The notes beneath the pieces are model-generated. The model worked only from the letters and a program-made list of their open reading frames with translations. It made no database searches and was not told where the DNA came from. Positions 1-64,000 of a stretch of 64,000 nt of DNA are shown here, one piece after another (positions within the stretch are counted from its first letter, which is position 1; each line of letters opens with the position of its first letter). Location: the sequence record OP172792. One strand, given 5' to 3'. Origin of the DNA: Escherichia phage ECO340P2. The position numbers were made by a program, and so were the translations under genes.

Positions 1-34
1 TTTATTTACGTTTAAAAGAAGATGCTCAACATTC

Positions 35-47
35 CCGCCTGTGGCGG
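35..47. repeat. short GC hairpin CCGCC-tgt-GGCGG in non-coding left end
   Basis: inverted repeat read directly. Confidence 0.4.
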
Positions 48-171
48 TAACATTTCGCCCCCAAAAGTATTGACTTTTATTCTATTATGTGCATAGTGTG
101 CAATGTATCGGAATGATGATAATCATCCTCCCATTGCCCCCAATAATTATTGCCATGCTAATGATTTCATA

Positions 172-329
172 TTGTAACCATTACAATGATTATTGTTATT
201 GCGCTAATGCTATGATCTTGGTAATTACATATAATGCTAATAATAAGCCAGCGCAATGAGTGTAAGCGTCATTACGCTTGCAATCATTGCAAGCTACGCA
301 GTAACAAGAAATAACCATCACCGATGGTT
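172..329. repeat. cluster of perfect palindromes (TTGTAAccaTTACAA 172-186; AAGCGTcattACGCTT 264-279; GCTTGCAATcATTGCAAGC 276-294; AACCATCaccGATGGTT 313-329)
   Basis: inverted repeats read directly; region has no credible ORF. Confidence 0.6.
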
Positions 330-910
330 ATGATTGTTGGGGTGTAGTTGGCTTATTATTAGCTCGCTATGTGTCCGGCATAGCGTGCTAATGATGATCC
401 TGGGAATGATTCATTTTGTAATTATTTCATTCAGTCACTATTATGGCAATAGTTATTATTTTAATGGTTTCGTTTGTTATTGTTCGTTAGTTGGTTGTTT
501 TGTCGTGTTATCGTTATCTTGCTTACTATTTATCATGGTTTGATTGTTTGTCGTTATCAATCATCTTGCTATTATTCCTTTGATTATGATTAGTTTGCTT
601 ATTGTTTTAGGTTGTTTGTTGGTTAGTTGTTGCGAACTATTATCAACATTATAATTATGCGCTTATACTGCATAGATAATCATTGATAGATGATAATGGT
701 TATCATTGCACTAACCAGGAAGGAAAACAGTGTTTTTGATGGTTTGTTGTTGGTTGTTGATCGATTTTAACCGTTCTAAATAGCTCTCTAACAGCCTGTT
801 TCCCTGGGAGGTATGGTTATTCGTTTAATGGTTGATTAGCTCGATACCGCGATTTATTCAATTTTGTTCTGTGTCGGTTTTTCATAGGCGAAAGCTATCA
901 ACATTGTTCG

Positions 911-950
911 GGCAAAAAGAAAGGGCGCTTGGTGCGCCCCTTGTTTTGTT
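911..950 (-). terminator. intrinsic terminator (GGGCGCttggtGCGCCC + T-run) downstream of first early gene
   Basis: GC stem followed by TTTCTTTTT on minus strand. Confidence 0.6.
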
Positions 951-955
951 GTCGC

Positions 956-1375
956 TTATAACGCTTCATAGATTGAGTAGATCCGGTTTGCCAGGTCGTT
1001 ACGAAAGCGGAATTTTTCATCACGTTTGATCATCAGATCCTTAAAACCGCATTCTTTCAGTGCTTCATTAACTTTATGGCGGCAAACGTTCATATTATCC
1101 TGCGCGTCACCAATAAACTTATTGCTGTGATGCATTGCTTTGATCTCTTCCTCTAATACCAGGGCAACTACACGGATCGGATCAAGCTGATATGCGGTAA
1201 CATCCATGCGGCATTGTAGACGGCTTTTAACATCGTTTACCGGATATACTGCAACCTCTTCCCCGTCAACGTTCACAATAACCAATTTACCATCGATTTC
1301 GAAGCCTTTGGCGGCGCTACCGTGACAAAAAGCGTTATCGAAGGAGTAAGCTGGATTATTTGATTTAATGTTCAT
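956..1375 (-). CDS. hypothetical early protein
   Basis: ORF track 956..1459 trimmed to internal ATG at 1375 with AAAGGAT RBS; the upstream part overlaps its own promoter. Confidence 0.5.
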   Translation of the reverse strand: MNIKSNNPAYSFDNAFCHGSAAKGFEIDGKLVIVNVDGEEVAVYPVNDVKSRLQCRMDVTAYQLDPIRVVALVLEEEIKAMHHSNKFIGDAQDNMNVCRHKVNEALKECGFKDLMIKRDEKFRFRNDLANRIYSIYEAL

Positions 1376-1415
1376 AGTGTTATCCTTTGTTTCGTTGTTT
1401 GCTGCCAGTGAATTA

Positions 1416-1444
1416 AATATAATATAACGCCGATCCCCTGTCAA
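1416..1444 (-). promoter_or_regulatory. sigma70-like promoter TTGACA-N17-TATATT
   Basis: hexamers read on minus strand; -35 flanked by CCCCT/AGGGG inverted repeat. Confidence 0.55.
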
Positions 1445-1469
1445 TAGGGGATAGCGCATTATTTACATT

Positions 1470-1500
1470 TCTTTACGTTAAAGGGCGCTTAGTGCGCCCT
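1470..1500 (-). terminator. terminator-like hairpin GGGCGCttagtGCGCCC
   Basis: same hairpin family as 911-950 and 6544-6571; weak T-run. Confidence 0.4.
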
Positions 1501-1509
1501 TGTATAATC

Positions 1510-1878
1510 TTACTTTGTGCTGTTGTAAACGTTATCGCGTTCAACCATCACGGCAAGGCGGATCAGTTGATCAGTTGTATCGCGTAAATTGTCGGGCCAT
1601 GTTTTACTGTTCCAGCTATCCAGGTTTGATTGTATATAGGTTTCAATGGCTTGATCCATATTATCAAACAAGTTTTCCTCCAGGCTCTCGGCTGTTTCAC
1701 ACTGGAAAGCATTAGCGACACTATTAATCAATAAGCAAGCCAGTAAATCAGCATTACGCCAATTTTTACGGATAGTTTCATCTGTCAAATAACCAACGAG
1801 ATTAACCTTTGCGCCAGTGGTTGACGTTGCGATCACTTCTTGTGCTTTTTCAAGTGCTTTAATTGCTGATTTGCTCAT
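1510..1878 (-). CDS. hypothetical early protein
   Basis: ORF with AAGAGGAAAAG RBS. Confidence 0.55.
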   Translation of the reverse strand: MSKSAIKALEKAQEVIATSTTGAKVNLVGYLTDETIRKNWRNADLLACLLINSVANAFQCETAESLEENLFDNMDQAIETYIQSNLDSWNSKTWPDNLRDTTDQLIRLAVMVERDNVYNSTK

Positions 1879-1892
1879 CTTCTTTTCCTCTT

Positions 1893-1955
1893 TGTGGGCT
1901 TGCTGTATTGCTCGCCCTACGCAATAACTATAAGTTAACAGGAGAAATAAAGCAA
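1893..1955 (-). promoter_or_regulatory. early promoter (TTGCTT-N17-TATAGT) with degenerate leader hairpin
   Basis: promoter-like hexamers and cgtagggcg leader motif. Confidence 0.4.
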
Positions 1956-1956
1956 G

Positions 1957-2190
1957 CTATTTTTTATAAAATTTTTCTGCTGTGATATTCTTCCCAGTAG
2001 GCTTAACCACTTGCAAGATCTTATCATGTGCCGAACGTCCAAAAGAGTAAGATCCGTACACGGTAAACCAATAATCCCCGTTCGGTTGAACGGTTACGGC
2101 GGCGTACGGTGTACCTCTTTCATTATCCCCGATAAAGTGAGAAACATTACCGTTAACATTTGGTTTAGTGCTTTTAATTTGTTCGATCAT
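1957..2190 (-). CDS. hypothetical early protein
   Basis: ORF with TAGGAGT RBS. Confidence 0.55.
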   Translation of the reverse strand: MIEQIKSTKPNVNGNVSHFIGDNERGTPYAAVTVQPNGDYWFTVYGSYSFGRSAHDKILQVVKPTGKNITAEKFYKK

Positions 2191-2208
2191 GATATGACTC
2201 CTAAATCA

Positions 2209-2267
2209 GGCGGGAAACATTCCCGCCCTACGTGATAAATGATAATGTAAGCGTGATCCGGTGTCAA
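2209..2267 (-). promoter_or_regulatory. early promoter + leader hairpin unit (TTGACA-N17-TATCAT; hairpin GGCGGGAAacaTTCCCGCC 2209-2227)
   Basis: read on minus strand; member of repeated module. Confidence 0.6.
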
Positions 2268-2579
2268 TAGGTAGGATTGTAAAGATTTGATAGTTTATCT
2301 CTTTGATGTTTTGTTGTTTGATAGATGTTAGCTATCAATATATAGCGGGGTCGTCCGGTGATTATCTTCCCCTGCTCCCAGGTGCCGCCCGTTCAATAAG
2401 TATAACAAAAAACAGGACAAAAACAAGCCCTGTTTATTTATCTTAAAACCAGTTGCCAACCGTTTCCAATAGGTCACTGACTACCAGGACAACATTAATC
2501 AGCACATATTCAACCAGGAAGGGAATAAGCGCCAGCGTTGCTACTACGATCCCCATTGTGATGATTACCTTTCTCATGG

Positions 2580-2864
2580 TTAGCGGCTTATGTAGGCTTT
2601 ACCGTTTACGGTCATCGGTATGGCTTCAAGGTCGGGATCTTCTTTAAGGTCGCGTGCAAGCTCACCGCACCGGATACCCTCGAAGCCGTGATATTCTGTC
2701 TCGCCATCCTTGAAAGTTTTAGCGGCAAGGCATAGGCGGTAATTAACGCCGATCCGGTTTACTGCGTTAATGTCGGTTAGTGTGATAGATTCCGGCAACT
2801 CTTTAGCCACTACAGGCGCGTTAATACCAACAACCAGGGCAACTACTGCGATCATCTTTTTCAT
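2580..2864 (-). CDS. small secreted protein (signal peptide)
   Basis: N-terminal MKKMIAVVALVVGINAPVVA; RBS GGAAGAGGA. Confidence 0.55.
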   Translation of the reverse strand: MKKMIAVVALVVGINAPVVAKELPESITLTDINAVNRIGVNYRLCLAAKTFKDGETEYHGFEGIRCGELARDLKEDPDLEAIPMTVNGKAYISR

Positions 2865-2896
2865 GCTGTCTATCCTCTTCCTATTGCGTTTAATGG

Positions 2897-2910
2897 GGGC
2901 GTTACCGCCC
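2897..2910 (-). promoter_or_regulatory. leader hairpin GGGCGttacCGCCC (promoter overlaps upstream gene end)
   Basis: hairpin of the repeated family immediately upstream of RBS. Confidence 0.45.
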
Positions 2911-2920
2911 TGCTTATGGT

Positions 2921-3157
2921 TTATTGATTGATGTTATGATGAAAGTTATTTTCTTCAATAGCTTTTAAAATAAAAGCCGTGATCGCTTTCGTGTCTACTT
3001 GTTCGAACGTATCAGAATAACACCAATAATAATCATCCCCTACTTTAGGCGGGTAAACTTGGACAAGGAGATCGCCACCTGGTTGATCTATAAGCTCAAC
3101 ATGCAAGCCGGATGATTCGGCGGTTTTAACGGCGTGTAATACTGTTGCTATACTCAT
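2921..3157 (-). CDS. hypothetical early protein
   Basis: ORF with AAAGGGAAAG RBS. Confidence 0.55.
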   Translation of the reverse strand: MSIATVLHAVKTAESSGLHVELIDQPGGDLLVQVYPPKVGDDYYWCYSDTFEQVDTKAITAFILKAIEENNFHHNINQ

Positions 3158-3177
3158 AATCTTTCCCTTTCTGATGT

Positions 3178-3193
3178 GGGGCGTTGCCGCCCC
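3178..3193 (-). promoter_or_regulatory. leader hairpin GGGGCGttgcCGCCCC
   Basis: hairpin of repeated family. Confidence 0.45.
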
Positions 3194-3201
3194 TTTGTTG
3201 A

Positions 3202-3501
3202 TTAGATCGCTGTTTCCAGTAGTTCGGCTAACGTTTTACCGCCTGATAGTTGGTCTAATGTTTGCTCTTCTGGCAAGAAATTAGCGGACACTAAACCTAC
3301 TTGATCCCCTTTGTGCCAATTAGCCTGGCGGGTGATGCCATCCTTCAAAGATTTTATCGCCATAGTGCAACCATCGCCAAATGATTCATTTTTATGATCC
3401 ATCACTTCATAAGCGCCCAGCTTGCTACTGTTAGGTACCATTAACATAAATACATCACCAACAATCAGTTTTTCTACGGTAATAATAGCGATAGTTTCCA
3501 T
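3202..3501 (-). CDS. hypothetical early protein
   Basis: ORF with GAGGAAAG RBS. Confidence 0.55.
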   Translation of the reverse strand: METIAIITVEKLIVGDVFMLMVPNSSKLGAYEVMDHKNESFGDGCTMAIKSLKDGITRQANWHKGDQVGLVSANFLPEEQTLDQLSGGKTLAELLETAI

Positions 3502-3519
3502 TTTACTTTCCTCATTATC

Positions 3520-3576
3520 GGCGGCACCATTGCCGCCCTACGTGGTAAATATTAGCACACTGGCGATCTGTGTCAA
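3520..3576 (-). promoter_or_regulatory. early promoter + leader hairpin unit (TTGACA-N16-TAATAT; hairpin GGCGGCAccatTGCCGCC 3520-3537)
   Basis: canonical copy of the module. Confidence 0.65.
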
Positions 3577-3582
3577 TACTTT

Positions 3583-3969
3583 TTATTCAATATAAATCAA
3601 ATTATCTTCACCAATGTAAGCCGACACGTTCGGCATAAACTTAGCTGCATTGGTTAGGCGGTTGGCTGTGTTAGTGGTGTATATTTCAGGGCGATCCCAA
3701 AAGCCTACGCCGTGACCGTTACGGGTAAAATGTAAATCATTCCCGATCTGGTTGGCTGTTGCGCCGTCGCTCATTGCCTCAGAGATAGCGGCAAGATTAG
3801 CATTAATAAAGGCTGTTACATCCTGGGCGATCCGTTGATCTGCGCTAGGAGAAAAATCATAATCGTCTAAGTTATCAATAAAATTACCTTCATGATCCCT
3901 TGCTGATTCAGCAAAAATAAAGGCTTCTTTATAGCCGTTGATGATTTCAATAATGATTTCTGTTTTCAT
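3583..3969 (-). CDS. hypothetical early protein
   Basis: ORF; start overlaps stop of upstream gene (translational coupling). Confidence 0.55.
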   Translation of the reverse strand: MKTEIIIEIINGYKEAFIFAESARDHEGNFIDNLDDYDFSPSADQRIAQDVTAFINANLAAISEAMSDGATANQIGNDLHFTRNGHGVGFWDRPEIYTTNTANRLTNAAKFMPNVSAYIGEDNLIYIE

Positions 3970-4181
3970 GCTGTACGCTCGACAATAATAATAGTTTGCG
4001 GGATCTCGTTTTCTACTACTAACAAGGCTTTTTTCTGTGTGATAGATATTTTAACACGTTGTAAAGTAGCGGTAAAATCTTTCATTTCATTATGCGCGGA
4101 TTTAGTACAATGCCAGATCTCAGGCTTACCAACTTGTAAGCCGCGTAAAAATTCCGTTTTGCCTGTTTTGTTCGTGATCAT
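3966..4181 (-). CDS. hypothetical early protein
   Basis: ORF; ATG at 4181 with TAAGGTGA RBS (track uses GTG at 4190). Confidence 0.5.
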   Translation of the reverse strand: MITNKTGKTEFLRGLQVGKPEIWHCTKSAHNEMKDFTATLQRVKISITQKKALLVVENEIPQTIIIVERTA

Positions 4182-4191
4182 TTGTTTCACC

Positions 4192-4296
4192 TTAACCGAT
4201 ACCGTGGGAAGATAGGATCATATTAGCCATAGTTGCAACTACTCCAACCGATAACGCCAGGCCAACCACTGCAACCGTGAAAATTTTCTCTAACAT
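4192..4296 (-). CDS. small hydrophobic membrane peptide (34 aa)
   Basis: track ORF 4192..4395 trimmed; its upstream part runs through the leader hairpin and promoter; hydrophobic sequence. Confidence 0.4.
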   Translation of the reverse strand: MLEKIFTVAVVGLALSVGVVATMANMILSSHGIG

Positions 4297-4314
4297 GATT
4301 CTACCCTCATTAAT

Positions 4315-4377
4315 GGGCGTTGCACCATTGCCCCGCCCTACGTAATACACTTTACTAGATAACAAATTATTGTCAAG
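4315..4377 (-). promoter_or_regulatory. early promoter + irregular leader hairpin unit
   Basis: TGTCAA at 4372-4377 (minus-strand TTGACA); hairpin with enlarged loop containing caccattgcc. Confidence 0.5.
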
Positions 4378-4379
4378 CT

Positions 4380-4517
4380 TTATTTTACTTCCCAAACGGA
4401 AAATTCGCTGCCTGTTGGGATCATTTTTTTAATCTTGTTTGCTGCCGCTACCAGGTCAACGGCTTGTACTGTAATAATATAACCAATTGTCGAGGCTGTT
4501 GCGTTGAAAGTTTTCAT
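4380..4517 (-). CDS. hypothetical small early protein (45 aa)
   Basis: hand-translated ORF below track size cut-off, sits in a gap between genes. Confidence 0.4.
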   Translation of the reverse strand: MKTFNATASTIGYIITVQAVDLVAAANKIKKMIPTGSEFSVWEVK

Positions 4518-4536
4518 TATATTGCCCTTTAATACA

Positions 4537-4554
4537 GGCGGGATTAATCCCGCC
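4537..4554 (-). promoter_or_regulatory. leader hairpin GGCGGGAttaaTCCCGCC
   Basis: perfect palindrome 7 nt after stop of upstream gene. Confidence 0.45.
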
Positions 4555-4561
4555 TTTTTGA

Positions 4562-4732
4562 TTACTCTTCATTATCGCCGTTATAGTATTCAATGCCGTT
4601 TTCATCGGTTACGGTGATGTTAACGCCACCGATAGCAACACGATCACGGGCAAACGTCATAGCTTCATTTAAATCTTCAGACCAAAAAATATTGTGACCT
4701 TTGCGCGATACATAAAACATAGTCGGGATCAT
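4562..4732 (-). CDS. hypothetical small early protein (56 aa)
   Basis: track ORF 4562..4816 trimmed to ATG after leader hairpin. Confidence 0.5.
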   Translation of the reverse strand: MIPTMFYVSRKGHNIFWSEDLNEAMTFARDRVAIGGVNITVTDENGIEYYNGDNEE

Positions 4733-4755
4733 GATTTGTTTCTCTTCTGTTATGA

Positions 4756-4816
4756 GCGGTGGACCATTCCGCCGCCCTATGTGGTAAACTTTACTACGTT
4801 GTTTGCCTGCTGTCAA
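4756..4816 (-). promoter_or_regulatory. early promoter + leader hairpin unit (variant hairpin GGCGGtGGACCAttCCGCCGCC)
   Basis: TGTCAA at 4811-4816; hairpin variant. Confidence 0.5.
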
Positions 4817-4817
4817 A

Positions 4818-5102
4818 CTATTTTTTAATGTTTTGCCCTACAAAATCGATCACTTCCTTAAGCTGTCTCTCTGTCATGATCGTACCTGGTAACTCTTCTT
4901 TAATTTCTTCCGGTAAATAGATATTACCGCGCCAGGTTAACAAACAACCGTTTTGATCTTCGCAGATAGAATAAGAAAACATCCACTCGCAATCATTTTC
5001 AAGCTCCCAAAAACACAAAAAGTCTTCTTTCCCTAAGTTTTCAACGGTTAAACATAATCCGCGACGTGCTGCATAATTAGTTAGGCTTTTTGTGATTTTC
5101 AT
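4818..5102 (-). CDS. hypothetical early protein
   Basis: track ORF trimmed to ATG 5102 with AGAAGAGAGAAAAA RBS. Confidence 0.5.
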   Translation of the reverse strand: MKITKSLTNYAARRGLCLTVENLGKEDFLCFWELENDCEWMFSYSICEDQNGCLLTWRGNIYLPEEIKEELPGTIMTERQLKEVIDFVGQNIKK

Positions 5103-5123
5103 GATTTTTCTCTCTTCTTGTGA

Positions 5124-5179
5124 GCGGCACCATTGCCGCCCTACAAGATACATATTACCAGATTAAGCGGACTTGTCAA
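5124..5179 (-). promoter_or_regulatory. early promoter + leader hairpin unit (hairpin GCGGCAccatTGCCGC)
   Basis: TGTCAA 5174-5179. Confidence 0.6.
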
Positions 5180-5300
5180 ACTATTTTTTCTTTTTCTTTG
5201 CTTTCAATCGTCTAAGGTTACGGCTGGACTTATTGCGCAAGGCGCTTAGATCGTCGTACCCTTTCCATGCTTGCATATCTTTCGGATTCATGTTATCCCC

Positions 5301-5462
5301 TTACTTGTTAGCCGGATCATATACCAGGACCGCGCCGCTTGCTTTCACGCTTTCCGCTTCATAGTTGCGCAGATCGTTTTCTGTAAGATTGAGCGCGATC
5401 ACTTCCTCGATCTCAACGCCAGCGGCAAGGGCGATCTCTTTGATAATATCTGTTGTTTTCAT
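5301..5462 (-). CDS. hypothetical small early protein
   Basis: track ORF trimmed to ATG 5462 with AAGGTG RBS. Confidence 0.45.
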   Translation of the reverse strand: MKTTDIIKEIALAAGVEIEEVIALNLTENDLRNYEAESVKASGAVLVYDPANK

Positions 5463-5472
5463 GGTGTGCACC

Positions 5473-5592
5473 TTATAAGATGATTGATAAGATAGTGACA
5501 ACGAAAGCGATTATACTGATGGCAAATGTCATCTTTTTACCTTCGGATACTGCCGGATTTTCTACCGTGTATTCTACTGTGTACTTGCTCAT
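5473..5592 (-). CDS. small hydrophobic membrane peptide (39 aa)
   Basis: hand-translated ORF below track size cut-off; hydrophobic C-terminal half. Confidence 0.4.
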   Translation of the reverse strand: MSKYTVEYTVENPAVSEGKKMTFAISIIAFVVTILSIIL

Positions 5593-5614
5593 CGTGTAAT
5601 CCTCTCGTTTGCTT

Positions 5615-5677
5615 TGGGAACTATTCCCGCCGCCCTATGAATTAAATATACACTATCTCAAAATGATTGCAAGCCTT
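5615..5677 (-). promoter_or_regulatory. early promoter (TTGCAA-N16-TATATT) + leader hairpin GGGAActaTTCCC
   Basis: read on minus strand. Confidence 0.5.
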
Positions 5678-5690
5678 TTTCTAAATTATT

Positions 5691-5975
5691 TTATTCAGTA
5701 AACAAACCATCATTTACAACGGCGGCGATGATCTCCCGTGCCATTGATTCAGGGAAAGGGGCGCTATAGTCCTGGCTTGTCTCATCGGTATCGGTGATCC
5801 AATGATAAGCTAACGAGTAAAAGCCTTTACTAACTGTTTTCAGTGAGATGATGATCACTCGGTCAAGCTTATTGGTGAATGTTGCCGTTAATGTGTTACC
5901 CTCCTGCGTCATGTTGGACAAGTAAGCGAGATCATTAATCAGGGAAAACATTAGCACGGTGTTAGCTTTACTCAT
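5691..5975 (-). CDS. hypothetical early protein
   Basis: track ORF trimmed to ATG 5975 with GAGGA RBS. Confidence 0.5.
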   Translation of the reverse strand: MSKANTVLMFSLINDLAYLSNMTQEGNTLTATFTNKLDRVIIISLKTVSKGFYSLAYHWITDTDETSQDYSAPFPESMAREIIAAVVNDGLFTE

Positions 5976-6005
5976 GATTGCATCCTCAAAGGGGCGCGGC
6001 ACCAT

Positions 6006-6060
6006 TGCCGCCCTACACGATAACTATAACACAATGTAAAACAGGGTCAACCTTTATTTT
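6006..6060 (-). promoter_or_regulatory. early promoter (TTGACC-N16-TATAGT) + leader hairpin
   Basis: read on minus strand. Confidence 0.55.
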
Positions 6061-6253
6061 TCCACGGTGTCAGCTTGTTAATCATTGGTGATAAATAGCG
6101 TTTACCAACGTAAAACAGTACGCCAACTGATGCAACGGCGGCGACCTCATGCATAGCCGACGGGAAACGGGTATCATAATAAGATCCAATAATAGCAATA
6201 GCGGCAACGGCTGCAACGTCGATAATGATTTTCTCTTGTTTTGCGGTGATCAT
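6047..6253 (-). CDS. small membrane protein
   Basis: hydrophobic segment AAVAAIAIIGSYY; RBS AAAAGG. Confidence 0.5.
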   Translation of the reverse strand: MITAKQEKIIIDVAAVAAIAIIGSYYDTRFPSAMHEVAAVASVGVLFYVGKRYLSPMINKLTPWKNKG

Positions 6254-6275
6254 AGTATTTACCTTTTTGTATGGT

Positions 6276-6332
6276 GGGGAACTATTCCCCGCCTGATGTA
6301 ATACAGTTTAACAGGTCCGGTTATGGTGTCAA
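6276..6332 (-). promoter_or_regulatory. early promoter + leader hairpin unit (GGGGAActaTTCCCC)
   Basis: TGTCAA 6327-6332. Confidence 0.55.
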
Positions 6333-6338
6333 CCACTT

Positions 6339-6524
6339 TTAAAGATATTTTATGCTAATGACGTTTTCAGGTTTTACCTTGTTATGATGTGCATCAACAT
6401 AGATCAAACCATCGTCAGAAAAGCCCAGGATCACGCCCTGCGCGATAAAACCGTACTCGTCACGGTAACGCACGGCTATTTTTAATGTTGCGTTGTAGGC
6501 TGTTTTAAGCTCGTTTAAAGTCAT
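6339..6524 (-). CDS. hypothetical small early protein
   Basis: ORF with GAGGATAAACAAAA RBS. Confidence 0.5.
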   Translation of the reverse strand: MTLNELKTAYNATLKIAVRYRDEYGFIAQGVILGFSDDGLIYVDAHHNKVKPENVISIKYL

Positions 6525-6543
6525 TTTTGTTTATCCTCTACAT

Positions 6544-6571
6544 GTAAAAAGAAAGGGCGCTTGATGCGCCC
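6544..6571 (-). terminator. intrinsic terminator/attenuator (GGGCGCatcaaGCGCCC + TTTCTTTTT) between two co-directional early genes
   Basis: GC stem plus T-run on minus strand. Confidence 0.55.
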
Positions 6572-6579
6572 TTGTTATG

Positions 6580-6726
6580 TTAATCCTCTAAATCCATCCA
6601 ATTATATTTGTCACTCTTCCCGCGCTTTGTTTTATTACGCTTGTCACCTTTGCGGATCACTTCCTCGTTCCAGGCCTTGCGGATCTTGGAAGATTGAATT
6701 TTTTCTGCGCGATTAGATGTATTCAT
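6580..6726 (-). CDS. small basic protein (48 aa)
   Basis: hand-translated ORF; Lys/Arg-rich. Confidence 0.4.
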   Translation of the reverse strand: MNTSNRAEKIQSSKIRKAWNEEVIRKGDKRNKTKRGKSDKYNWMDLED

Positions 6727-6746
6727 TTTGTTTCCTCTTTATATGA

Positions 6747-6799
6747 GCGGCACCATTGCCGCTATATTGTTAATTTAAACTGTTTTGTAAAATTGTCAA
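6747..6799 (-). promoter_or_regulatory. early promoter (TTGACA-N16-TAAATT) + leader hairpin
   Basis: read on minus strand. Confidence 0.6.
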
Positions 6800-6805
6800 G
6801 GTTTA

Positions 6806-7159
6806 TCATTCATAAGAGCAAGCAAGGATCACGCCTGCAATATAAAGCCAATAATTTTCCCTTTCTCGTTGGATTTTATCATCGCTGCTATTCTCTTTAA
6901 TGTATCCCCAGGATGTTAACAGGCGATCAATTTCCCAATATTCGAAAGCGATATTGATATCTGATGGCAAACCTTGTAACCATGATGCAAGTGCTTTAAC
7001 AATACTATAATTAAAACGTGATTGGTTATCAGGGTACCAGTACTCGGAATTAAAACGGCGCATCAATTCCGCGATCTTCTCTTTTTCGGTTGTAATACCA
7101 TAATCATTAAAATCGATAGCGGCAAGGATGTACTCTTTAATTGCATTTTGTGCTTTCAT
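6806..7159 (-). CDS. hypothetical early protein
   Basis: ORF with AAAGAGAGAAAGACC RBS. Confidence 0.55.
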   Translation of the reverse strand: MKAQNAIKEYILAAIDFNDYGITTEKEKIAELMRRFNSEYWYPDNQSRFNYSIVKALASWLQGLPSDINIAFEYWEIDRLLTSWGYIKENSSDDKIQRERENYWLYIAGVILACSYE

Positions 7160-7178
7160 GGTCTTTCTCTCTTTTTGA

Positions 7179-7235
7179 GCGGGAACTATTCCCGCCCTAC
7201 GTGTAACAGTTTACTGAAAATTAAATCCGTGTCAA
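7179..7235 (-). promoter_or_regulatory. early promoter (TTGACA-N16-TAAACT) + leader hairpin GCGGGAActaTTCCCGC
   Basis: read on minus strand. Confidence 0.6.
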
Positions 7236-7238
7236 GCT

Positions 7239-7460
7239 TTATTTTGTTACTACCATTTGGTACCCTGTTTCAATGTTAGTAAATACTGTTATCCCGTCCT
7301 GGCGTTCACTCATTAGCATACAAGGCGCTAACATCCTTTCTACTGCCTTGCACTCATTGTAAACGGCGGTTATGTCTCCTGCGGCCTTGTCTTCTGTGGT
7401 GAATGTATCGTTTACGTAAACCTGACCAGCGACAACGGTGACAATAGCGAAAGTGATCAT
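7239..7460 (-). CDS. hypothetical small early protein
   Basis: ORF; shares RBS and first 5 codons (MITFA) with gene 7535..7702. Confidence 0.5.
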   Translation of the reverse strand: MITFAIVTVVAGQVYVNDTFTTEDKAAGDITAVYNECKAVERMLAPCMLMSERQDGITVFTNIETGYQMVVTK

Positions 7461-7493
7461 GGTGTTTCCTTGTTAGTAGTGGTTTCTCTTCTC

Positions 7494-7532
7494 TATAGCG
7501 CCCATTGTAAGGCGCTATAACGAAAAGTCAAC
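7494..7532 (-). promoter_or_regulatory. promoter TTGACT-N16-TACAAT embedded in a hairpin (TATAGCGCC/GGCGCTATA)
   Basis: -10 lies in the loop of a 9-bp inverted repeat. Confidence 0.45.
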
Positions 7533-7534
7533 GA

Positions 7535-7702
7535 TTATTTTTTAAGGCTTAAAGTACCTAACTTGTCAGCATGACGCAGACCAGGGAAGATCCATTTGCC
7601 TGACTCATCTTTCACCGGGGCTTTAAGCGTAGCGCCCAGGTTGGCGGCGTTAACTTTACGTGCAACGTTGCGAGCGGCTTCACGGGTAGCGAAAGTGATC
7701 AT
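7535..7702 (-). CDS. hypothetical small early protein (55 aa)
   Basis: hand-translated ORF below track size cut-off. Confidence 0.4.
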   Translation of the reverse strand: MITFATREAARNVARKVNAANLGATLKAPVKDESGKWIFPGLRHADKLGTLSLKK

Positions 7703-7726
7703 GGTGTTTTCCTCTTCTCTTTGTTA

Positions 7727-7788
7727 GGCGGTGGACCATTCCGCCGCCTTGATGTAATACAGTTTACTTTATTTTATTAAGATTGCAA
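7727..7788 (-). promoter_or_regulatory. early promoter (TTGCAA) + variant leader hairpin
   Basis: same hairpin variant as 4756-4776. Confidence 0.5.
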
Positions 7789-7794
7789 GCGGTT

Positions 7795-8010
7795 TTATGA
7801 AATAATTGTCAAAGTAAAATCATAAGACTGATTTAATTTATATTGTACTTTATTGCCGTAGTAGTCACCTTTACGTAAAGATCCGCGAATACCTATCACA
7901 TCCTTTACATCTTTAAGACTTTTTACGCCTGTAATGTCTTTATTGAAATACTCGTCATCTGAAAATAAAACTTGACTTGCATTTTTTAACAGTGTGCGGA
8001 TATTAGCCAT
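7795..8010 (-). CDS. hypothetical small early protein
   Basis: track ORF trimmed to ATG 8010. Confidence 0.5.
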   Translation of the reverse strand: MANIRTLLKNASQVLFSDDEYFNKDITGVKSLKDVKDVIGIRGSLRKGDYYGNKVQYKLNQSYDFTLTIIS

Positions 8011-8031
8011 CGTGATAATCTCTCTTCTTGT

Positions 8032-8089
8032 TGGCGGCACCATTGCCGCCCTACGTAATACAGTTTACTCTTTTTCTTTCCAGTGTCAA
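8032..8089 (-). promoter_or_regulatory. early promoter (TTGACA-N16-TAAACT) + leader hairpin GGCGGCAccatTGCCGCC
   Basis: canonical copy. Confidence 0.65.
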
Positions 8090-8098
8090 CAATCTTTT

Positions 8099-8326
8099 TC
8101 AGATTATTTCATCCAGGCATAACAGGCGATCAACGTTGAGATCGGTTAGGCTGATGGTTGGCACCTGGTAGGATTCGATGTACTCAACACTAGCCCATTG
8201 CCCGAAATTAGCGACCGCCCAGCTATTCAAGGAAGATTGCAGATCATCCCCTTTCTTCTCGGTGATAACTGCTACTGTCTGGAAGTTGCCAACGGTGCCG
8301 GATACGCGAACAATAATGATAGCCAT
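8099..8326 (-). CDS. hypothetical small early protein
   Basis: ORF with AGAAGAGAGAAA RBS. Confidence 0.55.
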   Translation of the reverse strand: MAIIIVRVSGTVGNFQTVAVITEKKGDDLQSSLNSWAVANFGQWASVEYIESYQVPTISLTDLNVDRLLCLDEII

Positions 8327-8350
8327 GATGATTTCTCTCTTCTGTTAGGC

Positions 8351-8405
8351 GGGGCGCTTGTCGCCCCTATGTGATACATTTTACACTAATTTAAAACGTT
8401 GTCAA
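8351..8405 (-). promoter_or_regulatory. early promoter + leader hairpin GGGGCGcttgtCGCCCC
   Basis: TGTCAA 8400-8405. Confidence 0.55.
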
Positions 8406-8414
8406 CTGCTTTTA

Positions 8415-8654
8415 TTACATTCCAACCATTGCGGCGCGGATACTGGATTTACTGAACTTGTAACCGTCTGGCGTTTTATCTTGTCCAGTTTGTTCCAGAA
8501 ATAACATCATATGACGGGCTGCATCATTACGATTAGTATTAGCGTCGATAAACTCTTTCGCCAACCGATATAATGACTCATCGTTATTAATCCAAAGGCT
8601 TACATTCCAATGAGTTTTATTTTTGTGACCTAAGAACATTTTTGATTTAGCCAT
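8415..8654 (-). CDS. hypothetical early protein
   Basis: track ORF trimmed to ATG 8654 downstream of leader hairpin. Confidence 0.5.
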   Translation of the reverse strand: MAKSKMFLGHKNKTHWNVSLWINNDESLYRLAKEFIDANTNRNDAARHMMLFLEQTGQDKTPDGYKFSKSSIRAAMVGM

Positions 8655-8688
8655 GATGTTAATCTCTTTTTCAGTGAGGCGGGAACTA

Positions 8689-8747
8689 TTCCCGCTCTCG
8701 ATGTAAAACATTTTACGCTTTTTCTTTCTGTTGTCAATGCTTTTTAT
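8689..8747 (-). promoter_or_regulatory. early promoter + leader hairpin GCGGGAActaTTCCCGC
   Basis: TGTCAA 8742-8747. Confidence 0.55.
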
Positions 8748-9109
8748 AAATCTTTTTTACGTTTAACATCGCTTGCATGACTGTATACAGTGATCCCATT
8801 GTCACGGCAAAAACGGGAAAGATATGTGCCGCGTGAAAACTCCTTGCCTTCAAGGTTGATAACCTTGCTAAATTCTTCCAGGGCGACGGTATCAAAATGA
8901 TCACCATAACCATATTGAAACGGAACGTTAACCACTTGAATCAATTTACCGCCGATCTCAACGTCAACCATTAAAGAAAAATATGTGTTACCGTAGGACT
9001 GTTGAAACCAGCGACGGGCGCTAATATGCACCGCCTCAATGCTGGATAGTTCAATTTTAGCAGTATTAGCCAAGGTAGCATAAGCGGAAACATTGATATT
9101 AATAGCCAT
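8744..9109 (-). CDS. hypothetical early protein
   Basis: ORF with AAAAGG RBS. Confidence 0.55.
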   Translation of the reverse strand: MAININVSAYATLANTAKIELSSIEAVHISARRWFQQSYGNTYFSLMVDVEIGGKLIQVVNVPFQYGYGDHFDTVALEEFSKVINLEGKEFSRGTYLSRFCRDNGITVYSHASDVKRKKDL

Positions 9110-9129
9110 GATGATAACCTTTTATTGTT

Positions 9130-9186
9130 GGCGGCACCATTGCCGCCCTACGTGATAAACTATACCAGAATTTTAAATAGTGTCAA
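9130..9186 (-). promoter_or_regulatory. early promoter + leader hairpin GGCGGCAccatTGCCGCC
   Basis: TGTCAA 9181-9186. Confidence 0.65.
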
Positions 9187-9192
9187 ATGTTT

Positions 9193-9555
9193 TTATTCGT
9201 AAATTTTGCCGCTTTCTACCCATACCGTAACACGGCGCATATTATCCCAAGTGTCTTGATCCAAGTTTAAGCCGTGCAACTCTTCGGTACTTCCCAGACC
9301 AGGTACCGCCTTGTTGTAAGTTGCATATAAGCGCCCTTGATACTCATACGCCAGGGTGAGATCCGTTTGAATCATCTTTTTAAGCATAGCGTTAAGCATC
9401 ATATTAGCGGCATGTTGATCACGTTTTAGCGGTAACATGTCAATAAGGGCGCGATAAGCTGAAATATGAATATCAACCGTTTCACGTGGTAAATTTTTCA
9501 TATCATCGCGGAAAGATACCAGATTAAACATGATAGTATTGATTTGCTTGCTCAT
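9193..9555 (-). CDS. hypothetical early protein
   Basis: ORF with AAAAAGGG RBS. Confidence 0.55.
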   Translation of the reverse strand: MSKQINTIMFNLVSFRDDMKNLPRETVDIHISAYRALIDMLPLKRDQHAANMMLNAMLKKMIQTDLTLAYEYQGRLYATYNKAVPGLGSTEELHGLNLDQDTWDNMRRVTVWVESGKIYE

Positions 9556-9566
9556 TGTGTTACCCT

Positions 9567-9627
9567 TTTTTGTTTTGGCGGGGAAGTATTCCGCCGCCCT
9601 ATGTGATACATCTTATCAGATTAAAAA
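9567..9627 (-). promoter_or_regulatory. early promoter (TTGACA-N16-TAAGAT) + leader hairpin
   Basis: read on minus strand. Confidence 0.6.
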
Positions 9628-9658
9628 ACGTTGTCAAGAATATTTTTAAAAATAATTT

Positions 9659-9940
9659 TTAGCTATATGATCCGCACCGCTCGCAATAGTGATCATCGTC
9701 GTCATCTGCCACCTGGCTGATAAAGTGATCAACCTTCATTTTCAGGTTATTATAATTGTTTTCAACTTCTTTTAATCTTTCTTGGTAGTATTCCAGGGCT
9801 TCAACATATGCCGCCTCAGCCGTTTTTTCACGCATAGCTAAATTCATGCCGCGCGTATCATCGTACAGCCAAAAACCATCAGTGCATTCACTCATTGAAA
9901 GCGTAGGGCTTAACTCTTTATGACTAATTACCTTGCTCAT
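9659..9940 (-). CDS. hypothetical early protein (C-terminal CxxC)
   Basis: track ORF trimmed to ATG 9940. Confidence 0.45.
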   Translation of the reverse strand: MSKVISHKELSPTLSMSECTDGFWLYDDTRGMNLAMREKTAEAAYVEALEYYQERLKEVENNYNNLKMKVDHFISQVADDDDDHYCERCGSYS

Positions 9941-9950
9941 AGTGTGCGCC

Positions 9951-10055
9951 TTATAGAAGGATTGAAATAACAATTGCTACAGTGATCCACACTGGAACGG
10001 CTAGAATGATAGCGTTAATCGTTCCAACCGTCAAGCTATTTTCTTTATTAATCAT
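9951..10055 (-). CDS. small hydrophobic membrane peptide (34 aa)
   Basis: hand-translated ORF directly after leader hairpin. Confidence 0.4.
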   Translation of the reverse strand: MINKENSLTVGTINAIILAVPVWITVAIVISILL

Positions 10056-10084
10056 TGTAAACCTTTTATATAATTTCACTATGA

Positions 10085-10141
10085 GCGGCACCATTGCCGC
10101 CCTACGTGGTAAATATTATGCTAGTGGCGGCGATATGTCAA
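10085..10141 (-). promoter_or_regulatory. early promoter (TTGACA-N17-TAATAT) + leader hairpin
   Basis: read on minus strand. Confidence 0.6.
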
Positions 10142-10695
10142 AGGCTATTTTCAAAGTTTTCTAGCGCGATCCTTTTTTCTTCCTCTGTCGGCTGATAATC
10201 AGGAAAAGCATCAATACACAACAACGGCGGGATCTCTTCGTACTCTTCCTCTTCCGTTGTCTCCTCGTCTTCCTCCTGGGCTATGGCTGCAATTTTGGCT
10301 AATTTTCTTTCAGCTTGAATCAGTTTACCATCAAGTACATTTTTTGCCATGTTGTAAGCGGTCCAGGTGATGCGCTTATTTTCCAGGGCTTCATCAAGCG
10401 CCGCTATCTTGCTGGGATATTCATCAAGGACACGAAAAGCCGGATCAACCTTGTACAAAGGATTATCTTTCGCGCCGTCGCTAGGATCTTCCGCACTGGA
10501 TAAATCAGCGTTACCATTTGCCAGCCAACCAGGGCGCACATGACGCGCTTTTACGTTGCCGTTACTACGTGCTAACCTGTTACCTATTTGCTCACCACTA
10601 TAGCCCGTTGATTCATCGACAAGATGATCGGGAATGATGCGCGGATCATCTGCCTCATGCTTTACCCAAGACTGGATCACATATTCACGCCCCAT
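10138..10695 (-). CDS. hypothetical early protein with acidic stretch
   Basis: ORF; ATG 10695 with AAGGTGG RBS; EEDEETTEEEEYEE run. Confidence 0.55.
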   Translation of the reverse strand: MGREYVIQSWVKHEADDPRIIPDHLVDESTGYSGEQIGNRLARSNGNVKARHVRPGWLANGNADLSSAEDPSDGAKDNPLYKVDPAFRVLDEYPSKIAALDEALENKRITWTAYNMAKNVLDGKLIQAERKLAKIAAIAQEEDEETTEEEEYEEIPPLLCIDAFPDYQPTEEEKRIALENFENSL

Positions 10696-10696
10696 A

Positions 10697-10954
10697 TTAA
10701 CCACCTTTTTTCAACAATTGACATACTTTAAAAAGACTTGCGGAATCCTTGCAAGGGTAGAAAGATGTACGATAGTCACGTACGCCAACCTTGCGGATCT
10801 CGATGTTCTCGCATGTTGTTTGATCAAAGATATTTATTTCATCACGCCCCCTTATATAAACATAGTGAGGATGGATCAAAGCATACTTAGCTAATCTGTA
10901 AAAAGCGTTATCTTTGAACGCGATCACGTGACCTTTTAACTTGATGTAAAACAT
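10697..10954 (-). CDS. hypothetical early protein
   Basis: ORF with TAAGGTGA RBS. Confidence 0.55.
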   Translation of the reverse strand: MFYIKLKGHVIAFKDNAFYRLAKYALIHPHYVYIRGRDEINIFDQTTCENIEIRKVGVRDYRTSFYPCKDSASLFKVCQLLKKGG

Positions 10955-10978
10955 TTTGTCACCTTACAAATAGCGGGA

Positions 10979-11034
10979 ACTATTCCCGCCTTATGCAACA
11001 TATTAGTAAATTATTCGCTAATGTCAAGCCTTAA
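10979..11034 (-). promoter_or_regulatory. early promoter + leader hairpin GCGGGAActaTTCCCGC
   Basis: TGTCAA 11029-11034. Confidence 0.55.
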
Positions 11035-11303
11035 AGCAAAAATGCTACATCTTGCGCTTTTAGTGTAGTGTCAACCATTTTCGGGCTTTTATAATCAACA
11101 AACCGCGCGGTTTTTTCAATAGCGAAACCTAAATAATCTTGCTTGTTGAAATTACATTCTTTCTTAAATGTTTCCCGCGCCACGGCGATCGCTGCGTCCA
11201 GGGATAAACGACCATCAATATTAATATTAGCGAAAGATCCGCCACCGCTCATAGGTTTACCAGTGGTGCCAGTTACAATCATTGTTGCGCTATATGATGC
11301 CAT
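11031..11303 (-). CDS. hypothetical early protein
   Basis: ORF with AGAAGAGAGAAAAA RBS. Confidence 0.55.
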   Translation of the reverse strand: MASYSATMIVTGTTGKPMSGGGSFANINIDGRLSLDAAIAVARETFKKECNFNKQDYLGFAIEKTARFVDYKSPKMVDTTLKAQDVAFLL

Positions 11304-11326
11304 GATTTTTCTCTCTTCTGTTAGGC

Positions 11327-11382
11327 GGGGCGCTTGTCGCCCCTATGTGATACATCTTATCAGGTTGTTGCCTGTTGTCAAT
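11327..11382 (-). promoter_or_regulatory. early promoter + leader hairpin GGGGCGcttgtCGCCCC
   Basis: TGTCAA 11377-11382. Confidence 0.55.
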
Positions 11383-11387
11383 ACTTT

Positions 11388-11585
11388 TTATTCAAGCCCT
11401 ACGATATGCAAAACACGGCGATCAGCAATAGCGTGCTGGTCTTCTGTTATAACGCACATTTCTACCAGTGAATCAAGAAAGGAAAGCACAGTAATATATT
11501 CGTCATCGGGTACACTCATTTCATTAGTACCGTTTACCATTACGTTGATTTGTCCTGCTTTCGCTACAATGTGCAATGTTGCCAT
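11388..11585 (-). CDS. hypothetical small early protein
   Basis: ORF with GGAG RBS. Confidence 0.5.
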   Translation of the reverse strand: MATLHIVAKAGQINVMVNGTNEMSVPDDEYITVLSFLDSLVEMCVITEDQHAIADRRVLHIVGLE

Positions 11586-11780
11586 GATCTTAACTCCAGG
11601 TGATAAATGATGTTTTTGTTTGTTGACGGTGGATTATGGAGATCCTCACCTTTGCCCGTCCTACATTGCACCCTCCTGTTGTTTATTGTCGTTGTGCCTC
11701 GCCCCCCTCGACAAGATGAATACTACGCTACCCCCTGGCGAACGTCAATCACTTTTCAATCTTTTTCATTTCTTTTTTGC

Positions 11781-11809
11781 TTGCTATCTATAAAGGAAAG
11801 GGCTATTAT
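11781..11809 (+). promoter_or_regulatory. sigma70-like promoter TTGCTA-N17-TATTAT
   Basis: hexamers read directly. Confidence 0.45.
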
Positions 11810-11856
11810 CTTTCTACCGCGCCAACCAGGGCGCACAACAAAGAAAGGGCGACACC

Positions 11857-12120
11857 ATGACTACTACATTACATCTTATGCACTCGTTAGGCTGGCAAGG
11901 CGGCACGGTGCACCAAGTAGCAAGCGCAACGGGCTTAAAGGTTGAAACCGTGCTTACCCTGGGCGATCATAAGGTGGAAGAGATAGACCATTTTGATCCG
12001 TTTGCTGATGGTTATTTGTGGGCGCTCAGTGGCGGCGGGGAAAGCAAGATCCCGCCAGGGGCGCGGGGCGATATGTATTTTTGGTTAGGTGTCCTCTCCT
12101 GGCAAGAAAACAAAAAATAA
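11857..12120 (+). CDS. hypothetical protein in GC-rich island (possible moron)
   Basis: 87-aa ORF with AAAGGG RBS; local GC clearly above flanking DNA. Confidence 0.35.
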   Translation: MTTTLHLMHSLGWQGGTVHQVASATGLKVETVLTLGDHKVEEIDHFDPFADGYLWALSGGGESKIPPGARGDMYFWLGVLSWQENKK

Positions 12121-12122
12121 TC

Positions 12123-12151
12123 TTGACAAGCCCAGGGATCGGGCTTATACT
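12123..12151 (+). promoter_or_regulatory. sigma70-like promoter TTGACA-N17-TATACT
   Basis: near-consensus hexamers; no credible ORF downstream. Confidence 0.55.
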
Positions 12152-12378
12152 GCTTTACATACAGAAGAGGAAGCGCCACCCCACGGCGTAAAGGCGGGGC
12201 TAACATACCAGGGCGCTGGTTGGAAGGTTGATCGCCGGGAGGCTGGACGCTATACATTTGTAAAGAAATGTAAAGACTAAAATAATTGCTTGCTTTCCAG
12301 GGTAGATCTGTTATTCTTATTACATGGCGAGGGGACACGGGAGCGCGAGACAAACACCACTCCTGCGCGTCATTCCCT

Positions 12379-12541
12379 AAATGAGAATGATTATCATTTA
12401 CCTTCTTAAATAAGAATCAATCTCATTTGAGTAGTTGAATGAGAATCATTCCTATTCGCAAAGTGAGAATAAGTCTCATTTACAACATTAAATGCGAATC
12501 AATCTCATTTGCATTTACATATGAGAATTGTTCTCATTCTC
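12379..12541. repeat. six palindromic iteron/operator-like sites (approx. AAATGAGAAT-N3-5-TCTCATTT)
   Basis: sites at about 12379, 12409, 12437, 12460, 12488, 12519; the last (ATGAGAAttgTTCTCAT) is a perfect palindrome. Confidence 0.6.
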
Positions 12542-12560
12542 ACCTGCATAAAAATTTTTG

Positions 12561-12600
12561 TAAACTTTAAATTTTGCTTTTGTACTTTCATTTTTGTAAA
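12561..12600. repeat. AT-rich 40-bp direct repeat, copy 1
   Basis: about 35/40 identity with 12700-12739. Confidence 0.55.
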
Positions 12601-12699
12601 AGCAAAAAAACTTTAAATACTGTGGGCGCGCAAAATTTTTAAAATTTTCCTTGACTTTTAAGTCTTATTCTTGTATGTAACATTTTAAGATAATTTTCC

Positions 12700-12739
12700 T
12701 AAACTTTAAATTTTGGTTTTCAACTTTCACTTTTGTAAA
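12700..12739. repeat. AT-rich 40-bp direct repeat, copy 2
   Basis: about 35/40 identity with 12561-12600. Confidence 0.55.
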
Positions 12740-12888
12740 TTCTTAAAAAGTTTAAATAATTTGAGGAATTTTTGAGATAACAGATAGTGAGAATTTGAGA
12801 TAACCTTTAATCTTGTTGGTAAACCTTCAGGAACCCATCTAGATCAAATCCTAGCGATGCAAACTGAAAAGATAAGTGTTCGTATAGG

Positions 12889-12933
12889 ACAAAATAATAG
12901 GCTCTCTACAGTGCTGTAGGAGCCTTATTTCTG
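12889..12933. terminator. bidirectional intrinsic terminator (AGGCTCtCTACAG-tg-CTGTAGGAGCCT flanked by T-runs)
   Basis: 12-bp stem with T-rich tracts on both strands; downstream of the leftward operon ending at 12990. Confidence 0.6.
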
Positions 12934-12989
12934 TGCTACAAAGTGACACCTTTGTTTTAAAAATGAAAAAAGTTAAAATATCACAAATA

Positions 12990-13523
12990 TCATCTTTGCG
13001 GTATTTTGTCTGGGAAAAGTATTTCTATCAGCTTGTTATGATATTTACCTAAAAGATTCTGCCCTTTCCAGGTGGCAGGGTTTAGCACCCCTGGTTCATA
13101 CATCCCCATTCCAATTCCGTATACCTTATCGTAAGGACTTGCTTCAACAAATGTTTTGTATTGATATAGACGTAAATCGGCATACAAGTCTGGATTCTGT
13201 ACATACTTCAAGCATAAGCCTCGCATTACAATACGCTCACGATTCTCTTCCCATACTTTGTTATCGAAGCCAGCTACTGCCCTACCCATACGTTTGTAAT
13301 AAGCTTGTATCTTCTCATCTTCTCGTTTTAAACTATGAGTCAGAATAGCCTGTGCAGTGCTGTGGTCATTAAAAAGCAAAGCTTTACGCCACATCATATA
13401 TTGTTCTACACAGTTAAATGTTTCATTGTATCCTAGCTCCGTCTCTGTAAATGGTGCAAGATACCAATTACTAAACACATCTTTATGTGAAAAGAAGAAT
13501 ACATATTCATCAGTTATTCTCAT
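12990..13523 (-). CDS. NADAR (YbiA-like, DUF1768) domain protein; putative ADP-ribosyl/N-glycoside hydrolase
   Basis: recalled YbiA-family pattern: FFFS..FSNWY..PF, EQYMMWRKALLF, YYKRMGRAV, C-terminal LGKYHNKL; AGGAGG RBS. Confidence 0.7.
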   Translation of the reverse strand: MRITDEYVFFFSHKDVFSNWYLAPFTETELGYNETFNCVEQYMMWRKALLFNDHSTAQAILTHSLKREDEKIQAYYKRMGRAVAGFDNKVWEENRERIVMRGLCLKYVQNPDLYADLRLYQYKTFVEASPYDKVYGIGMGMYEPGVLNPATWKGQNLLGKYHNKLIEILFPDKIPQR

Positions 13524-13698
13524 TTTTCATACCTCCTAAGACTTCAGCTTGCCCGTCTTGAAAAGCTTTCATCAGAACTATCTTAAGATTGACTTCCAAA
13601 CGTTCTTCATCCTTTCTATAACAATCCAACACTGCCTTAAGTTCATCATAGTGGTTCAGGATAGGTTTAAAGATTTCATGATCTGCTAAACGTGCCAT
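13510..13698 (-). CDS. hypothetical protein
   Basis: ORF in operon. Confidence 0.5.
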   Translation of the reverse strand: MARLADHEIFKPILNHYDELKAVLDCYRKDEERLEVNLKIVLMKAFQDGQAEVLGGMKNENN

Positions 13699-13711
13699 AG
13701 TTCCTCCTTTG

Positions 13712-14077
13712 TTAGTCCATCCACCAGTAGCCGTAAACCGCGTCTGCGTCGATGAGTTTGTGTTTGTTGTTCCGCATGTAGTCTAAGATAAGTAGACGTT
13801 TATTGTATCTGGAGAGATTATGACCCTCTTTTCCGCCATAGTCAAAATATTTTGCAAGATCTTTACATTCAAACAAAATTAGTTCAGGAGTTTCCTCACA
13901 CTGGTCTGTCTGGTACACTTGACGAATGATCATGTATACATCATCGTCTTCCGCTAAATGCTCTACTGGTCCACATCCAGCAGGAACAAATTCATAATCC
14001 CATCGAATCAGATGTGTCTCTACTGCTTCAAAGAAGTCCATTCTTTCGTTGCGCATAATTTGAACGTCAACTAACAT
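13712..14077 (-). CDS. hypothetical protein
   Basis: ORF in operon. Confidence 0.5.
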   Translation of the reverse strand: MLVDVQIMRNERMDFFEAVETHLIRWDYEFVPAGCGPVEHLAEDDDVYMIIRQVYQTDQCEETPELILFECKDLAKYFDYGGKEGHNLSRYNKRLLILDYMRNNKHKLIDADAVYGYWWMD

Positions 14078-15279
14078 GTTTCCTCCTGTAATGTTCCACC
14101 ATAAAGTTTATAAATATTTTGTATTGATGCCATGCAAGATAACTCCACTGTCTCTGTGTAGCCATCTGGCATAGAATATTTGCTCACTGCTTCCGTGTGA
14201 AGGACACGCTTACAACGCTTTTCTGCATCTTTGCATTGCTTCACAGTAGGGAAGTGCCACACTTGGCTCTGTTTCATAGTAAACACATTACGACTATTTT
14301 GTTCTTTGATACGGCGATTACTATTATTAGCAATACCAAACTTCAGTGCACAGATAATATCTTGCTCATCGTAAATATAATTAATGTAGGCTTGTTGTTG
14401 ATTCATACCTGCACAACCAGGGCAACCACACCCCTTATTTAACCAATTGTTAGCACTACACACATGTTTCCCATGATCCTTGCAACCATATTCAAAATCC
14501 CCAAGTATAGAAGCTTTCCCGATCCACCCCAACCACACGTACCCTCTACGTTCTACGTCACTTTTTGCTCTAAATGTCACCTCTTCTTCAGAATATTTGT
14601 AACTGGCAGAACAACGACAAGGGCGCATACCCTGTTTTAATGAACTACCTCTACCGATAAAATATCCCGTTCCTACCCCAGCTTTGGAAAACTCATCTAT
14701 AGCACAGATAGGGCAAAATACACTCCAAAGTATTTCGCTCCTCCCAGCTTTTTCCCCTGTATTAGTGAAGGTAGTGCCTTCGGGAAACACACCCGTACTC
14801 ATGAAATCTTGTATGTGCTGATCGTCTGAAAGCTTATTGTGTTTACCTATACCCTCTAAACGACAAACTGGACAACCTTGTTTATTATTCTTAAAGTTGT
14901 CTATGGTAGATGTGTTAAACTCGTGACCCCTATCACAACGTAAGATTACTCGTGTCTTTTTAGCTTTCAGCCATTCTCCGTAGATACCCAAGAAGCGCCA
15001 ACCTCTTTTTAACGCTTCTTCTTCACACTCTTTCTCTTGGTCCTCTCTGCTCTTCGTTCTCTTCTCCCTTTTTGTTAATTCACCACAAGAAGGGCAAGAC
15101 TTCCCACTTTTAAAGTTAGATATTTTACAAGTATCCCATACACCGTGCACAGGACATTCTATCAGGAGTTTAGTCTCACACCCTTTCCATTCTTTATGGC
15201 CTAAAATTTTATATCCTTTAGAGAGAGCTATGATCTCGCATTCTGCTTTATATTCTTCCCAACTTTTAGCTTTACTCAT
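14071..15279 (-). CDS. Cys-rich protein with three tandem zinc-ribbon-like repeats
   Basis: three repeats of C-x-x-HG-x-[WF]...NF...G-x-x-CP-x-C (CPVHGVW..CPSCG; CDRGHEF..CPVCR; CKDHGKH..CPGC). Confidence 0.55.
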   Translation of the reverse strand: MSKAKSWEEYKAECEIIALSKGYKILGHKEWKGCETKLLIECPVHGVWDTCKISNFKSGKSCPSCGELTKREKRTKSREDQEKECEEEALKRGWRFLGIYGEWLKAKKTRVILRCDRGHEFNTSTIDNFKNNKQGCPVCRLEGIGKHNKLSDDQHIQDFMSTGVFPEGTTFTNTGEKAGRSEILWSVFCPICAIDEFSKAGVGTGYFIGRGSSLKQGMRPCRCSASYKYSEEEVTFRAKSDVERRGYVWLGWIGKASILGDFEYGCKDHGKHVCSANNWLNKGCGCPGCAGMNQQQAYINYIYDEQDIICALKFGIANNSNRRIKEQNSRNVFTMKQSQVWHFPTVKQCKDAEKRCKRVLHTEAVSKYSMPDGYTETVELSCMASIQNIYKLYGGTLQEETC

Positions 15280-15320
15280 GATTTCATCCTATAAGAAATG
15301 CCCCTTGCGGGGCATCTTTA

Positions 15321-16460
15321 TTAGAACACGCTACCCAGTGTGGTGGAACGTTGTGTTACAGGCTCCAGCACCACTCGCAGAGTGTTTCCTGGCGTAGTGC
15401 TCATAACCAGAATCTTACCACCTTCAATCAGATCACAAGTTAGACCATCAGCCGTTGCACATAGATCAATATGTGGATCACCATCTTCATCTAGGATAAC
15501 ATAACTATTGGTTTCCATTGCTTCCACTTCATCATCTTTCAAGCTTTGTAGATAGATGTTCAGGGAACAAGCACCCGACAAAAACTTAGTAGGGGTAAAG
15601 TCGTGCCAGTTATTGATCCAATTCACCTTCAGGGTTTTGCCATTAGCTACGATAGAAGCCACATTCCATTTAGCATCGTTGCCTAAAGAAATACCCATCA
15701 TTTCAAGACATTCTTTAAAAGTCATTTTTGGATAGAAATTCAATTCTTCTACAATGCCTTGAATAACATCGAAAGACAACTCTGTGCTAACATCCCATAA
15801 ACGTTGGAAGTTATCTACGTGCTTTTTATTTACCAAGTTCTTATCTAAGTAATCTAACATAGTTTCACTAGACAGTTTATCGTAATTGAAACTGTAATAG
15901 ATACGACTAGGACGGTTTACAAAATATTCCGAGATATAACCACTATTTTTAGTGAGGATGTAAAGTTTATTCCCACTTCCTGTTCCATCCAACAAGGTCA
16001 ACAGTGCTTCCTGATCTTCTTTCTTAGCGTACACTTTATCAAATTCGTCAAATAAAACAACAGCACGATCTGTAATTTTACTCATAAATTCTAAGAAGCC
16101 AGCATCTGTGTAAGGCTGTGTAACCAAAATGGTTGGAATACCTAAACCTTCTGTGGACATTAGAGACATGCTAATTAGTTTAGCTAACATCGTCTTACCA
16201 CTGCCTTTTGTCCCTGTCAGTAACACTCCAGTATTTTTACCTTCTTTACTACGACGAGCAAATGTTTTAATAACATGTGCGGCGCGGTCTTTAGTTTCCC
16301 CATAAAGAGTGTTCGGAAGAGAGAAACTTTCACCACGCACTAAAGAGTAGTTACCGTGCGGATCGCAGTTGACAACCCAAACTCCAGCAGGAAGTTTATT
16401 AGCTTCAACGCCATATTCCTTATTTACAACAGCGACATCTCCAAAAATAGTGTATTTCAT
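15321..16460 (-). CDS. AAA-type ATPase
   Basis: Walker A LLTGTKGSGKTMLAKL and Walker B VVLFDEFDK. Confidence 0.7.
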   Translation of the reverse strand: MKYTIFGDVAVVNKEYGVEANKLPAGVWVVNCDPHGNYSLVRGESFSLPNTLYGETKDRAAHVIKTFARRSKEGKNTGVLLTGTKGSGKTMLAKLISMSLMSTEGLGIPTILVTQPYTDAGFLEFMSKITDRAVVLFDEFDKVYAKKEDQEALLTLLDGTGSGNKLYILTKNSGYISEYFVNRPSRIYYSFNYDKLSSETMLDYLDKNLVNKKHVDNFQRLWDVSTELSFDVIQGIVEELNFYPKMTFKECLEMMGISLGNDAKWNVASIVANGKTLKVNWINNWHDFTPTKFLSGACSLNIYLQSLKDDEVEAMETNSYVILDEDGDPHIDLCATADGLTCDLIEGGKILVMSTTPGNTLRVVLEPVTQRSTTLGSVF

Positions 16461-16816
16461 TAGAACGTTTCTCCTTTTAAAATAATTACTGTAAACTTTG
16501 CAGTTTTTTCACTCTTAATATTCTTGACTAATAAGTATTCTCCTCCAGGGGCATCTTTGTATTGTTTAATAGCTACTATTTCATTTTTGCAAGTAGCTAT
16601 AATCGAATAAAAAGGACGTTCCGTGTTATCTTCTTTTCCTGTATATGCCTCAACATCTTTGCACTCTTCTAGAACACCATTCCCAGGTGTATAGTAAAAC
16701 TTGTTGCCTGTGATCACAACATCTTTACCAATATCTGTTTTAACTGCTACAAATTTTTGAGCGTAAGTGGTGAAGCTTACGGTAGCCAGCAATGTGGCTA
16801 AGATTAGTTTTTTCAT
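16460..16816 (-). CDS. secreted protein (signal peptide)
   Basis: MKKLILATLLATVSFTTYA after trimming track ORF to ATG 16816. Confidence 0.55.
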   Translation of the reverse strand: MKKLILATLLATVSFTTYAQKFVAVKTDIGKDVVITGNKFYYTPGNGVLEECKDVEAYTGKEDNTERPFYSIIATCKNEIVAIKQYKDAPGGEYLLVKNIKSEKTAKFTVIILKGETF

Positions 16817-16827
16817 AAACTTCCCTC

Positions 16828-16992
16828 CTATTCCCACAACATACAAATCGCAGCGACAAACATATTAGCAATAGCCGCACCAAGAACTATAAACATCGCC
16901 AGTTCAGAACAATATTCACCAACCAGAGGGGATACTATTGCACAGAGTAATCCCAATGTCAAACACAAGTTGATGATGAAGTTTAAAATCAT
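16828..16992 (-). CDS. small membrane protein (54 aa)
   Basis: hand-translated hydrophobic ORF in gap. Confidence 0.4.
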   Translation of the reverse strand: MILNFIINLCLTLGLLCAIVSPLVGEYCSELAMFIVLGAAIANMFVAAICMLWE

Positions 16993-17001
16993 ACTCTCTC
17001 C

Positions 17002-17193
17002 TTACAACCAACCTTTTGCCTGATAGCCTTTAGAAAATCCATCTTCCCATTCTTCGAATTCCTTTTTGTGTGTCATTGGACAGTATGGATTTACTTTATT
17101 AAACATACCAAACTTGAATCCTGCTGTATACCCTTTCTTAAAAGCTGTTGATTCTAAAGAGATCATATTCTTTCTCCTCTTAGAACTCGACAA
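17002..17193 (-). CDS. hypothetical protein
   Basis: ORF in operon. Confidence 0.5.
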   Translation of the reverse strand: MSSSKRRKNMISLESTAFKKGYTAGFKFGMFNKVNPYCPMTHKKEFEEWEDGFSKGYQAKGWL

Positions 17194-17431
17194 TAGTTTT
17201 GTCTAAATGTTCTGCTTCGACTTGGGATAATGTTAACACCTGCACCAAACCTCTGTCAATACCAATTTTAATGACTTGCAAATAATCACCAAAAAGATCT
17301 GATAAAGAAATAGCATGTTCCGTAACTACAATAACTTCATTACCTTTAGTGTATTCTTTCCACACCCGACCACATTTATAAATGTAATCTTTCTGATCTT
17401 CAGTAATCATTTTAGGTTTGATACTTAACAT
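17180..17431 (-). CDS. hypothetical protein
   Basis: ORF in operon. Confidence 0.5.
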   Translation of the reverse strand: MLSIKPKMITEDQKDYIYKCGRVWKEYTKGNEVIVVTEHAISLSDLFGDYLQVIKIGIDRGLVQVLTLSQVEAEHLDKTIVEF

Positions 17432-17775
17432 TACATACTCCCGTATTCTGGTTCAATATTATGTTTACGACAAATAGTATCCCAACGTTCATTACCAAAA
17501 CCAAAACTTCTTCCATGTAGAGCGTTAAATGCGAAATGCTCTGCCAACCACAATACTACATCATCAGGATCTGTGTCAAGAGGAATTCTAAACTCTCGGT
17601 CATAACGCATACGCAGAATAAAATCCTTATCATCTTCAAGGAGATACATGTAACTTTTAGCCCGTGATGCCAAATCAAAGAAAGGAGGCTCATCTTTCCA
17701 AACGTGACGCTCAACTTCAACACCATGATCAACTACCAAAGTGGCAATTACATCTCTCATCTCTTTACTAAACAT
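17431..17775 (-). CDS. hypothetical protein
   Basis: ORF in operon. Confidence 0.5.
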   Translation of the reverse strand: MFSKEMRDVIATLVVDHGVEVERHVWKDEPPFFDLASRAKSYMYLLEDDKDFILRMRYDREFRIPLDTDPDDVVLWLAEHFAFNALHGRSFGFGNERWDTICRKHNIEPEYGSM

Positions 17776-17784
17776 ATTTCCTCC

Positions 17785-17973
17785 TCAACTAATCAGTTCG
17801 GCTGCTTTACACAGGTACACAACTAACGGATTCAAAGCAAAACCAATCCCAGCTAAAATCTTAACTTTATTACTTTCTGCTTGCATTAACGAAACAGCAA
17901 ACCCAACTACAGTAACAATCATGAATATCATTAAGAACATATAAGTGATTTCACCAGACATATTTAGCTCCAA
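17785..17973 (-). CDS. small membrane protein (two hydrophobic segments)
   Basis: hydrophobic helices; overlaps next gene start. Confidence 0.5.
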   Translation of the reverse strand: MELNMSGEITYMFLMIFMIVTVVGFAVSLMQAESNKVKILAGIGFALNPLVVYLCKAAELIS

Positions 17974-18323
17974 AGATTATCAAAATAGCGAGCAAATAAA
18001 AGACGACCTTGTAATCGTGCTTCTCGTTCCTCTTCAGTATACACGATTTCTGGATGACCACAATCAATAAATGCATTTTCCATAGCTTCCAGAATGTCCA
18101 ACCATTCCTTTTTCCCTTTGGCTTCTTCCTCATCTGTATATGGTGCACTTTTGTTTGGACATACATTGTGCATCACTTTGGTCGGAATCATGACAAACGT
18201 GCTTTTGTTTGCCTTCTCACGGAAGGCTTTAAGCCCTTTGTAAATCACCTCGCCCAAGGCTGCATCTAAATCCATGAGATCATTTTCTTCTATTTGAATT
18301 TCATCATGTACAATTTTCATCAC
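17964..18323 (-). CDS. hypothetical protein
   Basis: ORF in operon. Confidence 0.5.
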   Translation of the reverse strand: MMKIVHDEIQIEENDLMDLDAALGEVIYKGLKAFREKANKSTFVMIPTKVMHNVCPNKSAPYTDEEEAKGKKEWLDILEAMENAFIDCGHPEIVYTEEEREARLQGRLLFARYFDNLWS

Positions 18324-18604
18324 ACCTTCTCCCGCTCTGCGTCCAATTTCAACAAGAAGGCGGCATACTCTTCTGAACCTTGATGCAAGAACATACGATA
18401 AGAACTTACCAGTTTCTTCGTCGTTGTATAACGTTCCATTTCACCAACAACTCCAGTACCAAGAGTGTAGAGCACAACACCTTCGACTCCAACATGGGTT
18501 ACTACTTCAACCAAATCTGTGTTATCCCAATGGTAGTTAGGTGACACAATAAGATCGCCCACTGCCAGTTTAATGTTTGCTGCTTCGTCTTGTGAATAAT
18601 ACAT
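18320..18604 (-). CDS. hypothetical protein
   Basis: ORF in operon. Confidence 0.5.
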   Translation of the reverse strand: MYYSQDEAANIKLAVGDLIVSPNYHWDNTDLVEVVTHVGVEGVVLYTLGTGVVGEMERYTTTKKLVSSYRMFLHQGSEEYAAFLLKLDAEREKV

Positions 18605-18616
18605 TTGGTTCTCCTC

Positions 18617-18910
18617 TCACATTAAGACACGTTTTGTGTTGATGGGAGCATTATCAAACATGTTAAGAACATTGTCAAGCAGTTTTACTAATTCATTTGT
18701 AATTTGTTCTTTTGAACGGGAGGAAGTGAGCACTTTGCTTTCACCAACGATATGCATAACTTTTATAGGAGCATCTAAAATAATGTTGTGCTGACGATCC
18801 TCTTCAAAAGAAGCCAACCATTTCTCGTTGTTACCGTGTAAGGCTACAATCACACCAAAACCGTTAATTGTTTCAGAAATATTCTTAGTTGCTAAAGTAA
18901 TGTTCATCAT
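18617..18910 (-). CDS. hypothetical protein (first gene of leftward operon)
   Basis: ORF with AAGAGAGGTAG RBS. Confidence 0.55.
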   Translation of the reverse strand: MMNITLATKNISETINGFGVIVALHGNNEKWLASFEEDRQHNIILDAPIKVMHIVGESKVLTSSRSKEQITNELVKLLDNVLNMFDNAPINTKRVLM

Positions 18911-18935
18911 CTACCTCTCTTGTTAATGTTCATAC

Positions 18936-18963
18936 ATGATACCTGAAAATAATTTCAGATCAA
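18936..18963 (-). promoter_or_regulatory. leftward promoter TTGATC-N16-TATCAT
   Basis: hexamers on minus strand; back-to-back with rightward promoter. Confidence 0.5.
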
Positions 18964-18966
18964 GTA

Positions 18967-18994
18967 TTGACATGCTTTTTAGTCCTGTTAAGAT
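18967..18994 (+). promoter_or_regulatory. rightward promoter TTGACA-N16-TAAGAT
   Basis: hexamers read directly; 30 nt upstream of gene at 19025. Confidence 0.6.
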
Positions 18995-19024
18995 CAACTC
19001 ATACAAAACGAGAGGAGAAAACAA

Positions 19025-19459
19025 ATGCAAAACATCAAACTAACTTGGACCGAAGCTAAAGAAGCAATGAAGGAAGGTAGACGTGTTGAGCACAGCTATT
19101 TTTGCGGTGGCGAATGGTTTGAGATGCGAGATGGTGTTATTCTCGACGAACACGGTTATAACATGGAAACTTGGTTCAGAGGGGAAGCTTGGCAAGAAAA
19201 TGATTGGTCGGTAATTGAAAAAGAAGACAGTAAGGAAGAAGGGGTGTTGTCTAATGTAGAACGCGAGATGAGGGAAACAAAGATGCCTGCTTTGGATTTT
19301 GTATACCTGGAAGAACTTGTGGCAGCCTCTTTTGTAGCAGGGCATCTTTGGAAGACACCTGTTAGCCGACTGGAGAACCAAAATAACCCGTCTGCTCGTA
19401 ATCACAAGCTTTATAAGGGTAAAGGTCACAACAAATTAAAGAAAGGAAAGAAGAAATGA
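19025..19459 (+). CDS. DUF2829-like (Tad2-like) domain protein with Lys-rich C-terminus
   Basis: N-terminal KLTWTEAKEAMKEGRRV...W...EAWQENDWSVIE resembles DUF2829 pattern from memory. Confidence 0.5.
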   Translation: MQNIKLTWTEAKEAMKEGRRVEHSYFCGGEWFEMRDGVILDEHGYNMETWFRGEAWQENDWSVIEKEDSKEEGVLSNVEREMRETKMPALDFVYLEELVAASFVAGHLWKTPVSRLENQNNPSARNHKLYKGKGHNKLKKGKKK

Positions 19460-19602
19460 TCTACAAAAACAAGTTCACTGGTTGTCTCCGTAAATTTATC
19501 GATAAGAAAGGGTATGTTTCTCTTGACAACGGGGTTACATGGACAGAGAATGGCACTTCAGAACAGTTGATCAAAGCTTTGTCTTACTACGAGGAGGTTT
19601 AA
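19456..19602 (+). CDS. hypothetical small protein (48 aa)
   Basis: hand-translated ORF filling gap; ATGA overlap with upstream stop. Confidence 0.45.
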   Translation: MIYKNKFTGCLRKFIDKKGYVSLDNGVTWTENGTSEQLIKALSYYEEV

Positions 19603-19926
19603 ATGTCAAACAGTCTGTTTAGCGTGTCAATTGCACCACGTGTCAATATCCGTTGTCAGTTTGTTACTTTACCTGGTGTAACGCATATCGCATTAGAATA
19701 CGATCCCCGCTCACGAGACAACCCAATCACAGGGAAAATTGATTGTGCTTATGGGAACTTTGTTATGGATCACCAAACCCTCTTATGCTGTGTGCAACGC
19801 TTACAGGCAGGATCTTTATACATCTTTAAGAAAACGGTGTTCCAAGAGATTGCTCAAGCAGTTGAAAGTGGTATGGAGACTCTTAACGCTATGATTGAAG
19901 CAGCCAACAAGAAGGAGGTTTTATGA
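19603..19926 (+). CDS. hypothetical protein
   Basis: ORF with GGAGG RBS. Confidence 0.55.
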   Translation: MSNSLFSVSIAPRVNIRCQFVTLPGVTHIALEYDPRSRDNPITGKIDCAYGNFVMDHQTLLCCVQRLQAGSLYIFKKTVFQEIAQAVESGMETLNAMIEAANKKEVL

Positions 19927-20183
19927 CACTTTATCACGTAACTACAGAAGGCGACTGTGAAGGCCGCACTACAAAAGATTTGGGGTATGTTGAAGCAGAT
20001 TCACCTGAACATGCTATCAAATACCTGCATTCCATCGGGAAGTATGCGGGTTATGAGTATACTATCTATGAGGTTGAAATTATTAACCTTATACAAGTGG
20101 CAACTCCTATGGCAGAGTTGAAACATCTTAAGGCAAAAGTAAGACCTGGTATAGTGTCCGATTACAAAGGGGAAGTAAAGTGA
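19923..20183 (+). CDS. hypothetical protein
   Basis: ORF with AAGGAGG RBS. Confidence 0.55.
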   Translation: MTLYHVTTEGDCEGRTTKDLGYVEADSPEHAIKYLHSIGKYAGYEYTIYEVEIINLIQVATPMAELKHLKAKVRPGIVSDYKGEVK

Positions 20184-20392
20184 GTGGATGGATTAAAGTA
20201 TCTGGTACCGAGGATGTTCCTATCGGAGAGTGGCTTGTAATCATGGCAAACGGCAAGAAGGGATTCTGTGAAGTTAACAAAACACGCAATGGCACGATAG
20301 CTGTTATCAATGGTCATTTTTATTTTGACTTGGCACCTGTGATCGCATATCATGCACTACCAACATATGAAGAGGAGATTAACAATGGCTAA
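20180..20392 (+). CDS. hypothetical protein
   Basis: ORF, translationally coupled. Confidence 0.5.
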   Translation: MSGWIKVSGTEDVPIGEWLVIMANGKKGFCEVNKTRNGTIAVINGHFYFDLAPVIAYHALPTYEEEINNG

Positions 20393-20708
20393 CAAAGGAC
20401 CACATGTATATACTGCACTGGTAAAGCACTTGAACAAAGAACGTAACAGGATCATTGCAGATTATCGTAAATTTAAACGTAGTAGTCTAAATCGTAAATA
20501 CATGCCACATGCAGCTTTTGACGCTACACGTGCAGTATTTCGTGCAAAGATTGCGGAAATGGATAATCTGCTTAAGCTTGCACGATTATCTATTCATGCA
20601 TCCAAAGTAACAGGAGTCACTCACTTCTTTGACTTCGATACTAAAGCACTATATGCACCAGAAGCAGGTGAACAATTGATTTATCTGCTTACCAAAAATA
20701 AGTGTTGA
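20385..20708 (+). CDS. hypothetical basic protein
   Basis: track ORF trimmed to ATG 20385 with GGAG RBS. Confidence 0.5.
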   Translation: MANKGPHVYTALVKHLNKERNRIIADYRKFKRSSLNRKYMPHAAFDATRAVFRAKIAEMDNLLKLARLSIHASKVTGVTHFFDFDTKALYAPEAGEQLIYLLTKNKC

Positions 20709-20733
20709 CTTTTTTCAAAAAATATGCTACCCT
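20705..20733 (+). promoter_or_regulatory. possible promoter (TTGACT; -10 ambiguous)
   Basis: TTGACT at 20705; weak -10. Confidence 0.3.
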
Positions 20734-20780
20734 AACCCCGAAGGGTCGAGCGATAGCGAGTATAGATTATGTAATAGATT

Positions 20781-20860
20781 AATCTCTATCGTTAGATGTT
20801 CGAAGAACAGAGATTTAAGTACTTGTTCTTATCGGTAGATGATCGTAAGATCAAGAACAA
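20781..20860 (+). promoter_or_regulatory. two tandem stem-loops with near-identical loops in 5' UTR
   Basis: AATCTCT...AGAGATT (20781-20815) and TTGTTCTTATC...GATcAAGAACAA (20823-20860); loops share ATCG(T/G)TAGATG(T/A)TCG(A/T)AAG. Confidence 0.5.
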
Positions 20861-20877
20861 TAATAGGAGAGTGTGTT

Positions 20878-21075
20878 ATGTTAGTCAGTGGGACACTACC
20901 TGATTCTAACGGTAATCAGATCACTATTGATTGGTTTCCTGGTACGGGTACACTAGATCTAACTGCTGAATGGTCTGGTGATATTTATGGAGAAGGTGTA
21001 CTATCATTGTCTACAGAACAAATGATCATCCTTCGTGACTTCTTAATTAGTTTAGATCTAGGAGAAAACAAATGA
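20878..21075 (+). CDS. hypothetical protein
   Basis: track ORF trimmed to ATG 20878 with AGGAGAG RBS. Confidence 0.5.
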   Translation: MLVSGTLPDSNGNQITIDWFPGTGTLDLTAEWSGDIYGEGVLSLSTEQMIILRDFLISLDLGENK

Positions 21076-21341
21076 GTAAAACTTCTGTCGAGTTTATCGA
21101 GAAATCCCCTATTCCAAAGCTATACCGTTTAGCTGAAATTGAACCTATGTCTGTTTTCTACTACTACATTGCAGAAGTAGATGAACAAGAACGGGAATAC
21201 TATTTGGCTACAGACACAGGTGCAGTGTGCTTAACAGGCTCTCGTGCAGGAGAATACATTGTAAACAGTCGTTTTAATGAAGCAGACTCTTGTTGGGCTA
21301 AGGTTGAAACTAAGATTGTCATCAACATCACCAATCATTAA
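21072..21341 (+). CDS. hypothetical protein
   Basis: ORF with GGAGAAAA RBS. Confidence 0.55.
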   Translation: MSKTSVEFIEKSPIPKLYRLAEIEPMSVFYYYIAEVDEQEREYYLATDTGAVCLTGSRAGEYIVNSRFNEADSCWAKVETKIVINITNH

Positions 21342-21363
21342 GACTAATCTGACAAAGAGTTAC

Positions 21364-21393
21364 TTGACATGTGCAAAGCTCTTTGTGTAGAAT
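21364..21393 (+). promoter_or_regulatory. promoter TTGACA-N18-TAGAAT
   Basis: hexamers read directly; -35 flanked by CAAAGAG/CTCTTTG inverted repeat. Confidence 0.55.
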
Positions 21394-21423
21394 AAAGATT
21401 CACTTACTAAGGAGATTTTATAA

Positions 21424-21621
21424 ATGGCTACAAAGAAACAGAAAATGAAATGTCTTACTCTTACTGAACTGGGTCAAGCTTCCAACTGCATCACTGTTGG
21501 TAAGATTTATTCTACAGTTCTTGATAAAGACAACAACAGTTTTACTTTCAAAGATGATAACGGAAACCCTCAAGTTGGAATCTACCCTTCCTGTGCTTTT
21601 GGTACTTGGGAAAAAGTGTAA
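21424..21621 (+). CDS. hypothetical protein
   Basis: ORF with AAGGAG RBS. Confidence 0.55.
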   Translation: MATKKQKMKCLTLTELGQASNCITVGKIYSTVLDKDNNSFTFKDDNGNPQVGIYPSCAFGTWEKV

Positions 21622-21664
21622 CTAATTAGAGGGTATACTTGTAAACAAGATTAAGGAGGCATTT

Positions 21665-21838
21665 ATGGGAGATAAACAAAGTAACATCCGTTACGCGCTT
21701 TATGGAAGAATGGGTGCAGATTGTGAATGGATGCTTCTGTCGCAACGTATACCCTCTTACAAAGAGGCTCTTGAAAAAAGAGACTATTATAAACAAACAT
21801 GGCGTTTTGTCATTTGTAAACACTATTTGGAGGCGTGA
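21665..21838 (+). CDS. hypothetical small protein (57 aa)
   Basis: hand-translated ORF with AAGGAGG RBS. Confidence 0.45.
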   Translation: MGDKQSNIRYALYGRMGADCEWMLLSQRIPSYKEALEKRDYYKQTWRFVICKHYLEA

Positions 21839-22146
21839 TGAGCACATTATCATTAGCGGTTACGGTACATCAATATTATGAAGAGGCTGTGAAAGATTCA
21901 GAAAACCCTTCTACATTGGTGTTTGAAGATCGGACTGGTCTTAAATGGGTAGAATCTTGTGGTGAACTTTACTTTTGGTATCCACAAGGTTGCACAAGTA
22001 ATTCTAATTTGTACAGTTACGAATTGGAGTATCGTGCGCCTGTAGACGAAGATGATAATTATATCATGTATTACGTTAATAATGGTTGCGGTGAAATGTT
22101 TAATGTAGTATTCTCTAAAGCCTTGAAGTCCGACGAGGAGATGTGA
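21838..22146 (+). CDS. hypothetical protein
   Basis: ORF; ATG 21838 overlaps upstream stop. Confidence 0.5.
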   Translation: MSTLSLAVTVHQYYEEAVKDSENPSTLVFEDRTGLKWVESCGELYFWYPQGCTSNSNLYSYELEYRAPVDEDDNYIMYYVNNGCGEMFNVVFSKALKSDEEM

Positions 22147-22505
22147 TGAGAAAAGTGCTGCTTGCCTTGATGTTATTAGCCTCTGCTGGTGTTTTTGCTC
22201 GTGACGGCTTTAAGGTTGGGGCAGATCGCACTAAATTCTTCACATGGTTCGGAGGTGAAGCACTTTACCAAGATGGTAAAGATAAAATAAAATGTAAGTA
22301 TGTAGAAACATTAAAAGGTGTAGATGATTGGGGTGATGCTTATCAAGCAACAGGCTTCTCTTGTAAGAAACACCTTTACATTGTAGTAAAAGAGTTTCAA
22401 GATATAAATAAACAACTTTTTATTTTAGTAGATCCTAGTAAATTTGATGAACGGACAGCTTATGAAGTTGACATGTTCTTAGAATACAAGAAGGAGGAAA
22501 AATGA
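22143..22505 (+). CDS. secreted protein (signal peptide)
   Basis: MMRKVLLALMLLASAGVFA; GAGGAG RBS. Confidence 0.55.
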   Translation: MMRKVLLALMLLASAGVFARDGFKVGADRTKFFTWFGGEALYQDGKDKIKCKYVETLKGVDDWGDAYQATGFSCKKHLYIVVKEFQDINKQLFILVDPSKFDERTAYEVDMFLEYKKEEK

Positions 22506-22864
22506 GAGAAACGATTGTAGATGTTGTTATTAATGGTCAACGTTATGTGCCTGTGGTAGAGAAAGCTGAACCAGATGCTTTAGATGTTGTCTTTGAAGAT
22601 GATGATCTTGGTACTGTCACTGTGCGTGAATATTTCAGACGACTACTATCTACACTTTGGGAAGAAGAAGATAGTTTCAGTGGAAAGCGTCCTTTCGGTA
22701 ACTCTTGCTGGCAGTTCGATTTGATTATTGGTTTGATCGATGCTGGCTACCTGGAGGGTAAAGTTTATCGTGACGAAGATGGTGGCATAGAAGATACCGA
22801 CTATGATCGGGAAGAAGCAGATAAACTCATCCAAGGTCTGATCGCACGTATGTGTTTAGGTTAA
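22502..22864 (+). CDS. hypothetical acidic protein
   Basis: ORF with AAGGAGG RBS. Confidence 0.55.
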   Translation: MRETIVDVVINGQRYVPVVEKAEPDALDVVFEDDDLGTVTVREYFRRLLSTLWEEEDSFSGKRPFGNSCWQFDLIIGLIDAGYLEGKVYRDEDGGIEDTDYDREEADKLIQGLIARMCLG

Positions 22865-22865
22865 T

Positions 22866-23234
22866 ATGAAGGTATTAAACTTTTACCATTTAGGCAAAAC
22901 AATCCCAGAAGGTGCTATTTATATTGGTAGAGCAATGCCACACATGGGACTAAAAGCCTCCAAGTTTGCAAACCCTTTTAAGTTAAAAGATGATGAACCA
23001 CGAGGATCAACTATACAAAAGTATAAAGAGTGGTTGTGGGAGCAAATTCGTTGTGGTAAGATCACTCTTGAAGATTTATTAGAATTAGAAGGGAAAGATT
23101 TAGTTTGCTTCTGCTCACCTCAACCCTGTCATGGAGATGTATTGGTAGCAGCCGTGGCTTGGGCTAGAAAAGAGTGGGACAAAAGGCATCCTACTTATGT
23201 AGACAACTATTGGATTTGGGAGGAGAATTTTTGA
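22866..23234 (+). CDS. conserved hypothetical protein (possibly DUF4326-like, PCHGD motif)
   Basis: YHLGK...IYIGR...FANPF...CFCSPQPCHGDVL; family assignment from memory, uncertain. Confidence 0.4.
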   Translation: MKVLNFYHLGKTIPEGAIYIGRAMPHMGLKASKFANPFKLKDDEPRGSTIQKYKEWLWEQIRCGKITLEDLLELEGKDLVCFCSPQPCHGDVLVAAVAWARKEWDKRHPTYVDNYWIWEENF

Positions 23235-23584
23235 AAAATATTATTGATGTAGATGTGTTTGGTATCACAGCACTACAAGACAAACAAGCAACATTGTATT
23301 ATCATAAAAAAGAAGACCAAGCTTATATCTACATCGGGGCAGAAAAGTTTGGTGTCGGAGACATGGCTTTAAATGTCGAAGGAGATCTTCCTTTAGAACA
23401 AAAGTTGAAAGTTTTTCGTTTCACAGGAGATATTAAACTGGATGGCGTTATTGCAATCCTACAAGAAGAGCATTATTATATGGTAACTTTCGTTACTCCT
23501 GCTTTCTCTGGCCTTAATGGAGAAGAAGCTCTTAACGATGTTATTATCTTAAAGATTGGTAATGCTTTAAACGATGTAAATTAA
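23231..23584 (+). CDS. hypothetical protein
   Basis: ORF; probable TTG start after GGAGGAG RBS. Confidence 0.45.
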   Translation: MKNIIDVDVFGITALQDKQATLYYHKKEDQAYIYIGAEKFGVGDMALNVEGDLPLEQKLKVFRFTGDIKLDGVIAILQEEHYYMVTFVTPAFSGLNGEEALNDVIILKIGNALNDVN

Positions 23585-23598
23585 AGGAGGGAGTGAGT

Positions 23599-24108
23599 AT
23601 GTTCTTTGATGCAAATTCTCTTTTTGTATCTACAGCAGGGCAGTCTGCTGTTAATGCAGAATTTGAGGAAAGAGAAGAATGGATCGATAATCACAACTAT
23701 GATCCAAGTAATCTAAACTGGTGCAGTTTGGATGTTGGTAATCTTAGTCGAGATAATGCACTTAGAGCATACTACTCTGTATACACTGTTGACAATCTTT
23801 ACCAATACTACGTGTTTCGTAGTCTTATTGTTAATCTTAACTTAGCTGGACGTTTAAAGAACAATAAGGCATTCACATTAGGACATTATATTCCCTTCCG
23901 TAAAGGTGGTGTGCATTTTCCATGTAATTGGATTATTCAAACACGAAAAGAAAACAGTTTAGCAGGAGATACCATGCCAAGATTTAAAGATAAGTGGACA
24001 TGGGAAAAACAAATGGGATACATTAATGCACATTTGCCACCTAATCTAAAAGAACCTTACGCCAGCAGAGCTAAGGAAATGATGAGGATTGTCAAGAGTT
24101 TTTATTAA
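23599..24108 (+). CDS. hypothetical protein
   Basis: ORF with AAAGGAGGGAG RBS. Confidence 0.55.
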   Translation: MFFDANSLFVSTAGQSAVNAEFEEREEWIDNHNYDPSNLNWCSLDVGNLSRDNALRAYYSVYTVDNLYQYYVFRSLIVNLNLAGRLKNNKAFTLGHYIPFRKGGVHFPCNWIIQTRKENSLAGDTMPRFKDKWTWEKQMGYINAHLPPNLKEPYASRAKEMMRIVKSFY

Positions 24109-24122
24109 GAGAGGAGAAATAC

Positions 24123-25715
24123 GTGTCTACACAATTGAGTTTTACACCTACCGATGAACAATATGCTATTGAAAGCGGGTATAAAGAAAATCGTTTCGTT
24201 ACAATTCAAGCTAAATCTGGATCAGGTAAAACGTCAACACTGTATATGTTGGCTAATGGCACAAATGACAGTATTCTATACCTGGCATTTAATAAAAGTA
24301 TGGCAGAGGAAGCTCGACGTAAAATGCCGCCTAACGTTATGTGCCGAACACTACATTCAATCTGTTACCAACGTCTTCCACAAAACCTTCGACACAAGTT
24401 GTCTCGTCCAGAAGGTCAGTATGTTAACGTAGCTGGAACGGGTAGTGAGATTGCCAAGAAATTCAAGATTCAGAACTTGATCGATAAGAATGGTAAAGTG
24501 CTGCTGACTCGTGCAATGATCGGGTTAATGGTAAAACAAACTTTAGCTAAATATGAGTTTTCTGACGATGAACATATTGGACATAAACATTTTCCTAAAG
24601 TGCACATGTCAGACCTAAAACGTAAAAACATCAACGAACAAAAACTTATTAACGAAGTTGTTAAATATGCCAAGCAACTTTGGCGTGAGCGTATTGATCC
24701 TAAATCAGAAACCATTATGACTCATGATACCTATGTGAAACTCTTTGAATTGAGTAAAGAAGATTTAGGGTATGATATTATTTTCGGAGATGAATTCCAG
24801 GATGTTAACCCTGCATTTCTGTCTATCCTTCGCAATGCTAAATCGGCTAAACGTATTGTTGTTGTGGGTGATGAATTTCAGAGTATTTATCAGTTCCGTG
24901 GAAGCCAGAATATGATGAAGCAAACGGCTACATATGGGGTCGAGTTGCCTCTGACAGCTTGTTTTCGCTTTGGTCCTAAAGTTGCGGACATTGCCAATGC
25001 GATCCTTTCTGATCGCTCACCTCTGAAGCATCCGCTGGTAGGCAAAGGTTATGATACTGTCACCGGAAGTTTTCATTCTGATGTGGTAGATTATAGTAAA
25101 CCTTACACCATTATTTTCCGTAAGAATTTGACTTTGTTGCTCGAAGCTATGGACCGAATTGCTAACGGAGAAGAAATTATTATTAACGTAGATACCAAAG
25201 ACTTCATTTCTATGGTTGACAGTGTTAATGCTTTACGTAGAGGGGATTTGGACAAAGTTAAACATGAGACAGTTCTACCTTACACTTCTTGGGAAGAGTT
25301 TGTAGAGTGTGCAGAATCAGATCCTGATGCAAAACGACTTTTAAACATTGTTGTCTCTGGTAAAGCTAATAATATTGCATACACTTTACGTATGCATCGT
25401 AACTCGCCAACGGCTAAAGTTACTTTAACTACAGCCCATAAATCAAAAGGTTTGGAGTGGGATCAGGTTATTGTTGCAAATGACTTCCCTTCCAACTATG
25501 ATAAGAAGGGTGAGTGGGTAGGTCTTGAAGAGTCAGAACGAAATCTTCTGTATGTTGCACATACACGTTGTATTAAATGTCTGCAATGGAACCGGACTGT
25601 TCAAGAAATTTTAGACATGCATCGTTTAGGTAAGAGCACGGCTCCTGTATCCGAAGAAGATAAGCTTATAGCTGCCCTTGCTCGTAAGATTAATCAAATC
25701 AGAGAGGATCGTTAA
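24123..25715 (+). CDS. UvrD/Rep-family (superfamily 1) DNA helicase
   Basis: Walker A QAKSGSGKTST; GDEFQDVNP; VVVGDEFQSIYQFRG. Confidence 0.75.
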   Translation: MSTQLSFTPTDEQYAIESGYKENRFVTIQAKSGSGKTSTLYMLANGTNDSILYLAFNKSMAEEARRKMPPNVMCRTLHSICYQRLPQNLRHKLSRPEGQYVNVAGTGSEIAKKFKIQNLIDKNGKVLLTRAMIGLMVKQTLAKYEFSDDEHIGHKHFPKVHMSDLKRKNINEQKLINEVVKYAKQLWRERIDPKSETIMTHDTYVKLFELSKEDLGYDIIFGDEFQDVNPAFLSILRNAKSAKRIVVVGDEFQSIYQFRGSQNMMKQTATYGVELPLTACFRFGPKVADIANAILSDRSPLKHPLVGKGYDTVTGSFHSDVVDYSKPYTIIFRKNLTLLLEAMDRIANGEEIIINVDTKDFISMVDSVNALRRGDLDKVKHETVLPYTSWEEFVECAESDPDAKRLLNIVVSGKANNIAYTLRMHRNSPTAKVTLTTAHKSKGLEWDQVIVANDFPSNYDKKGEWVGLEESERNLLYVAHTRCIKCLQWNRTVQEILDMHRLGKSTAPVSEEDKLIAALARKINQIREDR

Positions 25716-25967
25716 ATGGCAGGGTATCACATAATAAACATTAAGAAACAACCTTATGGAAGCATAGAAAAGATTAAAGAGGAAGTAGAAGAACTTTTTG
25801 ATGCTGTTGAACAGGATTGTAAAATAATGCAACTTGTTGAATTATCAGATATCATAGGTGCTGTCGAGGGCGTTTTAGAACAACAGTTCCCAGATATGAC
25901 TTTACAAGATCTGATCATTATGTCAAACATTACTAAACGTGCTTTCCGCACAGGAGGGAGGTCATGA
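25716..25967 (+). CDS. possible MazG-like nucleotide pyrophosphohydrolase
   Basis: EEVEELFDA...ELSDIIGAVEGVLEQ resembles MazG EExGE/ExxD pattern; weak. Confidence 0.35.
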   Translation: MAGYHIINIKKQPYGSIEKIKEEVEELFDAVEQDCKIMQLVELSDIIGAVEGVLEQQFPDMTLQDLIIMSNITKRAFRTGGRS

Positions 25968-26518
25968 ACGTAGCTGTTATTGCTCAAGCTATTGATTACT
26001 ATGGGCGATTTGCGGAGATGTTGGAAGTCCCTTATCTTGTAGATGCGGATATCCTTGCATATACATTACCAGAAGGTAAAGAGGATCGACCCTTGGGGCA
26101 TCTTAATGGTAAGTTCTACGTAGCCAGTGCAGAGCAGTCTTTCCTCCAGATGGAGAAAGATGGGTTTGAATTTTCAACAGATCATCCTTATATGGCTCTA
26201 ACACCTTGCTACCGAACAGAGGAAGAATTGGATGATGTTCATTTTAACATTTTCTTAAAATTGGAAATTATTGAGTTTTATCCAGGAGCATCCGTCAAAG
26301 AATATGCTGAAACTATGCGCTATTTCTTTTGGACGTATTACAAAGTTCAAACTCAAATCATAGAGACAGATATTGGTCTTGACGTGGAAGATATGTATGG
26401 GTTAGAATTAGGTTCGTTTGGGATGAGAACTTCTCCACAAGGTCATCCATATTTATACGCCACTGGTATCGCAGAGCCTAGGGCATCTATTGCAATAAAA
26501 CGAGGAGGATTATTATGA
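25964..26518 (+). CDS. hypothetical protein
   Basis: ORF in operon. Confidence 0.5.
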   Translation: MNVAVIAQAIDYYGRFAEMLEVPYLVDADILAYTLPEGKEDRPLGHLNGKFYVASAEQSFLQMEKDGFEFSTDHPYMALTPCYRTEEELDDVHFNIFLKLEIIEFYPGASVKEYAETMRYFFWTYYKVQTQIIETDIGLDVEDMYGLELGSFGMRTSPQGHPYLYATGIAEPRASIAIKRGGLL

Positions 26519-27858
26519 ATGTATATGCACATAAGCAAGATTTGGTAACAGCGGCAAACAATCGTGGCTTGTTTGATAGTCTTTGCAAAGCTATTGAGAT
26601 TGCATATGGTTGGACCAAAGAGACAGATCCTAAACTTACAGGAAAGTATGCTCTTTTACACGGTTGCACAAATTTTCCATACATCTGTCACACAGTTGGG
26701 ACCGATGAATTTACTGGAGATCCGACAGTAGGAGATAATGAACTGCGTTTTACAGGAGATGCAATGCTAGATTTAATTCTTAAGAAAACTAAAATGCTAA
26801 AAATTGAAGATGTTTACACAGACACTAGTAACCTTTCCGAAGAAGAAATTGAAGAAATGATTACTACTTTCAATAATACAACAGGGAAGAGTTTTTGGAC
26901 TAAAAGCGACGCTTCCCGTCTTAAACGAGTAGACCCTGCTATTCCAGAAGACGGTAAGAAGTATCGAAAAGTTATCTTTTACGATAAAATGGCAGGTCTG
27001 GATGCTCTACATCTTGAGTGTGGAAGCCTTGTGCCTCCGACTGTTAGAGAACATGAGTTTGCAGTTGAGGTTGAAGCACAGGAGTTTAAAGATATGTTTT
27101 ATACTAAGCATGTAAGAAAAGTAGAAGATGTGGAACAACAAAAAGAGACTTTTGAACCAGAAGACACAGAGCCTACCTATATTCCTAATACAGGTATTCA
27201 ACCTTGTGAGGACTTTGTTCAAGTCCGTTACAAAAATGGTGTTTTAGAAGTATGCAAAGCCAACCACTTTGAATGGGAGAAATACGATAGTGAATGGCAA
27301 ATTGAAGAATATTTTGTTCTCCCAAGAACAGCAAAATACCAAGCCCATATTGGAGGTAGACGTCCTTGTGATGGTCCTGTTAATGTTCTTTTTCGAAATG
27401 GTGATAAAGGGAAAGGTTTGGCAGAGACATTTTATTGGAGCCACTCTGGAGATGGATCAGATATTGTAGGCTATATTAAACTTAACCCATCTCCACGTTA
27501 CCGCAAGCGTCGTCAGAAGCCGCCAGTAGGTAAGAAGAGTGTCGTTCGTGTCCTCTACACTACACAACAGACATACACATTTAAAAACGTTGTTGATGTG
27601 CAAGTAACCGAAGAGCGGGTTTATATCCAGTATGATCGTGAAGTTACAGAGGGTATCAAAGAATCGGTTACTACCGAAATTGAAAATAAACTTGTTATGG
27701 CGATCATTGTGGAAGAAAGTAAAGTAGAGAACGGTAGAGCCTATACTATTCGTGATAGCTTCTTACGTAATATCGACGGAACTTGGGATTATAATGGACA
27801 CGATGGGACCGCTGTAAAGAACGGTAAGATCATGGGAAGACAATTCCTCTCCAAATGA
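26515..27858 (+). CDS. hypothetical protein (447 aa)
   Basis: ORF with GAGGAGG RBS. Confidence 0.55.
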   Translation: MNVYAHKQDLVTAANNRGLFDSLCKAIEIAYGWTKETDPKLTGKYALLHGCTNFPYICHTVGTDEFTGDPTVGDNELRFTGDAMLDLILKKTKMLKIEDVYTDTSNLSEEEIEEMITTFNNTTGKSFWTKSDASRLKRVDPAIPEDGKKYRKVIFYDKMAGLDALHLECGSLVPPTVREHEFAVEVEAQEFKDMFYTKHVRKVEDVEQQKETFEPEDTEPTYIPNTGIQPCEDFVQVRYKNGVLEVCKANHFEWEKYDSEWQIEEYFVLPRTAKYQAHIGGRRPCDGPVNVLFRNGDKGKGLAETFYWSHSGDGSDIVGYIKLNPSPRYRKRRQKPPVGKKSVVRVLYTTQQTYTFKNVVDVQVTEERVYIQYDREVTEGIKESVTTEIENKLVMAIIVEESKVENGRAYTIRDSFLRNIDGTWDYNGHDGTAVKNGKIMGRQFLSK

Positions 27859-27866
27859 TAAAACTT

Positions 27867-27891
27867 AAAGGCGCACTTTGCGCCTTTTTTG
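27867..27891 (+). terminator. intrinsic terminator GGCGCActtTGCGCC + TTTTTT
   Basis: GC stem followed by T6. Confidence 0.7.
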
Positions 27892-27961
27892 ATTTCCCTC
27901 AAAGCTTTTTTCGGTTGGAAGAGGTAGAATAATAGTTCTACTCACAAAATAAGGATTAATA

Positions 27962-29776
27962 ATGAAAGATTTGTACCAAGATGTTTTTTCTTTTTTAGAT
28001 CGCACTTCAGAAACATACACTAGAGAGAATGCAAACAAACCTTCCCACCTCGTTAACACGCACAGGGATCTCTTGGCTGGGATTTTAAGCAAACATATGG
28101 CAATGACCCAGATACTGCCAAAAAGCTTGTCAGAATGGCATACAGAAGGTTTTGGACATATTCACGACTTGGATTATCTACTCTCCCCTCTTACAAACTG
28201 TTGTCTTGTTAATTATCAAGATATGTTAGAGAATGGTTTTAAGATCGGTGCTGCACAGATAGAAAAACCAAAATCTATTGGAGTAGCTACTACAGTGCTA
28301 ACTCAAATCATCCAAGCTGTTGCCTCCAGTCAGTACGGAGGTCAGACGTGTGCACACATTGACAAGGGTCTTAGCCCTTATGTTGAAGCTAGTTTCCTTA
28401 AAAACATGGAGATAACCAAACGTCGCTACGGTTGTTATGCAAGGAAAGAAGCCCTGGAAATGACCGAACAAGATGTATATGATGCTATGCAAACTCTCTT
28501 GTATCAGGTTAATACTTTAATGAGTGTTAATGGACAATCTCCTTTTATTACAATCAGCATGGGTCTGGACACTTCTGTTTTCGGCAGAATGATTACAGCT
28601 AACTATCTTAAAGTGCATAGTAACGGTCTAGGCAAAGATCATGTAACGCCTGTATTCCCTAAAGTTATTTTCTTTTTACAAGAAGGTGTTAACATGAAAC
28701 CTGGTGATCCTAATTACGACCTTAAGCAACAAGCTTTGGCATGTTGTGCTGATCGTATTTATCCAGATTTTATTTCTGTTCCTTTGAACAAAGAAGTTAC
28801 AGGATCAGCAGATGGTACCGTTACGAGTATGGGTTGTCGTTCCTTTTTGTCGTACTATGCCACCGAACAAGGAGAAAAATATGATGGACGATTCAACCTT
28901 GGAGTAGTTTCTATCAACTTGCCTCTGATTGCTGCGGAAGCGAGAAGTAAAGGAGAATCTTTCACCGATCTTCTTAATAAACATATGGAGATAGCCTACG
29001 ATGCTCACATGCTACGTGTAAACCGTATTAGACATACCAAAGCATCTGAAAACCCTATTCTTTTCATGGAAGGGGCTTTAGCTCGTTTAAATGCCAACGA
29101 TGAAATTGGTGTTTTGTTTGAAGGTGGTTATGCTTCTATTAGTATAGGTTATGTAGGTCTTGCCGAAGCTTTGGAAATCCTTTATCCAGAAGAAAAAGAT
29201 AAAAAGGAATTGGGTAAAAACATTCTGCAACATATGAAAGATGTGTGTGCTGTGTTTAAAGAACGATCTAAGCTGGCGTTTAGTCTCTATGGAACTCCAG
29301 CAGAATCCTTGTGCTATAAATTTGCAACAGCTTTAAATGAAAAATATCCAGGGCTGGTAGAAAGAGACTATCTTACTAATTCTTTTCATCAACCTGTGTG
29401 GTTGGTAACAAATCCTTTTGAAAAATGGGATTATGAAGCAGGTTTTGCACAGATTAGTAATGGTGGTAACATAAGTTATGTCGAAACACCAAACTTAAAG
29501 AATAACTTAGAAGCTTTGGAGACTTTAGTAGACTACGCTTATGAACATATTCACTACTTTGGTATTAATCAGCCCGTGGATCAATGCTTTAAATGTGGTT
29601 TTCATGGAGAATTTAAGGCAACGGCTAAAGGGTTTGAGTGTCCTGATTGTGGCAACCATGAAGAAGAAACTATTTCTGTAGTTAGACGTGTATCAGGGTA
29701 TCTTTCTGCCCCTAATTCACGACCTTACAATAAAGGTAAAATGCAGGAAGTTTTGCAAAGGGAGAAACATCTTTGA
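27962..29776 (+). CDS. nrdD: anaerobic ribonucleoside-triphosphate reductase
   Basis: C-terminal zinc ribbon CFKCG...CPDCG and glycyl-radical motif RRVSGY. Confidence 0.8.
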   Translation: MKDLYQDVFSFLDRTSETYTRENANKPSHLVNTHRDLLAGILSKHMAMTQILPKSLSEWHTEGFGHIHDLDYLLSPLTNCCLVNYQDMLENGFKIGAAQIEKPKSIGVATTVLTQIIQAVASSQYGGQTCAHIDKGLSPYVEASFLKNMEITKRRYGCYARKEALEMTEQDVYDAMQTLLYQVNTLMSVNGQSPFITISMGLDTSVFGRMITANYLKVHSNGLGKDHVTPVFPKVIFFLQEGVNMKPGDPNYDLKQQALACCADRIYPDFISVPLNKEVTGSADGTVTSMGCRSFLSYYATEQGEKYDGRFNLGVVSINLPLIAAEARSKGESFTDLLNKHMEIAYDAHMLRVNRIRHTKASENPILFMEGALARLNANDEIGVLFEGGYASISIGYVGLAEALEILYPEEKDKKELGKNILQHMKDVCAVFKERSKLAFSLYGTPAESLCYKFATALNEKYPGLVERDYLTNSFHQPVWLVTNPFEKWDYEAGFAQISNGGNISYVETPNLKNNLEALETLVDYAYEHIHYFGINQPVDQCFKCGFHGEFKATAKGFECPDCGNHEEETISVVRRVSGYLSAPNSRPYNKGKMQEVLQREKHL

Positions 29777-30243
29777 ATTTTGCGGGATACGAACCTGTAG
29801 ATCTTATTAATGGTGAGGGAGTTAGGTGCTCCCTCTGGGTTAGTGGTTGTAGCCACGGTTGTCGTGGCTGTTTTAACCAGAAAGCCTGGTCTTATTCTTA
29901 TGGGAAACCGTTCACTCACGAAAATGTAGAGCAAGTTTTAAAAGATTTGTCAAGACCGTTTGTAAAAGGTTTAACAATTTTAGGAGGAGAACCATTAGAT
30001 CCGCAGAATATTGACAATGTTCAAAACCTTATAGAAAAGGTTAGAGACGTCTATGGGTCAAGCAAAGATATAATGGTGTATACAGGATATACTTTTGAGG
30101 AAGTGCCTTTGTATATTAAAAATCTTGTTGACATTATTGTAGACGGAAAGTATGAAATAAACAATCCAACTACAAAACCTTTCAGAGGGTCAGATAATCA
30201 AAGATTATGGACCAAAACGGCAAGTGGTTGGCAATCAGATTAA
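29773..30243 (+). CDS. nrdG: anaerobic RNR activating protein (radical SAM)
   Basis: CSHGCRGC radical-SAM cysteine triad; directly downstream of nrdD; TTG start. Confidence 0.75.
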   Translation: MNFAGYEPVDLINGEGVRCSLWVSGCSHGCRGCFNQKAWSYSYGKPFTHENVEQVLKDLSRPFVKGLTILGGEPLDPQNIDNVQNLIEKVRDVYGSSKDIMVYTGYTFEEVPLYIKNLVDIIVDGKYEINNPTTKPFRGSDNQRLWTKTASGWQSD

Positions 30244-30256
30244 CTTAGGAGGTTTT

Positions 30257-30448
30257 ATGGTTACATACTTTGCTGTAGGAGATAAAGTAGGGACGGCAGG
30301 AGAACTTTTGAAGAACAGTGATCGGGACGTTAAGGACATTCTTGCAACCCTTGTAGATATTTTACAAAGAAAAGAGTTGCTTTCTGATCGAGATGTTGCT
30401 AAATTACTTGATATCGGAGGAGATGAACTTCAAAGACTTCCATTTTAA
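30257..30448 (+). CDS. hypothetical small protein
   Basis: track ORF trimmed to ATG 30257 with AGGAGG RBS. Confidence 0.5.
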   Translation: MVTYFAVGDKVGTAGELLKNSDRDVKDILATLVDILQRKELLSDRDVAKLLDIGGDELQRLPF

Positions 30449-30463
30449 GTGAGGAGATAAGTA

Positions 30464-31069
30464 ATGCAACATAGTGTAGTAGTTAACATGCCAAATAACG
30501 GGGATAAATCTTTTGGTATCCCTGCTAAAAAAGTGTGGAAAGCCCATTTTCATCTTACTTTATCTAACGTTAGTTCTGAAGAGTTGATGGAAGCAGCTAA
30601 GATCATTGGTGCCAAATGCACAACAATTGATTTACATCGGGATACAAAGTCTCAACGTGATCGTATGCTAACAAAGTATCAAAGCGATCTCGACACTACT
30701 TTAATGTTGCAGTGTGTAGAAAAACTTGAGAATGCAGGTTTCAATGTTGTTCGTTACAAACTGGAACGAATGTTTAAACATGTTGCCTGTGTTCTTTTCA
30801 TGGATCTAAGTAAAGAAAATTATGGAGAAGTTCACATTAAGACTTCAGCAAGTGATCCTGAAGTAGAAACAAACTTCTTCCGTATTTCTTCTAATGTTGA
30901 AGAAATTGACTACCGATTTTATAATGCTCGCTTATATTCCGCAGAAGATAAGTTGCGTTTCAATGAAGCATATGATATGCTCTTGAACAGCGGGATACAG
31001 ATAAAAGGCTACCACATAGAACAAGTTGTGGTAGACAGTAACTTAAATCTTGATGCATGGTGGGCCTAA
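30464..31069 (+). CDS. hypothetical protein (weak 2H-phosphoesterase-like HxTx motif)
   Basis: single HLTL motif near N-terminus; second motif not canonical. Confidence 0.45.
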   Translation: MQHSVVVNMPNNGDKSFGIPAKKVWKAHFHLTLSNVSSEELMEAAKIIGAKCTTIDLHRDTKSQRDRMLTKYQSDLDTTLMLQCVEKLENAGFNVVRYKLERMFKHVACVLFMDLSKENYGEVHIKTSASDPEVETNFFRISSNVEEIDYRFYNARLYSAEDKLRFNEAYDMLLNSGIQIKGYHIEQVVVDSNLNLDAWWA

Positions 31070-31070
31070 T

Positions 31071-31727
31071 ATGACAATAAAACATATCTCTTTTGATGTA
31101 TGGAACACTCTTATTTCTACCAATCAAAACTATGCAGATGCACGTACGCATACTATCGCCACTTATGGTAGAATGTCTGAACGTGCAGCCAAAGAAGCAT
31201 ACAAAGATGCCAAAGAAATCATGGATAATGCTGCACTAAATGGGTGTGCAGAGGGTGTAGCATATGCATGGAATATGTTGGGAAGAAAGATAGGTTTAAC
31301 CCCTGTAGAATCTGCACAAATGCGTTTTGAGTGTGAACAATGGTTTCTTAAATTTCCTCCACATATTGCCTTAGATTTGCCAGTTTGTTTGCTATATTTG
31401 TCTGGTAAATATGACCTTAGTATTAAAAGCAATACTAATTTTATATCTGGGGATATTTTGCGTCGTGCTTGTATGTTTGACAGTTGGAATTGTTTTGAAT
31501 TTATGCATTTTTCAGACGAACATCTGTTGTGTAAACCAGATCCTAGATTCTTTGTTAGGACAGCCACATATTCAAGCATTCCTTTGAGGGCTGAAGAGAT
31601 TTTACATGTTGGGGACAGCGAAGAATTTGATGGTAAATGTGTTGACATAGGGATTAACTTCTGTCATATTAAGAACCCTAACGACTTACTAGAGAAACTT
31701 AAAAGAGGAGAAATTGTAAATGCGTAA
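31071..31727 (+). CDS. HAD-superfamily hydrolase (phosphatase-like)
   Basis: HAD motifs: FDVWNTL (I), SIKSN (II), KPDP (III), VGDSEEFD (IV). Confidence 0.65.
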   Translation: MTIKHISFDVWNTLISTNQNYADARTHTIATYGRMSERAAKEAYKDAKEIMDNAALNGCAEGVAYAWNMLGRKIGLTPVESAQMRFECEQWFLKFPPHIALDLPVCLLYLSGKYDLSIKSNTNFISGDILRRACMFDSWNCFEFMHFSDEHLLCKPDPRFFVRTATYSSIPLRAEEILHVGDSEEFDGKCVDIGINFCHIKNPNDLLEKLKRGEIVNA

Positions 31728-32547
31728 TCAAACTCAAATTTTTGCAAACAAATTTGATGATCTGGAAACTGCTACTTTTGATATCAAAGACTATTCAAAA
31801 TTGAAATTTGGTAGTAACCAGGCTGCGCGTCGTATGGGTAAAGAATTGGCCCTTCAGTTTTTTGCTCAAGTAGCAATGAAACATATTGGGGAACAATTTG
31901 TTATCATCCCTTCTCCTTATAACCATGTGCATAATGCTGCAACAATGATGACAGATCATTTTATTAATTACTTTAATATGTTGCAAGCACAATATGATCA
32001 AGGTCGTTCAGCAGAACTGGATATTATTCATCGTAAAGTTAGCTATATCAACGATTATGGTTTCTTGGATAAAGCTAGTCGTAAGAAACTTATTGATGGG
32101 GATACATTCTACTGCAACAAAGAATTCTGGGGTGATAAGAAGCTTGTGTTCATTGATGATGTAAATATCACTGGAACTCATGAAGACAAACTGATTGAGA
32201 TCCTTGATGAAAATCAAGTTAAAAATGATGTTTACTTCTTGTATTTTGCAAAATATGAAGGTAATCAAGCAGATACCGAAGCTAAACTGAATTTTAACTA
32301 TATTAATACACCAGAAGCATTTGTTAAAATGATTAATGAAGAACGTGATGCACAGTGTCTTGTTCGTCCTATTAAGTATCTTATGGGTCAAAATCACGAA
32401 GACTTCAAAATCATTCTTAGCCAATTGCCACACTACTATGTAGAGCAGCTTTTCTTCGGATGTTTGGGAGAAGGTTACAACCGAATTGCAAAGTATGCTG
32501 AAAACTTTGAGTTCTTGGATCGTTACACAAAACAACATATTCTGTGA
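31720..32547 (+). CDS. type I phosphoribosyltransferase-fold protein
   Basis: PRPP-binding loop KLVFIDDVNITGTHEDK. Confidence 0.6.
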   Translation: MRNQTQIFANKFDDLETATFDIKDYSKLKFGSNQAARRMGKELALQFFAQVAMKHIGEQFVIIPSPYNHVHNAATMMTDHFINYFNMLQAQYDQGRSAELDIIHRKVSYINDYGFLDKASRKKLIDGDTFYCNKEFWGDKKLVFIDDVNITGTHEDKLIEILDENQVKNDVYFLYFAKYEGNQADTEAKLNFNYINTPEAFVKMINEERDAQCLVRPIKYLMGQNHEDFKIILSQLPHYYVEQLFFGCLGEGYNRIAKYAENFEFLDRYTKQHIL

Positions 32548-32560
32548 TAAGGATCTAAAA

Positions 32561-33046
32561 ATGCTTAAAATGAAAACAGGTAATCTTATTGATGCCGCTA
32601 AAGCAGGGGAAGTAACGGTTATTGCTCATTGTTGTAATTGTATGTGTAACATGGGGGCAGGTATTGCCCCACAAATAAAATATGCGTTTCCATATGCATA
32701 CGAAGCAGATTTAGCTACAGGAGCAGGAAACCAGAAAAAGCTTGGTTCTTTTAGTTTAGGAGAACCAGAAGATTATCCTAATCCTATGGTATACAACCTT
32801 TATGGACAATATCGTTATGGATATAATAGTAAAGGTCGTCAATTAGATTATGATGCACTGTATGATGCTCTTGCAGCTATGGCAATGGACTTACACAATT
32901 ACGATAAAGGAGATCAACCAGCACATAAGATTGGTCTACCTATGATAGGTGCAGGTCATGCTGGAGGTAATTGGGCTATCATTGAAGTCATGATCAAAGA
33001 AACTTTAGTAAAAGCTGGTCACGATGTGACTATTTATAAACTTTAA
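32561..33046 (+). CDS. macro-domain protein (TARG1/Poa1p/DarG-like)
   Basis: VIAHCCNCMCNMGAGIAPQIKYAF matches recalled TARG1-type macro signature (hC.s.d..MGaGIA..F). Confidence 0.65.
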   Translation: MLKMKTGNLIDAAKAGEVTVIAHCCNCMCNMGAGIAPQIKYAFPYAYEADLATGAGNQKKLGSFSLGEPEDYPNPMVYNLYGQYRYGYNSKGRQLDYDALYDALAAMAMDLHNYDKGDQPAHKIGLPMIGAGHAGGNWAIIEVMIKETLVKAGHDVTIYKL

Positions 33047-33058
33047 GAGGAGATTAGT

Positions 33059-33280
33059 ATGGGTGTTTTTGCAGGTATTGTTGCGGTGGTAGGGTTTTTT
33101 GTTATTGCTTTTATGCTTAGTTTGATCCCAGCTTGGTTACTGTTGCTGGCTTACAACTATGTTGCTGAAGTTATGGGTCATGCAGATATCACTGTTCCAG
33201 TAACCTTCTGGACCGTGGTTTGTGTTTCGTTTATTCTGGCTGTATTACGAGGAATCTTTTCCTCTAGTTCTTCTAAGTAA
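33059..33280 (+). CDS. small membrane protein
   Basis: two hydrophobic helices; GAGGAG RBS. Confidence 0.55.
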   Translation: MGVFAGIVAVVGFFVIAFMLSLIPAWLLLLAYNYVAEVMGHADITVPVTFWTVVCVSFILAVLRGIFSSSSSK

Positions 33281-33300
33281 ATTTAAAACAGATGGAGGGC

Positions 33301-33525
33301 ATGATGAAAGTAGCTGTAGTAGAAACGGATACAGACTATCATGGAGCTTATGTTGACACCAAGATAATGGAATTCCCTTCTATGTTGGAGGCTGAAACCT
33401 GGTGTGATACAAGGTCTAGTAAAGGAAGTGCTTATTTTATCGACAAAAGCTTAACCAAAGCTTTGAACGAAGAGGAAAAGCCTAAGAAAGAGCCAGAAAA
33501 TAATATCAGCTTATCTTGGTATTAA
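33301..33525 (+). CDS. hypothetical protein
   Basis: ORF with GGAGGG RBS. Confidence 0.5.
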   Translation: MMKVAVVETDTDYHGAYVDTKIMEFPSMLEAETWCDTRSSKGSAYFIDKSLTKALNEEEKPKKEPENNISLSWY

Positions 33526-33528
33526 CTG

Positions 33529-33587
33529 TTGACAAGCTTTTTAAAAAGAGTAAGATATATCACATGAAGCGGGGAATAGTTCCCCGC
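33529..33587 (+). promoter_or_regulatory. promoter TTGACA-N16-TAAGAT + leader hairpin GCGGGGAAtagTTCCCCGC (same module as early genes, plus strand)
   Basis: hexamers and hairpin read directly; 18 nt upstream of terC RBS. Confidence 0.6.
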
Positions 33588-33604
33588 AAAGAGAGGAGAA
33601 AAGA

Positions 33605-34579
33605 ATGCAACTTGGTTTCCCAATTATTGATGTAGTTGTTTTAGTTGGTATTTTAGCATTGTCTATTGGTATCGATTTCTTTGGTCATAAAGAAAATAAA
33701 GAAATTGGAATCAAATCTGCTTTGCTTTGGTCTGTTTTTTGGATTGCTTTAGCTTTAGGGTATTACGCATTCATTTGGGTAGAACATGGTAAAGAATTTG
33801 CCGCGCTTTTCCTAAGTGGTTATGTGTTGGAAAAGAGTCTTTCTGTAGATAACCTAATGGTGTTCATGGCAATTTTTGCAAGCTTTGGAATTAAAAGCAC
33901 ACATCTCCAACATAAGATCTTACTTTGGGGGATTGCAGGAGCCATTGTCTTCCGAGGTATTTTTGTTGCAGCAGGCACCGCTTTGTTTAACCTTCATTGG
34001 TCGGTCCAAGTGTTGTTTGGTCTGATTGTAGCTTGGTCTGCCGTTGCTATTATCAAAGGGGGTGACGAAGAAGAGGATATTGATTACTCTAAACATTGGG
34101 CTGTTCGTTTAGTAGGTAAAGTTCTGCCTATGCACAATGCACTGGATGGTGAAAAGTTCATTACTATTAAGAATAGTATTAAATATGCAACCCCTGCTCT
34201 TCTTTGTGTGTTTGTTATTGAGCTTACAGATATTGTCTTCTCTTTTGATTCAGTTCCGGCTGTGATTGGTGTGACACAAGAACCTCTGCTAGTTTATTCT
34301 GCAATGCTGATGGCTGTTCTTGGCCTACGTGCACTTTTCTTTGTGTTAAGTGTAGCTGTGAAATATTTGGTTCACTTAGAGAAAGCTGTTGCTGTGGTTC
34401 TGGTGTTTGTTGGTGCTAAACTTATGTATCACCCGTTCGGTGAAACACTTCATGCCAAGTGGTCATTCCTCCCGCATGATATCTCTCCTAACGTAAGTTT
34501 AATGATTGTTCTAGGCACATTAGCTCTTGGTGTTATTGCAAGCTTTATCTTTCCTGAAAAAGAAGAAGCCACTGTTTAA
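33605..34579 (+). CDS. terC: TerC-family integral membrane protein
   Basis: multiple TM helices; SLSVDNLMVF and ELTDIVFSFDSVPAVIGVT signatures. Confidence 0.8.
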   Translation: MQLGFPIIDVVVLVGILALSIGIDFFGHKENKEIGIKSALLWSVFWIALALGYYAFIWVEHGKEFAALFLSGYVLEKSLSVDNLMVFMAIFASFGIKSTHLQHKILLWGIAGAIVFRGIFVAAGTALFNLHWSVQVLFGLIVAWSAVAIIKGGDEEEDIDYSKHWAVRLVGKVLPMHNALDGEKFITIKNSIKYATPALLCVFVIELTDIVFSFDSVPAVIGVTQEPLLVYSAMLMAVLGLRALFFVLSVAVKYLVHLEKAVAVVLVFVGAKLMYHPFGETLHAKWSFLPHDISPNVSLMIVLGTLALGVIASFIFPEKEEATV

Positions 34580-34584
34580 TAGAT

Positions 34585-34610
34585 GAGCCTCCTTCGGGAG
34601 GCTATTTTAT
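34585..34610 (+). terminator. intrinsic terminator AGCCTCCttcgGGAGGCT + T-run
   Basis: 7-bp GC stem, tetraloop, ATTTTAT. Confidence 0.65.
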
Positions 34611-34621
34611 AGGAGAGACTT

Positions 34622-34972
34622 ATGAGTAATTTTGATGAAATTCAAGAACTTGTTTGGGATTTATGTGGTGATGTGGATTACGTTTCGGACTATCTTTCAA
34701 AAGTTTACCCTGGGGTAAGCGTTATGATTGTGACAAAAGATCCAATTAACTTACCTCCTAATGTGGTAGCTTGTTGTGGAAGTGGTTCAGGAGAAGTGGA
34801 GCCTGTATCTCGTTGGGAATTAACTAAAGCCGTTTCAAAACGAAACGGTGAAGTTTTGAATATTGATATCGAGCAAATATGGACTTCTCCAGCAGCCAAA
34901 TGGAATGATCCAAATGGTTGGGATTTGTTCTTTTGGGATAATGAAACTGATGATGAGGTATTTTTAAAATGA
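34622..34972 (+). CDS. hypothetical protein
   Basis: ORF with GGAGAG RBS. Confidence 0.55.
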   Translation: MSNFDEIQELVWDLCGDVDYVSDYLSKVYPGVSVMIVTKDPINLPPNVVACCGSGSGEVEPVSRWELTKAVSKRNGEVLNIDIEQIWTSPAAKWNDPNGWDLFFWDNETDDEVFLK

Positions 34973-35155
34973 AATACTTGTTGGTTGTGTTTGAAAATAT
35001 TTGTTTTGCAATAGGTTTGTTTGTTGTAATTTTTGTATTGACAAGCGTAATCAACGGCAGTAAAGTGAGTTTATACCGAGATGGAGAGCAGCTTTATTGC
35101 TTCTCTGGAGATTTCAAACACAGATGTATTAATAGTCAAAACGAGGAAAGCAAAT

Positions 35156-35593
35156 ATGAAAAAACTAGCCCTGATTTTAATTGGTTGTATCTTTTTAACA
35201 GCTTGCGAGGATGAAACAAATCCTGCACAATACCAACAACCTCCTCAACAATACGCTCAACAAGGATCTGACGGAGATACAACTATTATCAACAATGGTG
35301 GCGGCTCTAGTAGTAGCGGTGTTGGGGAGTTTGCTACAGGTATGTTGTTAGGGCATATGATGAGCGGTGGTAGTAATCGTGGTGGCGGAGATTATAACGA
35401 TAACAGAACGATTATTAATAAACATTATAACACACCTAAACCAAAGACTAATTTTTATGGTAAACCTAAACAAGAGACAAAAACTTATGAAAAGCCGAGA
35501 CAAACTTTTAAAACAAATAGTAGCTATACAACTCGTAAATCTTACAGTAGCCCTTTAAGTAAAAAGAGTTCATCTCGTAGCAAGCGACGTTAA
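35156..35593 (+). CDS. lipoprotein with Gly/Ser-rich and basic C-terminal regions
   Basis: MKKLALILIGCIFLTAC lipobox after trimming to ATG 35156. Confidence 0.6.
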   Translation: MKKLALILIGCIFLTACEDETNPAQYQQPPQQYAQQGSDGDTTIINNGGGSSSSGVGEFATGMLLGHMMSGGSNRGGGDYNDNRTIINKHYNTPKPKTNFYGKPKQETKTYEKPRQTFKTNSSYTTRKSYSSPLSKKSSSRSKRR

Positions 35594-35607
35594 TAAGGAG
35601 AAAAACA

Positions 35608-36201
35608 ATGACAATTTCTATTCGTACTTCCATCGTAGGTGTTAAAAGGTTGCCTAATGCTTTGCAAATCACACGTGCTTTGAGGGATACGTTCTCTGCT
35701 GTGGATGAGCATAAAATGCTTGATAATCTCTCAAATTGGCCCTATTTTCATTATTTTAAAAATGAAGATGACGAGTTTATAGATGCTGTTTCTTATGGTT
35801 ATGATTTCGGTAAGGAGGTTTCTCCTGAAGAATTTGTAGCTACGGTATTCCCAAATGGTTTTCCTACTCGCAGCAAACGTAAAAAAGGACCAAAAAACAA
35901 GAAACGTGCTATTAATAAAGCTACCATTTTCTTTACTGATGGGACACAGTATACGATTAAAGATTTTGAAGAAGTATCTTATACAGCAGGTGGAAATCTT
36001 TCTTTCTACACCATCAAAAAACAAAACGCTACGTTCAGCCATGTTTCTAACATGATTGAAATGTTAGTAGAAGATATTGAAAGCGTGGCTGTGTTAGGTA
36101 TGCATAAAAGCTTTTTAATTACAAATATTTCAGATTTCAGTGCACGTTTATCTAGCCCTGATTTTGAAGCCACGACCACGCATTTCACTTTTAAGGTGTA
36201 A
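35608..36201 (+). CDS. hypothetical protein
   Basis: ORF with AAGGAG RBS. Confidence 0.55.
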   Translation: MTISIRTSIVGVKRLPNALQITRALRDTFSAVDEHKMLDNLSNWPYFHYFKNEDDEFIDAVSYGYDFGKEVSPEEFVATVFPNGFPTRSKRKKGPKNKKRAINKATIFFTDGTQYTIKDFEEVSYTAGGNLSFYTIKKQNATFSHVSNMIEMLVEDIESVAVLGMHKSFLITNISDFSARLSSPDFEATTTHFTFKV

Positions 36202-36204
36202 GTT

Positions 36205-36795
36205 ATGTATACCGAGAGAGACTTGCAACTCTTGTGGTGGGAAGTGATGCAGGAAATAAAAGAAGATTTTCCTGTTTACTACAACATGTTACGTGAAGCA
36301 GGATATAAAGCTTGCGTTAGAAACAAAGTGAATAACTCTTTTGGTTGGTGCAACTACCGAGATAAAATTGTTGTTGTAAATTGGCACTTGCATAAGAACT
36401 CTACAAGAGATATGATCGTGGATACAATGAAGCATGAAATTGCTCATGCTATTGATGGTTGTATGGGTAAGTTTAGTAGGCACGGTGCTCATTGGCAAAA
36501 ACTGGCAGCAGAATTAGGGGCTAATCCTAAAGCCACTTCCAAAGAGCCGTTGAACCACGAATATAAATATGTTCTTGTTCTGGTAGATAGGTTTGCGACA
36601 AGGTGTGTTAGAGGTTATAATCGTAAACCTAATCGCATGTACCCAGGTAAGCAACCTAATATGTGGTTGAAATCAGATAAAGAAGGGACCGAAGGAAAAT
36701 TATGGTTGTATAAATGGGACGATTGGGTTAAAGTAGCTAAAGAGTACGGTGTTTCACCATATATAAGAGATGCAGAAGAGGAGAATGAAGAATGA
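36205..36795 (+). CDS. SprT-like zinc metallopeptidase-domain protein
   Basis: HEIAHAIDG (HExxH) followed by HGAHW. Confidence 0.55.
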   Translation: MYTERDLQLLWWEVMQEIKEDFPVYYNMLREAGYKACVRNKVNNSFGWCNYRDKIVVVNWHLHKNSTRDMIVDTMKHEIAHAIDGCMGKFSRHGAHWQKLAAELGANPKATSKEPLNHEYKYVLVLVDRFATRCVRGYNRKPNRMYPGKQPNMWLKSDKEGTEGKLWLYKWDDWVKVAKEYGVSPYIRDAEEENEE

Positions 36796-37904
36796 CAAGT
36801 CCATTTTTAAAAGCAGCTACTGGTGGTCAGAAGAAGTCTGAAATGAGTGTATTCGCTGCAACAACAGATGCAAGTAAATCTGTATTCGCGCCAAGCGTGT
36901 TAGATGCCAGTCCTGTTTATGCACCAGCCGCACCGCAAGAAGTCCCAGTTTTGCCTTCTATGACCCGACAAGAGATCGAAGAGATTGGGGCAGAGGCAGG
37001 AACAACCTTGCGTTCCTTGAATGCCGAGGTATTAAAACATCAACGTAGTAATCAAGGCGATCAGATGAGTGAACGACTCACAGCTTTGATTAAACAGGCA
37101 AAACAACTTGATCCAAACTCTATTAAACAAAGCAAGGGTATTACTAAACTCATTAAAAAGGTCATGGGTATGAAAGAAGACCTGTTCGGGGAGTTTGATA
37201 ATGTTAATAACCGTATTGAAGAGTTAGTAAAGAACCTTCAAATGGATATTCGCAAAGAAGAAGATTCCTTAGTATATCTTGAAAAACTACATCAAGCTAT
37301 TGGACAATATGCTGCAAGTTTGAACCGAGATATGCAGCTTCTAACAGCAACCTATGAAAAAGAAGAGCAAGCTTTGGCTGCTCTTCCAGAAGATGCAGTA
37401 GAACAGCGACAAGTGATCCGAGATACTTTGGATCTTCTGGAGATTCGTATTGCGGATTTAAAAGCATTGCGCCTACTGTGTGTCCAAATGGGACCACGTG
37501 TACAAGGTATGCAAAAAGTTTCTGCAAGCTTAATGCGATCTGCGCGTAACATAGTAAATAATGTTATCCCTGCTTACTCTGCTAACTTCTCAATGTATAT
37601 TGAGAGCTTACGTCAAATGAAAGCCGCAGAAACACAGAATAACGTTCTTGATGAATTTAACCTGGCAATTAAATTAGGTAGTGATTTGGCTACACAAAAT
37701 CAGATTGAAGCCGCAGCATTGGCTAACCGTCAAGTGTTAGATATTGATACTCTGCGACACGATCAGGAAAACTTAGTTAAAATGCTGGAAGAAACAAATC
37801 GCATCAATACAGAAGCCCGTGCTGCTCGTGTTGATTATATTAATGAAGTTCAATCTCTGGAAGACGGGATGGTAGCTGCTGTAAAACGAGGACTTGGTAA
37901 ATGA
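36792..37904 (+). CDS. helical protein, possibly TelA/KlaA-like toxic-anion-resistance family
   Basis: 370-aa largely helical protein within Ter-like cluster; family call from context and composition only. Confidence 0.35.
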   Translation: MTSPFLKAATGGQKKSEMSVFAATTDASKSVFAPSVLDASPVYAPAAPQEVPVLPSMTRQEIEEIGAEAGTTLRSLNAEVLKHQRSNQGDQMSERLTALIKQAKQLDPNSIKQSKGITKLIKKVMGMKEDLFGEFDNVNNRIEELVKNLQMDIRKEEDSLVYLEKLHQAIGQYAASLNRDMQLLTATYEKEEQALAALPEDAVEQRQVIRDTLDLLEIRIADLKALRLLCVQMGPRVQGMQKVSASLMRSARNIVNNVIPAYSANFSMYIESLRQMKAAETQNNVLDEFNLAIKLGSDLATQNQIEAAALANRQVLDIDTLRHDQENLVKMLEETNRINTEARAARVDYINEVQSLEDGMVAAVKRGLGK

Positions 37905-38095
37905 GAATCCGTGTTTATATGATTGATGATAGCTTTGGTGTCCGTTATGATGACGAAAAACGATTCGCGCCGATTAGCGGCATACATCCCCTAAGTGTTT
38001 TGGCAGCTTGTCGTGATAAATATCTCTATGAAGCTTGTAATCATTTTGGTTTTGAGCTTCTTTCAGATGTAGAGTTTAATGAGGAGGAAGGATGA
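37901..38095 (+). CDS. hypothetical small protein
   Basis: ORF, coupled. Confidence 0.5.
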   Translation: MRIRVYMIDDSFGVRYDDEKRFAPISGIHPLSVLAACRDKYLYEACNHFGFELLSDVEFNEEEG

Positions 38096-38265
38096 AAATA
38101 TTACGCGTGAATATTGAAACCGCTTGGTGCGGATGTAATGAGGTTGTGGATATTGAAATTGAAGATGATATGTCTAAAGAGGATATAGAAGATCTTGCAC
38201 ACGAAACCTTTCAGGACTATTGTAGCTATGGGTTCCATATTTTAGAGGAGGAAGAAGATGTATAA
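38092..38265 (+). CDS. hypothetical small acidic protein (57 aa)
   Basis: hand-translated ORF with GAGGAGGAAGG RBS. Confidence 0.45.
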   Translation: MKILRVNIETAWCGCNEVVDIEIEDDMSKEDIEDLAHETFQDYCSYGFHILEEEEDV

Positions 38266-38656
38266 TCCAACAGGTATTCTTTTAAAACTCACAGTAACAG
38301 ATCCTACTCTTTTCACCAAGTTAGTCAGTGGTGAAGTCTATGAAGTAATGAAAGATGACGACGGTTGGTGTTATCTTTGTGGCTACTACCTCTGTGATGC
38401 AGAAGAGTTAGAATCCATTACAACTAAAGGTTTTTATGAAGAACCAGGCTTCCGTGTGGAAACTACACAGAAACCTGATACCATTACGTTGACTCGACAG
38501 GAACTGATCACAATCATTGAAGATGCTTTTATTGATGGTTGGAATACACAAGATAATGATTGGGGTGGACCTGAAGCTTTTCTAGAACATCATAAAGCTT
38601 ACGGAGAATTTTGTGAAACCACTGTAGCTCTTGATAATCTGAAGGAGGGTTTGTAA
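38258..38656 (+). CDS. hypothetical protein
   Basis: ORF with GGAGGAAG RBS. Confidence 0.55.
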   Translation: MYNPTGILLKLTVTDPTLFTKLVSGEVYEVMKDDDGWCYLCGYYLCDAEELESITTKGFYEEPGFRVETTQKPDTITLTRQELITIIEDAFIDGWNTQDNDWGGPEAFLEHHKAYGEFCETTVALDNLKEGL

Positions 38657-39219
38657 TGGGTTGTTTTAGCTTTTTGTGTAAGGAATCGGGCAAAGCTGCC
38701 CTTTCTACTTCTTTCGACGGATCGCCTTGCTATCTCTTTCTTTTGAAAGATGGTGTTGTTATTGAAGAGATGTATGGCAACTACGATAGTTATGGTTGTG
38801 TTTTCTCTGGAAAGGAGGACGAAAATGGCGTTCGTGAACGGTTTGATTGGGTTATGGATTGGAGTAAGGTTTGTGATTTGATGCATTCCTCAAATCCAAG
38901 GGACGGTATCGCTATGGTGCTGGAAGAGTACTTTACAGGTGAAATCCCTACAGAACAATCTGACAGAGATCCTAACCAAGGTTGGGGTGATGGTGAAGAA
39001 GATCCAGATTGTTTTTTCAGCACAGAAAAGAATAAGTTTAAACGTGTTGACAACCCTTATCACAAAGTGCATAATACTCTCATTGAAACAGAAGATGACA
39101 AGATGGAAATTGAAGAAGATGATCCTCTTGTAACACTTCCTATAAGCGAGTTACAAAAGATTACTAAAGAAGCTTACGATTTGGGCTTCAAAATTGGTAG
39201 AGGAGGTATGCGTGTTTAG
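38656..39219 (+). CDS. hypothetical acidic protein
   Basis: ORF with GGAGGG RBS. Confidence 0.55.
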   Translation: MGCFSFLCKESGKAALSTSFDGSPCYLFLLKDGVVIEEMYGNYDSYGCVFSGKEDENGVRERFDWVMDWSKVCDLMHSSNPRDGIAMVLEEYFTGEIPTEQSDRDPNQGWGDGEEDPDCFFSTEKNKFKRVDNPYHKVHNTLIETEDDKMEIEEDDPLVTLPISELQKITKEAYDLGFKIGRGGMRV

Positions 39220-39484
39220 ATTCAATATTCAAGAAGAAAAGTATAAGGATTTACCTGTTCCTTTCGAAGATCTTGACGTAGGGGATACATTCATGTATTA
39301 TGCTGCCTATGAAGATGCAGGGTTGGATACTTACATTAATTTGGTGTTCATTAAAAGTTCTCCAAACAGCGCAATCTGCATCAGTGGATCGCAACGAGGT
39401 TATACACATTGTATCCCGCCAGATACAAATATGGTGGAAGTAGATTTAGAAGTTACCAATATCACACTTAAGAAGGAGAAATAA
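39194..39484 (+). CDS. hypothetical protein, paralog of 40506..40775
   Basis: shared DLDVGDTF motif and C-terminal ..VT(N/G)ITLK. Confidence 0.55.
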   Translation: MVEEVCVFRFNIQEEKYKDLPVPFEDLDVGDTFMYYAAYEDAGLDTYINLVFIKSSPNSAICISGSQRGYTHCIPPDTNMVEVDLEVTNITLKKEK

Positions 39485-39485
39485 T

Positions 39486-40280
39486 ATGTCCGAGAAAATC
39501 AGCCTGAAAAAACGTCAAGAAAACCTTGCTTTCTCTCTGAAAAAGAATAAGAACCTGAATGAAGGTAAGATTGTTCTTCGTGTAGCATGTGCTCTAGATA
39601 TTTCTGGTAGTATGCATGGTCTATATGCTCGTGGAGTAGTGAGTGATTTTGTAGGTAAACTGCTCCCTTTTGGTATGCTGTTCGACGATAATGAACAAAT
39701 TGATATGTGGGCCTTCAATACAAGTTCTCAAGAGCTTACTCCAGCAACAGCAGACGTTTACGATGATTATGTTGGTAAATGTATGCGTAATGTTCGTATC
39801 GGAGGTGGAACAAATTACGCCCCTGTAATGGCAGATATCTACGATGAGTATTTTGGCACTGTTACCAAATATATTACCACTAAACAAGTGGTACAAGAGG
39901 AGGCTCCAAAGAAAGGCTTCTTTAATCGTCTGCTTGGTAAAACTGAAACAGTATCTGTAGAGCGTGAAAAGGTTGTAGCTGTATCTGAACCAGGTGCTGA
40001 CGTTACCCCTGGTGTTGTATTCTTCCAGACGGATGGTGAGAATGGTGATCCTAGTGCTGTTCGTCGTCTTATTGAAGAGAATAAGAATAAACCTATTTAT
40101 TGGTTCATGGTTGGCGTCGGTAATGAGAAGTTTGGCTTCCTGAAAGAACTGGCAAATGCTTATGATAATGTTGGTTTTATTGGCATTAAAGATTTAGACT
40201 TGACAGATTCAGAGCTTTATGACAAACTCTTATCTGAAGAGTTCGGAGAGTGGGTTGTTAAAGTAGGTGCTAAAAAATGA
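39486..40280 (+). CDS. von Willebrand factor A (vWA) domain protein, TerY-like
   Basis: MIDAS motif ALDISGSMHG; N-terminal KISLKK shared with TerD gene. Confidence 0.65.
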   Translation: MSEKISLKKRQENLAFSLKKNKNLNEGKIVLRVACALDISGSMHGLYARGVVSDFVGKLLPFGMLFDDNEQIDMWAFNTSSQELTPATADVYDDYVGKCMRNVRIGGGTNYAPVMADIYDEYFGTVTKYITTKQVVQEEAPKKGFFNRLLGKTETVSVEREKVVAVSEPGADVTPGVVFFQTDGENGDPSAVRRLIEENKNKPIYWFMVGVGNEKFGFLKELANAYDNVGFIGIKDLDLTDSELYDKLLSEEFGEWVVKVGAKK

Positions 40281-40525
40281 TCGACGAGCTTGCCTCTCAA
40301 GTCGTAGAAAATTATTGGCGCGAGAGAGAAGCTTTCATTATGCGCAGTCTCAAAGAATATTTCATTGGGACTGTGCGGATGGAAGATATTGTAAGTAGAG
40401 TAGAGATTCATGTATGGCCTGATTATGAAGAATGGGTTGACAAAGAAAATGAAAATGCTATAATTCTTCGTATATACAAACCGGAGATAACATTAGGAGG
40501 AAGAAGTGTTAAACTTCGAAATTGA
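40277..40525 (+). CDS. hypothetical protein
   Basis: ORF, coupled. Confidence 0.5.
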   Translation: MIDELASQVVENYWREREAFIMRSLKEYFIGTVRMEDIVSRVEIHVWPDYEEWVDKENENAIILRIYKPEITLGGRSVKLRN

Positions 40526-40775
40526 TGAGCAAAAAATAAATAAACGATGCCTTACCATTAAAGATTTGGATGTAGGAGATACTTTCGTCTATGAAAATGC
40601 ATTTGACGAAAATGGTTTAGACCTTAGTGAAGTCATTGTTTATTTAAAAGTAGATGATGGGGAAAATGATTATTCTGCTGTAGAATTAAACCATCATGCA
40701 CAATTAGTAGCAATCCAAAACACATCTAAGCTTTTGGAAGTAGAATTGACTGTAACTGGTATTACACTTAAATAA
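40506..40775 (+). CDS. hypothetical protein, paralog of 39194..39484
   Basis: DLDVGDTF motif. Confidence 0.55.
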   Translation: MLNFEIDEQKINKRCLTIKDLDVGDTFVYENAFDENGLDLSEVIVYLKVDDGENDYSAVELNHHAQLVAIQNTSKLLEVELTVTGITLK

Positions 40776-40790
40776 TAGAGGAGACAAAAG

Positions 40791-41393
40791 ATGACTGATA
40801 AAATTTCCCTGAAAAAAGGCTCTAGCGAAAAAATTTCCCTGAAGAAAGTTGCTCCGGCTCTGAAAGAACTGCGCCTGGAATTCTCTTGGAAATCTGATTC
40901 TAAACTGGATCTGGATGTAAGTGCACTGGTTTGTCGTCATAATGCCGCTGGCAATCCTGAAATGCTGTCTGCACGTCATCTGGTTTGCTATGCTAACAAG
41001 TTTGATCCTGAACGTTCTACCTTTGCTGGTGACGATGTTCGTGATGGGACTGGCAGCATGGAGCAGATTGATATTACTCTGGCTAAAATCTCTCCCGATG
41101 CACAAGAGATTGCCTTTGTTCTGACCATTGATGATGATACAGGTCTGAAACGTTTTGGTCATGCTTCTGAAGGTATGCTTAAAATCTTCGACTCCGAGTG
41201 TAATGTGGAAATTCTGGATTTTGACTTCCTGGCTCCTGAAGTAGCTGGCAACACAATCTGCCACGTGGCTTCCTTGGTTCGTGAAGATGGTGAATGGAAG
41301 CTGAAAGCATATGGTGTAGGTAAAGCTGGTCTGGATATTTGTGATGTGGTGATGGCCTTCGGTGGTAAAAAAGAATGGTATGAATGTCCATAA
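40791..41393 (+). CDS. terD: TerD-domain stress protein
   Basis: KISLKKG...ISLKK, DLDVSAL, GDDVRDGTG, MLKIFDSE, C-terminal WK..A.G.G.AGL. Confidence 0.75.
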   Translation: MTDKISLKKGSSEKISLKKVAPALKELRLEFSWKSDSKLDLDVSALVCRHNAAGNPEMLSARHLVCYANKFDPERSTFAGDDVRDGTGSMEQIDITLAKISPDAQEIAFVLTIDDDTGLKRFGHASEGMLKIFDSECNVEILDFDFLAPEVAGNTICHVASLVREDGEWKLKAYGVGKAGLDICDVVMAFGGKKEWYECP

Positions 41394-41411
41394 TAATTAA
41401 CAAATGATTTT

Positions 41412-41435
41412 GAGGGGGGAGAAATCCCCCTCTTG
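41412..41435 (+). terminator. hairpin GAGGGGGgagaaatCCCCCTC after terD
   Basis: 7-bp G/C stem; weak T-run. Confidence 0.5.
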
Positions 41436-41461
41436 CAATAAAGCCTCTATCGTGTTATACT
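41433..41461 (+). promoter_or_regulatory. promoter TTGCAA-N17-TATACT
   Basis: hexamers read directly. Confidence 0.5.
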
Positions 41462-41493
41462 AGAAGTTCGTTAACTTAAAAAGGAGGCAAAAT

Positions 41494-42015
41494 TTGCTGA
41501 TAAAAAACTTTGTAACAGTTGCGTTACTATCCTTAACTGCTTTTACATTTACACCTGTTGTGGCGAAAGCCGAAGCTGCAAACGTAAAAACCGCTAAAGT
41601 AGTTCACAAATGTACAAAGCAATATAATGATAAAATTCTATTAGCTTGTGCAATTTACGCAGAAGGTCGCGGTCTGGGTAAAAAAGGAATGAATGCCGTT
41701 GGGAATGTGGTAATCAATAGAAGAAATGATGCCTACTTTCCTAACACAGTCAGAGGAGTCTTGTTCCAGAAAGGACAATTTTCATATGCGAAAACTTTTA
41801 ACGTAACAGAGAAAGATAAGTGGCAGGAAGCAAAAGCAATAGCGGAGCGTTTACTTTATTTAGAGAAACATTTTCCTGAATTGCGATCTGTTTTAGATGT
41901 TACTAAAGGTGCTCTATACTTCAAGAAACGGAATATAAGGACACACTGGGAACGCGATATGCGTCTTGTTTATCGAGATAAAGTGCATGGTTTCTATCTA
42001 CCAAAGGAGAGTTAA
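41494..42015 (+). CDS. secreted cell-wall hydrolase, SleB/CwlJ-like (Hydrolase_2)
   Basis: signal peptide; CAIYAEGRG...GNVVINR...VRGVLFQKGQFS; TTG start after AGGAGG. Confidence 0.6.
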   Translation: MLIKNFVTVALLSLTAFTFTPVVAKAEAANVKTAKVVHKCTKQYNDKILLACAIYAEGRGLGKKGMNAVGNVVINRRNDAYFPNTVRGVLFQKGQFSYAKTFNVTEKDKWQEAKAIAERLLYLEKHFPELRSVLDVTKGALYFKKRNIRTHWERDMRLVYRDKVHGFYLPKES

Positions 42016-42016
42016 A

Positions 42017-42301
42017 ATGCAAGAAGATAATACTGTTGTTGTAGCAAGTTACCTGGTTGTCGGTCTTACCGAAGAGGATGTATACTACACCCGTAAACAT
42101 TTGGAAGCATACGCTACTTTGTTTATGGAAGATGAAAAGGATGTAGATAAATATAGCATTGATATGATCAACGACAGTATTTATCCTTGTATGGTTCTTA
42201 AAGTAGATGCTGTGTTGTGGGAGCGTTTTGCAAGGACTCATGATGCTGTAGAATGCTCCGCAGTAATGTCTCAAAACAACATTTTAGGGGAGATTCACTG
42301 A
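42017..42301 (+). CDS. hypothetical protein
   Basis: track ORF trimmed to ATG 42017. Confidence 0.5.
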   Translation: MQEDNTVVVASYLVVGLTEEDVYYTRKHLEAYATLFMEDEKDVDKYSIDMINDSIYPCMVLKVDAVLWERFARTHDAVECSAVMSQNNILGEIH

Positions 42302-42531
42302 TGGGAGAAGTCATTGAAGTCAATTTTCGCACTAAACAAAAAGTGCAAAAGTATGTCGTTATTAAAAACATTTGCGTTGTCTGCTTCAATACAGTAATAT
42401 ACGACTCACGACGCGGAGAAAACGAAAATGAACCTTACATTGAAATTTCTAAGAACAAAGGTCAATGTATTTGTAAGAACTGTGCAGTAGCTATTAAGGA
42501 GGTTGTAAATGAAAACGCTTGGGACCAATGA
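42301..42531 (+). CDS. hypothetical Cys-containing small protein
   Basis: CVVC...CKNC pairs; ATG 42301. Confidence 0.5.
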   Translation: MGEVIEVNFRTKQKVQKYVVIKNICVVCFNTVIYDSRRGENENEPYIEISKNKGQCICKNCAVAIKEVVNENAWDQ

Positions 42532-42700
42532 AACTGGCGAGATCTCTCTTCAAGAAGTGACAAACGACAAACTGATTAAACTACGAGATGTAGCTCGTGA
42601 CCATCTTCAAGAATCTTTTAAAGAATATATGGAAGCACGAGATCGTGTAATCCAGATCCAACAGGAAATGATTAAACGTGGGATTGTAGCCGACAGTTAA
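42509..42700 (+). CDS. hypothetical small protein
   Basis: ORF with GGAGG RBS. Confidence 0.5.
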   Translation: MKTLGTNETGEISLQEVTNDKLIKLRDVARDHLQESFKEYMEARDRVIQIQQEMIKRGIVADS

Positions 42701-42718
42701 TATAACGGAGGGGGGAGA

Positions 42719-43282
42719 ATGATTTATTATATTACTCCCTATCTGACAGGAAATATCGGCAAGGCTATTAATGAAGCCATTGCCGTTCTTCCAGATGATA
42801 GTTGGGTGTGTTTAAGAGATACTGATACAATGTTCCTTCTGCCTGATCAACCATCTATGTTGGAAGATCTTGTTATGTCAAACCCACCTTTTGATGTAAT
42901 AGGTGCAACTTGTAATAGACTAGGTAGTGGTTATCAGCTTTTCTCTAACCAAATTAATGATGACCCAGACATTCTAAACCATATAGAATATGCTAAAATT
43001 GCACGGGAATATCATAAAACAAACGTTGAAGAAGTTCCTTTTGGAACACCTTTAGCTGGTTTCTTTTTGCTTTTTAGAAAATCATTGTGGAATGAGATTC
43101 CTTTCGAAGAAAAATCTATCCAATTTGACTTAATTTTCTCTCGCACTTTACATGAAAAAGGAAAGAGGTTAGGATTGATGCGGGGAATGTATCTGTTCCA
43201 CATTTATAGGTTAGGTCAAACAAATCCTCAACGGTCTATAAACCATTTATTACACTGTCACGATCACAGTAAAACTATTTAG
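42719..43282 (+). CDS. possible glycosyltransferase (DxD-like DTD motif)
   Basis: LRDTDTMF motif; adjacent to other GT genes; weak. Confidence 0.35.
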   Translation: MIYYITPYLTGNIGKAINEAIAVLPDDSWVCLRDTDTMFLLPDQPSMLEDLVMSNPPFDVIGATCNRLGSGYQLFSNQINDDPDILNHIEYAKIAREYHKTNVEEVPFGTPLAGFFLLFRKSLWNEIPFEEKSIQFDLIFSRTLHEKGKRLGLMRGMYLFHIYRLGQTNPQRSINHLLHCHDHSKTI

Positions 43283-43290
43283 GAGAGAAA

Positions 43291-43974
43291 ATGGAAAATA
43301 TTAAAATCGGAGTAGGTGTTATCACTGTAGGTGTCCGTCCACTTAAAGATTACCTTGTAACAGATCCACGTGCAGATTTTCGAGTATTCAACGATCCAGA
43401 TCGTAAAGGTGTAGCTTATGCCAGGAATGAACTTATGCACCAGTTCTATGAAGAAGGTTATGATTATTGGTTTATTTTTGACGATGATTGTTACCCAGTT
43501 ATGGAGGGATGGGAAACATATTTTGTAGACCAAGCTATTTCTGGAAGATGGGATTTCTTTGGTATGCCGGAGTATTTCAAAGATAAAGTTGTCGGAAGCA
43601 AAGGAGAAGTTATTCTCTGGGAACTTGCAATGTGTCAATTTGCAATGTATTCTCGTGCCGTTGTTGAGAAGATGGGTTATTTCCGCCCTTACACTCACGG
43701 TTATGGTTTTGAAGATGCCGAATGGGGACACCGTTTGAAAGCTGCTGGTTTGAATCATGGTATTCAGGCAACACCTTGTCCACTTCGCATTATGGCTTAT
43801 ATTCACCCAGACGATGTTTTTGGAAACAATCCTATGCCTTTTGCTAATCTGACTAAAGAAGAGAAAGAAGCCGCTATTGGGATTAACTGGGAAGAATATA
43901 AAGCGTCTTTAGAGGATATTAAAAATGGGAAAATCCGACTTTCCTATGAGGAGGCAATGGCACATGTCAAATAA
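43291..43974 (+). CDS. GT-A fold (family 2-like) glycosyltransferase
   Basis: FIFDDDCYP and GYGFEDAEWGHRL. Confidence 0.55.
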   Translation: MENIKIGVGVITVGVRPLKDYLVTDPRADFRVFNDPDRKGVAYARNELMHQFYEEGYDYWFIFDDDCYPVMEGWETYFVDQAISGRWDFFGMPEYFKDKVVGSKGEVILWELAMCQFAMYSRAVVEKMGYFRPYTHGYGFEDAEWGHRLKAAGLNHGIQATPCPLRIMAYIHPDDVFGNNPMPFANLTKEEKEAAIGINWEEYKASLEDIKNGKIRLSYEEAMAHVK

Positions 43975-44911
43975 AAAATGGTCTAAACTAAAAATTGATG
44001 CAAAACCTCACAGCGGTTGTGATTATCATCGTATTGTTATGCCATTTGACAACAATAATTTTCAACCTAAAAAAGATATTGTTGTGTTTAACCGTATTCA
44101 CTCTAAAGGAGCAGAATACGTTCTGTCTTTGAAACGTCAAGGTGTTAAGATTGTTGTAGATTTAGATGATTTCTACCAACTTAATCCAGAACACTATTTA
44201 GCAAGTTTATATGAGTCAAACACCCATGCTATTGTAGCTATGGTTAAGCTTGCAGATGTGGTTATTGTGACTACGGAATACTTGGCATATAAAATCCGAC
44301 ATTTAAATAGAAATGTTGTTGTGATCCGAAATGCACTTCCTTTTGATAGTGGACAGTTCACTTTGTCAAATGATCGTTCGTCCGGTACCCCTGTTGTATG
44401 GGCTGGCGGCGCTAGTCATGAACCTGATTTACGACTGGTTTCTAATACTTTTGATGATGAACTTCTTACTATTGCAGGATATGAAGCTTCACAGAGCATC
44501 ACAGGGCAAGAATGGATTAAGATCCGTAGAAATTTACCAAATGCTAAATATAAAGCTGCCGTAAAAGATTTAGATAATTACATGAGTGTTTATGAGAGTC
44601 ATGCTATTGCTATAGCTCCTTTGGTAGATAATGATTTTAATAATTGTAAAAGTAATCTCAAAATCCTGGAAGCTGGAGCAAAAGGTATTCCGATTGTTTG
44701 TTCTAAGGTGTTACCTTATTTTAACCCTGTAGATGCTCGCGCTGTTGCTTATGCAGAGAATAAAGCAGAGTGGCATTACGAAATTGTTAAGCTTCTTCGC
44801 AATCCAAACTATCGGGAAGATCGTGGTTTGTTCTTGGCGGAACATGTTCGAACACATTATAATCTGGCAGATGCAAACGAGTTGCGACGCCAGGTTATTG
44901 AAAGTTTGTAG
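43964..44911 (+). CDS. GT-B fold glycosyltransferase (paralog 1)
   Basis: NCKSNLKILEAGAKGIPIVCS resembles GT4 E..G.P motif; paralogous to next gene. Confidence 0.55.
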   Translation: MSNKKWSKLKIDAKPHSGCDYHRIVMPFDNNNFQPKKDIVVFNRIHSKGAEYVLSLKRQGVKIVVDLDDFYQLNPEHYLASLYESNTHAIVAMVKLADVVIVTTEYLAYKIRHLNRNVVVIRNALPFDSGQFTLSNDRSSGTPVVWAGGASHEPDLRLVSNTFDDELLTIAGYEASQSITGQEWIKIRRNLPNAKYKAAVKDLDNYMSVYESHAIAIAPLVDNDFNNCKSNLKILEAGAKGIPIVCSKVLPYFNPVDARAVAYAENKAEWHYEIVKLLRNPNYREDRGLFLAEHVRTHYNLADANELRRQVIESL

Positions 44912-44918
44912 GTGAAGT

Positions 44919-45863
44919 ATGGGACAAATAATTCTTGACAATCGTAACGGAATCAATTATAGTGTCTGCGATTTCCATAGGGTAGTGCTGCCTTACTCAA
45001 GGCAGTTCTCTTCACAACCTAAACACAACGTTTTCGTTTTTAACGGAGTGCCAACAAAAGGTAAAGAGGGCTTTTTAGCCCTTAAAAACCTAGGCTTTAA
45101 AATGGTTATGGATTTGGATGACTCTTTAGTTATTCCAAAAGGACACATGTTAGAAGGTATTTTTGAATCAGGTATTCGTGAACATTTAAAATGGTTTTTA
45201 GAGCACAGTGACCTTGTTACAACTACGACACCTGCCTTGCAAGTTGAACTTTCACAATACAATGATAATGTGCACATAATCCCTAATGGACTTCCTTACG
45301 ATGAAGGTCAATTTGTGTTGACCCGTGATCGCTACTCCAAATCTCCTTTGGTCTGGGCTGGAAGTGAAACACATAAACAAGATTTGGCTATCTTGCCTGA
45401 TTTTGGTAAAGATCTTACAATATGTGGTTTTCGTAGGGATTCTGAAGTTTTAAGTAGTCGTGAATGGTCTGTAATCAGAGAAAATGTAGCACCAACTTGT
45501 GTTTATGAAGGTGTAAGACCATATTCCAACTACATGGAATCTTACGATGGTCATCAAATCAGTCTTGCACCATTAATCGATAACGTGTTTAATAATGCAA
45601 AAAGCAATCTTAAAATTCTTGAGGCAGGTGCTAAAGGTTTACCTTTAATCTGTTCTCCTCGTGAGAACTATCATACACAAGAGTTTAAAGATTTGTTATT
45701 CTTTGCTGAAACACCTTCCGAGTGGAAAGATATTACGGAATACTTATTAAGTGCTCCCGATGTTTGCATGGAGAAAGGATTAGCATTAGCTAAGTATGTC
45801 AGGACTCATTATCACATTGATGTGTTGAATGAGCGTCGTAGACTTTTATTTGAGGAGCTATAA
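44919..45863 (+). CDS. GT-B fold glycosyltransferase (paralog 2)
   Basis: NAKSNLKILEAGAKGLPLICS; N-terminal CDFHRVVLPY parallels CDYHRIVMPF. Confidence 0.55.
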   Translation: MGQIILDNRNGINYSVCDFHRVVLPYSRQFSSQPKHNVFVFNGVPTKGKEGFLALKNLGFKMVMDLDDSLVIPKGHMLEGIFESGIREHLKWFLEHSDLVTTTTPALQVELSQYNDNVHIIPNGLPYDEGQFVLTRDRYSKSPLVWAGSETHKQDLAILPDFGKDLTICGFRRDSEVLSSREWSVIRENVAPTCVYEGVRPYSNYMESYDGHQISLAPLIDNVFNNAKSNLKILEAGAKGLPLICSPRENYHTQEFKDLLFFAETPSEWKDITEYLLSAPDVCMEKGLALAKYVRTHYHIDVLNERRRLLFEEL

Positions 45864-46141
45864 TGATTAACACTTTTGATTTTGAATACACCACTCGTAA
45901 TGGGAAAACTTTAGTCGTGGAGGTGGATTACTATTATGAAGAACCTAATCCACTTTCTCGTGAAAGCGATTGGGACTACCACGGAGGGCTTTTAATTGAC
46001 GGTATTCGTTTTTATGAAGGATCTACAGAAGTTTTTGAAAAAGATTTAAATGTAACTGTGGCAGAAATTGCTTTTCAATTTAGAAAGCACATGGAAGAAC
46101 TAGAAGCAGAATATATGATGGAGACTAACGAACCATTTTAA
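45863..46141 (+). CDS. hypothetical protein
   Basis: ORF, coupled. Confidence 0.5.
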   Translation: MINTFDFEYTTRNGKTLVVEVDYYYEEPNPLSRESDWDYHGGLLIDGIRFYEGSTEVFEKDLNVTVAEIAFQFRKHMEELEAEYMMETNEPF

Positions 46142-46153
46142 CAGGAGAACAAA

Positions 46154-47932
46154 GTGTCGCACATTATAACTAAATATGGATTTGATGTTGATCTTAGCAA
46201 GGAAGGACATACAGGTTGTCCGCGCTGCATGAAAAATGGCAAGGATCGCTCTCGTAATAACCTGATGGTTTATGGATTAGATTCTAATGGAGAGCATAAA
46301 GGTGCTAAGTGCTTTGCGTGTGAATACACTATTCCTAGCGTAGAATGGTTACGAGAAAATGGTGAAGTTTTAGAAGAAGAGGAGGAGATTGTGGGTTCGG
46401 AATTTAATAAACAGATTCATCGTAAAATTGTTCAAGAAACATCAACCAACCCACGTGGTTATCGAGGCATTAAAGAAAAAGTTTCATCTTTCTATGGTGT
46501 TCGTTATGAATACCGTCAGGAAGGGGATCAGATGGTAGTAGAAAGCTGTTTATATCCAACTACTATCGGTAAAGAATTGGTTGGTTTCAAGCGTCGTATT
46601 CATCCTAAAGACTTCAGTAAGCCTATTGGTCAAGTAGGTAAAGATGTAGATCTTTTTGGACAAATTCGTTTTGCAGACCGTTCTCATACTGTTGTAATTA
46701 CAGGTGGTGAACACGATGCTCTGGCAGCTTATCAAATGCTGTCTGAAAACTTGGATAGTAAATATGAGCTTCCAGCAGTAGTAAGTGGCACAACTGGTGA
46801 AACCAGTATGTATAAACAAGTTCAGGCACAATATCCTTTCTTTGAAAAATTTAAGAAAATTATTGTTTGCATGGATAATGACAAAGCAGGTAATGAAGCA
46901 TTTGAAAATATTGTTAAGGTGCTGCCTCGTAACAAAGTATACCGTATGCAGATGGACCTTAAAGATGCCAATCAGTATCTGGAAGAAGGTCGTGCAAAAG
47001 ATTTCGTAAAAGCTTTTTGGAGTGCTCGTCTGTACACACCAGCAGGTGTTTATGCTTCCAACGTCTTGTATGAAGCTGCATTAGAATGCTTGGAATCCAA
47101 GATGATTACCTTGCCTCCTTTTATGCGTGTTGCTGCAAATATGCTGGGTGGTGGTTTAGTAGAAGAAGAGATTACAGTTATCCTGGCAAAGACTAGTATC
47201 GGTAAAACTTTGATGGTGAATGAGATCACCAAACATATTATCGTTGCGCACCCAGAACATACCCTAGGTATTCTGTCCTTGGAAGCAACTTATAAGAAAT
47301 ATTCTCGTAACCTGTTGTCCTCTTTCCTACACATTCCTCTACACAGGAAAACACCTGAAGAGAAATTTCAAATCTTGGAAGAGAATAAAGAAAAAATCCT
47401 AGATTTTTACGAAAGAGAAGATGGATCACCACGTTTTTATGTGTGTGATGATCGTGGAGCAGATGTGGAGTCTATCAAAGAAAAAGTTTTGGAGATGATC
47501 ATCTATTTTGGAGTAACAATTCTTGTTATCGACCCTTATTCTGATTTGCTTTCTGGTATGGATGTTCAAGCCCAGGAAGAGTTAGCAACATGGTTGAAGC
47601 GTATCATGAAAGAATATGCTATAACTATTATCGTCATCTCACACGTTAAGAAATCAGCTAATGGTGGCAATGAACACTTAACAGAAGACGATGCAATGGG
47701 TAGTAGTTTCTTGGCTAAAGGTGCTGGTATTACATTGGCTTTGGAACGAGATAAAGCTGCTGAAGACCCTGTAGAACGCAATACAACTCATTGCTTTATC
47801 CTAAAAAACCGTGAGTTCTCGGAAACTGGTCCGGCAGGGCAGTTTTACTATGACATTAGAACTGCAACTCTGCACGACAAAGAGCAGTATTTCAACAATC
47901 CTGCTAATTTGCCTACGGATAGCAACTACTAA
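46154..47932 (+). CDS. primase-helicase (Zn-ribbon + Toprim-like + DnaB-like helicase)
   Basis: N-terminal CPRC...CFAC; VVITGGEHDALAAY; Walker A KTSIGKT. Confidence 0.7.
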   Translation: MSHIITKYGFDVDLSKEGHTGCPRCMKNGKDRSRNNLMVYGLDSNGEHKGAKCFACEYTIPSVEWLRENGEVLEEEEEIVGSEFNKQIHRKIVQETSTNPRGYRGIKEKVSSFYGVRYEYRQEGDQMVVESCLYPTTIGKELVGFKRRIHPKDFSKPIGQVGKDVDLFGQIRFADRSHTVVITGGEHDALAAYQMLSENLDSKYELPAVVSGTTGETSMYKQVQAQYPFFEKFKKIIVCMDNDKAGNEAFENIVKVLPRNKVYRMQMDLKDANQYLEEGRAKDFVKAFWSARLYTPAGVYASNVLYEAALECLESKMITLPPFMRVAANMLGGGLVEEEITVILAKTSIGKTLMVNEITKHIIVAHPEHTLGILSLEATYKKYSRNLLSSFLHIPLHRKTPEEKFQILEENKEKILDFYEREDGSPRFYVCDDRGADVESIKEKVLEMIIYFGVTILVIDPYSDLLSGMDVQAQEELATWLKRIMKEYAITIIVISHVKKSANGGNEHLTEDDAMGSSFLAKGAGITLALERDKAAEDPVERNTTHCFILKNREFSETGPAGQFYYDIRTATLHDKEQYFNNPANLPTDSNY

Positions 47933-47950
47933 GGGCTTCGGCCCTTTTAT
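47931..47950 (+). terminator. intrinsic terminator AAGGGCttcgGCCCTT + TTTATT
   Basis: GC stem, tetraloop, T-run. Confidence 0.65.
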
Positions 47951-47951
47951 T

Positions 47952-47980
47952 AAAATACCTGTTGACAACTGTGCGGAAGG
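47952..47980 (+). promoter_or_regulatory. promoter TTGACA-N17-TATACT
   Basis: near-consensus hexamers. Confidence 0.6.
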
Positions 47981-48023
47981 GATTTATACTTGTCTCATCA
48001 ACCAAACAAGAGGAGAAGTAAAA

Positions 48024-48455
48024 ATGCGTATGACAATCGATCTGAATGCAAAAGTTAAAGCTGCTGGTGCTCTGGGTGCTGGTGTTATTAAACATAAACA
48101 AGCGTTGGCGTTTGCCATCCCACATATGATTGTTGAGGATCATCCTGAAGAGTTTGCTGTAAAAGTTGTTGAGAACAATGTCTCTGTTATTGAACATATC
48201 CCAACTGGACGTTCTTACCGTGTTGTTTCTTCTAAAGGTTTCCGTTTCGATGTAAGCCCTTCTTTCACAAAAGGGGCTGGTCGTAGTAAAGTAGGTATTC
48301 TTTCTTACAAATATTACATCAATAAAGTTGCAGATGGTGTTGCATTCTGTCGTGTAAGTGAGGGTAAAGTAGATATCATCTTTAAAAATACCAAAAACAT
48401 GGTTATTTCTGATGATGGTAAAGTTGACCTCACTATTGAGTTCGCTAACAACTAA
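48024..48455 (+). CDS. hypothetical protein
   Basis: track ORF 47811..48455 trimmed to ATG 48024 downstream of promoter, AGAGGAGAAG RBS. Confidence 0.55.
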   Translation: MRMTIDLNAKVKAAGALGAGVIKHKQALAFAIPHMIVEDHPEEFAVKVVENNVSVIEHIPTGRSYRVVSSKGFRFDVSPSFTKGAGRSKVGILSYKYYINKVADGVAFCRVSEGKVDIIFKNTKNMVISDDGKVDLTIEFANN

Positions 48456-48464
48456 GGAGGACTA

Positions 48465-49259
48465 TTGAGCAAGTTGAACACACTTGATCAATATTACACT
48501 AACCCCGCTTATGCGGGGTTCTTATGTGATAAGATCAAAGAAATTTTTGGAGAGGAAGCTAACTACGTAGAACCATCTGCGGGAGAAGGAGCTTTCTCTT
48601 CTTGTTTTAAAAACATAACTTCTTTTGATATTGACCCTAAGTTTGAAGATTGTATTGAGGCAGATTTTTTAGCCCAATCTGTTGAGTCTGTTGGTAGTGT
48701 AACTGCTTTTGTCGGTAATCCTCCATTTGGAAAAAATGCTAGTCTTGCCATTAAATTCTTTAACCATTGTGCTGAAATGCTAGATAACGAAGGTGGTATT
48801 TGTTTTATCTTGCCTCGCACATTTCAAAAAATCTTTTTTGCACACAAACTAAATCCCCACATGCATCTTCTTTACGAAGAAGAATGTCCAAAAGGATCTT
48901 TTATTCTTCATGGAGAACCTTGGGATGTTCCTTGTGTATTCCAGATATGGATTAAACGCAACGAGAAGCGTTCTCCCGTTGTTTTAGGAGAAAATCGACT
49001 ATTTGTATTAGGCAACAGTAAAGACTACGACATAGCCGTTAGGAGAGCGGGAGCAAGTGCAGGTAAAGTGTTATCAGAAGAAGATTCTTTATCTGAAGCG
49101 TCTACCTATTTTTTAAAAGCCTTGACTTCTGATCTTAAAACGCGTATCATTGAGGCTTACCCGTTACTTAAAGCTGAAGCTAGTAAAACTGCGGGAGTAA
49201 GAAGTTTAAGTTTAAAAGAACTTCAGTGGGTTCTGGAGAACATTAGAAAGGAGGAATAG
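48465..49259 (+). CDS. DNA N6-adenine methyltransferase (orphan)
   Basis: QYYTNP, EPSAGEGAF (motif I), VGNPPFGK (motif IV); TTG start; no adjacent endonuclease. Confidence 0.7.
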   Translation: MSKLNTLDQYYTNPAYAGFLCDKIKEIFGEEANYVEPSAGEGAFSSCFKNITSFDIDPKFEDCIEADFLAQSVESVGSVTAFVGNPPFGKNASLAIKFFNHCAEMLDNEGGICFILPRTFQKIFFAHKLNPHMHLLYEEECPKGSFILHGEPWDVPCVFQIWIKRNEKRSPVVLGENRLFVLGNSKDYDIAVRRAGASAGKVLSEEDSLSEASTYFLKALTSDLKTRIIEAYPLLKAEASKTAGVRSLSLKELQWVLENIRKEE

Positions 49260-52200
49260 TGAGTAAGTTTACATGGGATATTGAAGCAAACGGATTGTTG
49301 AATAATGACACTATTGATTATTTGGCTAGTCCTTATCGTCTCAAAGACACATTTCAAATGCACTGTATTGTCTTAGAGAACCATGAAACAGGAGAAATAG
49401 TAGCTTTCCACGATGGCCCTAAATACATTTTTGATGGGCGTCCTTATGAAGAATCAGATGGTAAATACACGTATGTTCTTAAAGAGTATGTGGCGCAAGA
49501 TTACACACATTTTCAACTAAAAGATTTCCCAGACTTTATTAATCATGAAGGTTATTTTCAAGACAAGCCGGAATATCTGGTTGAAATGGCTGTGGCACAT
49601 AACGGTATCAACTACGACTGGTTGGCTACAAAACTGTTTTACGGATTGGATTACAGTGTTAAATATAATACATGGGGTAAAAGCAAGGTAAAACTTATTG
49701 ACTCCTTGATTTTGAGTAAAGTGTTGAACCCAGATCGAAAGATTGAGGGCAAATCAGGACATAGCTTGGCAGCACTTTCTCGAAAGGCAGGTGGTGATGT
49801 AAAAATAGATTTCCGTAAAGAGATTCCAGAAGAAGATCGATTTAAGACTTTTGCTGCGGATATGCTTTATTACTGTATCTATGACAACAAAGCCAATACG
49901 AGCGTATATAATTACCTTATGGAAGAATGGGGTGATTATGATAAATGGGAAGGTCCGTTTGAACTTGAACAACGTGTAGCAGACATTATTACACGCCAGG
50001 AACACCGTGGGTTTGCTTTTAACATGAAGCAAGCAGAAGAGAACCTTGCTTTTTTGGATGCCGAAATGGAGCGTCTTCGTTTACTCGTTGAGCCTATTTT
50101 GCCACCTAAGCCAGCAACAAAAGGTTATCTTAAGGCTTTTATCCCACCTAAGTTGCAAATTAAAAAGAACTTAGAACCAACTAACCATATGATCAATTTT
50201 GCTAAGAAACATGATGGTCATTTGGAAGAGAGAGATGGGGACTGGTGGTTAGTTATGTTGGGGAAAGAGTGGAAACTGCCAGTTGCAGCAGACGAACCTT
50301 TATGTGATCCTCATATCCCTGCAACATTGAATGATACAACCCATATTAAAAACTGGCTTGTAGGTTTAGGTTGGGTACCATCAGAATATAAAGATAAAGA
50401 CTTGACTCTTAAATCTGGCACCAAGATTAAAAAGAGTGAGGAAGAACTTCAGAAAGGTATTCGAGCTTACGTTGAGCAAACTCTATCTTCTAATTTTTGT
50501 CAGGATCGTTGTGATCACCTTGAGTGCACACCGGAAACCTTAGAAAGGAAAATTCAAGAGCGTATAGCAAAAGGTAAAGGTCGCGGTCTTAAAGTGTTGA
50601 CTAACCCATGTTTTACCAAAGGTCAGGAAAAAGAAATTTGTCCTAACCTGCAAGCTTTGGGTGAGAAATTTCCTTATGCTACACAGATTGTAGAATACTT
50701 AACGTATAAACATCGTAGGAACTCTATTTTAGGTGGTGGTGCTGATTGGGAAGAAGACGAAGAAGATCAAGAATACGATAAAGGTTTCTTAGCCGCAGTA
50801 AGGGCGGATGGTCGTATTCCTACCCCAGCCGCTACATGTGATGCTGCAACCTCTCGTATGAAGCATAGGTCTGTCGCTAATATTCCTCGTGTTACATCTT
50901 TGTTTGGATGGGAGATGCGTAACCTGTTTGGTGTGGAGGTTCCTAAATACTTCCAGATCGGCTACGACTTCGACTCTTTGGAAGCAAAAATTGAATCACA
51001 CTACTGTGTGCCGATGGATGCTCAAGCTTTGACTCGTAAAGGTTGGGTAGGATATCACGACCTGAAGGAAGGGGATGAGATTTTAGGGTACAATGCTGAA
51101 ACAGGTCTGAAAGAATGGACTAAAGTAAAAGGTAAGGTCTTCTATAAAAATAGTAAGACGTTTGAGATTAAAGGGAAATCACACACTTACCGTGCAACAG
51201 CAGATCACCGTTGGTATGTTAATACCCGTAGTAAAGGGAATACTTATGTGCCTAAAGTCAGAACAACTGCCGAGCTTTGCACAGGAGATAACATTATTTG
51301 TAATGCTCCATTTAATATGGAACAAGATCAGGTAAATAGTTTAACTTCTGTTCAACAAGGTAAATGGGATGTTCCGTGGGTAGAACGTGTAGTTAATATG
51401 TCTCATGCCGAGCGTGTAGCTTTCTTGGAAGGTTTCTTGATTGCAGATGGTTACTGGCACGAACATAAACAAAAACCTGTTTGGCGTTGGGCGCAGAACC
51501 CAGGTGAACTTTTTGAAGCAGCTTTAACTGCCTCGTACCTGGTGCATGGAGGCAATATCTCTGTAGCTTTCAATACAAAAGAGCAGAAAGTAAAAGTGGC
51601 AACATTGACTAACCGCTCTCACATTCCTGTTCAAAGTTTGACTATTGAAGAGTGGGGTGTAGAGGATGTTTGGTGTCCACAAACAGAACTTGGTACGTGG
51701 GTCATGCGTCAGAAAGACTGCATTACCATCACAGGAAACTGTTGGCGGTACGAGCCGGAGCCACACGAGTATTGTAACGCTCTGTTGTTAGAGAAACCTA
51801 ATGATGTTCACACAATGATGGCAAAACGTATCACTGAAACTATCGGACGTAAATTTGAACGTAGTCCTGCTAAATCTGTTAAGTATGGTATTACCTATGG
51901 TGCACAAGCCGACAAGGTTGCTAAAACAATTGGTAGCGATAAGTTTACAGGTCAATTAGTGTTTGATGCTTTCTGGGAAGCTGCATTCCCATTGGCGCGT
52001 CTTAAAGAACGTTTAAACGATTTCTGGGTTAAGACTGGTAAACAATATGTTTTGGGTATTGACGGTCGTAAGGTTCCTACTCGTTCTGCTCACGCGATTC
52101 TTAACTCTCTGTTCCAAAGTGGTGGGGTTATCTGTGCTAAACGTGCAATGGTTATTTATGACGACATGATCGAAGAAGAAGGACTAAGTGTTGACTTCTT

Positions 52201-52591
52201 TAAAGATGACTGGAAGAATAAAGACTTCGTGCAACAAATGATTGCATATCACGATGAAGCCCAGCTTGAAGTTTCTCGTAACCTTGTAGAATTTAAATGG
52301 TTTTCACCTGAATCATTAGGTTGGAAGAAAGTAGACGATCCTGAAGAACAAAAGAAAATTGATAAAGAATGCCTTGCTAAAGTTGAAGAATGGAAGCATA
52401 ATAAGGAAAAAGAGACGGGACAAATTTGGGCTAACATTCATGAATCTCCCAAAGGTGGATGGTTTACAGCCTATAGTCGGGCAGGTGAACTTGCTGCCTT
52501 AGCTGTTACTAAGGCTGGAGAATTTTACAATCTTAATGTTCAGCTTACTGCCGGATATGATGTGGGTAATTCTTGGGCGTCCTGTCACTGA
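49259..52591 (+). CDS. family A DNA polymerase with 3'-5' exonuclease domain, interrupted by putative intein
   Basis: Exo I FTWDIEANGL; motif A-like GYDFDSLEAKI; motif B-like RSPAKSVKYGITYGAQ; 245-aa insertion between them; GTG start. Confidence 0.75.
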   Translation: MSKFTWDIEANGLLNNDTIDYLASPYRLKDTFQMHCIVLENHETGEIVAFHDGPKYIFDGRPYEESDGKYTYVLKEYVAQDYTHFQLKDFPDFINHEGYFQDKPEYLVEMAVAHNGINYDWLATKLFYGLDYSVKYNTWGKSKVKLIDSLILSKVLNPDRKIEGKSGHSLAALSRKAGGDVKIDFRKEIPEEDRFKTFAADMLYYCIYDNKANTSVYNYLMEEWGDYDKWEGPFELEQRVADIITRQEHRGFAFNMKQAEENLAFLDAEMERLRLLVEPILPPKPATKGYLKAFIPPKLQIKKNLEPTNHMINFAKKHDGHLEERDGDWWLVMLGKEWKLPVAADEPLCDPHIPATLNDTTHIKNWLVGLGWVPSEYKDKDLTLKSGTKIKKSEEELQKGIRAYVEQTLSSNFCQDRCDHLECTPETLERKIQERIAKGKGRGLKVLTNPCFTKGQEKEICPNLQALGEKFPYATQIVEYLTYKHRRNSILGGGADWEEDEEDQEYDKGFLAAVRADGRIPTPAATCDAATSRMKHRSVANIPRVTSLFGWEMRNLFGVEVPKYFQIGYDFDSLEAKIESHYCVPMDAQALTRKGWVGYHDLKEGDEILGYNAETGLKEWTKVKGKVFYKNSKTFEIKGKSHTYRATADHRWYVNTRSKGNTYVPKVRTTAELCTGDNIICNAPFNMEQDQVNSLTSVQQGKWDVPWVERVVNMSHAERVAFLEGFLIADGYWHEHKQKPVWRWAQNPGELFEAALTASYLVHGGNISVAFNTKEQKVKVATLTNRSHIPVQSLTIEEWGVEDVWCPQTELGTWVMRQKDCITITGNCWRYEPEPHEYCNALLLEKPNDVHTMMAKRITETIGRKFERSPAKSVKYGITYGAQADKVAKTIGSDKFTGQLVFDAFWEAAFPLARLKERLNDFWVKTGKQYVLGIDGRKVPTRSAHAILNSLFQSGGVICAKRAMVIYDDMIEEEGLSVDFFKDDWKNKDFVQQMIAYHDEAQLEVSRNLVEFKWFSPESLGWKKVDDPEEQKKIDKECLAKVEEWKHNKEKETGQIWANIHESPKGGWFTAYSRAGELAALAVTKAGEFYNLNVQLTAGYDVGNSWASCH
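51005..51739 (+). mobile_element. putative intein (245 aa) with LAGLIDADG-like motif inside the polymerase
   Basis: begins with Cys after motif A, TADH block, LEGFLIADGYW, ends ..ITGN followed by Cys; removal restores normal A-to-B spacing. Confidence 0.5.
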
Positions 52592-52609
52592 TCTAACATA
52601 TTGTTTTAT

Positions 52610-52630
52610 AAGGGGCTTCTGCCCCTTTAT
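52610..52630 (+). terminator. intrinsic terminator GGGGCttctGCCCC + TTTAT
   Basis: GC stem, tetraloop. Confidence 0.6.
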
Positions 52631-52640
52631 AGGAGGAGAT

Positions 52641-52832
52641 ATGCATTACGATTTAGATTGTCTTGGTATGCCTTACCTACCAGATGAATTCGAAGGTGAA
52701 GAAGAACGTGAATGGGACGATGGGGATATCCGTTGTTGGTCTTGTGGTAAAGATATGTCTTATGAACAACATATGCACAATGATGGTTTCTGCATACATT
52801 GTTATAATGAAATTGATCTGGAGGAAGATTAA
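52641..52832 (+). CDS. small zinc-ribbon protein
   Basis: CWSCG...CIHC; trimmed to ATG 52641 after GGAGGAG. Confidence 0.5.
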   Translation: MHYDLDCLGMPYLPDEFEGEEEREWDDGDIRCWSCGKDMSYEQHMHNDGFCIHCYNEIDLEED

Positions 52833-52999
52833 TGGGAAATGGTATCATGATTTGCTATAAAATTGTGCGTATTGTCGGAGACGAAGTTACCACTCGGTAT
52901 TTTATGATAGAGTCTCAAGCCGATGAGGTTTACAATGACTGGCTTGAAAAAGGTGGATACGATTTTGTATCTAAAGAAACTTTCCGTTTAGAAGTATAA
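52832..52999 (+). CDS. hypothetical small protein (55 aa)
   Basis: hand-translated ORF with GGAGGAAG RBS. Confidence 0.45.
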   Translation: MGNGIMICYKIVRIVGDEVTTRYFMIESQADEVYNDWLEKGGYDFVSKETFRLEV

Positions 53000-53009
53000 G
53001 GAGAAAACA

Positions 53010-53228
53010 ATGCGTAAATTAGTGAGCTTTAATGTTTCAATTCTTGTTGATGAACAAAATGAAGATGTTATTAAAGGTCTTGCAAATAAGATTGCAGGTG
53101 GAATGACGGAAGCTGAAGTGTGGGAAGAATGTGCTCGACTTTATGAGGAAGGTGTTATTGAGGTCTTAGGGGATGAGATTAATATGGACGATGTTGTAAA
53201 AGTAACTGTGGAGCGTATCAATGACTAA
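53010..53228 (+). CDS. hypothetical small protein
   Basis: ORF with AAGGAG RBS. Confidence 0.5.
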   Translation: MRKLVSFNVSILVDEQNEDVIKGLANKIAGGMTEAEVWEECARLYEEGVIEVLGDEINMDDVVKVTVERIND

Positions 53229-53814
53229 ATCAAAACAAATCAATATTGCCAAAGAAATTCTTACCATATTAAAGATCGCTGATCCTAATTCTGTCTTGGC
53301 TGGCGGTGCTGTTCGTGATTGGCGTATTCTTGATATTGCTGGACGTGATCTGGATTTCTATACATCCCTTCCTGCACATCGGACTGAAGAACAAATACAA
53401 GGATTAATTGCATCTGCTTTAATGGGAACCAATATTCGTAAACTAGGAAACAAAGAGGCTTCTGACAATTATGAAGGTGTTACTGGTCTTAAACACGTTT
53501 TTGAGTTTGAACGTGATGGTCAGCTTTGCAACCTTATGATTATGGAACCAAGCGTAATGACAACCTTTCTAAATGAGTTCGATCTGTCCATCTGCCAGGC
53601 TGCATTTGATGGGAAGGACTGTTATTATTCTAAAGATTTTGAAACAACCTTGGAAACAGGGATCTGCTTCTTGCACAAAGATGTTAGAGAAGATGCCAAA
53701 CATGTTATTAAAATTGCTACACGTTTCCCATATCTTCGTTTTGTGAAAGAGGTTAAGGTTCCACGTCCACCTCAAGTAGATACCAGATTGGAAGAAGATG
53801 ATATTCCTTGGTAA
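53221..53814 (+). CDS. minimal nucleotidyltransferase of CCA-adding/poly(A) polymerase head-domain type
   Basis: LAGGAVRDWRILDIAGRDLDFY matches GGxVRD...D.D signature; only 197 aa. Confidence 0.5.
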   Translation: MTKSKQINIAKEILTILKIADPNSVLAGGAVRDWRILDIAGRDLDFYTSLPAHRTEEQIQGLIASALMGTNIRKLGNKEASDNYEGVTGLKHVFEFERDGQLCNLMIMEPSVMTTFLNEFDLSICQAAFDGKDCYYSKDFETTLETGICFLHKDVREDAKHVIKIATRFPYLRFVKEVKVPRPPQVDTRLEEDDIPW

Positions 53815-53821
53815 TTAAAGC

Positions 53822-53851
53822 TTGACAATATTAAACATTTTATGATAGGAT
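53822..53851 (+). promoter_or_regulatory. promoter TTGACA-N18-TAGGAT
   Basis: hexamers read directly; ATG of next gene about 9 nt after -10. Confidence 0.45.
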
Positions 53852-53859
53852 AGCATTCA

Positions 53860-54252
53860 ATGACTGAACGTTCTAAGATAGCTGTTGAAACTGTTTATGG
53901 AAACTATACCAGTTTGACACTAGTTGAGAAAAATGTTGTAGGTCTTGACAACTCTTTTTATTTTCAAATTTTGGTTATTCAAGGTGGAAACAAGAAGCTA
54001 ACTGCTCGTGTCGAAACATCTGAAATAATTGAAACCACTGTTACAAACAAAGAATTCATTTCACTGCAAGATACAATCCGAAACGTTATAGACGAAGAAG
54101 GCAAAGCTGCCACAATTAAACTCGGAGGTTTCCCAGTGCAAATAGTTCATTTTCCTAATGGTGAAATTGGAGTTGGAATAGGTAAAGGTAAATACCTGTT
54201 AGAGCAAGATGATATGGAAAGACTCCGCTCTTTCTGTGCAAAATTAATGTAA
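53860..54252 (+). CDS. hypothetical protein
   Basis: ORF; no obvious RBS. Confidence 0.5.
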   Translation: MTERSKIAVETVYGNYTSLTLVEKNVVGLDNSFYFQILVIQGGNKKLTARVETSEIIETTVTNKEFISLQDTIRNVIDEEGKAATIKLGGFPVQIVHFPNGEIGVGIGKGKYLLEQDDMERLRSFCAKLM

Positions 54253-54268
54253 TGTAGAGGAGATAATA

Positions 54269-55201
54269 ATGTCCGTAATTAATACTGAAACTGATCGTAA
54301 AGGCAAAACCGTAACTTATGCAACTGGTATCGTAGACTACGTTAAACTGGATAAATTCGCTGAACCTAAAACTTTCCATTGGGAAGGAAAAACGATTGTT
54401 TCAACTCACCGAGCTTCTCTTGTTCTGAAAGAGAAAGGTGCTAAACCAGATGAGAAAGGTGTTTGGATTTCTCTTGGTGACATTGAACTGAAAGAAGGTT
54501 ATGAAAACCTGCAAGTCAAAGAAGGTGATAATTGGATCACTATTGAAAAAGGTGTAGAAGTAAGTATTGATATTGATCGCGTTGATAATAAAGGCGGTAA
54601 AACTTACTACAATACTAAAAAATCTCGTATTACAGTATTGTCTACCGAGGGTGTTCAGAAGTCTAACAAATCTTCTGGCAATAAAGGTTCCAACGATGCT
54701 GCTCCTAAGCAATCCTATAAAAAACGTGATACTGTAGGTCTGGAAACTGGTCACGCAGTAAATGGTGCACTGGAACTGATTCGTAATGGTGTTAAAGGCG
54801 ATGCTTTCGATATCGCTGGGGTTGTTCAATCTGCAACTGTCACGCTGAAATCGGAAATTGCTGAATCTCGTGGCGTTGATATTAATGATTATGATCTTGG
54901 GGCATCTGTTGGTCACGCTATCCTCAATGCTTGTAAAGACCATACCATTAAGACTGTATCTGTAGAAGATTTGATTGACTCTGCTCGTAAAGTTCTAGCT
55001 TTGTCTGATAAAGTTGCTGCTGCCATTCGTGGTTCCGTAGAACAACCTAAGAAAGAAGAGAAGAAAGAAGTTAAAAAGCCTGAACCACAACCAGAACCAA
55101 CTCCAAGCAATCAAGAAGAACCTCCAATGGACTTCGATGATGATATTCCATTTGCTCCTATTGGACTGCAATATGGTCGAAACTTCCTGCATTGCTTCTA
55201 A
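54269..55201 (+). CDS. SSB-like protein with acidic DDDIPF motif
   Basis: C-terminal region PMDFDDDIPF resembles SSB acidic tail, followed by 15 more residues. Confidence 0.45.
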   Translation: MSVINTETDRKGKTVTYATGIVDYVKLDKFAEPKTFHWEGKTIVSTHRASLVLKEKGAKPDEKGVWISLGDIELKEGYENLQVKEGDNWITIEKGVEVSIDIDRVDNKGGKTYYNTKKSRITVLSTEGVQKSNKSSGNKGSNDAAPKQSYKKRDTVGLETGHAVNGALELIRNGVKGDAFDIAGVVQSATVTLKSEIAESRGVDINDYDLGASVGHAILNACKDHTIKTVSVEDLIDSARKVLALSDKVAAAIRGSVEQPKKEEKKEVKKPEPQPEPTPSNQEEPPMDFDDDIPFAPIGLQYGRNFLHCF

Positions 55202-55235
55202 GGTTTGTTTCAAGTGCGTGAGGTTGAATGCTGAA

Positions 55236-55267
55236 TAAAAGAAAGGAGCCAAATGGCTCCTTTTCTT
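55236..55267. terminator. bidirectional terminator GGAGCCaaatGGCTCC between convergent operons
   Basis: 6-bp stem with T-runs on both strands. Confidence 0.7.
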
Positions 55268-57938
55268 ATTTATAACCCGAAGGAATATTATTATAATCAG
55301 AAAGTTTTGTGCAATACCTGAATAGGTAACTATTAGCTACTCCGCCTAATGTATTTGTTAATGTTGTTCCTGTTCCTGTAAGATTTGTGCATCCACTAAA
55401 GAAAGAAGATAATGCTCCACGTTTACCACAAACAGTTAACCCTGGGTTGTCATTAAAGATTTTATTAAAATCTGTAAGTGCTAAACAACCTTGGAATGTA
55501 GCTGTTAAAGAGGTCACTTTCGTTGGAATATTATCAAACATTCCTGCTGGAACTTCTGCAAGAGAGGTGCAATCTTTAAAGGTGTAAGAATATCTTGTAA
55601 CTTTTGATAGATTCTTAAATAAATCTGAAGGAATAGATGTTAAAGATGTACAACCTTCAAACGTGCTTGACATTGTTGTCATTGAAGGAAATAAAGCATC
55701 ACTGAATAATCCTTCAGGGATAGCTGTCAAACTTGTGCAGCCAGAGAAGATACCGCTTATAGATGTTCCGGTGTAAGATGTGTTACTAAAACAATCAGAA
55801 GTTATTCGTCTTAAGTTAGCACAACCTTTTAAGAATTGTGAGGCTGGGCTTGTAGAATAACCAATTCTGTTGCCGCCCCATAATTCTAAAAGATTTGGAT
55901 TTGCTTCCATAGACACATCAACACTATTCACTACTGAAGCACTTGCAAATTCAATAGCCAGTCTATATTCTCCTGCTGGATAACTATCCACTGTAGAGAA
56001 AGCTTTATTTCTAAATATTACTTTATTTGAAGGTATTACAACGTCATCCACTTTAACTACAAAGTTAGCTGGTGTGACAGTACCCGATAAAATTGGGAAC
56101 GTAATTGCCCCATCTGCCGAGTGGTTGAAATATCCGTTTAGAACCGTTAAACTACTACTCGGAGATGGAGCTAACTCCTTTCCCGCAACAGCATTCACCG
56201 TTAAATAAGAACTATCGGAAGCGGTAACAACACCTTGATACGTAGCTGTGCAACCAATCCTACAACCACCATCACCAACACCAGTTATTACACCAGTTGT
56301 AGGATCTACTGTAGCAACACTAGAATCTGTAGTTGTATATTCAACAACCATGCCAGGTAAGCTTGCTGCCCCTGTTGGCGTTATTTCTGCTACCATTGTT
56401 TGTGTTGTTCCTACATCCATCGCAGATAAGCTAGGGGTGTAAACACTCAATGTTGAAGCATATCCTCCAGAGGTATCTGATAAAGTTGTTCCTTCAGCGT
56501 TTAAGGCTGTCATACCTGCATCAAAACCACCTTCTGCATGGAAAGTCATTAAACCAGTAGATGATATTGTCATGTTTGCAGGGGCAGAAGAAGTGTATTT
56601 AATATTGAAAAGTTTACCTCCTTCTGGGCTAACAGAATGTGTCAACTGTTTAGTTCCACCTACAATACAAACTCCTAAAGAATCTGTAGTTAAGCTAGTT
56701 GCCAGCACATCTCCCGTAATCACAGAGCTTGCTATCGGTGTGAATTTATTATAATTTAGACCACTGTTGAACAGATACGAGGCTTTCCCATCTTTCCAAA
56801 TACCGGAATAATACATATCCCCGTTATAAACGAAAAAGGTTCCTTGATAACCTAATTGGTTAGTAATATCCATATTCAGCGTATGAACGCTTGTGAGCTT
56901 GTTTATATCCCAAGAACCCACTCCTTCAGGTTTAACTGGTTTTCCCACTTGGAGTGGATCTCCGCTCGCAGAATCATACCCCAAACCTAAGTTTGCAGTG
57001 TAGTTCTTACCAATAGCCCACAAGGAATTGTTGATCCCAACGAAAAAAGAGTGGCGGCTTGGTGGAAATTTCCATGTTGAGAAACCTGCTGCAAAGGTAT
57101 CCAGTTTAGTGTAGGTTGTTTCTGTATTAGACCTGACATATAAGTAGTTTACCGTGCCCGTACCACCAGAGGTGTCTCCTACAACTATTGTCTGGGAAAC
57201 TGTATTGATGTAATCTTTGACATACACTGTTTCAGTAGTGGATATCGTGGCATTGACAAAAGCGGTTGTTGTGTTATTATTACCTGCTAAACCTTTACTA
57301 GCTCCACAAACACGCAAGGTTCCCACATTGTTGACATAAGAGCATTGGTTGTAACCTGCATCAAAAGCAACTGCTGAACTTGTTATCTGACGAGGAGTAG
57401 AAACTTCGTTAGTAGTGCTTGCACCTAAACTACCTACTGTGTTTTGACCCGATCCATAAAGAACACCGCTATTCATTAACCAGAGAGTATTGTTATACCC
57501 TCCTTTAACCTCTTTAAGATTGGCTAAAGAAATAGTCCCTGTTATTACAGATGGAAAGCTGGTCCAAGTAGTTACACATGCATCCGTACCACCTGCTGCT
57601 ATAGATCCTACCAACCCTGCTGTCAATCCTGAATATTGCCATCCCCCACTGTTAGTTTTAATAACAAAACAACGATCTGCGGTAAACACATCCGCTACTA
57701 CAGTAGAAGCTAAGTGGAAATTATTGAATCGTGCACTACGAGTTCCATCTGCAATCTCACCAAAGAGGTTTGCGCCTTGAGTAAACAATCTACCATCATT
57801 AAGCAAAATTGCTAAACTGTTGTTAGAATTACCAGCGTTATCTGGGTAATCTAAAGTGATTACTTTTTTAACAATACCTGCTGGCAGAGGAACGACACCA
57901 GTGCTGGTCATAATAGTAAATATTGGAATTGGAAACAT
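55266..57938 (-). CDS. tail fibre / receptor-binding protein with C-terminal BspA-type leucine-rich repeats
   Basis: repeats F.GCTSLT.IP..LF near C-terminus; Gly/Thr/Ser-rich body. Confidence 0.5.
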   Translation of the reverse strand: MFPIPIFTIMTSTGVVPLPAGIVKKVITLDYPDNAGNSNNSLAILLNDGRLFTQGANLFGEIADGTRSARFNNFHLASTVVADVFTADRCFVIKTNSGGWQYSGLTAGLVGSIAAGGTDACVTTWTSFPSVITGTISLANLKEVKGGYNNTLWLMNSGVLYGSGQNTVGSLGASTTNEVSTPRQITSSAVAFDAGYNQCSYVNNVGTLRVCGASKGLAGNNNTTTAFVNATISTTETVYVKDYINTVSQTIVVGDTSGGTGTVNYLYVRSNTETTYTKLDTFAAGFSTWKFPPSRHSFFVGINNSLWAIGKNYTANLGLGYDSASGDPLQVGKPVKPEGVGSWDINKLTSVHTLNMDITNQLGYQGTFFVYNGDMYYSGIWKDGKASYLFNSGLNYNKFTPIASSVITGDVLATSLTTDSLGVCIVGGTKQLTHSVSPEGGKLFNIKYTSSAPANMTISSTGLMTFHAEGGFDAGMTALNAEGTTLSDTSGGYASTLSVYTPSLSAMDVGTTQTMVAEITPTGAASLPGMVVEYTTTDSSVATVDPTTGVITGVGDGGCRIGCTATYQGVVTASDSSYLTVNAVAGKELAPSPSSSLTVLNGYFNHSADGAITFPILSGTVTPANFVVKVDDVVIPSNKVIFRNKAFSTVDSYPAGEYRLAIEFASASVVNSVDVSMEANPNLLELWGGNRIGYSTSPASQFLKGCANLRRITSDCFSNTSYTGTSISGIFSGCTSLTAIPEGLFSDALFPSMTTMSSTFEGCTSLTSIPSDLFKNLSKVTRYSYTFKDCTSLAEVPAGMFDNIPTKVTSLTATFQGCLALTDFNKIFNDNPGLTVCGKRGALSSFFSGCTNLTGTGTTLTNTLGGVANSYLFRYCTKLSDYNNIPSGYK

Positions 57939-57949
57939 TTAAACCCTCC

Positions 57950-57975
57950 ATAAAAAGAAAGCCCCTTTCGGGGCT
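57950..57975 (-). terminator. intrinsic terminator GCCCCgaaaGGGGC + TTTCTTTTT
   Basis: GC stem plus T-run on minus strand. Confidence 0.7.
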
Positions 57976-57979
57976 TCTG

Positions 57980-60004
57980 TTATCGTGTTACAACAACCAT
58001 GTCCACGACATTACCCACACCAGGATACGTTAATTGCAAAATTGTTACTGCGTTAGCAGTAGTTGCTATTTCTGTATCATTCAGTGCTCCATAAGACGCA
58101 TCTAGTGTAACCGTGTGTCCCGTTGTATCTTGAATCAAATAAATCATTGCTGAAAACGCTTTAGGCTTTGTAGAGCCAGTGACACCAGGCCATGCTCCAA
58201 CTGTCAGAGCGTCAGTTACTGTAACAACATACATATTGGAAGTTCCAGAAGGAGTCCAAGATGCTCCAGAGTTGGCAGTAGTTGTTTCAAGTTCCATGAA
58301 ACCTGCTGTAACTTTAGTTGGTGTTATAGCTTCTGTAGGATCTGATCCTGATATTTCGATCCAGTTTCCATCAGAACGACCATACGTCAAGCCATCTTGA
58401 GGGGCTTCTGGTATACTAGGAAGAGTGCCTATAAGTATCCACGTAGAAGAATCTGTTTTCTTAAACACTGCTCCAGTGTTAGTATTGAAGGCGTAATCAT
58501 TGATAACACCGTCTCCTGCGACTGGATTAGTTGTTGCTACAAACCACTGTGCGCCGTCCTTACCGTTGGTCCCATCAGTACCATTGGTTCCGTTTGTTCC
58601 AGGATCACCCTTATCTCCTTTATCCCCTTTTTCACCTTTGTCACCTTTAATACTTCCCATGTCAACAAAAGATGCGGAATTAGTGTCTTGATCGTAGGTA
58701 TAGATGTAAAGATTACTAGTGTCTTCAGTTAAATAGGCATCACCATAGTTATTATAAACAGGGAGAGCTTCACTGTTCGGAACATGACCTTTAGCTGTAA
58801 TTGATGTTCCTCCAAGACTGCCAACATTCATCCATTCCGTAGCATCTTGAATCCAAACATACAAATCATTATTAATTTTATATGCATCACCTACTTCTCC
58901 AGTAGGAGGAAGTTCAGCTTCACTGTTCAGAACCCCGATAATCTCTAAGCCTGATCCTGTTGCACCCACTGGTCCTTGTGGACCTAGTTCACCTTGTGGA
59001 CCTCGCTCTCCTTGATCACCCTTGTCTCCTTTTGGACCTTTAAGTGAGGCAATAAAATCTACTTCTGTCCCTTCATTACCAGCATCCAGCCAACTTTGAT
59101 ATGCAGATTTCCCTTCATCTCCATCTGTTCCATCAAGACCGTCTTTACCTGCCTCACCTTGTGGACCTTGAGGACCAACAATATTACCCATGTTGACCCA
59201 AGCTGTCCCATTAGAGACATAAAGATTACCATTGATAGAATAAGCTTGGCTTACGTTTTCAGAGTTAGGTTGTGGTAAGTTACTTGTAGAAGGCAAATCC
59301 CCACGATAATCAAAACCGTTGGCGTTAACACCAGGTGCTCCCTGTGGCCCTGTAGGACCAACATCACCTTTATCACCTTTTATAGAGGTAAGAAAATCAT
59401 AAACAGATCCTGTATTACCATCTGCCAACCATACCTCGTAAGCTGATTTACCTTCTGGCCCAAGAGAAGAAATAAGTTTCCAAACAGAACCATCCCAAGC
59501 GTAGATTACATCACCTACGATATAACCATCCCCTGCAACGTTACCTGTGGATGGTAGTTCACTAGTGCTTGCTAATGATCCTTTAATATTAAGTTGAGCA
59601 CCAGTATCCCCTTTCAAAGAAGCAAGCCATTGTGCTTCTGTTCCAACAAAACCATTATCAAGTGCGATCTGATAAGCCGATTTACCAGCTTCAGGTATTG
59701 TTTCCGACAGATCATCAATTTGTTGCTGCATTGCCGTAAACTTGGCATTGATAATTGCTATATCATCAGCGGTCCCAACACTTTGCCATGCAAGGGAAGA
59801 AATACCACCTGTGGTGGCTGGCGTAGAGTTTGCTGGAACTACTTTAGGAAAAGTTCCTTTCCATTGGTAATAATTCCCTTCTGCTGCTAACAGCAAAACT
59901 TCACGGGAATTACGTAATGTAAAACCTGCCTCAAAGCTGCGACGTTTTCGATAAGTAGCTTCTACCAGATCGGCTATCGCACTATTAGGTCTTGTTAAAT
60001 TCAT
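57980..60004 (-). CDS. collagen-like tail fibre protein
   Basis: multiple G-X-Y runs (GDKGDQGERGPQGELGPQGPVGATG) and repeated KSAY(E/Q)..WL..G modules. Confidence 0.6.
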   Translation of the reverse strand: MNLTRPNSAIADLVEATYRKRRSFEAGFTLRNSREVLLLAAEGNYYQWKGTFPKVVPANSTPATTGGISSLAWQSVGTADDIAIINAKFTAMQQQIDDLSETIPEAGKSAYQIALDNGFVGTEAQWLASLKGDTGAQLNIKGSLASTSELPSTGNVAGDGYIVGDVIYAWDGSVWKLISSLGPEGKSAYEVWLADGNTGSVYDFLTSIKGDKGDVGPTGPQGAPGVNANGFDYRGDLPSTSNLPQPNSENVSQAYSINGNLYVSNGTAWVNMGNIVGPQGPQGEAGKDGLDGTDGDEGKSAYQSWLDAGNEGTEVDFIASLKGPKGDKGDQGERGPQGELGPQGPVGATGSGLEIIGVLNSEAELPPTGEVGDAYKINNDLYVWIQDATEWMNVGSLGGTSITAKGHVPNSEALPVYNNYGDAYLTEDTSNLYIYTYDQDTNSASFVDMGSIKGDKGEKGDKGDKGDPGTNGTNGTDGTNGKDGAQWFVATTNPVAGDGVINDYAFNTNTGAVFKKTDSSTWILIGTLPSIPEAPQDGLTYGRSDGNWIEISGSDPTEAITPTKVTAGFMELETTTANSGASWTPSGTSNMYVVTVTDALTVGAWPGVTGSTKPKAFSAMIYLIQDTTGHTVTLDASYGALNDTEIATTANAVTILQLTYPGVGNVVDMVVVTR

Positions 60005-60040
60005 TTATCTCTCCTATCATTAGACCATTCTATTGGAAGA

Positions 60041-60060
60041 AGAGGGGGGATTCCCCCTCT
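60041..60060 (-). terminator. possible terminator hairpin GAGGGGGGAttCCCCCTC
   Basis: GC stem; weak T-run. Confidence 0.4.
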
Positions 60061-60066
60061 ATTCCA

Positions 60067-63000
60067 TTAGGTTGTTGGCACATCTACTACTGGCGTTGGG
60101 CGAATAACCGCAGTATTACCTACAGAAACATTACTGGAATCATTAGGTATGGTTTTAATTCTAACTCCAGCACTTGTAGGCGTTACAATGGGATCTGCAA
60201 TGTCTATTTTAACTGGGTTAGTCCACGTATCATTATCTTGATAAGGTGCACGAGTAATAACTGTGTCCAAATCTGCTCCACCTACGCCAGCACCAGGAAT
60301 ACGGATACGTGTCCCTGCTGACAGAGGGTAATGATACAACCAAGAAGCATTTGTTGCTGTCCCGTTAGGAGTCAAGTTCTGTGTCAGGAAGGTATCTCCT
60401 GCTTGTGTAGCTCGAATACCGAAAGCTGGGATATCTGGAATATATGCCCCACTTGTTGTTACAAGGAAGAACGTATTATCCGCCTTGACTATCATATCAC
60501 CTTTGTCAAACTCTTTCCCTGTTGGGAAATGCATTCCATCAATGTTTCGACTAGGATTAGGCTCTAAGTAATAAACTTTGCCCGTTGTCCCTACAATAGC
60601 TCCAATACCACCTGCGATATTGGTATACATATTAGCTTCAACATTACAGTTGACACGATGAATATCCGAGTAACGGCAACGGCTCCACTGTGGACGACCA
60701 GTAACCATCGTCTTGCCATCTGGGTAACAGTTTACGTTAACCATTTCAAGAACAGATTTTTCTCTACGGAAGAATCCATCATAAAATGTCCCTGGACCAG
60801 ATTCAGGTTGACCAACACAATCGAAGATATTACAGGTGATGTTAGACATTGAAAGCCAAGAAGCTATACCGAACAACTGCAATGCAGCGCAACGAATATT
60901 TTCAAAGCTAACTCTGTTTTCATAACCTGGCCCAGCGGAAACTCCCGCAAAAACACGCCCAGTTTTGGTGTGAATGTTACGAACAGAATAGTTAAAGCAT
61001 GGGTTTGAAGGTCTACCCTGTGCCGGAACTACCGGATTACCCTCTTCGTCCAGAACTGCGTTAGTTCCCCACTCCAAATAAATCATACGGATATTACTTG
61101 CAAGTGTGCTACCGTCTGTTTTAGGCTCTCCATAAACACCGTCAATCGTAAAATCTTTACTTCCATACATTACAACTGCGCCAGTTGCCAAACCTGTCCC
61201 AACAGATACAGTCTGGTCTGGATCGCCATGAATGTTTTCGATAGAGATATTACGACCAACTTCTACGTGGACAATCTGACGACAACGTTTTGCAAAAACG
61301 TTACGAATTGTAATATTCTTGCAATATTGATCATCAGGGATTCCGTAACCATATGGTCCTTTACCAGCTACACCGATACCGATACCCCAGTTGGACAGAG
61401 GAATAGGAGCGTTAGTCCCATCGATATTAGACAGGTAAATATTCTCAATCACACAACCATCGTCATAATGTTTATTGATGACGTTCAGTTCTATTGCATC
61501 ACCTTGCATGTCCATGAAGGTAAGGTTACGGAAGACACCACGTGTTACTGGTTCCCCTGTTCCTTGTTGAAGGATGCCGTACAACCCGTTTTTAAAAGTA
61601 CAGTTATCAATTTCAAAAGTACCTGATATTGGGTTGCCTTGGAATACCAAGCTACCAACTTGACCTGGGCGAGGAGCACCGTCCCACAAACAATCGAACA
61701 TGCGCACAGCACCACCCCAATACATAACACGAGAGTTACGGAAAGTTGTGCCTTCTACTGTAGCATTCTGCACACGATAGTCGCGTTGACCACGGAACAC
61801 ACCACCACGCAAAGTGATATCTTGAATATCAAAAGAGCTTGTCGTGAAAGTCATATCGCAACCGTAAGCATCGAGAATCTTACTTTTCGAAGCTTTTGCT
61901 GCTAACAGTGCCGCCTGGAAAGCTGCTTCTGGTGTGGTATAGGTAGTTGTATTGTTAGCAAATTCGGACAAGTAAACAACATCGAATAAATCGTTGTATG
62001 TTCCACCACGAGGGGTTAACAGTCCTTCTGTATTAGTTAAAACCCATGCATTTGGACCTAATCCACCGCTTGTCTCCAATGTATCGGAGGCCAAAATACT
62101 TTTTGGTAAACTTCCAGCCCAACGATAACGACCAGCACCACGTCCAATCGTCTGATTTTTAGCTGTCAGAGTTACGTTGTTACCAAAGCTTGTAGGCAAA
62201 TGAACAAACTGTCCACGTTCAACAGCTAGTGCAGAAAGATCTACAGACCCCCCAGAATAAGTCATTACTCCAGAAACAGACAAGGATGTTAAAGTTCCTG
62301 TGATGTTAGGAGGTAATGTGTAGGAAGACTGTGCTACTGGATCATACAGAGCTTTAATCCCTGTTAACGATTGACCTGCTGTTGCGTAAGCCACCTCATC
62401 ATCTAACAAACCATATTTACGAGCAATAGTTTGCAGAGGGACTTTATCCATGCTTTCTGTTAGTTCTTCCGTTTTTGTTTCTAAACTAACAAGACGGTTC
62501 TCTAGATTAGGATCTGTATCTGCTGAAGCTACGATTTTACCAATATAAGCAAAAAGCTTGTTTGGCAGTCCTGTTGCAGGATCGTGTCCCAAAGGTTCAG
62601 ATAAGATGATCTTACTATCTTCTATACGGAAAGCTTCCCCCAGAACCTGAATAACACCATTGATCGTAACAATAGCACTATCAAAGATGTAAGGAGGACT
62701 AATTACTGTTTCATAACCAGTTGCACCAGAATATACCCAAGGGGTGACTTCTGTTGCCAATTGTTCTGTCTTCAGTCCCCACAATACCCAGTTGTTATCT
62801 CCTACTGGAGTCCCTTGCATAGGGATAGGGTTAACCAATGTAGCGTTAGGAGCATAGTAATAACCGCTCAATACTCCATTCTGGAAATAACGAAGTTGGT
62901 TAAAAACCGTTTCATTTGTGCCTTGCGCCCAATCCAATGGGCTTTTAAAGAAAAAGTTATCAACAAGGGCTTTTCTCAGGGTTGGTATCAATCCTGATTC

Positions 63001-63120
63001 TGTCTCAATACTTTCTGTCGCACTTCCATTAATAACATCATGAAGTTGATTGGACGAGAAAATAACCAGATCTACGCCCTGTTCAAGAGACGTTGCTGGA
63101 TACGTTGGGAATGTTGCCAT
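60067..63120 (-). CDS. tail fibre/tailspike protein, probable right-handed beta-helix
   Basis: 1017 aa; Asn/Gly/Thr-rich repeats such as NITIRNVFAKRCRQIVHVEVGRNISIENIH. Confidence 0.5.
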   Translation of the reverse strand: MATFPTYPATSLEQGVDLVIFSSNQLHDVINGSATESIETESGLIPTLRKALVDNFFFKSPLDWAQGTNETVFNQLRYFQNGVLSGYYYAPNATLVNPIPMQGTPVGDNNWVLWGLKTEQLATEVTPWVYSGATGYETVISPPYIFDSAIVTINGVIQVLGEAFRIEDSKIILSEPLGHDPATGLPNKLFAYIGKIVASADTDPNLENRLVSLETKTEELTESMDKVPLQTIARKYGLLDDEVAYATAGQSLTGIKALYDPVAQSSYTLPPNITGTLTSLSVSGVMTYSGGSVDLSALAVERGQFVHLPTSFGNNVTLTAKNQTIGRGAGRYRWAGSLPKSILASDTLETSGGLGPNAWVLTNTEGLLTPRGGTYNDLFDVVYLSEFANNTTTYTTPEAAFQAALLAAKASKSKILDAYGCDMTFTTSSFDIQDITLRGGVFRGQRDYRVQNATVEGTTFRNSRVMYWGGAVRMFDCLWDGAPRPGQVGSLVFQGNPISGTFEIDNCTFKNGLYGILQQGTGEPVTRGVFRNLTFMDMQGDAIELNVINKHYDDGCVIENIYLSNIDGTNAPIPLSNWGIGIGVAGKGPYGYGIPDDQYCKNITIRNVFAKRCRQIVHVEVGRNISIENIHGDPDQTVSVGTGLATGAVVMYGSKDFTIDGVYGEPKTDGSTLASNIRMIYLEWGTNAVLDEEGNPVVPAQGRPSNPCFNYSVRNIHTKTGRVFAGVSAGPGYENRVSFENIRCAALQLFGIASWLSMSNITCNIFDCVGQPESGPGTFYDGFFRREKSVLEMVNVNCYPDGKTMVTGRPQWSRCRYSDIHRVNCNVEANMYTNIAGGIGAIVGTTGKVYYLEPNPSRNIDGMHFPTGKEFDKGDMIVKADNTFFLVTTSGAYIPDIPAFGIRATQAGDTFLTQNLTPNGTATNASWLYHYPLSAGTRIRIPGAGVGGADLDTVITRAPYQDNDTWTNPVKIDIADPIVTPTSAGVRIKTIPNDSSNVSVGNTAVIRPTPVVDVPTT

Positions 63121-63123
63121 TAA

Positions 63124-63459
63124 TTACCCCTTATTCTGTGTACGTTTAACTATGTCATCTAGCATCATTTGGATAGTCGCATTCTTGAGGTCCATAATCT
63201 TTTCAATTTTTTGCTCAAGAGTGTTATTATTTGCCATTAATGTAGAGTTAATTTGATTTAGCATCTGGGTAAGTTCGGCTTTAGTTGCATAAGTTGATTC
63301 AACAAAGACCAACTTCTTCTCTAGCTCTCGACTTTTCTCCTCCATTTCCTCAAGATCAGAGCCGAATTTATCCATTTTTTGTTTGAAAAAGAACCAGATG
63401 ACTCCGATTAAAGGGATTATTGCATCCTTTGCAAGTCCCCATGCTTCTTGAAATTCCAT
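63124..63459 (-). CDS. membrane-anchored coiled-coil protein
   Basis: N-terminal TM segment then charged helical region. Confidence 0.5.
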   Translation of the reverse strand: MEFQEAWGLAKDAIIPLIGVIWFFFKQKMDKFGSDLEEMEEKSRELEKKLVFVESTYATKAELTQMLNQINSTLMANNNTLEQKIEKIMDLKNATIQMMLDDIVKRTQNKG

Positions 63460-63468
63460 AATGATCCC

Positions 63469-63960
63469 TTATTCCGTTGGTAATGTAGGCCAATCTATAG
63501 TGTAAGGATAGTCTTTTTGAAGCGGAACACGGTTTAGTTTAACCACATAAACTTGAAGATTTTTAAGATAAGCTAATTCATCTTCAGTAGCCATTTCTAA
63601 ATCTTTAGCATACTGTAAAGGTGTTATAAGTGCTACCGCTGTTTCTTGTAAAGAGCGAATTTTTGCACTAGCTTGTGTCATCAACTCTTCACGGGAATAC
63701 TCTTTATCCTTAAGAGTCAAAGTTTCTAAATCCAGAACCTTGTTTCTAATATCCTCAAAAGTGTCTATATTAAAGTCCACTTGTGCTATAGAAAGATCTT
63801 CAGGGCAAAGTAATGTAGGATCAGTGTTCCAAAACACAATACGATTTTGATCGTCAAAAACGACTTTCATTTTATCGTTATTGAATTCTGTGCTACGTAA
63901 ATCATACCAATCGTAACCTTGATCGCAACGAAGAAAAAGAATGTTCTCTACTTCTACCAA
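63469..63960 (-). CDS. hypothetical protein
   Basis: ORF upstream of tail-fibre genes. Confidence 0.5.
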   Translation of the reverse strand: MVEVENILFLRCDQGYDWYDLRSTEFNNDKMKVVFDDQNRIVFWNTDPTLLCPEDLSIAQVDFNIDTFEDIRNKVLDLETLTLKDKEYSREELMTQASAKIRSLQETAVALITPLQYAKDLEMATEDELAYLKNLQVYVVKLNRVPLQKDYPYTIDWPTLPTE

Positions 63961-64000
63961 TTCTTTTAGTTCGGGATCTTCGGGAATATATCTTTTAAAA

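Follow-up and report, generated by a model that had tools for sequence, protein, structure and literature searches.

A Ter-like gene cluster in a Phapecoctavirus genome

The window, a stretch of 64,000 nucleotides from Escherichia phage ECO340P2 (sequence record OP172792), is Phapecoctavirus (phAPEC8-like coliphage) DNA. It carries on one strand a Ter-like cluster in which TerC, TelA, TerD, a TerF-type vWA protein and a PRTase are co-located, together with weak HAD and Macro matches (Table 1). Clusters of the Ter/TelA/TerD kind occur widely in bacteria and in large phages, but how they work is still poorly understood. The Ter stress-response and tellurite-resistance gene neighborhoods were reportedly defined by Anantharaman, Iyer and Aravind in 2012.

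A component set of TerC, TerD, TelA, TerF-type vWA, PRTase and HAD has been described for phages (Iyer et al. 2021, PMC7824862), and phage phiKp34 provides another report of such a neighborhood (PMC8386662). The window contains the same components as these neighborhoods, which include tailed phages; it differs in two genes, a small SH3-like protein (by prediction) and an 82-aa ORF, that are absent among the components listed in PMC7824862 and PMC8386662. PADLOC models gave no match for the two small proteins (sA and sB), the vWA, TerD and TelA proteins, the 82-aa ORF or the 187-aa protein encoded upstream of sA.

Table 1. Coordinates of the Ter-like cluster and associated features in the window
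Feature	Position	Strand	Description or source
Upstream Ter-like cluster components, whole span	31050-37904	+	Pfam and SKA64 annotation
HAD-like, weak match	31050-31727	+	Pfam, score below curated cut-off
PRTase_3 (ComF-like PRTase)	31720-32547	+	Pfam; SKA64 phage annotation
Macro domain, weak match	32486-33046	+	Pfam, score below curated cut-off
TerC	33605-34579	+	Pfam; SKA64 phage annotation
SprT-like	36205-36795	+	Pfam; SKA64 phage annotation
TelA	36792-37904	+	Pfam; SKA64 phage annotation
P1, promoter-like site	39047-39075	+	TTGACA-17-CATAAT, 11/12; 137 nt upstream of sA, inside 187-aa gene
sA, small acidic protein	39212-39484	+	90 aa, GTG start; pre-vWA copy of phrog_11278
vWA-TerF-like protein	39486-40280	+	264 aa; DxSxS motif (ALDISGSM); PF10138, E 1.3e-37
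82-aa ORF	40277-40525	+	phrog_22387; overlaps vWA stop codon (ATGA) and sB start
P2, promoter-like site	40437-40464	+	TTGACA-16-TATAAT, 12/12 sigma-70 consensus; 42 nt before sB start
sB, small acidic protein	40506-40775	+	89 aa, GTG start; pre-TerD copy of phrog_11278
TerD-domain protein	40791-41393	+	200 aa; N-terminus KISLKKGSSEKISLKK; PF02342, E 9.2e-28
G+C-rich hairpin (GAGGGGG...CCCCCTC)	41412-41432	+	after TerD; read from sequence

Two small genes precede the vWA and TerD genes

A first-pass annotation had described two small proteins with the motif DLDVGDTF, each followed by a protein starting with (E/D)KISLKK, and had read them as a tandemly duplicated two-gene module whose second gene had diverged. 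Both small ORFs exist and both products, sA and sB, contain the motif; the genes that follow them encode proteins starting with MSEKISLKK (vWA) and MTDKISLKK (TerD). The start of sA had been put at TTG 39194 but is likely GTG 39212, because this start is implied by the annotation of relatives and is homologous to the GTG start of sB. The two proteins show the significant similarity expected of duplicates: BLASTP aligned them over their full length with 30 of 89 residues identical (34%, E 6e-15), and phrog_11278 is matched end to end by both sA (E 3.3e-43) and sB (E 8.2e-44). By these alignments, sA and sB are true paralogues. They are not arranged in tandem, however, as the vWA gene and the 82-aa ORF separate them.

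At the DNA level the two copies are only weakly similar (60% over 331 nt), with an alignment that starts at the ribosome-binding site, spans the small gene and ends ~10 codons into the gene that follows. The sA stop codon is followed by 1 nt and then the vWA gene, and the sB stop codon by 15 nt and then terD. sA is 63% identical to phi92 gp174 and is under purifying selection (dN/dS = 0.17 across six Phapecoctavirus genomes); sB has a dN/dS of 1.68 among close relatives, a figure underlain by very few substitutions. Between the window and phiWec179, identity is 52% for sA and 42% for sB, versus 73% for vWA and 90% for TerD, a comparison by which the small genes evolve fast relative to their neighbors. 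Such genes are already deposited as hypothetical proteins in the well-sequenced genus Phapecoctavirus. The PHROG entry to which sA and sB belong as full-length members has no functional or contextual annotation, and our literature searches found no paper on them.

A phage-restricted family with a predicted SH3-like fold

The family consists of phage-restricted small acidic proteins of 87 to 93 aa. An exhaustive HMM search, covering 1.84 billion representative proteins, recovered only ~20 small homologues, plus motif-level matches in Ig-like repeat proteins. The AlphaFold model of sB, based on an 18-sequence alignment (pLDDT 87.7, pTM 0.79; two independent runs agree), predicts an SH3-like beta-barrel. 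The core residues G24, F27, G37 and K48 are conserved across the 18 sequences, and the fold and key residues are kept down to ~25% identity, although an alignment of diverse members contains no conserved run of 7 to 10 columns. All structural neighbors of the predicted fold in BFVD are uncharacterized phage proteins; candidate counterparts among known folds are small SH3-like adaptor domains such as FeoA and the C-terminal domain of DtxR/IdeR.

Strong HMM matches to giant repeat proteins led us to consider whether the family could be a degenerate Ig-like (He_PIG/DUF11) domain. This was rejected, because the match to giant repeat proteins is motif-level and amplified by up to 22 repeats, and because the predicted fold is an SH3-like barrel and not a sandwich. 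The top matches consist mainly of a DVDVG(D/E)T-x-Y motif summed over many repeats, and a few matches cover 50 to 60 positions. A Pfam search of the small proteins matched no Ig-like family.

Could the small ORFs matter chiefly as translated leaders that bring ribosomes to the coupled vWA and TerD starts, with a protein product of little importance? The last codons of sA (AAG AAG GAG AAA) encode the vWA Shine-Dalgarno sequence, 1 nt before its ATG, the 15 nt between sB and TerD contain GGAG, and a promoter-like site precedes each small gene (P1 and P2). However, the confidently predicted globular fold with its conserved core points to selection on the protein, and relatives lacking such a leader still express vWA and TerD. 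Hence, we regard this reading as extremely improbable.

P1 is also found in phi92 and is retained in phiWec179, where the 187-aa gene is a short remnant. P2 has a TG upstream of the -10 hexamer and is embedded in the 82-aa ORF; its hexamers are perfectly conserved in four relatives (L001, L003, L012 and L013), while the spacer is variable.

The shared N-terminal element is older than the small-gene duplication

The two genes that follow sA and sB belong to different families. The vWA-TerF-like protein scores 130.4 bits against PF10138 (gathering cut-off, 29.4), and its metal-site motif D38-I-S40-G-S42 is conserved in 17 homologues, with D38 and S42 invariant. The TerD protein scores 97.4 bits against PF02342 (gathering cut-off, 25.3). 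Klebsiella TerD binds Ca2+. Over residues 5 to 183, the window TerD aligns to it (2KXT, E 3.3e-15) and to 3IBZ (E 3.4e-14), and the N-terminal motif matches VSLSKGG--NVSLSK at residues 3 to 15. The (E/D)KISLKK start is thus the canonical N terminus of TerD, the first beta-strand pair of the TerD domain.

In the vWA protein, residues 1 to 30 form a basic, TerD-like N-terminal element (KISLKK...FSLKK), and the PF10138 model begins only at residue 31. A profile of this element aligns to the TerD N terminus (hhalign probability 75%, E 2.5e-5), and similarity between the two proteins is confined to the first ~20 residues. The pattern K[IVL]SLKK occurs three times in the six-frame ORF segments of the whole window (51,584 residues), always at the vWA and TerD N termini. 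A basic TerD-like N terminus of this form is general among vWA-TerF-like proteins, and the element is conserved in phage and bacterial homologues. It is present on both vWA and TerD in phages with a single small gene (phi92, Klebsiella 05F01 and L005 to L009) and in phages without one (L024, L028 and L035), a distribution which indicates that vWA-TerF-like proteins, too, have long carried it as an N-terminal extension and that it predates the small-gene duplication. The window vWA belongs to the TerF-type vWA family; TerF itself combines a TerD domain with a C-terminal vWA domain. In the TerF-like fusions P0099 and P0100, a phi-x-L-x-K ... phi-x-L-x-K element lies directly before the vWA domain, as in the window protein. 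Whereas TerF fuses TerD and vWA, the window has separate genes, and its vWA retains only the ~30-residue TerD-like element. The presence of this element, which lies outside the Pfam model, may be a clue to how vWA and TerD associate.

These data bear directly on the proposed duplication of a two-gene unit, with one second gene diverged or replaced. The weak DNA alignment does extend from the ribosome-binding site into the next gene, and the N-terminal motif is common to both downstream proteins. In a variant of the proposal, [vWA-s] (where s is the small gene) would have been duplicated to give vWA-s-vWA-s-TerD, and deletion of the first vWA would yield the observed s-vWA-s-TerD from the widespread order vWA-s-TerD. 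Alignment of the two modules, however, upholds homology for the small genes and, for the second genes, reveals similarity in only ~20 N-terminal residues; the different Pfam families already contradict the version with divergence. The serine codons of the motif are AGC in one gene and TCC in the other, and hence the motif is not a recent DNA copy. Neither small gene has a vWA or TerD remnant beside it, and the upstream neighbor of sA varies by lineage (the 187-aa gene, its remnant, gene_122 or an unrelated ORF). Under this proposal, relatives without the duplication should carry a single module and lack the features shared by the second genes; in single-copy and zero-copy relatives, the element already stands on both vWA and TerD. 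The two genes are already neighbors in single-copy and zero-copy relatives, which, together with the presence of the element there and in bacteria, argues that only the small gene was copied. We therefore consider duplication of a two-gene unit very unlikely.

Gene orders and duplication history in relatives

The orders found among relatives are vWA-s-TerD (the most widespread), s-vWA-TerD (phi92 and Klebsiella 05F01), both, or neither. The small gene lies directly before TerD in L005, L006, L007, L008, L009 and L014; L010 and L011 have two tandem copies, and L012 and L013 have one on each side of vWA. An INPHARED search found two places per record in phAPEC8-like rows and one in phi92-like rows. 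A neighbor-joining tree unites the pre-vWA copies, those of phi92 and 05F01 included, in a single clade (bootstrap 84), which places the duplication before the split of Phapecoctavirus and Justusliebigvirus. The tandem pair of L010/L011 stems from an independent duplication, for a total of at least two duplications of the small gene. The pre-TerD copy, in the more widespread position, is probably the ancestral one. Because the deep nodes have bootstrap values of 34 to 46, the order of events, and the choice between gain by transfer and loss, are a parsimony argument only.

Among 23 vWA-containing viral loci from IMG/VR, an unbiased sample chosen by vWA first, only 4 carry the small gene and 19 do not. 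It is missing even in the close relatives L024 and L025, whose vWA is 65 to 68% identical, and also in L028 to L035 and L015. No small gene was found beside the bacterial vWA and TerD genes examined, and hmmsearch --max recovered no cryptic family members beside vWA or TerD at more distant loci of phages and bacteria. The cluster can do without the small gene, which is an optional add-on confined to some related phages.

Where the gene is present, its position is constrained. It abuts vWA and/or TerD in all nine contexts recovered from distant members, and in every position found it lies within 20 nt of one of the two, while other neighbors change. None of the recovered contexts placed a family member elsewhere. 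The partnership hinted at by the first-pass annotation thus has real, though circumstantial, support in the conserved gene order.

Are the small genes then tied to TerD and vWA by function? They might instead be fast-evolving accessory ORFs at a permissive insertion or promoter-proximal site, the adjacency being inherited synteny. Their patchy distribution with frequent loss among close relatives, their fast divergence from phiWec179 and the sB dN/dS above 1 among close relatives (from very few substitutions) would fit such a scenario. Moreover, all carriers come from a single broad phage group with the common order TelA...vWA-TerD-hydrolase, and since they are related the adjacency may partly reflect common descent. 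However, the gene has occupied different positions (pre-vWA and pre-TerD) and has been duplicated at least twice independently, yet it always sits no more than 20 nt from vWA or TerD and was not found in other contexts. The conservation of fold and key residues and the purifying selection on sA also speak against genes without a functional tie, and we judge this alternative somewhat unlikely.

A possible accessory of the TerD/vWA pair

We think it reasonably likely that sA and sB, as paralogues of long standing, represent a family that is confined to phages and has a predicted SH3-like fold, that this family is an optional accessory of the TerD/vWA pair, and that the small gene alone underwent duplication. 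Probably vWA-s-TerD was the original order. In an ancestor of Stephanstirmvirinae, a second copy would have come to lie upstream of vWA; Phapecoctavirus would have retained both copies, and phi92-like and Klebsiella 05F01-like phages would have lost the pre-TerD copy. Both sA and sB follow a promoter-like site and closely adjoin the next Ter gene, so that each small protein and the Ter protein encoded after it would be made together.

Of the possible roles, an accessory one is likeliest, in which the small protein would bind or modulate the phage TerD/vWA pair. Net charge is -2 to -11 in all 16 small proteins, and every partner, with an overall pI of ~5, has a charge of +4 to +7 in its first 22 residues, a charge complementarity. 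We hypothesize that the acidic SH3-like protein binds its neighbor, possibly via the shared basic N-terminal element, that the bound protein could act as an adaptor, assembly factor or modulator of a TerD/vWA complex, and that after duplication each copy may have specialized for one partner. A bolder and unlikely extension is that the small proteins are dedicated phage-specific subunits docking on the basic K-phi-S-L-K-K (twice) element of TerD and vWA-TerF-like proteins, that this element is a common handle recruiting both into one assembly, in bacteria as well, and that sA and sB are one adaptor split into two partner-specific ones. If true, docking would offer a first molecular entry point to the assembly of Ter components.

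The present analysis contributes the link of phrog_11278 to TerD/vWA, its predicted fold and the history of its duplication. The advance is incremental, since many related phages do without the small gene and the genes were already deposited in a well-sequenced genus. A small protein found only beside TerD and TerF-type vWA, repeatedly duplicated and preceded by conserved promoter-like sites, would still be a cheap experimental handle on the phage TerD/vWA pair.

Other features of the cluster

The 82-aa ORF is found only in lineages with both small genes, where it is 58 to 60% identical in phiWec179 and L012, with a dN/dS of 0.14. It resembles neither the small-gene family nor any other protein of the cluster. 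Descent of the ORF from the 3'-terminal part of the 187-aa gene upstream of sA, which would have pointed to a larger duplicated segment, was rejected (BLASTP E 0.62).

A simple terminator scan did not flag the hairpin after TerD, whose T-run is short. The annotation of phage ASO2A lists a rho-independent terminator at the equivalent site, and the hairpin is probably the end of the transcription unit.

Two paralogous small genes in a Ter-like cluster

The window carries a Ter-type gene neighborhood, which is known from bacteria and some phages (PMC7824862; PMC8386662). Within it are two genes for small acidic proteins, sA ahead of a vWA-TerF-like gene (vWA) and sB ahead of a TerD-domain gene. 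The similarity proposed for the two proteins stands on formal alignment: they align over their entire lengths (34% identity, E 6e-15), and both match the profile phrog_11278 over its full length. As the first-pass annotation also noted, each small gene precedes a KISLKK-type protein, the downstream products beginning with MSEKISLKK and MTDKISLKK; in all reading frames of the window, K[IVL]SLKK is confined to these two protein starts. The paralogy and the uniqueness of the motif show that the observation is real and no chance match, and the presence of two paralogous small genes before KISLKK proteins is confirmed. The coordinates proposed for sB hold, while the start of sA had been placed at 39194. 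Its real start is most likely the GTG at 39212, because the start context of sB is alike (AGGAGG, 5-6 nt, GTG TT. A.. TTC) and because the annotation of relatives implies the same start. Nor is the arrangement tandem, as had been thought, since the vWA gene and an 82-aa open reading frame (ORF; phrog_22387) keep sA and sB apart. In the window, sA encodes 90 aa, versus 92 aa in five of five Phapecoctavirus relatives (SKA64, ASO2A, phAPEC8, anhysbys, and WPEC6), the window having lost two codons in a predicted loop (ISGSQRG versus ISGSLSQRG).

Features of the Ter-like cluster in the window and related sites in comparison loci (L numbers)
Feature	Sequence	Coordinates	Strand
Weak HAD-like match	Window	31050-31727	+
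ComF-like PRTase	Window	31720-32547	+
Weak Macro match	Window	32486-33046	+
TerC	Window	33605-34579	+
SprT-like	Window	36205-36795	+
TelA	Window	36792-37904	+
Several small ORFs	Window	Between TelA and 187-aa gene	+
187-aa protein, phrog_14928	Window	38656-39219	+
Promoter-like site, TTGACA-17-CATAAT	Window	39047-39075	
Counterpart	L002 (phi92)	About 4836-4864	
Counterpart	L003 (phiWec179)	About 3648-3676 (intergenic 3638-3706)	
sA	Window	39212-39484	+
vWA-TerF-like	Window	39486-40280	+
vWA residues 1-30	Window	39486-39575	
82-aa ORF	Window	40277-40525	+
Promoter-like site, TTGACA-16-TATAAT	Window	40437-40464	
Counterpart	L001	10450	
Counterpart	L003	4935	
Counterpart	L012	4935	
Counterpart	L013	1020	
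sB	Window	40506-40775	+
186-aa ORF antisense to TerD	Window	40704-41264	-
TerD	Window	40791-41393	+
Hairpin	Window	41412-41432	+
SleB-like cell-wall hydrolase	Window	41494-42015	+
Direct small-gene tandem	L010	1180-1725	
Direct small-gene tandem	L011	257-802	
Other small ORF	L015	2495-2758	
Other small ORF	L035	2121-2399	

Sixty-two deposited phage genome records are 95-99% identical to positions 36000-42100, and 64 span at least 80% of this query. One protein of Escherichia phage ECO340P2 is 100% identical to sA. Nearly all of the matches listed are phAPEC8-type E. coli phages (Phapecoctavirus, Stephanstirmvirinae), in which the genes of the sA, vWA, sB, and TerD region are nearly all deposited as hypothetical proteins. 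The same cluster occurs in vB_AbaM_ABPW7, recorded as an Acinetobacter phage (96% identity to this region), and in Campylobacter phages A150/A110a, with sB identity in the phi92-like range; these host labels look doubtful. The ORF antisense to TerD is probably a mechanical listing artifact.

The KISLKK motif does not indicate a duplicated module

The first-pass annotation read the two gene pairs as a duplicated module whose second gene had diverged. This is not supported: vWA-TerF-like (PF10138) and TerD (PF02342) proteins belong to different domain families, and their BLASTP alignment is restricted to the N-termini. In TerD, the motif KISLKKGSSEKISLKK represents the canonical beginning of the domain; in the solved structure of Klebsiella TerD, it aligns with VSLSKGG--NVSLSK at residues 3-15. 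In vWA, the PF10138 model begins at residue 31, leaving residues 1-30 outside. All homologues inspected have a two-part element (phi-x-L-x-K, 4-6 residues, phi-x-L-x-K) ahead of the vWA domain: it is present in phage homologues and in bacterial stand-alone vWA proteins (e.g., Neobacillus MTVIDLTKKAKIVLEKK), and in TerF-type TerD-vWA fusions it lies between both domains. The profile of the vWA N-terminus aligns to TerD profile positions 1-21 (hhalign probability 75%, E 2.5e-5, 21 columns), which is suggestive of homology between the two N-termini but, because the similarity is short, falls short of proof. The K[IVL]SLKK-type motif is ancient in both families and therefore uninformative on any duplication in the window phage; the differing serine codons of the motif (AGC versus TCC) argue against a recent DNA copy. 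The N-terminal element of vWA-TerF-like proteins is basic and TerD-like, and within a given phage its hydrophobic residue (I/V/L) tends to match between the two proteins, vWA and TerD (e.g., window, I/I; L008, V/V; L010, L/L).

Duplication history and divergence of the small genes

The order is s-vWA-TerD (s, small gene) in phi92 (Justusliebigvirus) and Klebsiella phage 05F01, and sA-vWA-x80-sB-TerD in phiWec179 and the metagenomic loci L012 and L013. Among the loci reached via distant small-family members from an exhaustive HMM search (L005-L011 and L014), L006-L009 have vWA-s-TerD, as probably does L014, whose upstream ORF, judged by eye, is a truncated vWA 3' end, and L005 has s-TerD. L010 and L011, of a distant metagenomic phage lineage, have vWA-s-s-TerD, an independent and directly tandem duplication in which the extra 90-aa protein belongs to the small family. 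In a neighbor-joining tree, all pre-vWA copies form one group (bootstrap 84) to which the phi92 and 05F01 genes belong, and the Phapecoctavirus pre-TerD copies group at bootstrap 59, with deeper nodes lacking resolution. In the simplest reading, vWA-s-TerD would be the ancestral order, a small-gene copy would have been placed ahead of vWA before the Stephanstirmvirinae genera diverged, and the pre-TerD copy would later have been lost in phi92-like and 05F01-like phages. Alternatively, a vWA-s unit could have been duplicated and one vWA then lost, a path for which we found no supporting remnant.

Among six Phapecoctavirus genomes, dN/dS was 0.17 for sA, 0.14 for the 82-aa ORF, 0.06 for vWA, and 0.02 for TerD; the value of 1.68 for sB is uninterpretable because dS is only 0.006 and the numbers are too small. 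This dS compares with 0.06-0.09 in flanking genes, and nonsynonymous changes in sB outnumber synonymous ones; noise from small numbers could produce this pattern, as could constraint at the nucleotide level or a recent sweep or recombination event. At greater evolutionary distance, sA and sB change far faster than the proteins encoded beside them (identity to phiWec179: sA, 52%; sB, 42%; vWA, 73%; TerD, 90%).

Expression signals

Inside the 82-aa ORF, 42 nt 5' of sB, lies a promoter-like site that matches the sigma-70 consensus perfectly, with TG preceding its -10 hexamer. The two hexamers do not vary among three diverged lineages, in which the spacer differs and the 82-aa proteins are only ~58-60% identical. 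The second promoter-like site, 137 nt 5' of sA, is shared between genera: it is kept in phi92, and in phiWec179 it lies within the ~20 codons that are left of the surrounding 187-aa gene. This suggests that the retained element is a promoter rather than an ORF. Neighboring cistrons overlap or are separated by 1-15 nt, and the annotation of phage ASO2A marks the hairpin 3' of TerD as a terminator. Each small gene thus appears, from these sequence signals, to follow a promoter-like site of its own and to stand immediately before a Ter gene.

The small gene as an accessory of vWA and TerD

With the vWA protein as bait, IMG/VR yielded 23 loci, which were scanned with HMMs built in this analysis. 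The small gene was present in four: on both sides in L023, before vWA in L026 and L031, and before TerD in L027. The scan found none in the close relatives L024/L025 (vWA 65-68% identical), in L028-L035 (48-57%; L031 aside), or at any bait locus of ≤40% identity; L015, a 144-kb phage contig, and L016 and L018, bacterial or prophage loci, also lack it. Where present, it lies ≤20 nt from vWA or TerD in all contexts examined, among which no family member was found elsewhere. The association is tight in position yet optional in occurrence, which makes the small gene an accessory of the vWA/TerD pair and not a core component. L015 and L035, loci without the small family, carry other small cluster ORFs with an F-E-x-G-D-V-(L/I) motif and no detectable similarity to sA/sB; they might encode small barrel proteins unrelated to this family.

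The small proteins gave no Pfam match above curated cut-offs, the sole match being DUF5006 for sB (E 0.045; 13.3 bits, cut-off 34.1), and no PADLOC family match. AlphaFold with 18 sequences predicted an N-terminal hairpin, a short helix, and a five-stranded barrel (pLDDT 85-88 in five of five models, pTM 0.79); with 9 sequences, one of five models was confident. All 16 small-family members are acidic, with net charges from -2 to -11, and the first 22 residues of all vWA and TerD partners carry +4 to +7, opposite charges that are no more than compatible with an interaction. The constant position of the small gene next to vWA or TerD, its repeated duplication, and the expression architecture that it shares with them make the functional partnership proposed earlier plausible, a reading tempered by the dispensability of the small gene in many related clusters. 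These results add modestly to an already known type of phage gene cluster. Giant proteins with He_PIG and DUF11/DUF7507 Ig-like repeats match the small-family HMM strongly through a DVDVG(D/E)T-x-Y motif within these repeats; with this one motif repeated up to 22 times, we treated them as motif-level matches.

Follow-up and report, generated by a model that had tools for sequence, protein, structure and literature searches.

What do four consecutive glycosyltransferase genes do for a coliphage, and to which acceptor do their products transfer sugars? The window analyzed here, a 64,000-nucleotide stretch of Escherichia phage ECO340P2 (OP172792), belongs to a Phapecoctavirus, a phAPEC8-like myovirus. 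A preliminary description recognized two GT-A-like and two paralogous GT-B-like genes just upstream of the replication genes and likened them primarily to phage DNA glycosylation systems. Its gene calls, enzyme classes and position stand, while DNA glycosylation no longer holds as the leading function. The four genes had been annotated as glycosyltransferases before, and the idea of rhamnose on DNA has also been published.

Four adjacent glycosyltransferase genes and their products

GT1, GT2, GT3 and GT4 lie closely packed in a row (Table 1), with gaps of 8, -11, 7 and -1 nt along the cassette and overlapping stop and start codons, and they are probably co-transcribed. The primase/helicase gene begins at 46154, after the 92-aa ORF, placing the cassette directly upstream of it in a replication module that also holds an N6A methyltransferase and a DNA polymerase. 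The 92-aa ORF is a syntenic neighbor of the cassette, with a 48% identical counterpart at the same place in Klebsiella phage KP2025; no homologue of it adjoins the temperate-phage cassettes described below. None of the four glycosyltransferases contains a transmembrane segment (maximum Kyte-Doolittle(19) <=1.65), no signal segments are found in the cassette products, and GT1, GT2 and GT4 are net acidic. A Ter-like biosynthetic cluster (Ter-type PRTase/HAD-phosphatase) lies 3-12 kb upstream of the cassette on the same strand. Lysis or cell-wall genes occur near the cassette in the window, in a Serratia prophage and in lambdoid contigs.

Table 1. Genes of the glycosyltransferase cassette and the adjoining ORF, in window coordinates.
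Feature	Position	Strand	Description
GT1	42719..43282	+	187 aa, small DxD (GT-A-like) putative glycosyltransferase, phrog_14179
GT2	43291..43974	+	227 aa, predicted GT-A fold, FDDD and YGFED motifs, phrog_2456
GT3	43964..44911	+	315 aa, predicted GT-B fold, phrog_7162; first in-frame ATG at 43925 gives 328 aa
GT4	44919..45863	+	314 aa, predicted GT-B fold, by sequence a diverged tandem duplicate of GT3
phrog_4240 ORF	45863..46141	+	92 aa, acidic, overlaps the GT4 stop codon

The GT-A-like nature of GT1 is supported indirectly. GT1 matches its PHROG with E=3e-112, and its D34-x-D36 motif is invariant in 21 homologues. An exhaustive profile search extends the family to 980 clusters, members of which match Pfam Glycos_transf_2 (PF00535) or Glyco_tranf_2_3 (PF13641) over the homologous domain; this domain is often fused to other glycosyltransferase domains (TOD1/MUCI70 or GT2). 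Searches of Pfam and PDB and hhalign comparison give no direct support for GT1 itself, and it has no detectable relationship to the GT2 protein. The GT1 orthologue in Klebsiella phage KP2025 is 70% identical, and that in a Serratia prophage 41%.

For the GT2 protein, a GT-A fold is confirmed by the predicted structure (AlphaFold2 pLDDT 89.3), which matches viral and cellular GT-A enzymes in Foldseek searches, namely STIV A197, vaccinia H3, TarP, TarS and ColGalT. TarP and TarS are wall-teichoic-acid glycosyltransferases, the former prophage-encoded. The FDDD and YG.ED motifs are invariant in the family, as is D64-D65-D66, and the R...DDD...ED residues resemble ones reported in GT-A enzymes that act on phage DNA. 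Pfam matches of the GT2 protein to TAGT, GT2 and Glyco_transf_7C are all sub-threshold; TAGT (PF20691) scores 19.3 bits against a cut-off of 27.5, with homologues at 16.5-21.2 bits. In a BFVD fold search the model matches generic phage GT-A proteins, TAGT proteins appearing only at rank 35-39, and there is a weak match to phrog_842 (beta-glucosyl-HMC-alpha-glucosyltransferase).

GT3 and GT4 are paralogues, 41% identical over 303 aa (E=1e-76), and both match phrog_7162 with E<=1e-145, in agreement with the tandem GT-B duplication noted earlier. The parallel motifs quoted in support of that duplication are present, CDYHRIVMPF and CDFHRVVLPY in the N-terminal regions together with NNCKSNLKILEAGAKGIP and NNAKSNLKILEAGAKGLP. 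The start of GT3 is more likely at 43964 than at 43925, because a GAGGAGG ribosome-binding site, the start of the PHROG alignment and the annotation of the 96%-identical phage SF1-1 all agree on it. Judged by sequence comparison, GT3 is the ancestral copy and GT4 the diverged duplicate. The single GT-B of Klebsiella phage KP2025 is 63% identical to GT3 and the GT-Bs of temperate phages 44-51%, whereas the same proteins are only 36-40% identical to GT4. Two copies occur only in Phapecoctavirus, the phiWec group, Justusliebigvirus and Citrobacter Tr1.

Structure prediction confirms a two-Rossmann-domain GT-B fold for GT4 (AlphaFold2 pLDDT 93.7, pTM 0.91). Foldseek returns 190 PDB matches at E<=1e-3, the top ones all CAZy GT4-type GT-B enzymes: MshA, PglA, GlgM, BshA, GtfC/Gtf3, SdgB and PimA (E ~1e-9 to 1e-7; TM 0.55-0.64, with identity of only 12-15%). 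Despite sharing the fold of such retaining enzymes (MshA, BshA, PglA, PimA, GtfC/Gtf3, SdgB), the phage family lacks a full EX7E signature. The signature is replaced by KSNLKILE, in which the second glutamate (E235) alone is kept. Invariant residues of the family are R21, P25, D67, D68, K228 and K232 (GT4 numbering), H20 and E235 being near-invariant, and the near-invariant N-terminal H-R is not a CAZy GT4 feature. The C-terminal domain of GT4 falls just short of both Glyco_trans_1_2 (24.7 against 25) and Glyco_trans_1_4 (22.6 against 27). The Pfam search suggested in the preliminary description yields weak glycosyltransferase matches for GT2 and GT4, all below the gathering cut-offs, and none for GT1.

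Cassette mobility and rhamnose biosynthesis genes

The cassette is mobile and its gene order is conserved. The order GT1-GT2-GT3 or GT2-GT3 recurs in temperate Serratia, Pseudomonas and lambdoid phages, whose GT2 homologues are 37-42% identical, and Klebsiella phages carry a GT1+GT3 combination. In temperate phages the cassettes are part of the late region and lie close to the terminase or immediately ahead of it, following Nin genes (with Q in lambdoid contigs) or lysis genes. A Serratia prophage has the order lysis genes, GT1, GT2, GT3, HNH, TerS, TerL; Pseudomonas prophages have a Big_2 protein, GT2, GT3, metallopeptidase, TerS, TerL and portal; and lambdoid contigs have Q antiterminator, HicAB, GT2, GT3, a holin-like protein and lysozyme, with the terminase ~4 kb downstream. 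In Streptomyces phage KimJongPhill, a UDP-Glc dehydrogenase, an MTase and one GT-B precede TerS, TerL and portal. Among 25 dereplicated IMG/VR relatives, the neighbors are acetyltransferases, GT2 enzymes, an epimerase, primase-helicases and terminases, with a terminase next to 3-4 of the 25 loci and a primase-helicase next to 3.

A possible sugar donor is suggested by genes elsewhere in the genome. SF1-1 encodes RmlC (TIGR01221, 225 bits against a cut-off of 156) and RmlD (TIGR01214, 239 bits against 224), both above the NCBIfam equivalog cut-offs. These genes lie outside the 64-kb window, and we infer that ECO340P2 itself carries them. RmlC and RmlD convert dTDP-4-keto-6-deoxyglucose, which all Enterobacterales make for enterobacterial common antigen (ECA), to dTDP-L-rhamnose. 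The distributions of RmlD and GT4 match among phage genomes in tblastn searches counted by phage name (Escherichia 106, Campylobacter-labelled 5, Phapecoctavirus 3, Justusliebigvirus 3, Klebsiella 8-10). Given that phages of these lineages carry the genes for RmlC and RmlD, dTDP-L-rhamnose is probably the donor in at least one cassette step.

Virion proteins and other candidate acceptors

We propose that the cassette encodes a co-transcribed set of soluble cytoplasmic enzymes, two metal-dependent DxD GT-A and two paralogous GT-B, which would act in sequence to build a short, probably rhamnose-containing oligosaccharide on an acceptor other than hydroxymethylated DNA. The number of sugars added would scale with cassette size, from GT1+GT3 in Klebsiella phages and GT2+GT3 or GT1+GT2+GT3 in temperate phages to the GT1-GT4 set found here, which would have arisen by duplication of GT3. 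The sugars may go onto proteins of the phage particle, one or several, while these are in the cytoplasm, either ahead of assembly or in its course. As a whole, this reading is tentative, with something less than an even chance of being right; among the candidate acceptors virion proteins rank first, a choice that is itself possible rather than probable.

The virion-protein acceptor is proposed by analogy with two precedents, actinobacteriophages and chloroviruses. In the actinobacteriophages Che8, Corndog and Myrna, sets of phage glycosyltransferases reportedly decorate capsid and tail proteins. These sets occur without DNA-modification partners. Homologues of the present GT-B enzymes are found immediately ahead of the terminase and structural genes in phages of Serratia, Pseudomonas and Streptomyces. 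The hosts differ, being Gram-negative here, as does the position of the window cassette in a replication module. Any likeness to the mycobacteriophage enzymes would be one of function, not of demonstrated orthology. Virion glycosylation of this kind (Freeman et al. 2023) is cited in PMC12582341 and PMC11256854. The analogy to chloroviruses is likewise functional only, these being eukaryotic viruses with UDP/GDP-sugar pathways and unrelated multi-domain glycosyltransferases. Chlorovirus PBCV-1 encodes rhamnose-nucleotide synthesis and several cytoplasmic glycosyltransferases, leading to a rhamnose-containing capsid glycan. Autonomous capsid glycosylation in chloroviruses and giant viruses has been reviewed (PMC4691112). 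The position of the present cassette, in the replication module and away from structural genes, counts against a virion-protein acceptor; structural or packaging genes adjoin the homologous cassettes in Serratia and Pseudomonas prophages and in KimJongPhill, but not the cassette in the window. To our knowledge, glycosylated virion proteins have not been reported in phi92 or phAPEC8 particles.

Alternatively, the enzymes could modify the host envelope during lytic growth, acting on lipid-linked or periplasm-bound precursors of LPS core, ECA, O-antigen or capsule. The phage would thereby alter or mask its own glycan receptors, reducing superinfection or the loss of progeny on cell debris, and RmlC/RmlD would also drain the ECA precursor pool. 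The GT-B fold matches include enzymes with lipid-linked acceptors (PglA, PimA, PimB'), GT2 resembles the teichoic-acid enzymes TarP and TarS, and the lysis or cell-wall genes near several cassettes fit the same picture. ECA and LPS outer core are reported receptors of Stephanstirmvirinae (PMC8594841), and surface-polysaccharide modification has been suggested for ZCKP1 (PMC6141743). Prophage seroconversion (gtrABC, O-antigen glycosyltransferases) likewise employs phage enzymes, which alter those glycans on the host surface that phages use as receptors. However, it relies on a membrane GtrA flippase, a GtrB bactoprenol glycosyltransferase and a polytopic GtrC, encoded next to the integrase and expressed in lysogens. 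The four enzymes here are soluble, without transmembrane or signal segments, and belong to a lytic phage or, in temperate phages, to the late (lytic) region rather than the lysogenic-conversion position beside the integrase. No GtrA, GtrB, GtrC, Wzx or Wzy-like partners were found, including no Pfam match to GtrA or GtrB, and a single brief lytic cycle would seem to leave little to gain from remodeling. The surface-polysaccharide alternative raised in the preliminary description is kept as a somewhat unlikely rival, in a form that departs from the classical GtrA/GtrB/GtrC architecture.

An acceptor of another kind is unlikely, be it a small molecule such as the product of the Ter-type PRTase/HAD-phosphatase cluster, a host protein modified for takeover or anti-defence, or RNA. 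The best GT-B folds do include enzymes acting on small molecules (MshA, BshA, GlgM, TreT, sucrose-phosphate synthase), and the Ter-like cluster is encoded upstream on the same strand. This cluster is missing from the temperate-phage cassettes, however, and the variable complement of 2-4 glycosyltransferases suits stepwise glycan building better than a single-sugar mark on a host target. These glycosyltransferase families also offer no supporting precedent for such an acceptor.

Phage DNA as an improbable acceptor

The proposal that the enzymes place sugars, possibly rhamnose, on phage DNA comes from Olsen et al. 2020 (PMC7552041) and recurs in PMC10844046. The target could be a T4-like hydroxymethylated pyrimidine, or the modification could be sparse, motif-restricted or chemically new. 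The position of the cassette beside primase/helicase, N6A methyltransferase and DNA polymerase genes is consistent with this proposal, as are the weak matches of GT2 to TAGT and phrog_842, its R/DDD/ED residues, and a likeness to BshA and MshA that is also reported for phage DNA GT-B enzymes. Because the TAGT-like residues of GT2 and the BshA/MshA folds fit phage DNA glycosyltransferases as well, the fold data do not discriminate between acceptors. Set against the gene content and restriction behavior described below, DNA is an improbable acceptor, and T4-style DNA glycosylation is disfavoured.

The T-even system (T4 alpha/beta-glucosyltransferases on hmC; arabinosyl-hmC in RB69) shares with the present cassette soluble phage glycosyltransferases including GT-B enzymes, genes placed among those of DNA metabolism, and host nucleotide sugars. 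It requires a ThyA-family dCMP hydroxymethylase, a dCTPase and a kinase, none of which was found for this phage. The search for base-modification genes proposed in the preliminary description, covering the SF1-1 annotation and 20 of its ~260 proteins, detected no ThyA-type hydroxymethylase, TET/JBP or C5-MTase, and neither a C5-MTase nor a TET/JBP-type dioxygenase was found in the window. The sole thymidylate-synthase-like candidate, SF1-1 gp55, is ThyX-like (Pfam Thy1 E=1.7e-8, TIGR02170) and has no ThyA or Thymidylat_synt match. T-even glycosyltransferases show no detectable sequence similarity to those of the cassette: T4 alpha/beta-GT are absent at E<=1 from a GT-B family profile search of all PDB sequences, and from the best 50 Foldseek PDB matches of GT4.

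A second known route comprises the TET/5mYOX (Pfam TAGT) clusters, in which GT-A and GT-B enzymes together assemble glycans of one to three sugars step by step (Pyle et al., bioRxiv 10.1101/2023.12.21.572611). These clusters share with the cassette the R...DDD...ED GT-A residues and the fold neighbors TarP, BshA and MshA, and, like the cassette homologues, often lie in temperate phages near structural genes. They differ in holding a C5-methyltransferase with a 5mYOX/TET enzyme, or ThyS, whereas no base-modification enzyme lies beside the cassette or its homologues in the Serratia, Pseudomonas, lambdoid or 25 IMG/VR loci. That homologous cassettes are carried by small temperate phages of this kind also counts against DNA glycosylation. 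The TAGT match of GT2 is sub-threshold, and TAGT proteins rank low in the viral fold search. The net acidic charge of GT1, GT2 and GT4 also speaks against a DNA acceptor.

Restriction data point the same way. In an RFLP screen of related phages with one enzyme, every phapecoctavirus and phi92-like phage could be typed by HincII, the three Tevenvirinae alone staying uncut (PMC10269720); the window contains 60 HincII sites. In vivo, phi92-like phages, which carry orthologous glycosyltransferases (76-77% identical), are exceptionally RM-sensitive (PMC8594841), data that concern phi92-like and Vequintavirus phages, not a Phapecoctavirus. The genome also displays extreme restriction-site avoidance. 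Over 126 kb of SF1-1, the observed and expected counts are 0/24.6 for CTGCAG, 0/18.2 for GGATCC and 0/10.3 for GCATGC, and the observed/expected ratios of GGCC, GTAC and CCGG are 0.33-0.42 (0.26-0.43 in the window).

A narrower version, in which the enzymes glycosylate nucleic acid sparsely or by a new chemistry and need no 5-hydroxymethylpyrimidine, is very unlikely; their targets might be particular motifs, the genome ends or a different nucleophile. If true, such a modification would escape HincII and the restriction systems tried so far, and would explain why the cassette lies beside replication genes in this phage and beside primase-helicases in some metagenomic phages.

Gene layout and enzyme classes of the cassette

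Of 67 matching phage genomes, 64 share 95-99% identity with the 3.1-kb region that holds the four glycosyltransferase (GT) genes GT1 to GT4; most belong to Phapecoctavirus, a group of phAPEC8-like myoviruses within Stephanstirmvirinae. The nearest is Shigella phage SF1-1 (96.4%), whose profile- and structure-based annotation stands in for those genome parts that lie beyond the window. All four ORFs located in the preliminary description are present, and RefSeq already labels each a glycosyltransferase. Gaps of 8, -11, 7 and -1 nt run across the cassette, followed by a 92-aa ORF and, 12 nt further, the primase/helicase gene; a promoter and terminator scan gave no convincing operon boundary. The most likely start of GT3 is 43964, which has a GAGGAGG ribosome-binding site, over the first ATG at 43925.

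The class assignments rest on models, family profiles and invariant motifs. GT2 has a modelled GT-A fold (pLDDT 89.3) with invariant FDDD and YG.ED motifs. GT4 has a GT-B fold (AlphaFold2 model, pLDDT 93.7), and its closest solved structures are GT4-type enzymes (MshA, PglA, GlgM, BshA, GtfC/Gtf3, SdgB and PimA). GT3 is a true paralogue of GT4 (41% identity, E=1e-76); the parallel N-terminal C-D-[YF]-H-R and KSNLKILEAGAKG motifs of the pair, first noticed from the sequence alone, are real and belong to the invariant or near-invariant core of the family. GT1 itself gave no signal in Pfam, PDB or hhalign. An exhaustive profile search recovered a GT1 family of 980 clusters (at 50% identity), members of which match Pfam Glycos_transf_2 or Glyco_tranf_2_3 across the same domain; D34-x-D36 is invariant in 21 homologues. 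Together with the data for GT2 to GT4, these family matches therefore bear out the proposed composition of two GT-A-like and two paralogous GT-B enzymes. Direct searches returned only sub-threshold Pfam matches for GT2 to GT4, no NCBIfam match for any of the four, and weak GT4-type tails or noise in PDB sequence and profile searches; hhalign detected no relationship between GT1 and GT2.

The GT1 domain often forms the C-terminal half of ~400-aa proteins, behind a TOD1/MUCI70-like GT domain that makes up the N-terminal half; other fusions carry GT2 domains, and one a Methyltransf_24 domain. Relatives of the GT-Bs are also embedded as domains in giant ORFs (~900 to >1,700 aa) of Gammaproteobacteria MAGs and a Dechloromonas MAG.

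Features in and around the glycosyltransferase cassette
Feature	Position	Strand	Remarks
Ter-type stress/biosynthesis cluster	~30400-41400	same as GTs	upstream of GTs; also holds SprT/M48-like peptidase, phosphatase and hydrolase
Phosphoribosyltransferase	31720-32547	same as GTs	
TerC-like membrane protein	33605-34579	same as GTs	
TelA-like "tellurite resistance" protein	36792-37904	same as GTs	
VWA protein	39486-40280	same as GTs	
TerD-like protein	40791-41393	same as GTs	
SleB-like cell-wall hydrolase	41494-42015		~700 bp upstream of GT1; Pfam Hydrolase_2, E=2e-17; hydrophobic N-terminal signal/SAR-like segment
Small conserved ORF (phrog_15360)	42301-42531		just upstream of cassette; two CxxC pairs, zinc-ribbon-like
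GT1	42719-43282	+	187 aa; GT-A type
GT2	43291-43974	+	227 aa; GT-A type
GT3	43964-44911	+	315 aa; GT-B type
GT4	44919-45863	+	314 aa; GT-B type
Putative N6-adenine DNA methyltransferase	48465-49259		between primase/helicase and DNA polymerase; weak Eco57I-methylase Pfam match; N6A MTase annotation in relatives
DNA polymerase I	49259-52591		
In-frame insertion in polymerase	~51008-51739		244 aa, residues 584-827

The SleB-like hydrolase is an endolysin candidate, but genes for a T4-lysozyme-like protein and for spanins lie elsewhere in the phage genome. The phrog_15360 ORF is syntenic in Klebsiella phage KP2025 and missing from temperate-phage cassettes. Downstream, the polymerase insertion, which starts C-VPMDAQ and ends ...TITGN before a C, looks like an intein; it is missing from the otherwise 99-100% identical SF1-1 polymerase. 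SF1-1 carries a free-standing HNH endonuclease gene right after the polymerase gene, and the window has no such gene. Database entries labelled as Acinetobacter, Pseudomonas and Campylobacter phages, and a "Proteobacteria bacterium" MAG, contain genomes that match this coliphage group at 96-99% identity, which is probably host mislabelling or contamination rather than true host range.

Distribution of the cassette and its probable sugar supply

Phapecoctavirus, the phiWec group, Justusliebigvirus and Citrobacter phage Tr1 each carry two members of the GT-B family, and Klebsiella myoviruses carry one. In KP2025, the syntenic site holds only GT1 and a single GT3-like GT-B. The family is apparently absent from Vequintavirus, judging from 15 records of <60% identity, none of them an Escherichia vequintavirus.

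Versions of the cassette lie in unrelated temperate phages as well. A Serratia sp. M24T3 prophage keeps GT1-like (41%), GT2-like (37%) and GT3-like (51%) genes in conserved order between lysis genes and HNH/TerS/TerL. Pseudomonas prophages encode, in order, a Big_2 protein, GT2-like (41%) and GT3-like (44%) enzymes, a metallopeptidase, TerS, TerL and portal, with Nin-type and replication genes upstream and no DNA-modification genes. In lambdoid metagenomic phages, GT2-like and GT3-like genes sit between the Q antiterminator and a holin-like protein/lysozyme, with terminase ~4 kb downstream. In the more distant Streptomyces phage KimJongPhill, genes for UDP-glucose dehydrogenase, a methyltransferase and a GT-B are followed directly by TerS/TerL/portal. 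All of these cassettes occupy the late region, and those of Serratia, Pseudomonas and Streptomyces (three of the four groups) lie directly ahead of packaging genes. The KP2025, Serratia, Pseudomonas and lambdoid GT-Bs are nearer GT3 than GT4; GT4 is therefore the derived duplicate and GT3 ancestral. The 92-aa ORF and three small upstream ORFs were rejected as an obligatory partner or acceptor, being syntenic in related myoviruses only and missing from temperate-phage cassettes.

The KSNLK[IV]LE motif is found on at least 572 IMG/VR contigs. The genes lying closest at 25 dereplicated loci encode hexapeptide acetyltransferases, GT2 enzymes, an epimerase/dehydratase, primase-helicases, terminases and prohead protease; thymidylate-synthase, TET and C5-methyltransferase families are not among them. 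The cassette is thus a mobile module, specific to phages and variable in length, that would build glycans during lytic development and has no need of a base-hydroxymethylation pathway.

SF1-1 gp65 and gp66, whose loci lie outside the window, are RmlC and RmlD, both above NCBIfam equivalog cut-offs, and by tblastn RmlD and the GT-B occur in the same phage lineages with matching phage-name counts. Enterobacterales make dTDP-4-keto-6-deoxyglucose for enterobacterial common antigen (ECA) via RffH/RffG. RmlC and RmlD are therefore enough to yield dTDP-L-rhamnose in any host, and one or more rhamnosyltransferases can reasonably be inferred among the GTs. RmlA/RmlB are additionally reported in most phapecoctaviruses, elsewhere in the genome (PMC10269720); the window has no ORF of fitting size, and the annotations of SF1-1 and of those ESCO5 RefSeq regions that were examined list neither gene.

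Candidate acceptors of the proposed glycan

In the mechanism that we propose, the four enzymes, all soluble, would be transcribed together with the replication genes and act in sequence to build a short oligosaccharide, probably rhamnose-containing, on an acceptor other than DNA. We tentatively prefer virion proteins, a possible target for three reasons. Firstly, lytic growth has two products, genomes and virions. Secondly, homologous cassettes immediately precede packaging and structural genes in most of the unrelated temperate or actinophage groups examined (3/4). Finally, there are precedents: chloroviruses pair capsid GTs with rhamnose synthesis of their own, and phage-encoded GT sets of actinobacteriophages glycosylate capsid and tail proteins (Freeman et al. 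2023, as cited in PMC12582341).

The main rival, host envelope glycans or lipid-linked precursors, is rather doubtful. In its favour, the enzymes have fold neighbours of the PglA, PimA and TarP type, and ECA and LPS serve as receptors; against it, no membrane component is present and temperate phages carry the cassette in a late operon. The system does not qualify as classical O-antigen seroconversion of the gtrABC type, a reading rejected on architecture. Some further acceptor is unlikely.

DNA is an improbable acceptor, although it was the first reading of these genes and has a published counterpart: Olsen et al. pointed out that phapecoctaviruses and phi92-like phages have a dTDP-rhamnose pathway, and proposed that hydroxymethylated nucleotides are rhamnosylated (PMC7552041). 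No source of a hydroxymethylated base turned up in the SF1-1 annotation or among 20 candidate proteins scanned, which likewise lack a TET/JBP dioxygenase and a C5-methyltransferase; the SF1-1 "thymidylate synthase" is ThyX-like and outside the ThyA family. Several other small SF1-1 "DNA methyltransferase" annotations have no Pfam support, and one is an XkdF-like protease. The enzymes resemble DNA GTs in fold class only: T4 alpha/beta-GT are missing from the profile-versus-PDB results and the Foldseek top 50, and the GT2 match to TAGT, the Pfam family of TET-associated DNA glycosyltransferases, is below threshold, with TAGT proteins at ranks 35-39 in a viral fold library. The net acidic charge of GT1, GT2 and GT4 is weak evidence against DNA binding. 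However, genuine phage DNA GT-A/GT-B enzymes have the same generic fold neighbours (TarP, BshA, MshA) and R...DDD...ED residues (Pyle et al., bioRxiv 10.1101/2023.12.21.572611), and fold data therefore cannot decide against DNA.

Restriction behaviour also argues against this acceptor. In a HincII RFLP screen, all phages but three Tevenvirinae were cut, including five phapecoctaviruses and two phi92-like phages (PMC10269720); the window contains 60 HincII sites. The phi92-like phages, whose GT-B is 76-77% identical to that of the cassette, are "exceptionally susceptible" to restriction-modification (RM) systems "despite a putative dTDP glycosylation machinery" (PMC8594841). Site avoidance in the genome is extreme. 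Over 126 kb of SF1-1, CTGCAG (0 observed/24.6 expected), GGATCC (0/18.2) and GCATGC (0/10.3) are absent, as are GGCGCC, GTCGAC, CAGCTG and CCATGG, and all of these sites are missing from the window as well; ~3-15 copies of each would be expected there and up to ~25 over the 126 kb. CGATCG occurs once against 17 expected in 126 kb, and GGCC, GTAC and CCGG have observed/expected ratios of 0.26-0.43 in the window and 0.33-0.42 over 126 kb; GATC, EcoRI, EcoRV and HincII sites are close to expectation. Such avoidance suggests DNA exposed to type II enzymes and not shielded by bulky adducts, and may serve the genome in place of DNA modification. Sparse modification would go unseen in the restriction evidence. 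The system does not qualify as T4-like or as TET-linked DNA glycosylation.

Implications for phapecoctaviruses

The genes and their class were already annotated, and earlier papers contain both the hypothesis of DNA rhamnosylation and the point that RM sensitivity conflicts with it; literature searches turned up no experimental study of these GTs, virion DNA nucleosides or virion glycoproteins in Stephanstirmvirinae. That these phages "rhamnosylate their DNA" is repeated in several papers, though restriction sensitivity contradicts a protective modification. New here are the missing hydroxymethylation partner, the restriction-site avoidance, the polarity of the GT-B duplication, and the recognition of GT1-GT2-GT3 as a mobile module also carried by small temperate phages, in the late region ahead of terminase. 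The missing partner, the mobility, the co-distribution with RmlC/RmlD and the site avoidance together shift attention to another acceptor. Among broad-host-range coliphages, Phapecoctavirus and phi92-like phages rank with those isolated most often, and therapeutic cocktails include them. If the host envelope were the target, the cassette would represent a new receptor-masking strategy of the lytic cycle. If virion proteins were the target, no earlier virion glycosylation system would have been described for phages of Gram-negative bacteria, and the finding would bear on how the immune system recognises therapeutic phages and on their stability and pharmacokinetics.

What the first reader, a model, noticed from the sequence alone, without database searches (positions are those of the whole stretch)
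48465..49259. Orphan N6-adenine methyltransferase between replication genes
Motifs I and IV are clear, and no restriction endonuclease is adjacent. It is likely a phage self-protection or regulatory methylase.
Basis: partly seen in the sequence, partly recalled or inferred. Interest (0 to 1): 0.35.

Follow-up and report, generated by a model that had tools for sequence, protein, structure and literature searches.

The report
Phage GTAC adenine methylase with nuclease-like partner
The gene is a real, already annotated DNA adenine methyltransferase of a phAPEC8-like coliphage; it most likely methylates GTAC, and it is paired with a small restriction-enzyme-like gene, so it is probably not a true orphan.

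Summary
The ORF at 48465-49259 (+, 264 aa, TTG start) is real. It is phAPEC8 gp078, annotated "putative DNA N6-adenine methyltransferase". All gamma-class motifs are conserved, the model is confident, and the nearest folds are M.BseCI, M.TaqI, CamA and HsdM.

1. The target is probably GTAC. In Vequintavirus Bas51, published nanopore data show GATC and GTAC fully 6mA-methylated. GATC belongs to a different 177-aa enzyme. GTAC methylation persists in that enzyme's mutant.

2. Across 80 viral contigs carrying this family, GTAC is specifically depleted (O/E 0.46, against 0.81 in 120 control loci). The sister genus Justusliebigvirus lacks the gene and shows no depletion (0.78, against 0.33 in Phapecoctavirus).

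3. The gene is not clearly an orphan. Family members sit beside two restriction-endonuclease families. The 143-aa gene directly upstream (48024-48455) is a conserved partner, homologous by profile comparison to one of those families. Its canonical catalytic residues are not kept.

The specificity and the partner's activity are inferred, not shown. The finding is a new member of a known kind, of moderate interest.

The parts
47962..47990 (+). Sigma-70-like promoter (TTGACA-17-TATACT, 11 of 12 matches) upstream of the two-gene cassette.
   Evidence: Found. It is at the same position as the 'putative host dependent promoter' annotated in phAPEC8. This is a consensus match only; the total number of promoter-like sites in the region is not above the shuffled controls.
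48024..48455 (+). 143-aa partner gene (PHROG 9938, 'unknown function'). It is a distant homolog of a small PvuII-like type II restriction endonuclease family. Its nuclease activity is uncertain.
   Evidence: Homologs lie directly beside the methyltransferase in Vequintavirus (30% identity, E=9e-13) and in 9 of 80 IMG/VR loci. hhalign against the RM2 endonuclease family gives 94.7% probability, E=5.8e-8, over 113 columns. The shared motif is P-S-x3-G-x-G-R. The AF2 model has pLDDT 83.9, and only weak PD-(D/E)XK-type fold hits were found. The RM2 catalytic residues (E44, D65, E75-x-K77) are not aligned to conserved acidic residues; conserved instead are E39, K67, D77, K84, R88 and K90. The gene is absent, together with the methyltransferase, from Justusliebigvirus alia.
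48454..48461 (+). Shine-Dalgarno sequence (AAGGAGGA) for the methyltransferase. It overlaps the stop codon of the upstream gene.
   Evidence: Read directly from the sequence.
48465..49259 (+). Gamma-class SAM-dependent N6-adenine DNA methyltransferase, 264 aa, TTG start. The predicted target is GTAC.
   Evidence: specificity inference.
48486..48500 (+). Motif X (D8-Q-Y-Y-T12).
   Evidence: D8 and T12 are at least 90% conserved.
48570..48596 (+). Motif I, SAM binding (E36-P-S-A-G-E-G-A-F44).
   Evidence: E36, P37, A39, G40 and G42 are invariant.
48627..48629 (+). Motif II acidic residue D55.
   Evidence: Invariant.
48717..48728 (+). Motif IV, catalytic N85-P-P-F88.
   Evidence: N85, P86 and P87 are invariant; F88 is at least 90% conserved.
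48822..49256 (+). C-terminal family-specific domain (about residues 120-264). It is the presumed target-recognition domain.
   Evidence: It carries conserved blocks (VPCVFQIW, RRVGxxAGK, TAGVRS). The PADLOC type II methyltransferase profile covers residues 21-254. pLDDT is above 90. The target-recognition role is inferred by analogy with M.TaqI.
49259..52591 (+). Family A DNA polymerase gene. Its start codon overlaps the methyltransferase stop codon (TAGTG), so the two are probably translationally coupled.
46154..47932 (+). Primase/helicase gene, the upstream boundary of the cassette.
   Evidence: In Justusliebigvirus alia the primase/helicase and polymerase genes are about 0.5 kb apart with no cassette between them.

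Best explanation
The gene encodes a gamma-class, SAM-dependent DNA N6-adenine methyltransferase. It most likely methylates the adenine of GTAC on both strands of phage DNA. It forms a two-gene cassette with the 143-aa gene just upstream, which descends from a small PvuII-like restriction endonuclease family. The cassette sits between the primase/helicase and DNA polymerase genes, downstream of a sigma-70-like promoter. The methyltransferase stop codon overlaps the polymerase start codon, so the enzyme would be made while phage DNA is replicated. Methylated GTAC would block any GTAC-directed nuclease, whether from the host, from a competing element, or the phage's own partner if that protein is still active. 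Shown here: the identity, motifs and fold of the methyltransferase; the linkage of the family to endonuclease genes; the specific GTAC depletion in genomes that carry the family. Inferred: that this enzyme writes GTAC; that the partner acts on GTAC; the timing of expression.
For: Enzyme class. All gamma-class motifs are conserved. The AF2 model has pLDDT 93.6. The top PDB folds are M.BseCI, the StySJI M subunit, M.TaqI and CamA. PADLOC MTase_II matches at E=1.6e-36 over the full length.

Restriction-modification ancestry. In 15 bacterial loci a roughly 215-aa gene overlaps the methyltransferase gene downstream, and 14 of 14 tested members hit PADLOC REase_II PDLC03460. A second partner family hits REase_II PDLC03550. 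Of 80 IMG/VR loci, 19 have the first partner type, 22 the second and 9 the 143-aa type, nearly all overlapping the methyltransferase gene or within 100 nt of it.

GTAC in Vequintavirus. Bas51 virion DNA has 1405 methylated adenines in GATC and 509 in GTAC. The T83P mutant has 35 in GATC and 511 in GTAC (PMC12548924). Residues D69, D79 and T83 fit the 177-aa methyltransferase, not the ortholog of this gene. A close relative of Bas51 has 702 GATC and 261 GTAC sites, so both motifs are essentially fully methylated on both strands. The only other adenine methyltransferase in Bas51 is a type III Mod homolog (E=1.5e-205). From general knowledge, such enzymes usually write asymmetric motifs on one strand.

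GTAC across the family. GTAC O/E is 0.46 in 80 family-bearing viral loci and 0.81 in 120 control loci. GTAC is the most depleted of the 16 four-base palindromes in 33 of 70 family loci and in 3 of 70 controls (Fisher p=3e-9). The other palindromes do not differ between the two sets. The result holds after dereplication (13 of 36 against 3 of 70, p=3.7e-5).

Natural experiment. Phapecoctavirus anhysbys has the cassette and GTAC O/E 0.33. Justusliebigvirus alia lacks the cassette and has 0.78. The window itself has 75 GTAC sites against 205 expected.
Against: No methylome exists for any Phapecoctavirus. The enzyme is only 55% identical to the Vequintavirus ortholog. In Bas51 the GTAC assignment is by elimination; the intact type III Mod-like enzyme has not been excluded experimentally. 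Site depletion is correlative, and protective methylation alone would predict relaxed rather than stronger avoidance. Bacterial loci carrying family members show no GTAC signal (0.82 against 0.78). No Pfam or NCBIfam model reaches its cut-off. The partner protein lacks the canonical D...ExK residues of its endonuclease relatives and has no significant structural match. The BASEL study found Vequintavirinae and relatives exceptionally sensitive to the restriction systems tested, although none of the systems named in the passages read targets GTAC.
Confidence: 0.6

Rival explanations
1. It is a true orphan protective methyltransferase. It writes GTAC (or another short motif) only to defeat host restriction. 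The upstream 143-aa protein is a decayed or repurposed non-nuclease, for example a DNA-binding accessory protein, with no restriction role.
For: The partner family has no conserved counterpart of the RM2 residues E44, D65 and E75. It has no PADLOC, Pfam or significant PDB fold hit.
Against: The partner is conserved at 20-30% identity beside the methyltransferase in distant phages and in both gene orders. This argues for selection on a joint function. Protection alone does not explain why carriers purge GTAC.
Confidence: 0.25
2. It is a DNA adenine methyltransferase with a target other than GTAC. GTAC methylation in Vequintavirus is made by the type III Mod-like enzyme, and the GTAC depletion has another cause.
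For: The Mod-like gene is intact in Bas51. The gene-to-motif assignment in Bas51 is by elimination only. Bacterial loci show no GTAC signal.
Against: Phapecoctavirus has no Mod-like gene yet shows the strongest GTAC depletion. The depletion tracks the gamma-class family across diverse viral contigs. Both strands of a palindrome are fully methylated in Bas51, which is typical of type II enzymes.
Confidence: 0.1
3. It is an RNA (rRNA or tRNA) m6A methyltransferase of the METTL5/Ta1320 kind, not a DNA enzyme.
For: The best sequence-profile matches in the PDB are Ta1320 (E=1.2e-4) and METTL5 (E=6e-3), ahead of M.TaqI (E=0.34). JGI names some homologs 'predicted RNA methylase'. TrmN and KsgA appear among the fold hits.
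Against: The similarity covers only the shared N-terminal Rossmann motifs. The top fold hits are DNA methyltransferases. There is a full-length match to type II DNA methyltransferase profiles. Family members are repeatedly and tightly linked to endonuclease genes.
Confidence: 0.03

Closest known systems
M.TaqI, M.BseCI and CamA (gamma-class N6-adenine DNA methyltransferases with solved structures)
   Same: They share the motif order X-I-II-III-IV followed by a C-terminal recognition domain, the NPP(Y/F) catalytic motif, and the Rossmann fold. They are the best Foldseek matches (E about 4e-8 to 5e-7).
   Different: Sequence identity is only 13-19%. TM-scores are modest (0.41-0.57). This protein is much shorter (264 aa against 390-560), with an unrelated compact C-terminal domain. 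No Pfam model reaches its cut-off.
M.HpyAXII and bacterial M.PabI homologs (GTAC-specific gamma-class adenine methyltransferases; PMC2588503, PMC4615327)
   Same: They are gamma-class enzymes with motif IV near residue 87 (N87 there, N85 here) and a short C-terminal recognition domain. [quoted passage not shown] The target is GTAC with 6mA.
   Different: Their partner is a PabI-type DNA glycosylase. The partners found here show no PabI match in a PDB profile search. M.HpyAXII is 331 aa. No direct sequence comparison was possible, because no M.HpyAXII sequence was available in the tools.
The 177-aa GATC methyltransferase of Vequintavirus Bas51 (a retron trigger; PMC12548924)
   Same: It is a phage-encoded adenine methyltransferase of the same phage group that fully methylates a four-base palindrome. 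A 47.6%-identical homolog exists in Phapecoctavirus.
   Different: It is a different family and a different gene. It lies outside this window and writes GATC, not GTAC.
PvuII-like small type II restriction endonucleases (reference for the partner gene)
   Same: The RM2 partner family has the D-x9-E-x-K spacing. From memory, this spacing also fits PvuII residues D58, E68 and K70. The family also shows weak PvuII hits (Pfam E=0.21; PDB 3ksk E=0.48) and a PADLOC REase_II hit. The window's 143-aa protein aligns to RM2 at 94.7% hhalign probability.
   Different: The 143-aa protein does not keep those acidic residues and gives no significant match to any solved nuclease.

Membership tests
Gamma-class N6-adenine DNA methyltransferases | Linear order of motifs X, I, II, III, IV, followed by a C-terminal target-recognition domain. 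| tested here: met
   DQYYT (8-12), EPSAGEGAF (36-44), D55, DF (67-68) and NPPF (85-88), then a conserved 140-aa C-terminal domain.
Gamma-class N6-adenine DNA methyltransferases | Catalytic motif IV (D/N/S)PP(Y/F) is conserved. | tested here: met
   N85, P86 and P87 are invariant and F88 is at least 90% conserved in 42 sequences.
Gamma-class N6-adenine DNA methyltransferases | Fold similarity to solved members. | tested here: met
   The model has pLDDT 93.6. M.BseCI, HsdM, M.TaqI and CamA are the top hits at probability 1.00, with TM-scores of 0.41-0.57.
Gamma-class N6-adenine DNA methyltransferases | Match to a curated family model (Pfam N6_Mtase, Eco57I, or NCBIfam). | tested here: not met
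   The best match is Eco57I at E=0.017, 15.6 bits, against a cut-off of 25.3. NCBIfam gives nothing. Some homologs carry a precomputed PF26055 hit, but that model gave no hit when two such homologs were scanned against the Pfam copy at hand, so it could not be identified.
Gamma-class N6-adenine DNA methyltransferases | Demonstrated transfer of methyl to N6 of adenine in DNA. | not testable with these tools
   Only indirect evidence exists: GTAC 6mA in Bas51 that does not depend on the GATC enzyme.
Type II restriction-modification system (methyltransferase plus cognate endonuclease) | Family members are genetically linked to restriction endonuclease genes. | tested here: met
   Partners hitting PADLOC REase_II PDLC03460 and PDLC03550 lie adjacent in 19 bacterial loci and 41 viral loci.
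Type II restriction-modification system (methyltransferase plus cognate endonuclease) | An active endonuclease gene lies adjacent in this window. | tested here: inconclusive
   The gene at 48024-48455 is homologous to the RM2 endonuclease family. It lacks that family's canonical acidic residues and has no significant nuclease fold hit.
Orphan (solitary) phage DNA methyltransferases | No cognate endonuclease or endonuclease-derived gene is linked. | tested here: inconclusive
   No recognisable endonuclease is found by PADLOC or Pfam. However, a conserved endonuclease-derived neighbour is present.
METTL5/Ta1320 RNA m6A methyltransferases | Single Rossmann domain of about 200 aa with no nucleic-acid recognition domain, and no link to restriction genes. 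| tested here: not met
   The match covers N-terminal motifs only (E=1.2e-4, residues 4-108). A conserved extra C-terminal domain is present, and the family is linked to endonuclease genes.
PabI-family GTAC restriction-modification systems (M.HpyAXII with R.HpyAXII) | The partner is a PabI-type DNA glycosylase. | tested here: not met
   PDB profile searches with all three partner families give no PabI hit. Pfam scans of the A2 and RM2 families also give no PabI-type hit.
PabI-family GTAC restriction-modification systems (M.HpyAXII with R.HpyAXII) | Sequence homology of the methyltransferase to M.HpyAXII or M.PabI. | not tested
   No M.HpyAXII or M.PabI sequence was available. Only descriptive similarities come from PMC2588503 and PMC4615327.

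The most novel reading that the evidence does not exclude
The 143-aa partner is an active, non-canonical GTAC-directed nuclease. On this reading, phAPEC8-like and rV5-like virulent coliphages, and many uncultured large phages, carry a complete miniature restriction-modification system inside their replication module. They would use it to degrade host or competitor DNA, and the strong GTAC purge of their own genomes would be self-protection during replication.
Probability: 0.3. Interest if true: 0.65.

Novelty: new member of a known kind. Interest (0 to 1): 0.42.

Why it matters
This gene is annotated in dozens of therapeutic-candidate coliphages as a generic 'putative adenine methyltransferase'. 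Giving it a testable target (GTAC) would explain the unassigned GTAC methylation seen in Bas51. It also predicts resistance to RsaI-, KpnI- and PabI-type restriction, and it provides a specificity candidate for a family of more than 2000 proteins that no Pfam or NCBIfam model in the copies at hand matched at its cut-off. The paired endonuclease-like gene and the GTAC purge suggest that a restriction-modification-derived cassette shapes the genome composition of large virulent phages. That bears on host range and on defence-system triggering.

Tried and rejected
- Pfam and NCBIfam scans of the methyltransferase and its homologs gave no hit at the cut-offs. PF26055 could not be identified.
- A PDB sequence search favoured METTL5/Ta1320. 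I rejected the RNA-methylase reading because the match covers motifs only, and because fold and gene context point to DNA.
- GTAC avoidance in 10-kb bacterial loci gave no signal (0.82 against 0.78). It was uninformative.
- Literature searches for methylomes of rV5, phAPEC8 or Phapecoctavirus, and for GTAC methyltransferases in giant viruses and marine metagenomes, found nothing direct. The retron paper was the only exception.
- Two attempts to build control sets from RNR and PhoH alignments returned only 5 and 7 loci. I used a random 14-mer instead.
- NCBIfam and Pfam scans of the partner families did not name them.
- Fold searches of the partner model gave no significant named match.
- I considered the type III Mod-like enzyme as the GTAC writer. 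I down-weighted it because Phapecoctavirus lacks it and because the GTAC signal follows the gamma-class family.

Full report
**Source and observation**

The window is 97-98% identical at the nucleotide level to Phapecoctavirus coliphages such as anhysbys and phAPEC8, in the subfamily Stephanstirmvirinae. The ORF at 48465-49259 (+) is present as described: 264 aa with a TTG start. An AAGGAGG ribosome-binding site lies just upstream. The TAG stop overlaps the GTG start of the family A DNA polymerase gene. The upstream neighbours are a 143-aa gene (48024-48455) and the primase/helicase gene (46154-47932).

The gene is phAPEC8 gp078, annotated 'putative DNA N6-adenine methyltransferase'. The same annotation appears in rV5-like phages at about 54% identity. 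The bare observation is therefore confirmed and already known.

**What the protein is**

A 42-sequence alignment shows the full gamma-class motif series:
- motif X, D8-x-Y-Y-T12
- motif I, E36-P-S-A-G-x-G-x-F44
- motif II, D55
- motif III, D67-F68
- motif IV, N85-P-P-F88

These are followed by a conserved 140-aa C-terminal domain. The AlphaFold model is confident (pLDDT 93.6). Its best PDB matches are the adenine DNA methyltransferases M.BseCI, a type I M subunit, M.TaqI and CamA.

Curated models do not capture the family. Pfam and NCBIfam give nothing at their cut-offs, and PHROG 5172 is labelled 'unknown function'. PADLOC's type II methyltransferase profile PDLC03255 matches at E=1.6e-36 over the whole length.

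A sequence-profile search of the PDB ranks the RNA methyltransferases Ta1320 and METTL5 first. That match covers only the N-terminal Rossmann motifs and is outweighed by the fold and gene-context evidence.

**Gene context of the family**

The family has 2465 members at E<=0.001. I examined 79 bacterial loci. In 15 of them a roughly 215-aa gene overlaps the methyltransferase gene downstream, and 14 of 14 tested members hit PADLOC REase_II PDLC03460. Four further loci carry a roughly 160-aa partner that hits REase_II PDLC03550.

This second family, called RM2 here, conserves E44, D65 and E75-x-K77. From memory, that spacing fits the PvuII catalytic residues. It also gives weak PvuII hits.

Among 80 IMG/VR viral loci, 19 carry the first partner type and 22 the second. 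Nearly all overlap the methyltransferase gene or lie within 100 nt of it, in several gene orders. This is the signature of a type II restriction-modification methyltransferase family.

**Specificity**

The retron study PMC12548924 sequenced Vequintavirus Bas51 natively:

| Phage | 6mA in GATC | 6mA in GTAC | 6mA elsewhere |
|---|---|---|---|
| Bas51 wild type | 1405 | 509 | 576 |
| Bas51 methyltransferase T83P | 35 | 511 | 349 |

Residues D69, D79 and T83 fit the 177-aa methyltransferase (...D69...D79-C-I-I-T83-NPPY). They do not fit the 272-aa ortholog of the present gene. GATC is therefore written by another enzyme, and GTAC methylation is phage-borne and unassigned. From my own knowledge, E. 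coli K-12 has no GTAC methyltransferase.

A close relative, EmilHeitz, has 702 GATC and 261 GTAC sites. Both motifs are therefore essentially fully methylated on both strands.

Bas51 is phage WalterGehring. It has only two other adenine methyltransferases:
- a type III Mod homolog (PADLOC MTase_III, E=1.5e-205)
- the gamma-class ortholog of this gene

Full two-strand methylation of a palindrome favours the gamma-class enzyme. This is an inference by elimination.

**Independent support from site statistics**

I tested the link using a maximal-order Markov expectation for the 16 four-base palindromes.

| Sequence set | GTAC observed/expected | O/E |
|---|---|---|
| This window | 75 / 205 | 0.37 |
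| Phapecoctavirus anhysbys, whole genome | 151 / 456 | 0.33 |
| 80 family-bearing viral loci, pooled | 1440 / 3108 | 0.46 |
| 120 control viral loci, pooled | 2518 / 3094 | 0.81 |

In anhysbys, GTAC has the lowest O/E of all 16 palindromes. The control loci were drawn with an arbitrary 14-mer pattern. In the family-bearing set the next lowest palindrome is at 0.72.

GTAC is the single most depleted palindrome in 33 of 70 family loci of at least 8 kb, against 3 of 70 controls (Fisher p=3e-9; Mann-Whitney p=8e-13). GATC, GGCC and CATG are alike in the two sets.

The result survives GC matching. It also survives dereplication at 60% methyltransferase identity: 13 of 36 against 3 of 70, with median O/E 0.50 against 0.84. 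It holds in every partner class: 0.44, 0.42, 0.50 and 0.48.

A natural experiment agrees. Justusliebigvirus alia belongs to the same subfamily (primase/helicase 70% identical, polymerase 74-87% identical). It has no copy of the methyltransferase and a GTAC O/E of 0.78.

Phapecoctavirus has no Mod-like gene. It carries only this enzyme, a homolog of the GATC enzyme and a Dcm-like enzyme. I put GTAC specificity for this family at roughly 0.75-0.8. Bacterial loci gave no signal.

**The neighbour**

The 143-aa gene at 48024-48455 is missing together with the methyltransferase in Justusliebigvirus. Homologs lie directly beside the methyltransferase in Vequintavirus, there downstream (30% identity, E=9e-13), and in nine IMG/VR loci. 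Thirty-six family members exist, several of them on the same contigs as methyltransferase homologs.

Profile-profile comparison with the RM2 endonuclease family gives 94.7% probability (E=5.8e-8, 113 columns), with a shared P-S-x3-G-x-G-R motif. The two HMMs also cross-hit each other's members.

The RM2 acidic residues are not matched, however. The conserved positions in this family are E39, K67, D77, K84, G85, R88 and K90. The model (pLDDT 83.9) has only weak similarity to PD-(D/E)XK proteins such as Hjc resolvase and HinP1I.

The protein is therefore endonuclease-derived and functionally tied to the methyltransferase. Whether it still cuts DNA is open. This makes 'orphan' doubtful.

**Mechanism proposed**

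A sigma-70-like promoter (47962-47990) precedes the cassette. It is at the same site as phAPEC8's annotated promoter. The methyltransferase is probably translationally coupled to the polymerase. It would therefore act as phage DNA is replicated, marking GTAC on both strands.

Protection would extend to GTAC-containing hexamer sites. From my own knowledge, M.KpnI methylates the adenine of GGTACC, and RsaI is blocked by GTm6AC (PMC2588503).

The coupling of methylation with strong site avoidance is best explained if the lineage carries, or carried, its own GTAC nuclease, or if it meets intense GTAC restriction. The BASEL report that these phages are very sensitive to restriction systems does not contradict this. 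None of the systems named in the passages read targets GTAC.

**Verdict**

This is a new member of a known kind. Two testable additions are the GTAC specificity and the endonuclease-derived partner. Interest is moderate.

Noticed in passing
window 49259-52591, insert at about 51008-51739: The DNA polymerase gene is 3333 nt here and in anhysbys, but 2598 nt in phAPEC8. The extra 244 aa (residues about 584-827) interrupt the polymerase domain, begin with Cys and end with ...TGN/C. They give a weak Intein_splicing hit (E=0.007, below the cut-off). This is probably an intein. Other relatives carry an HNH endonuclease near this spot.
   Followed up: partly
window 43925-45863, and upstream: Two paralogous glycosyltransferase genes (PHROG 7162) are part of a run of four annotated in phAPEC8. 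They sit right next to the replication genes. The genome also encodes dTDP-rhamnose synthesis enzymes. The substrate, whether DNA or a surface glycan, is unknown.
   Followed up: no
whole window; anhysbys genome (L096-L098): GGCC and CCGG are also strongly depleted (O/E 0.26 and 0.43 in the window; 0.42 and 0.37 genome-wide). They are depleted in Justusliebigvirus as well, so this is independent of the GTAC cassette. A Dcm-like cytosine methyltransferase is encoded elsewhere in the genome.
   Followed up: partly
L088:14475-15800 (EmilHeitz/Bas49), compared with L090 (WalterGehring/Bas51): The type III Mod-like methyltransferase of Vequintavirus is intact in Bas51 (441 aa). In EmilHeitz the gene is annotated only from an internal start; in the upstream sequence the N-terminal reading frame ends at a run of six T, and one T fewer would restore the full-length frame. 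This could be a sequencing error, a pseudogene or phase variation. The roughly 350 'other' 6mA calls in Bas51 might be its asymmetric motif.
   Followed up: partly
window 48465 and L089:29211: The methyltransferase uses a TTG start codon in both Phapecoctavirus and Vequintavirus despite only 55% protein identity. This may keep expression of the enzyme low. By comparison, the retron study reported that the unrelated GATC methyltransferase of Bas51 was toxic when expressed alone.
   Followed up: no
L117, L121, L130, L153 (IMG/VR giant-virus MAG contigs): Members of this methyltransferase family occur on contigs labelled as giant-virus MAGs. One (L130) has an adjacent RM2-type small endonuclease gene, and in L121 GTAC is absent altogether (0 observed, 25 expected). 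The family is therefore shared between phages and nucleocytoplasmic large DNA viruses.
   Followed up: no
window, about 18 kb and about 56 kb: GC skew changes sign near 18 kb and again near 56 kb. These points appear to mark changes in the direction of transcription between gene blocks.
   Followed up: no
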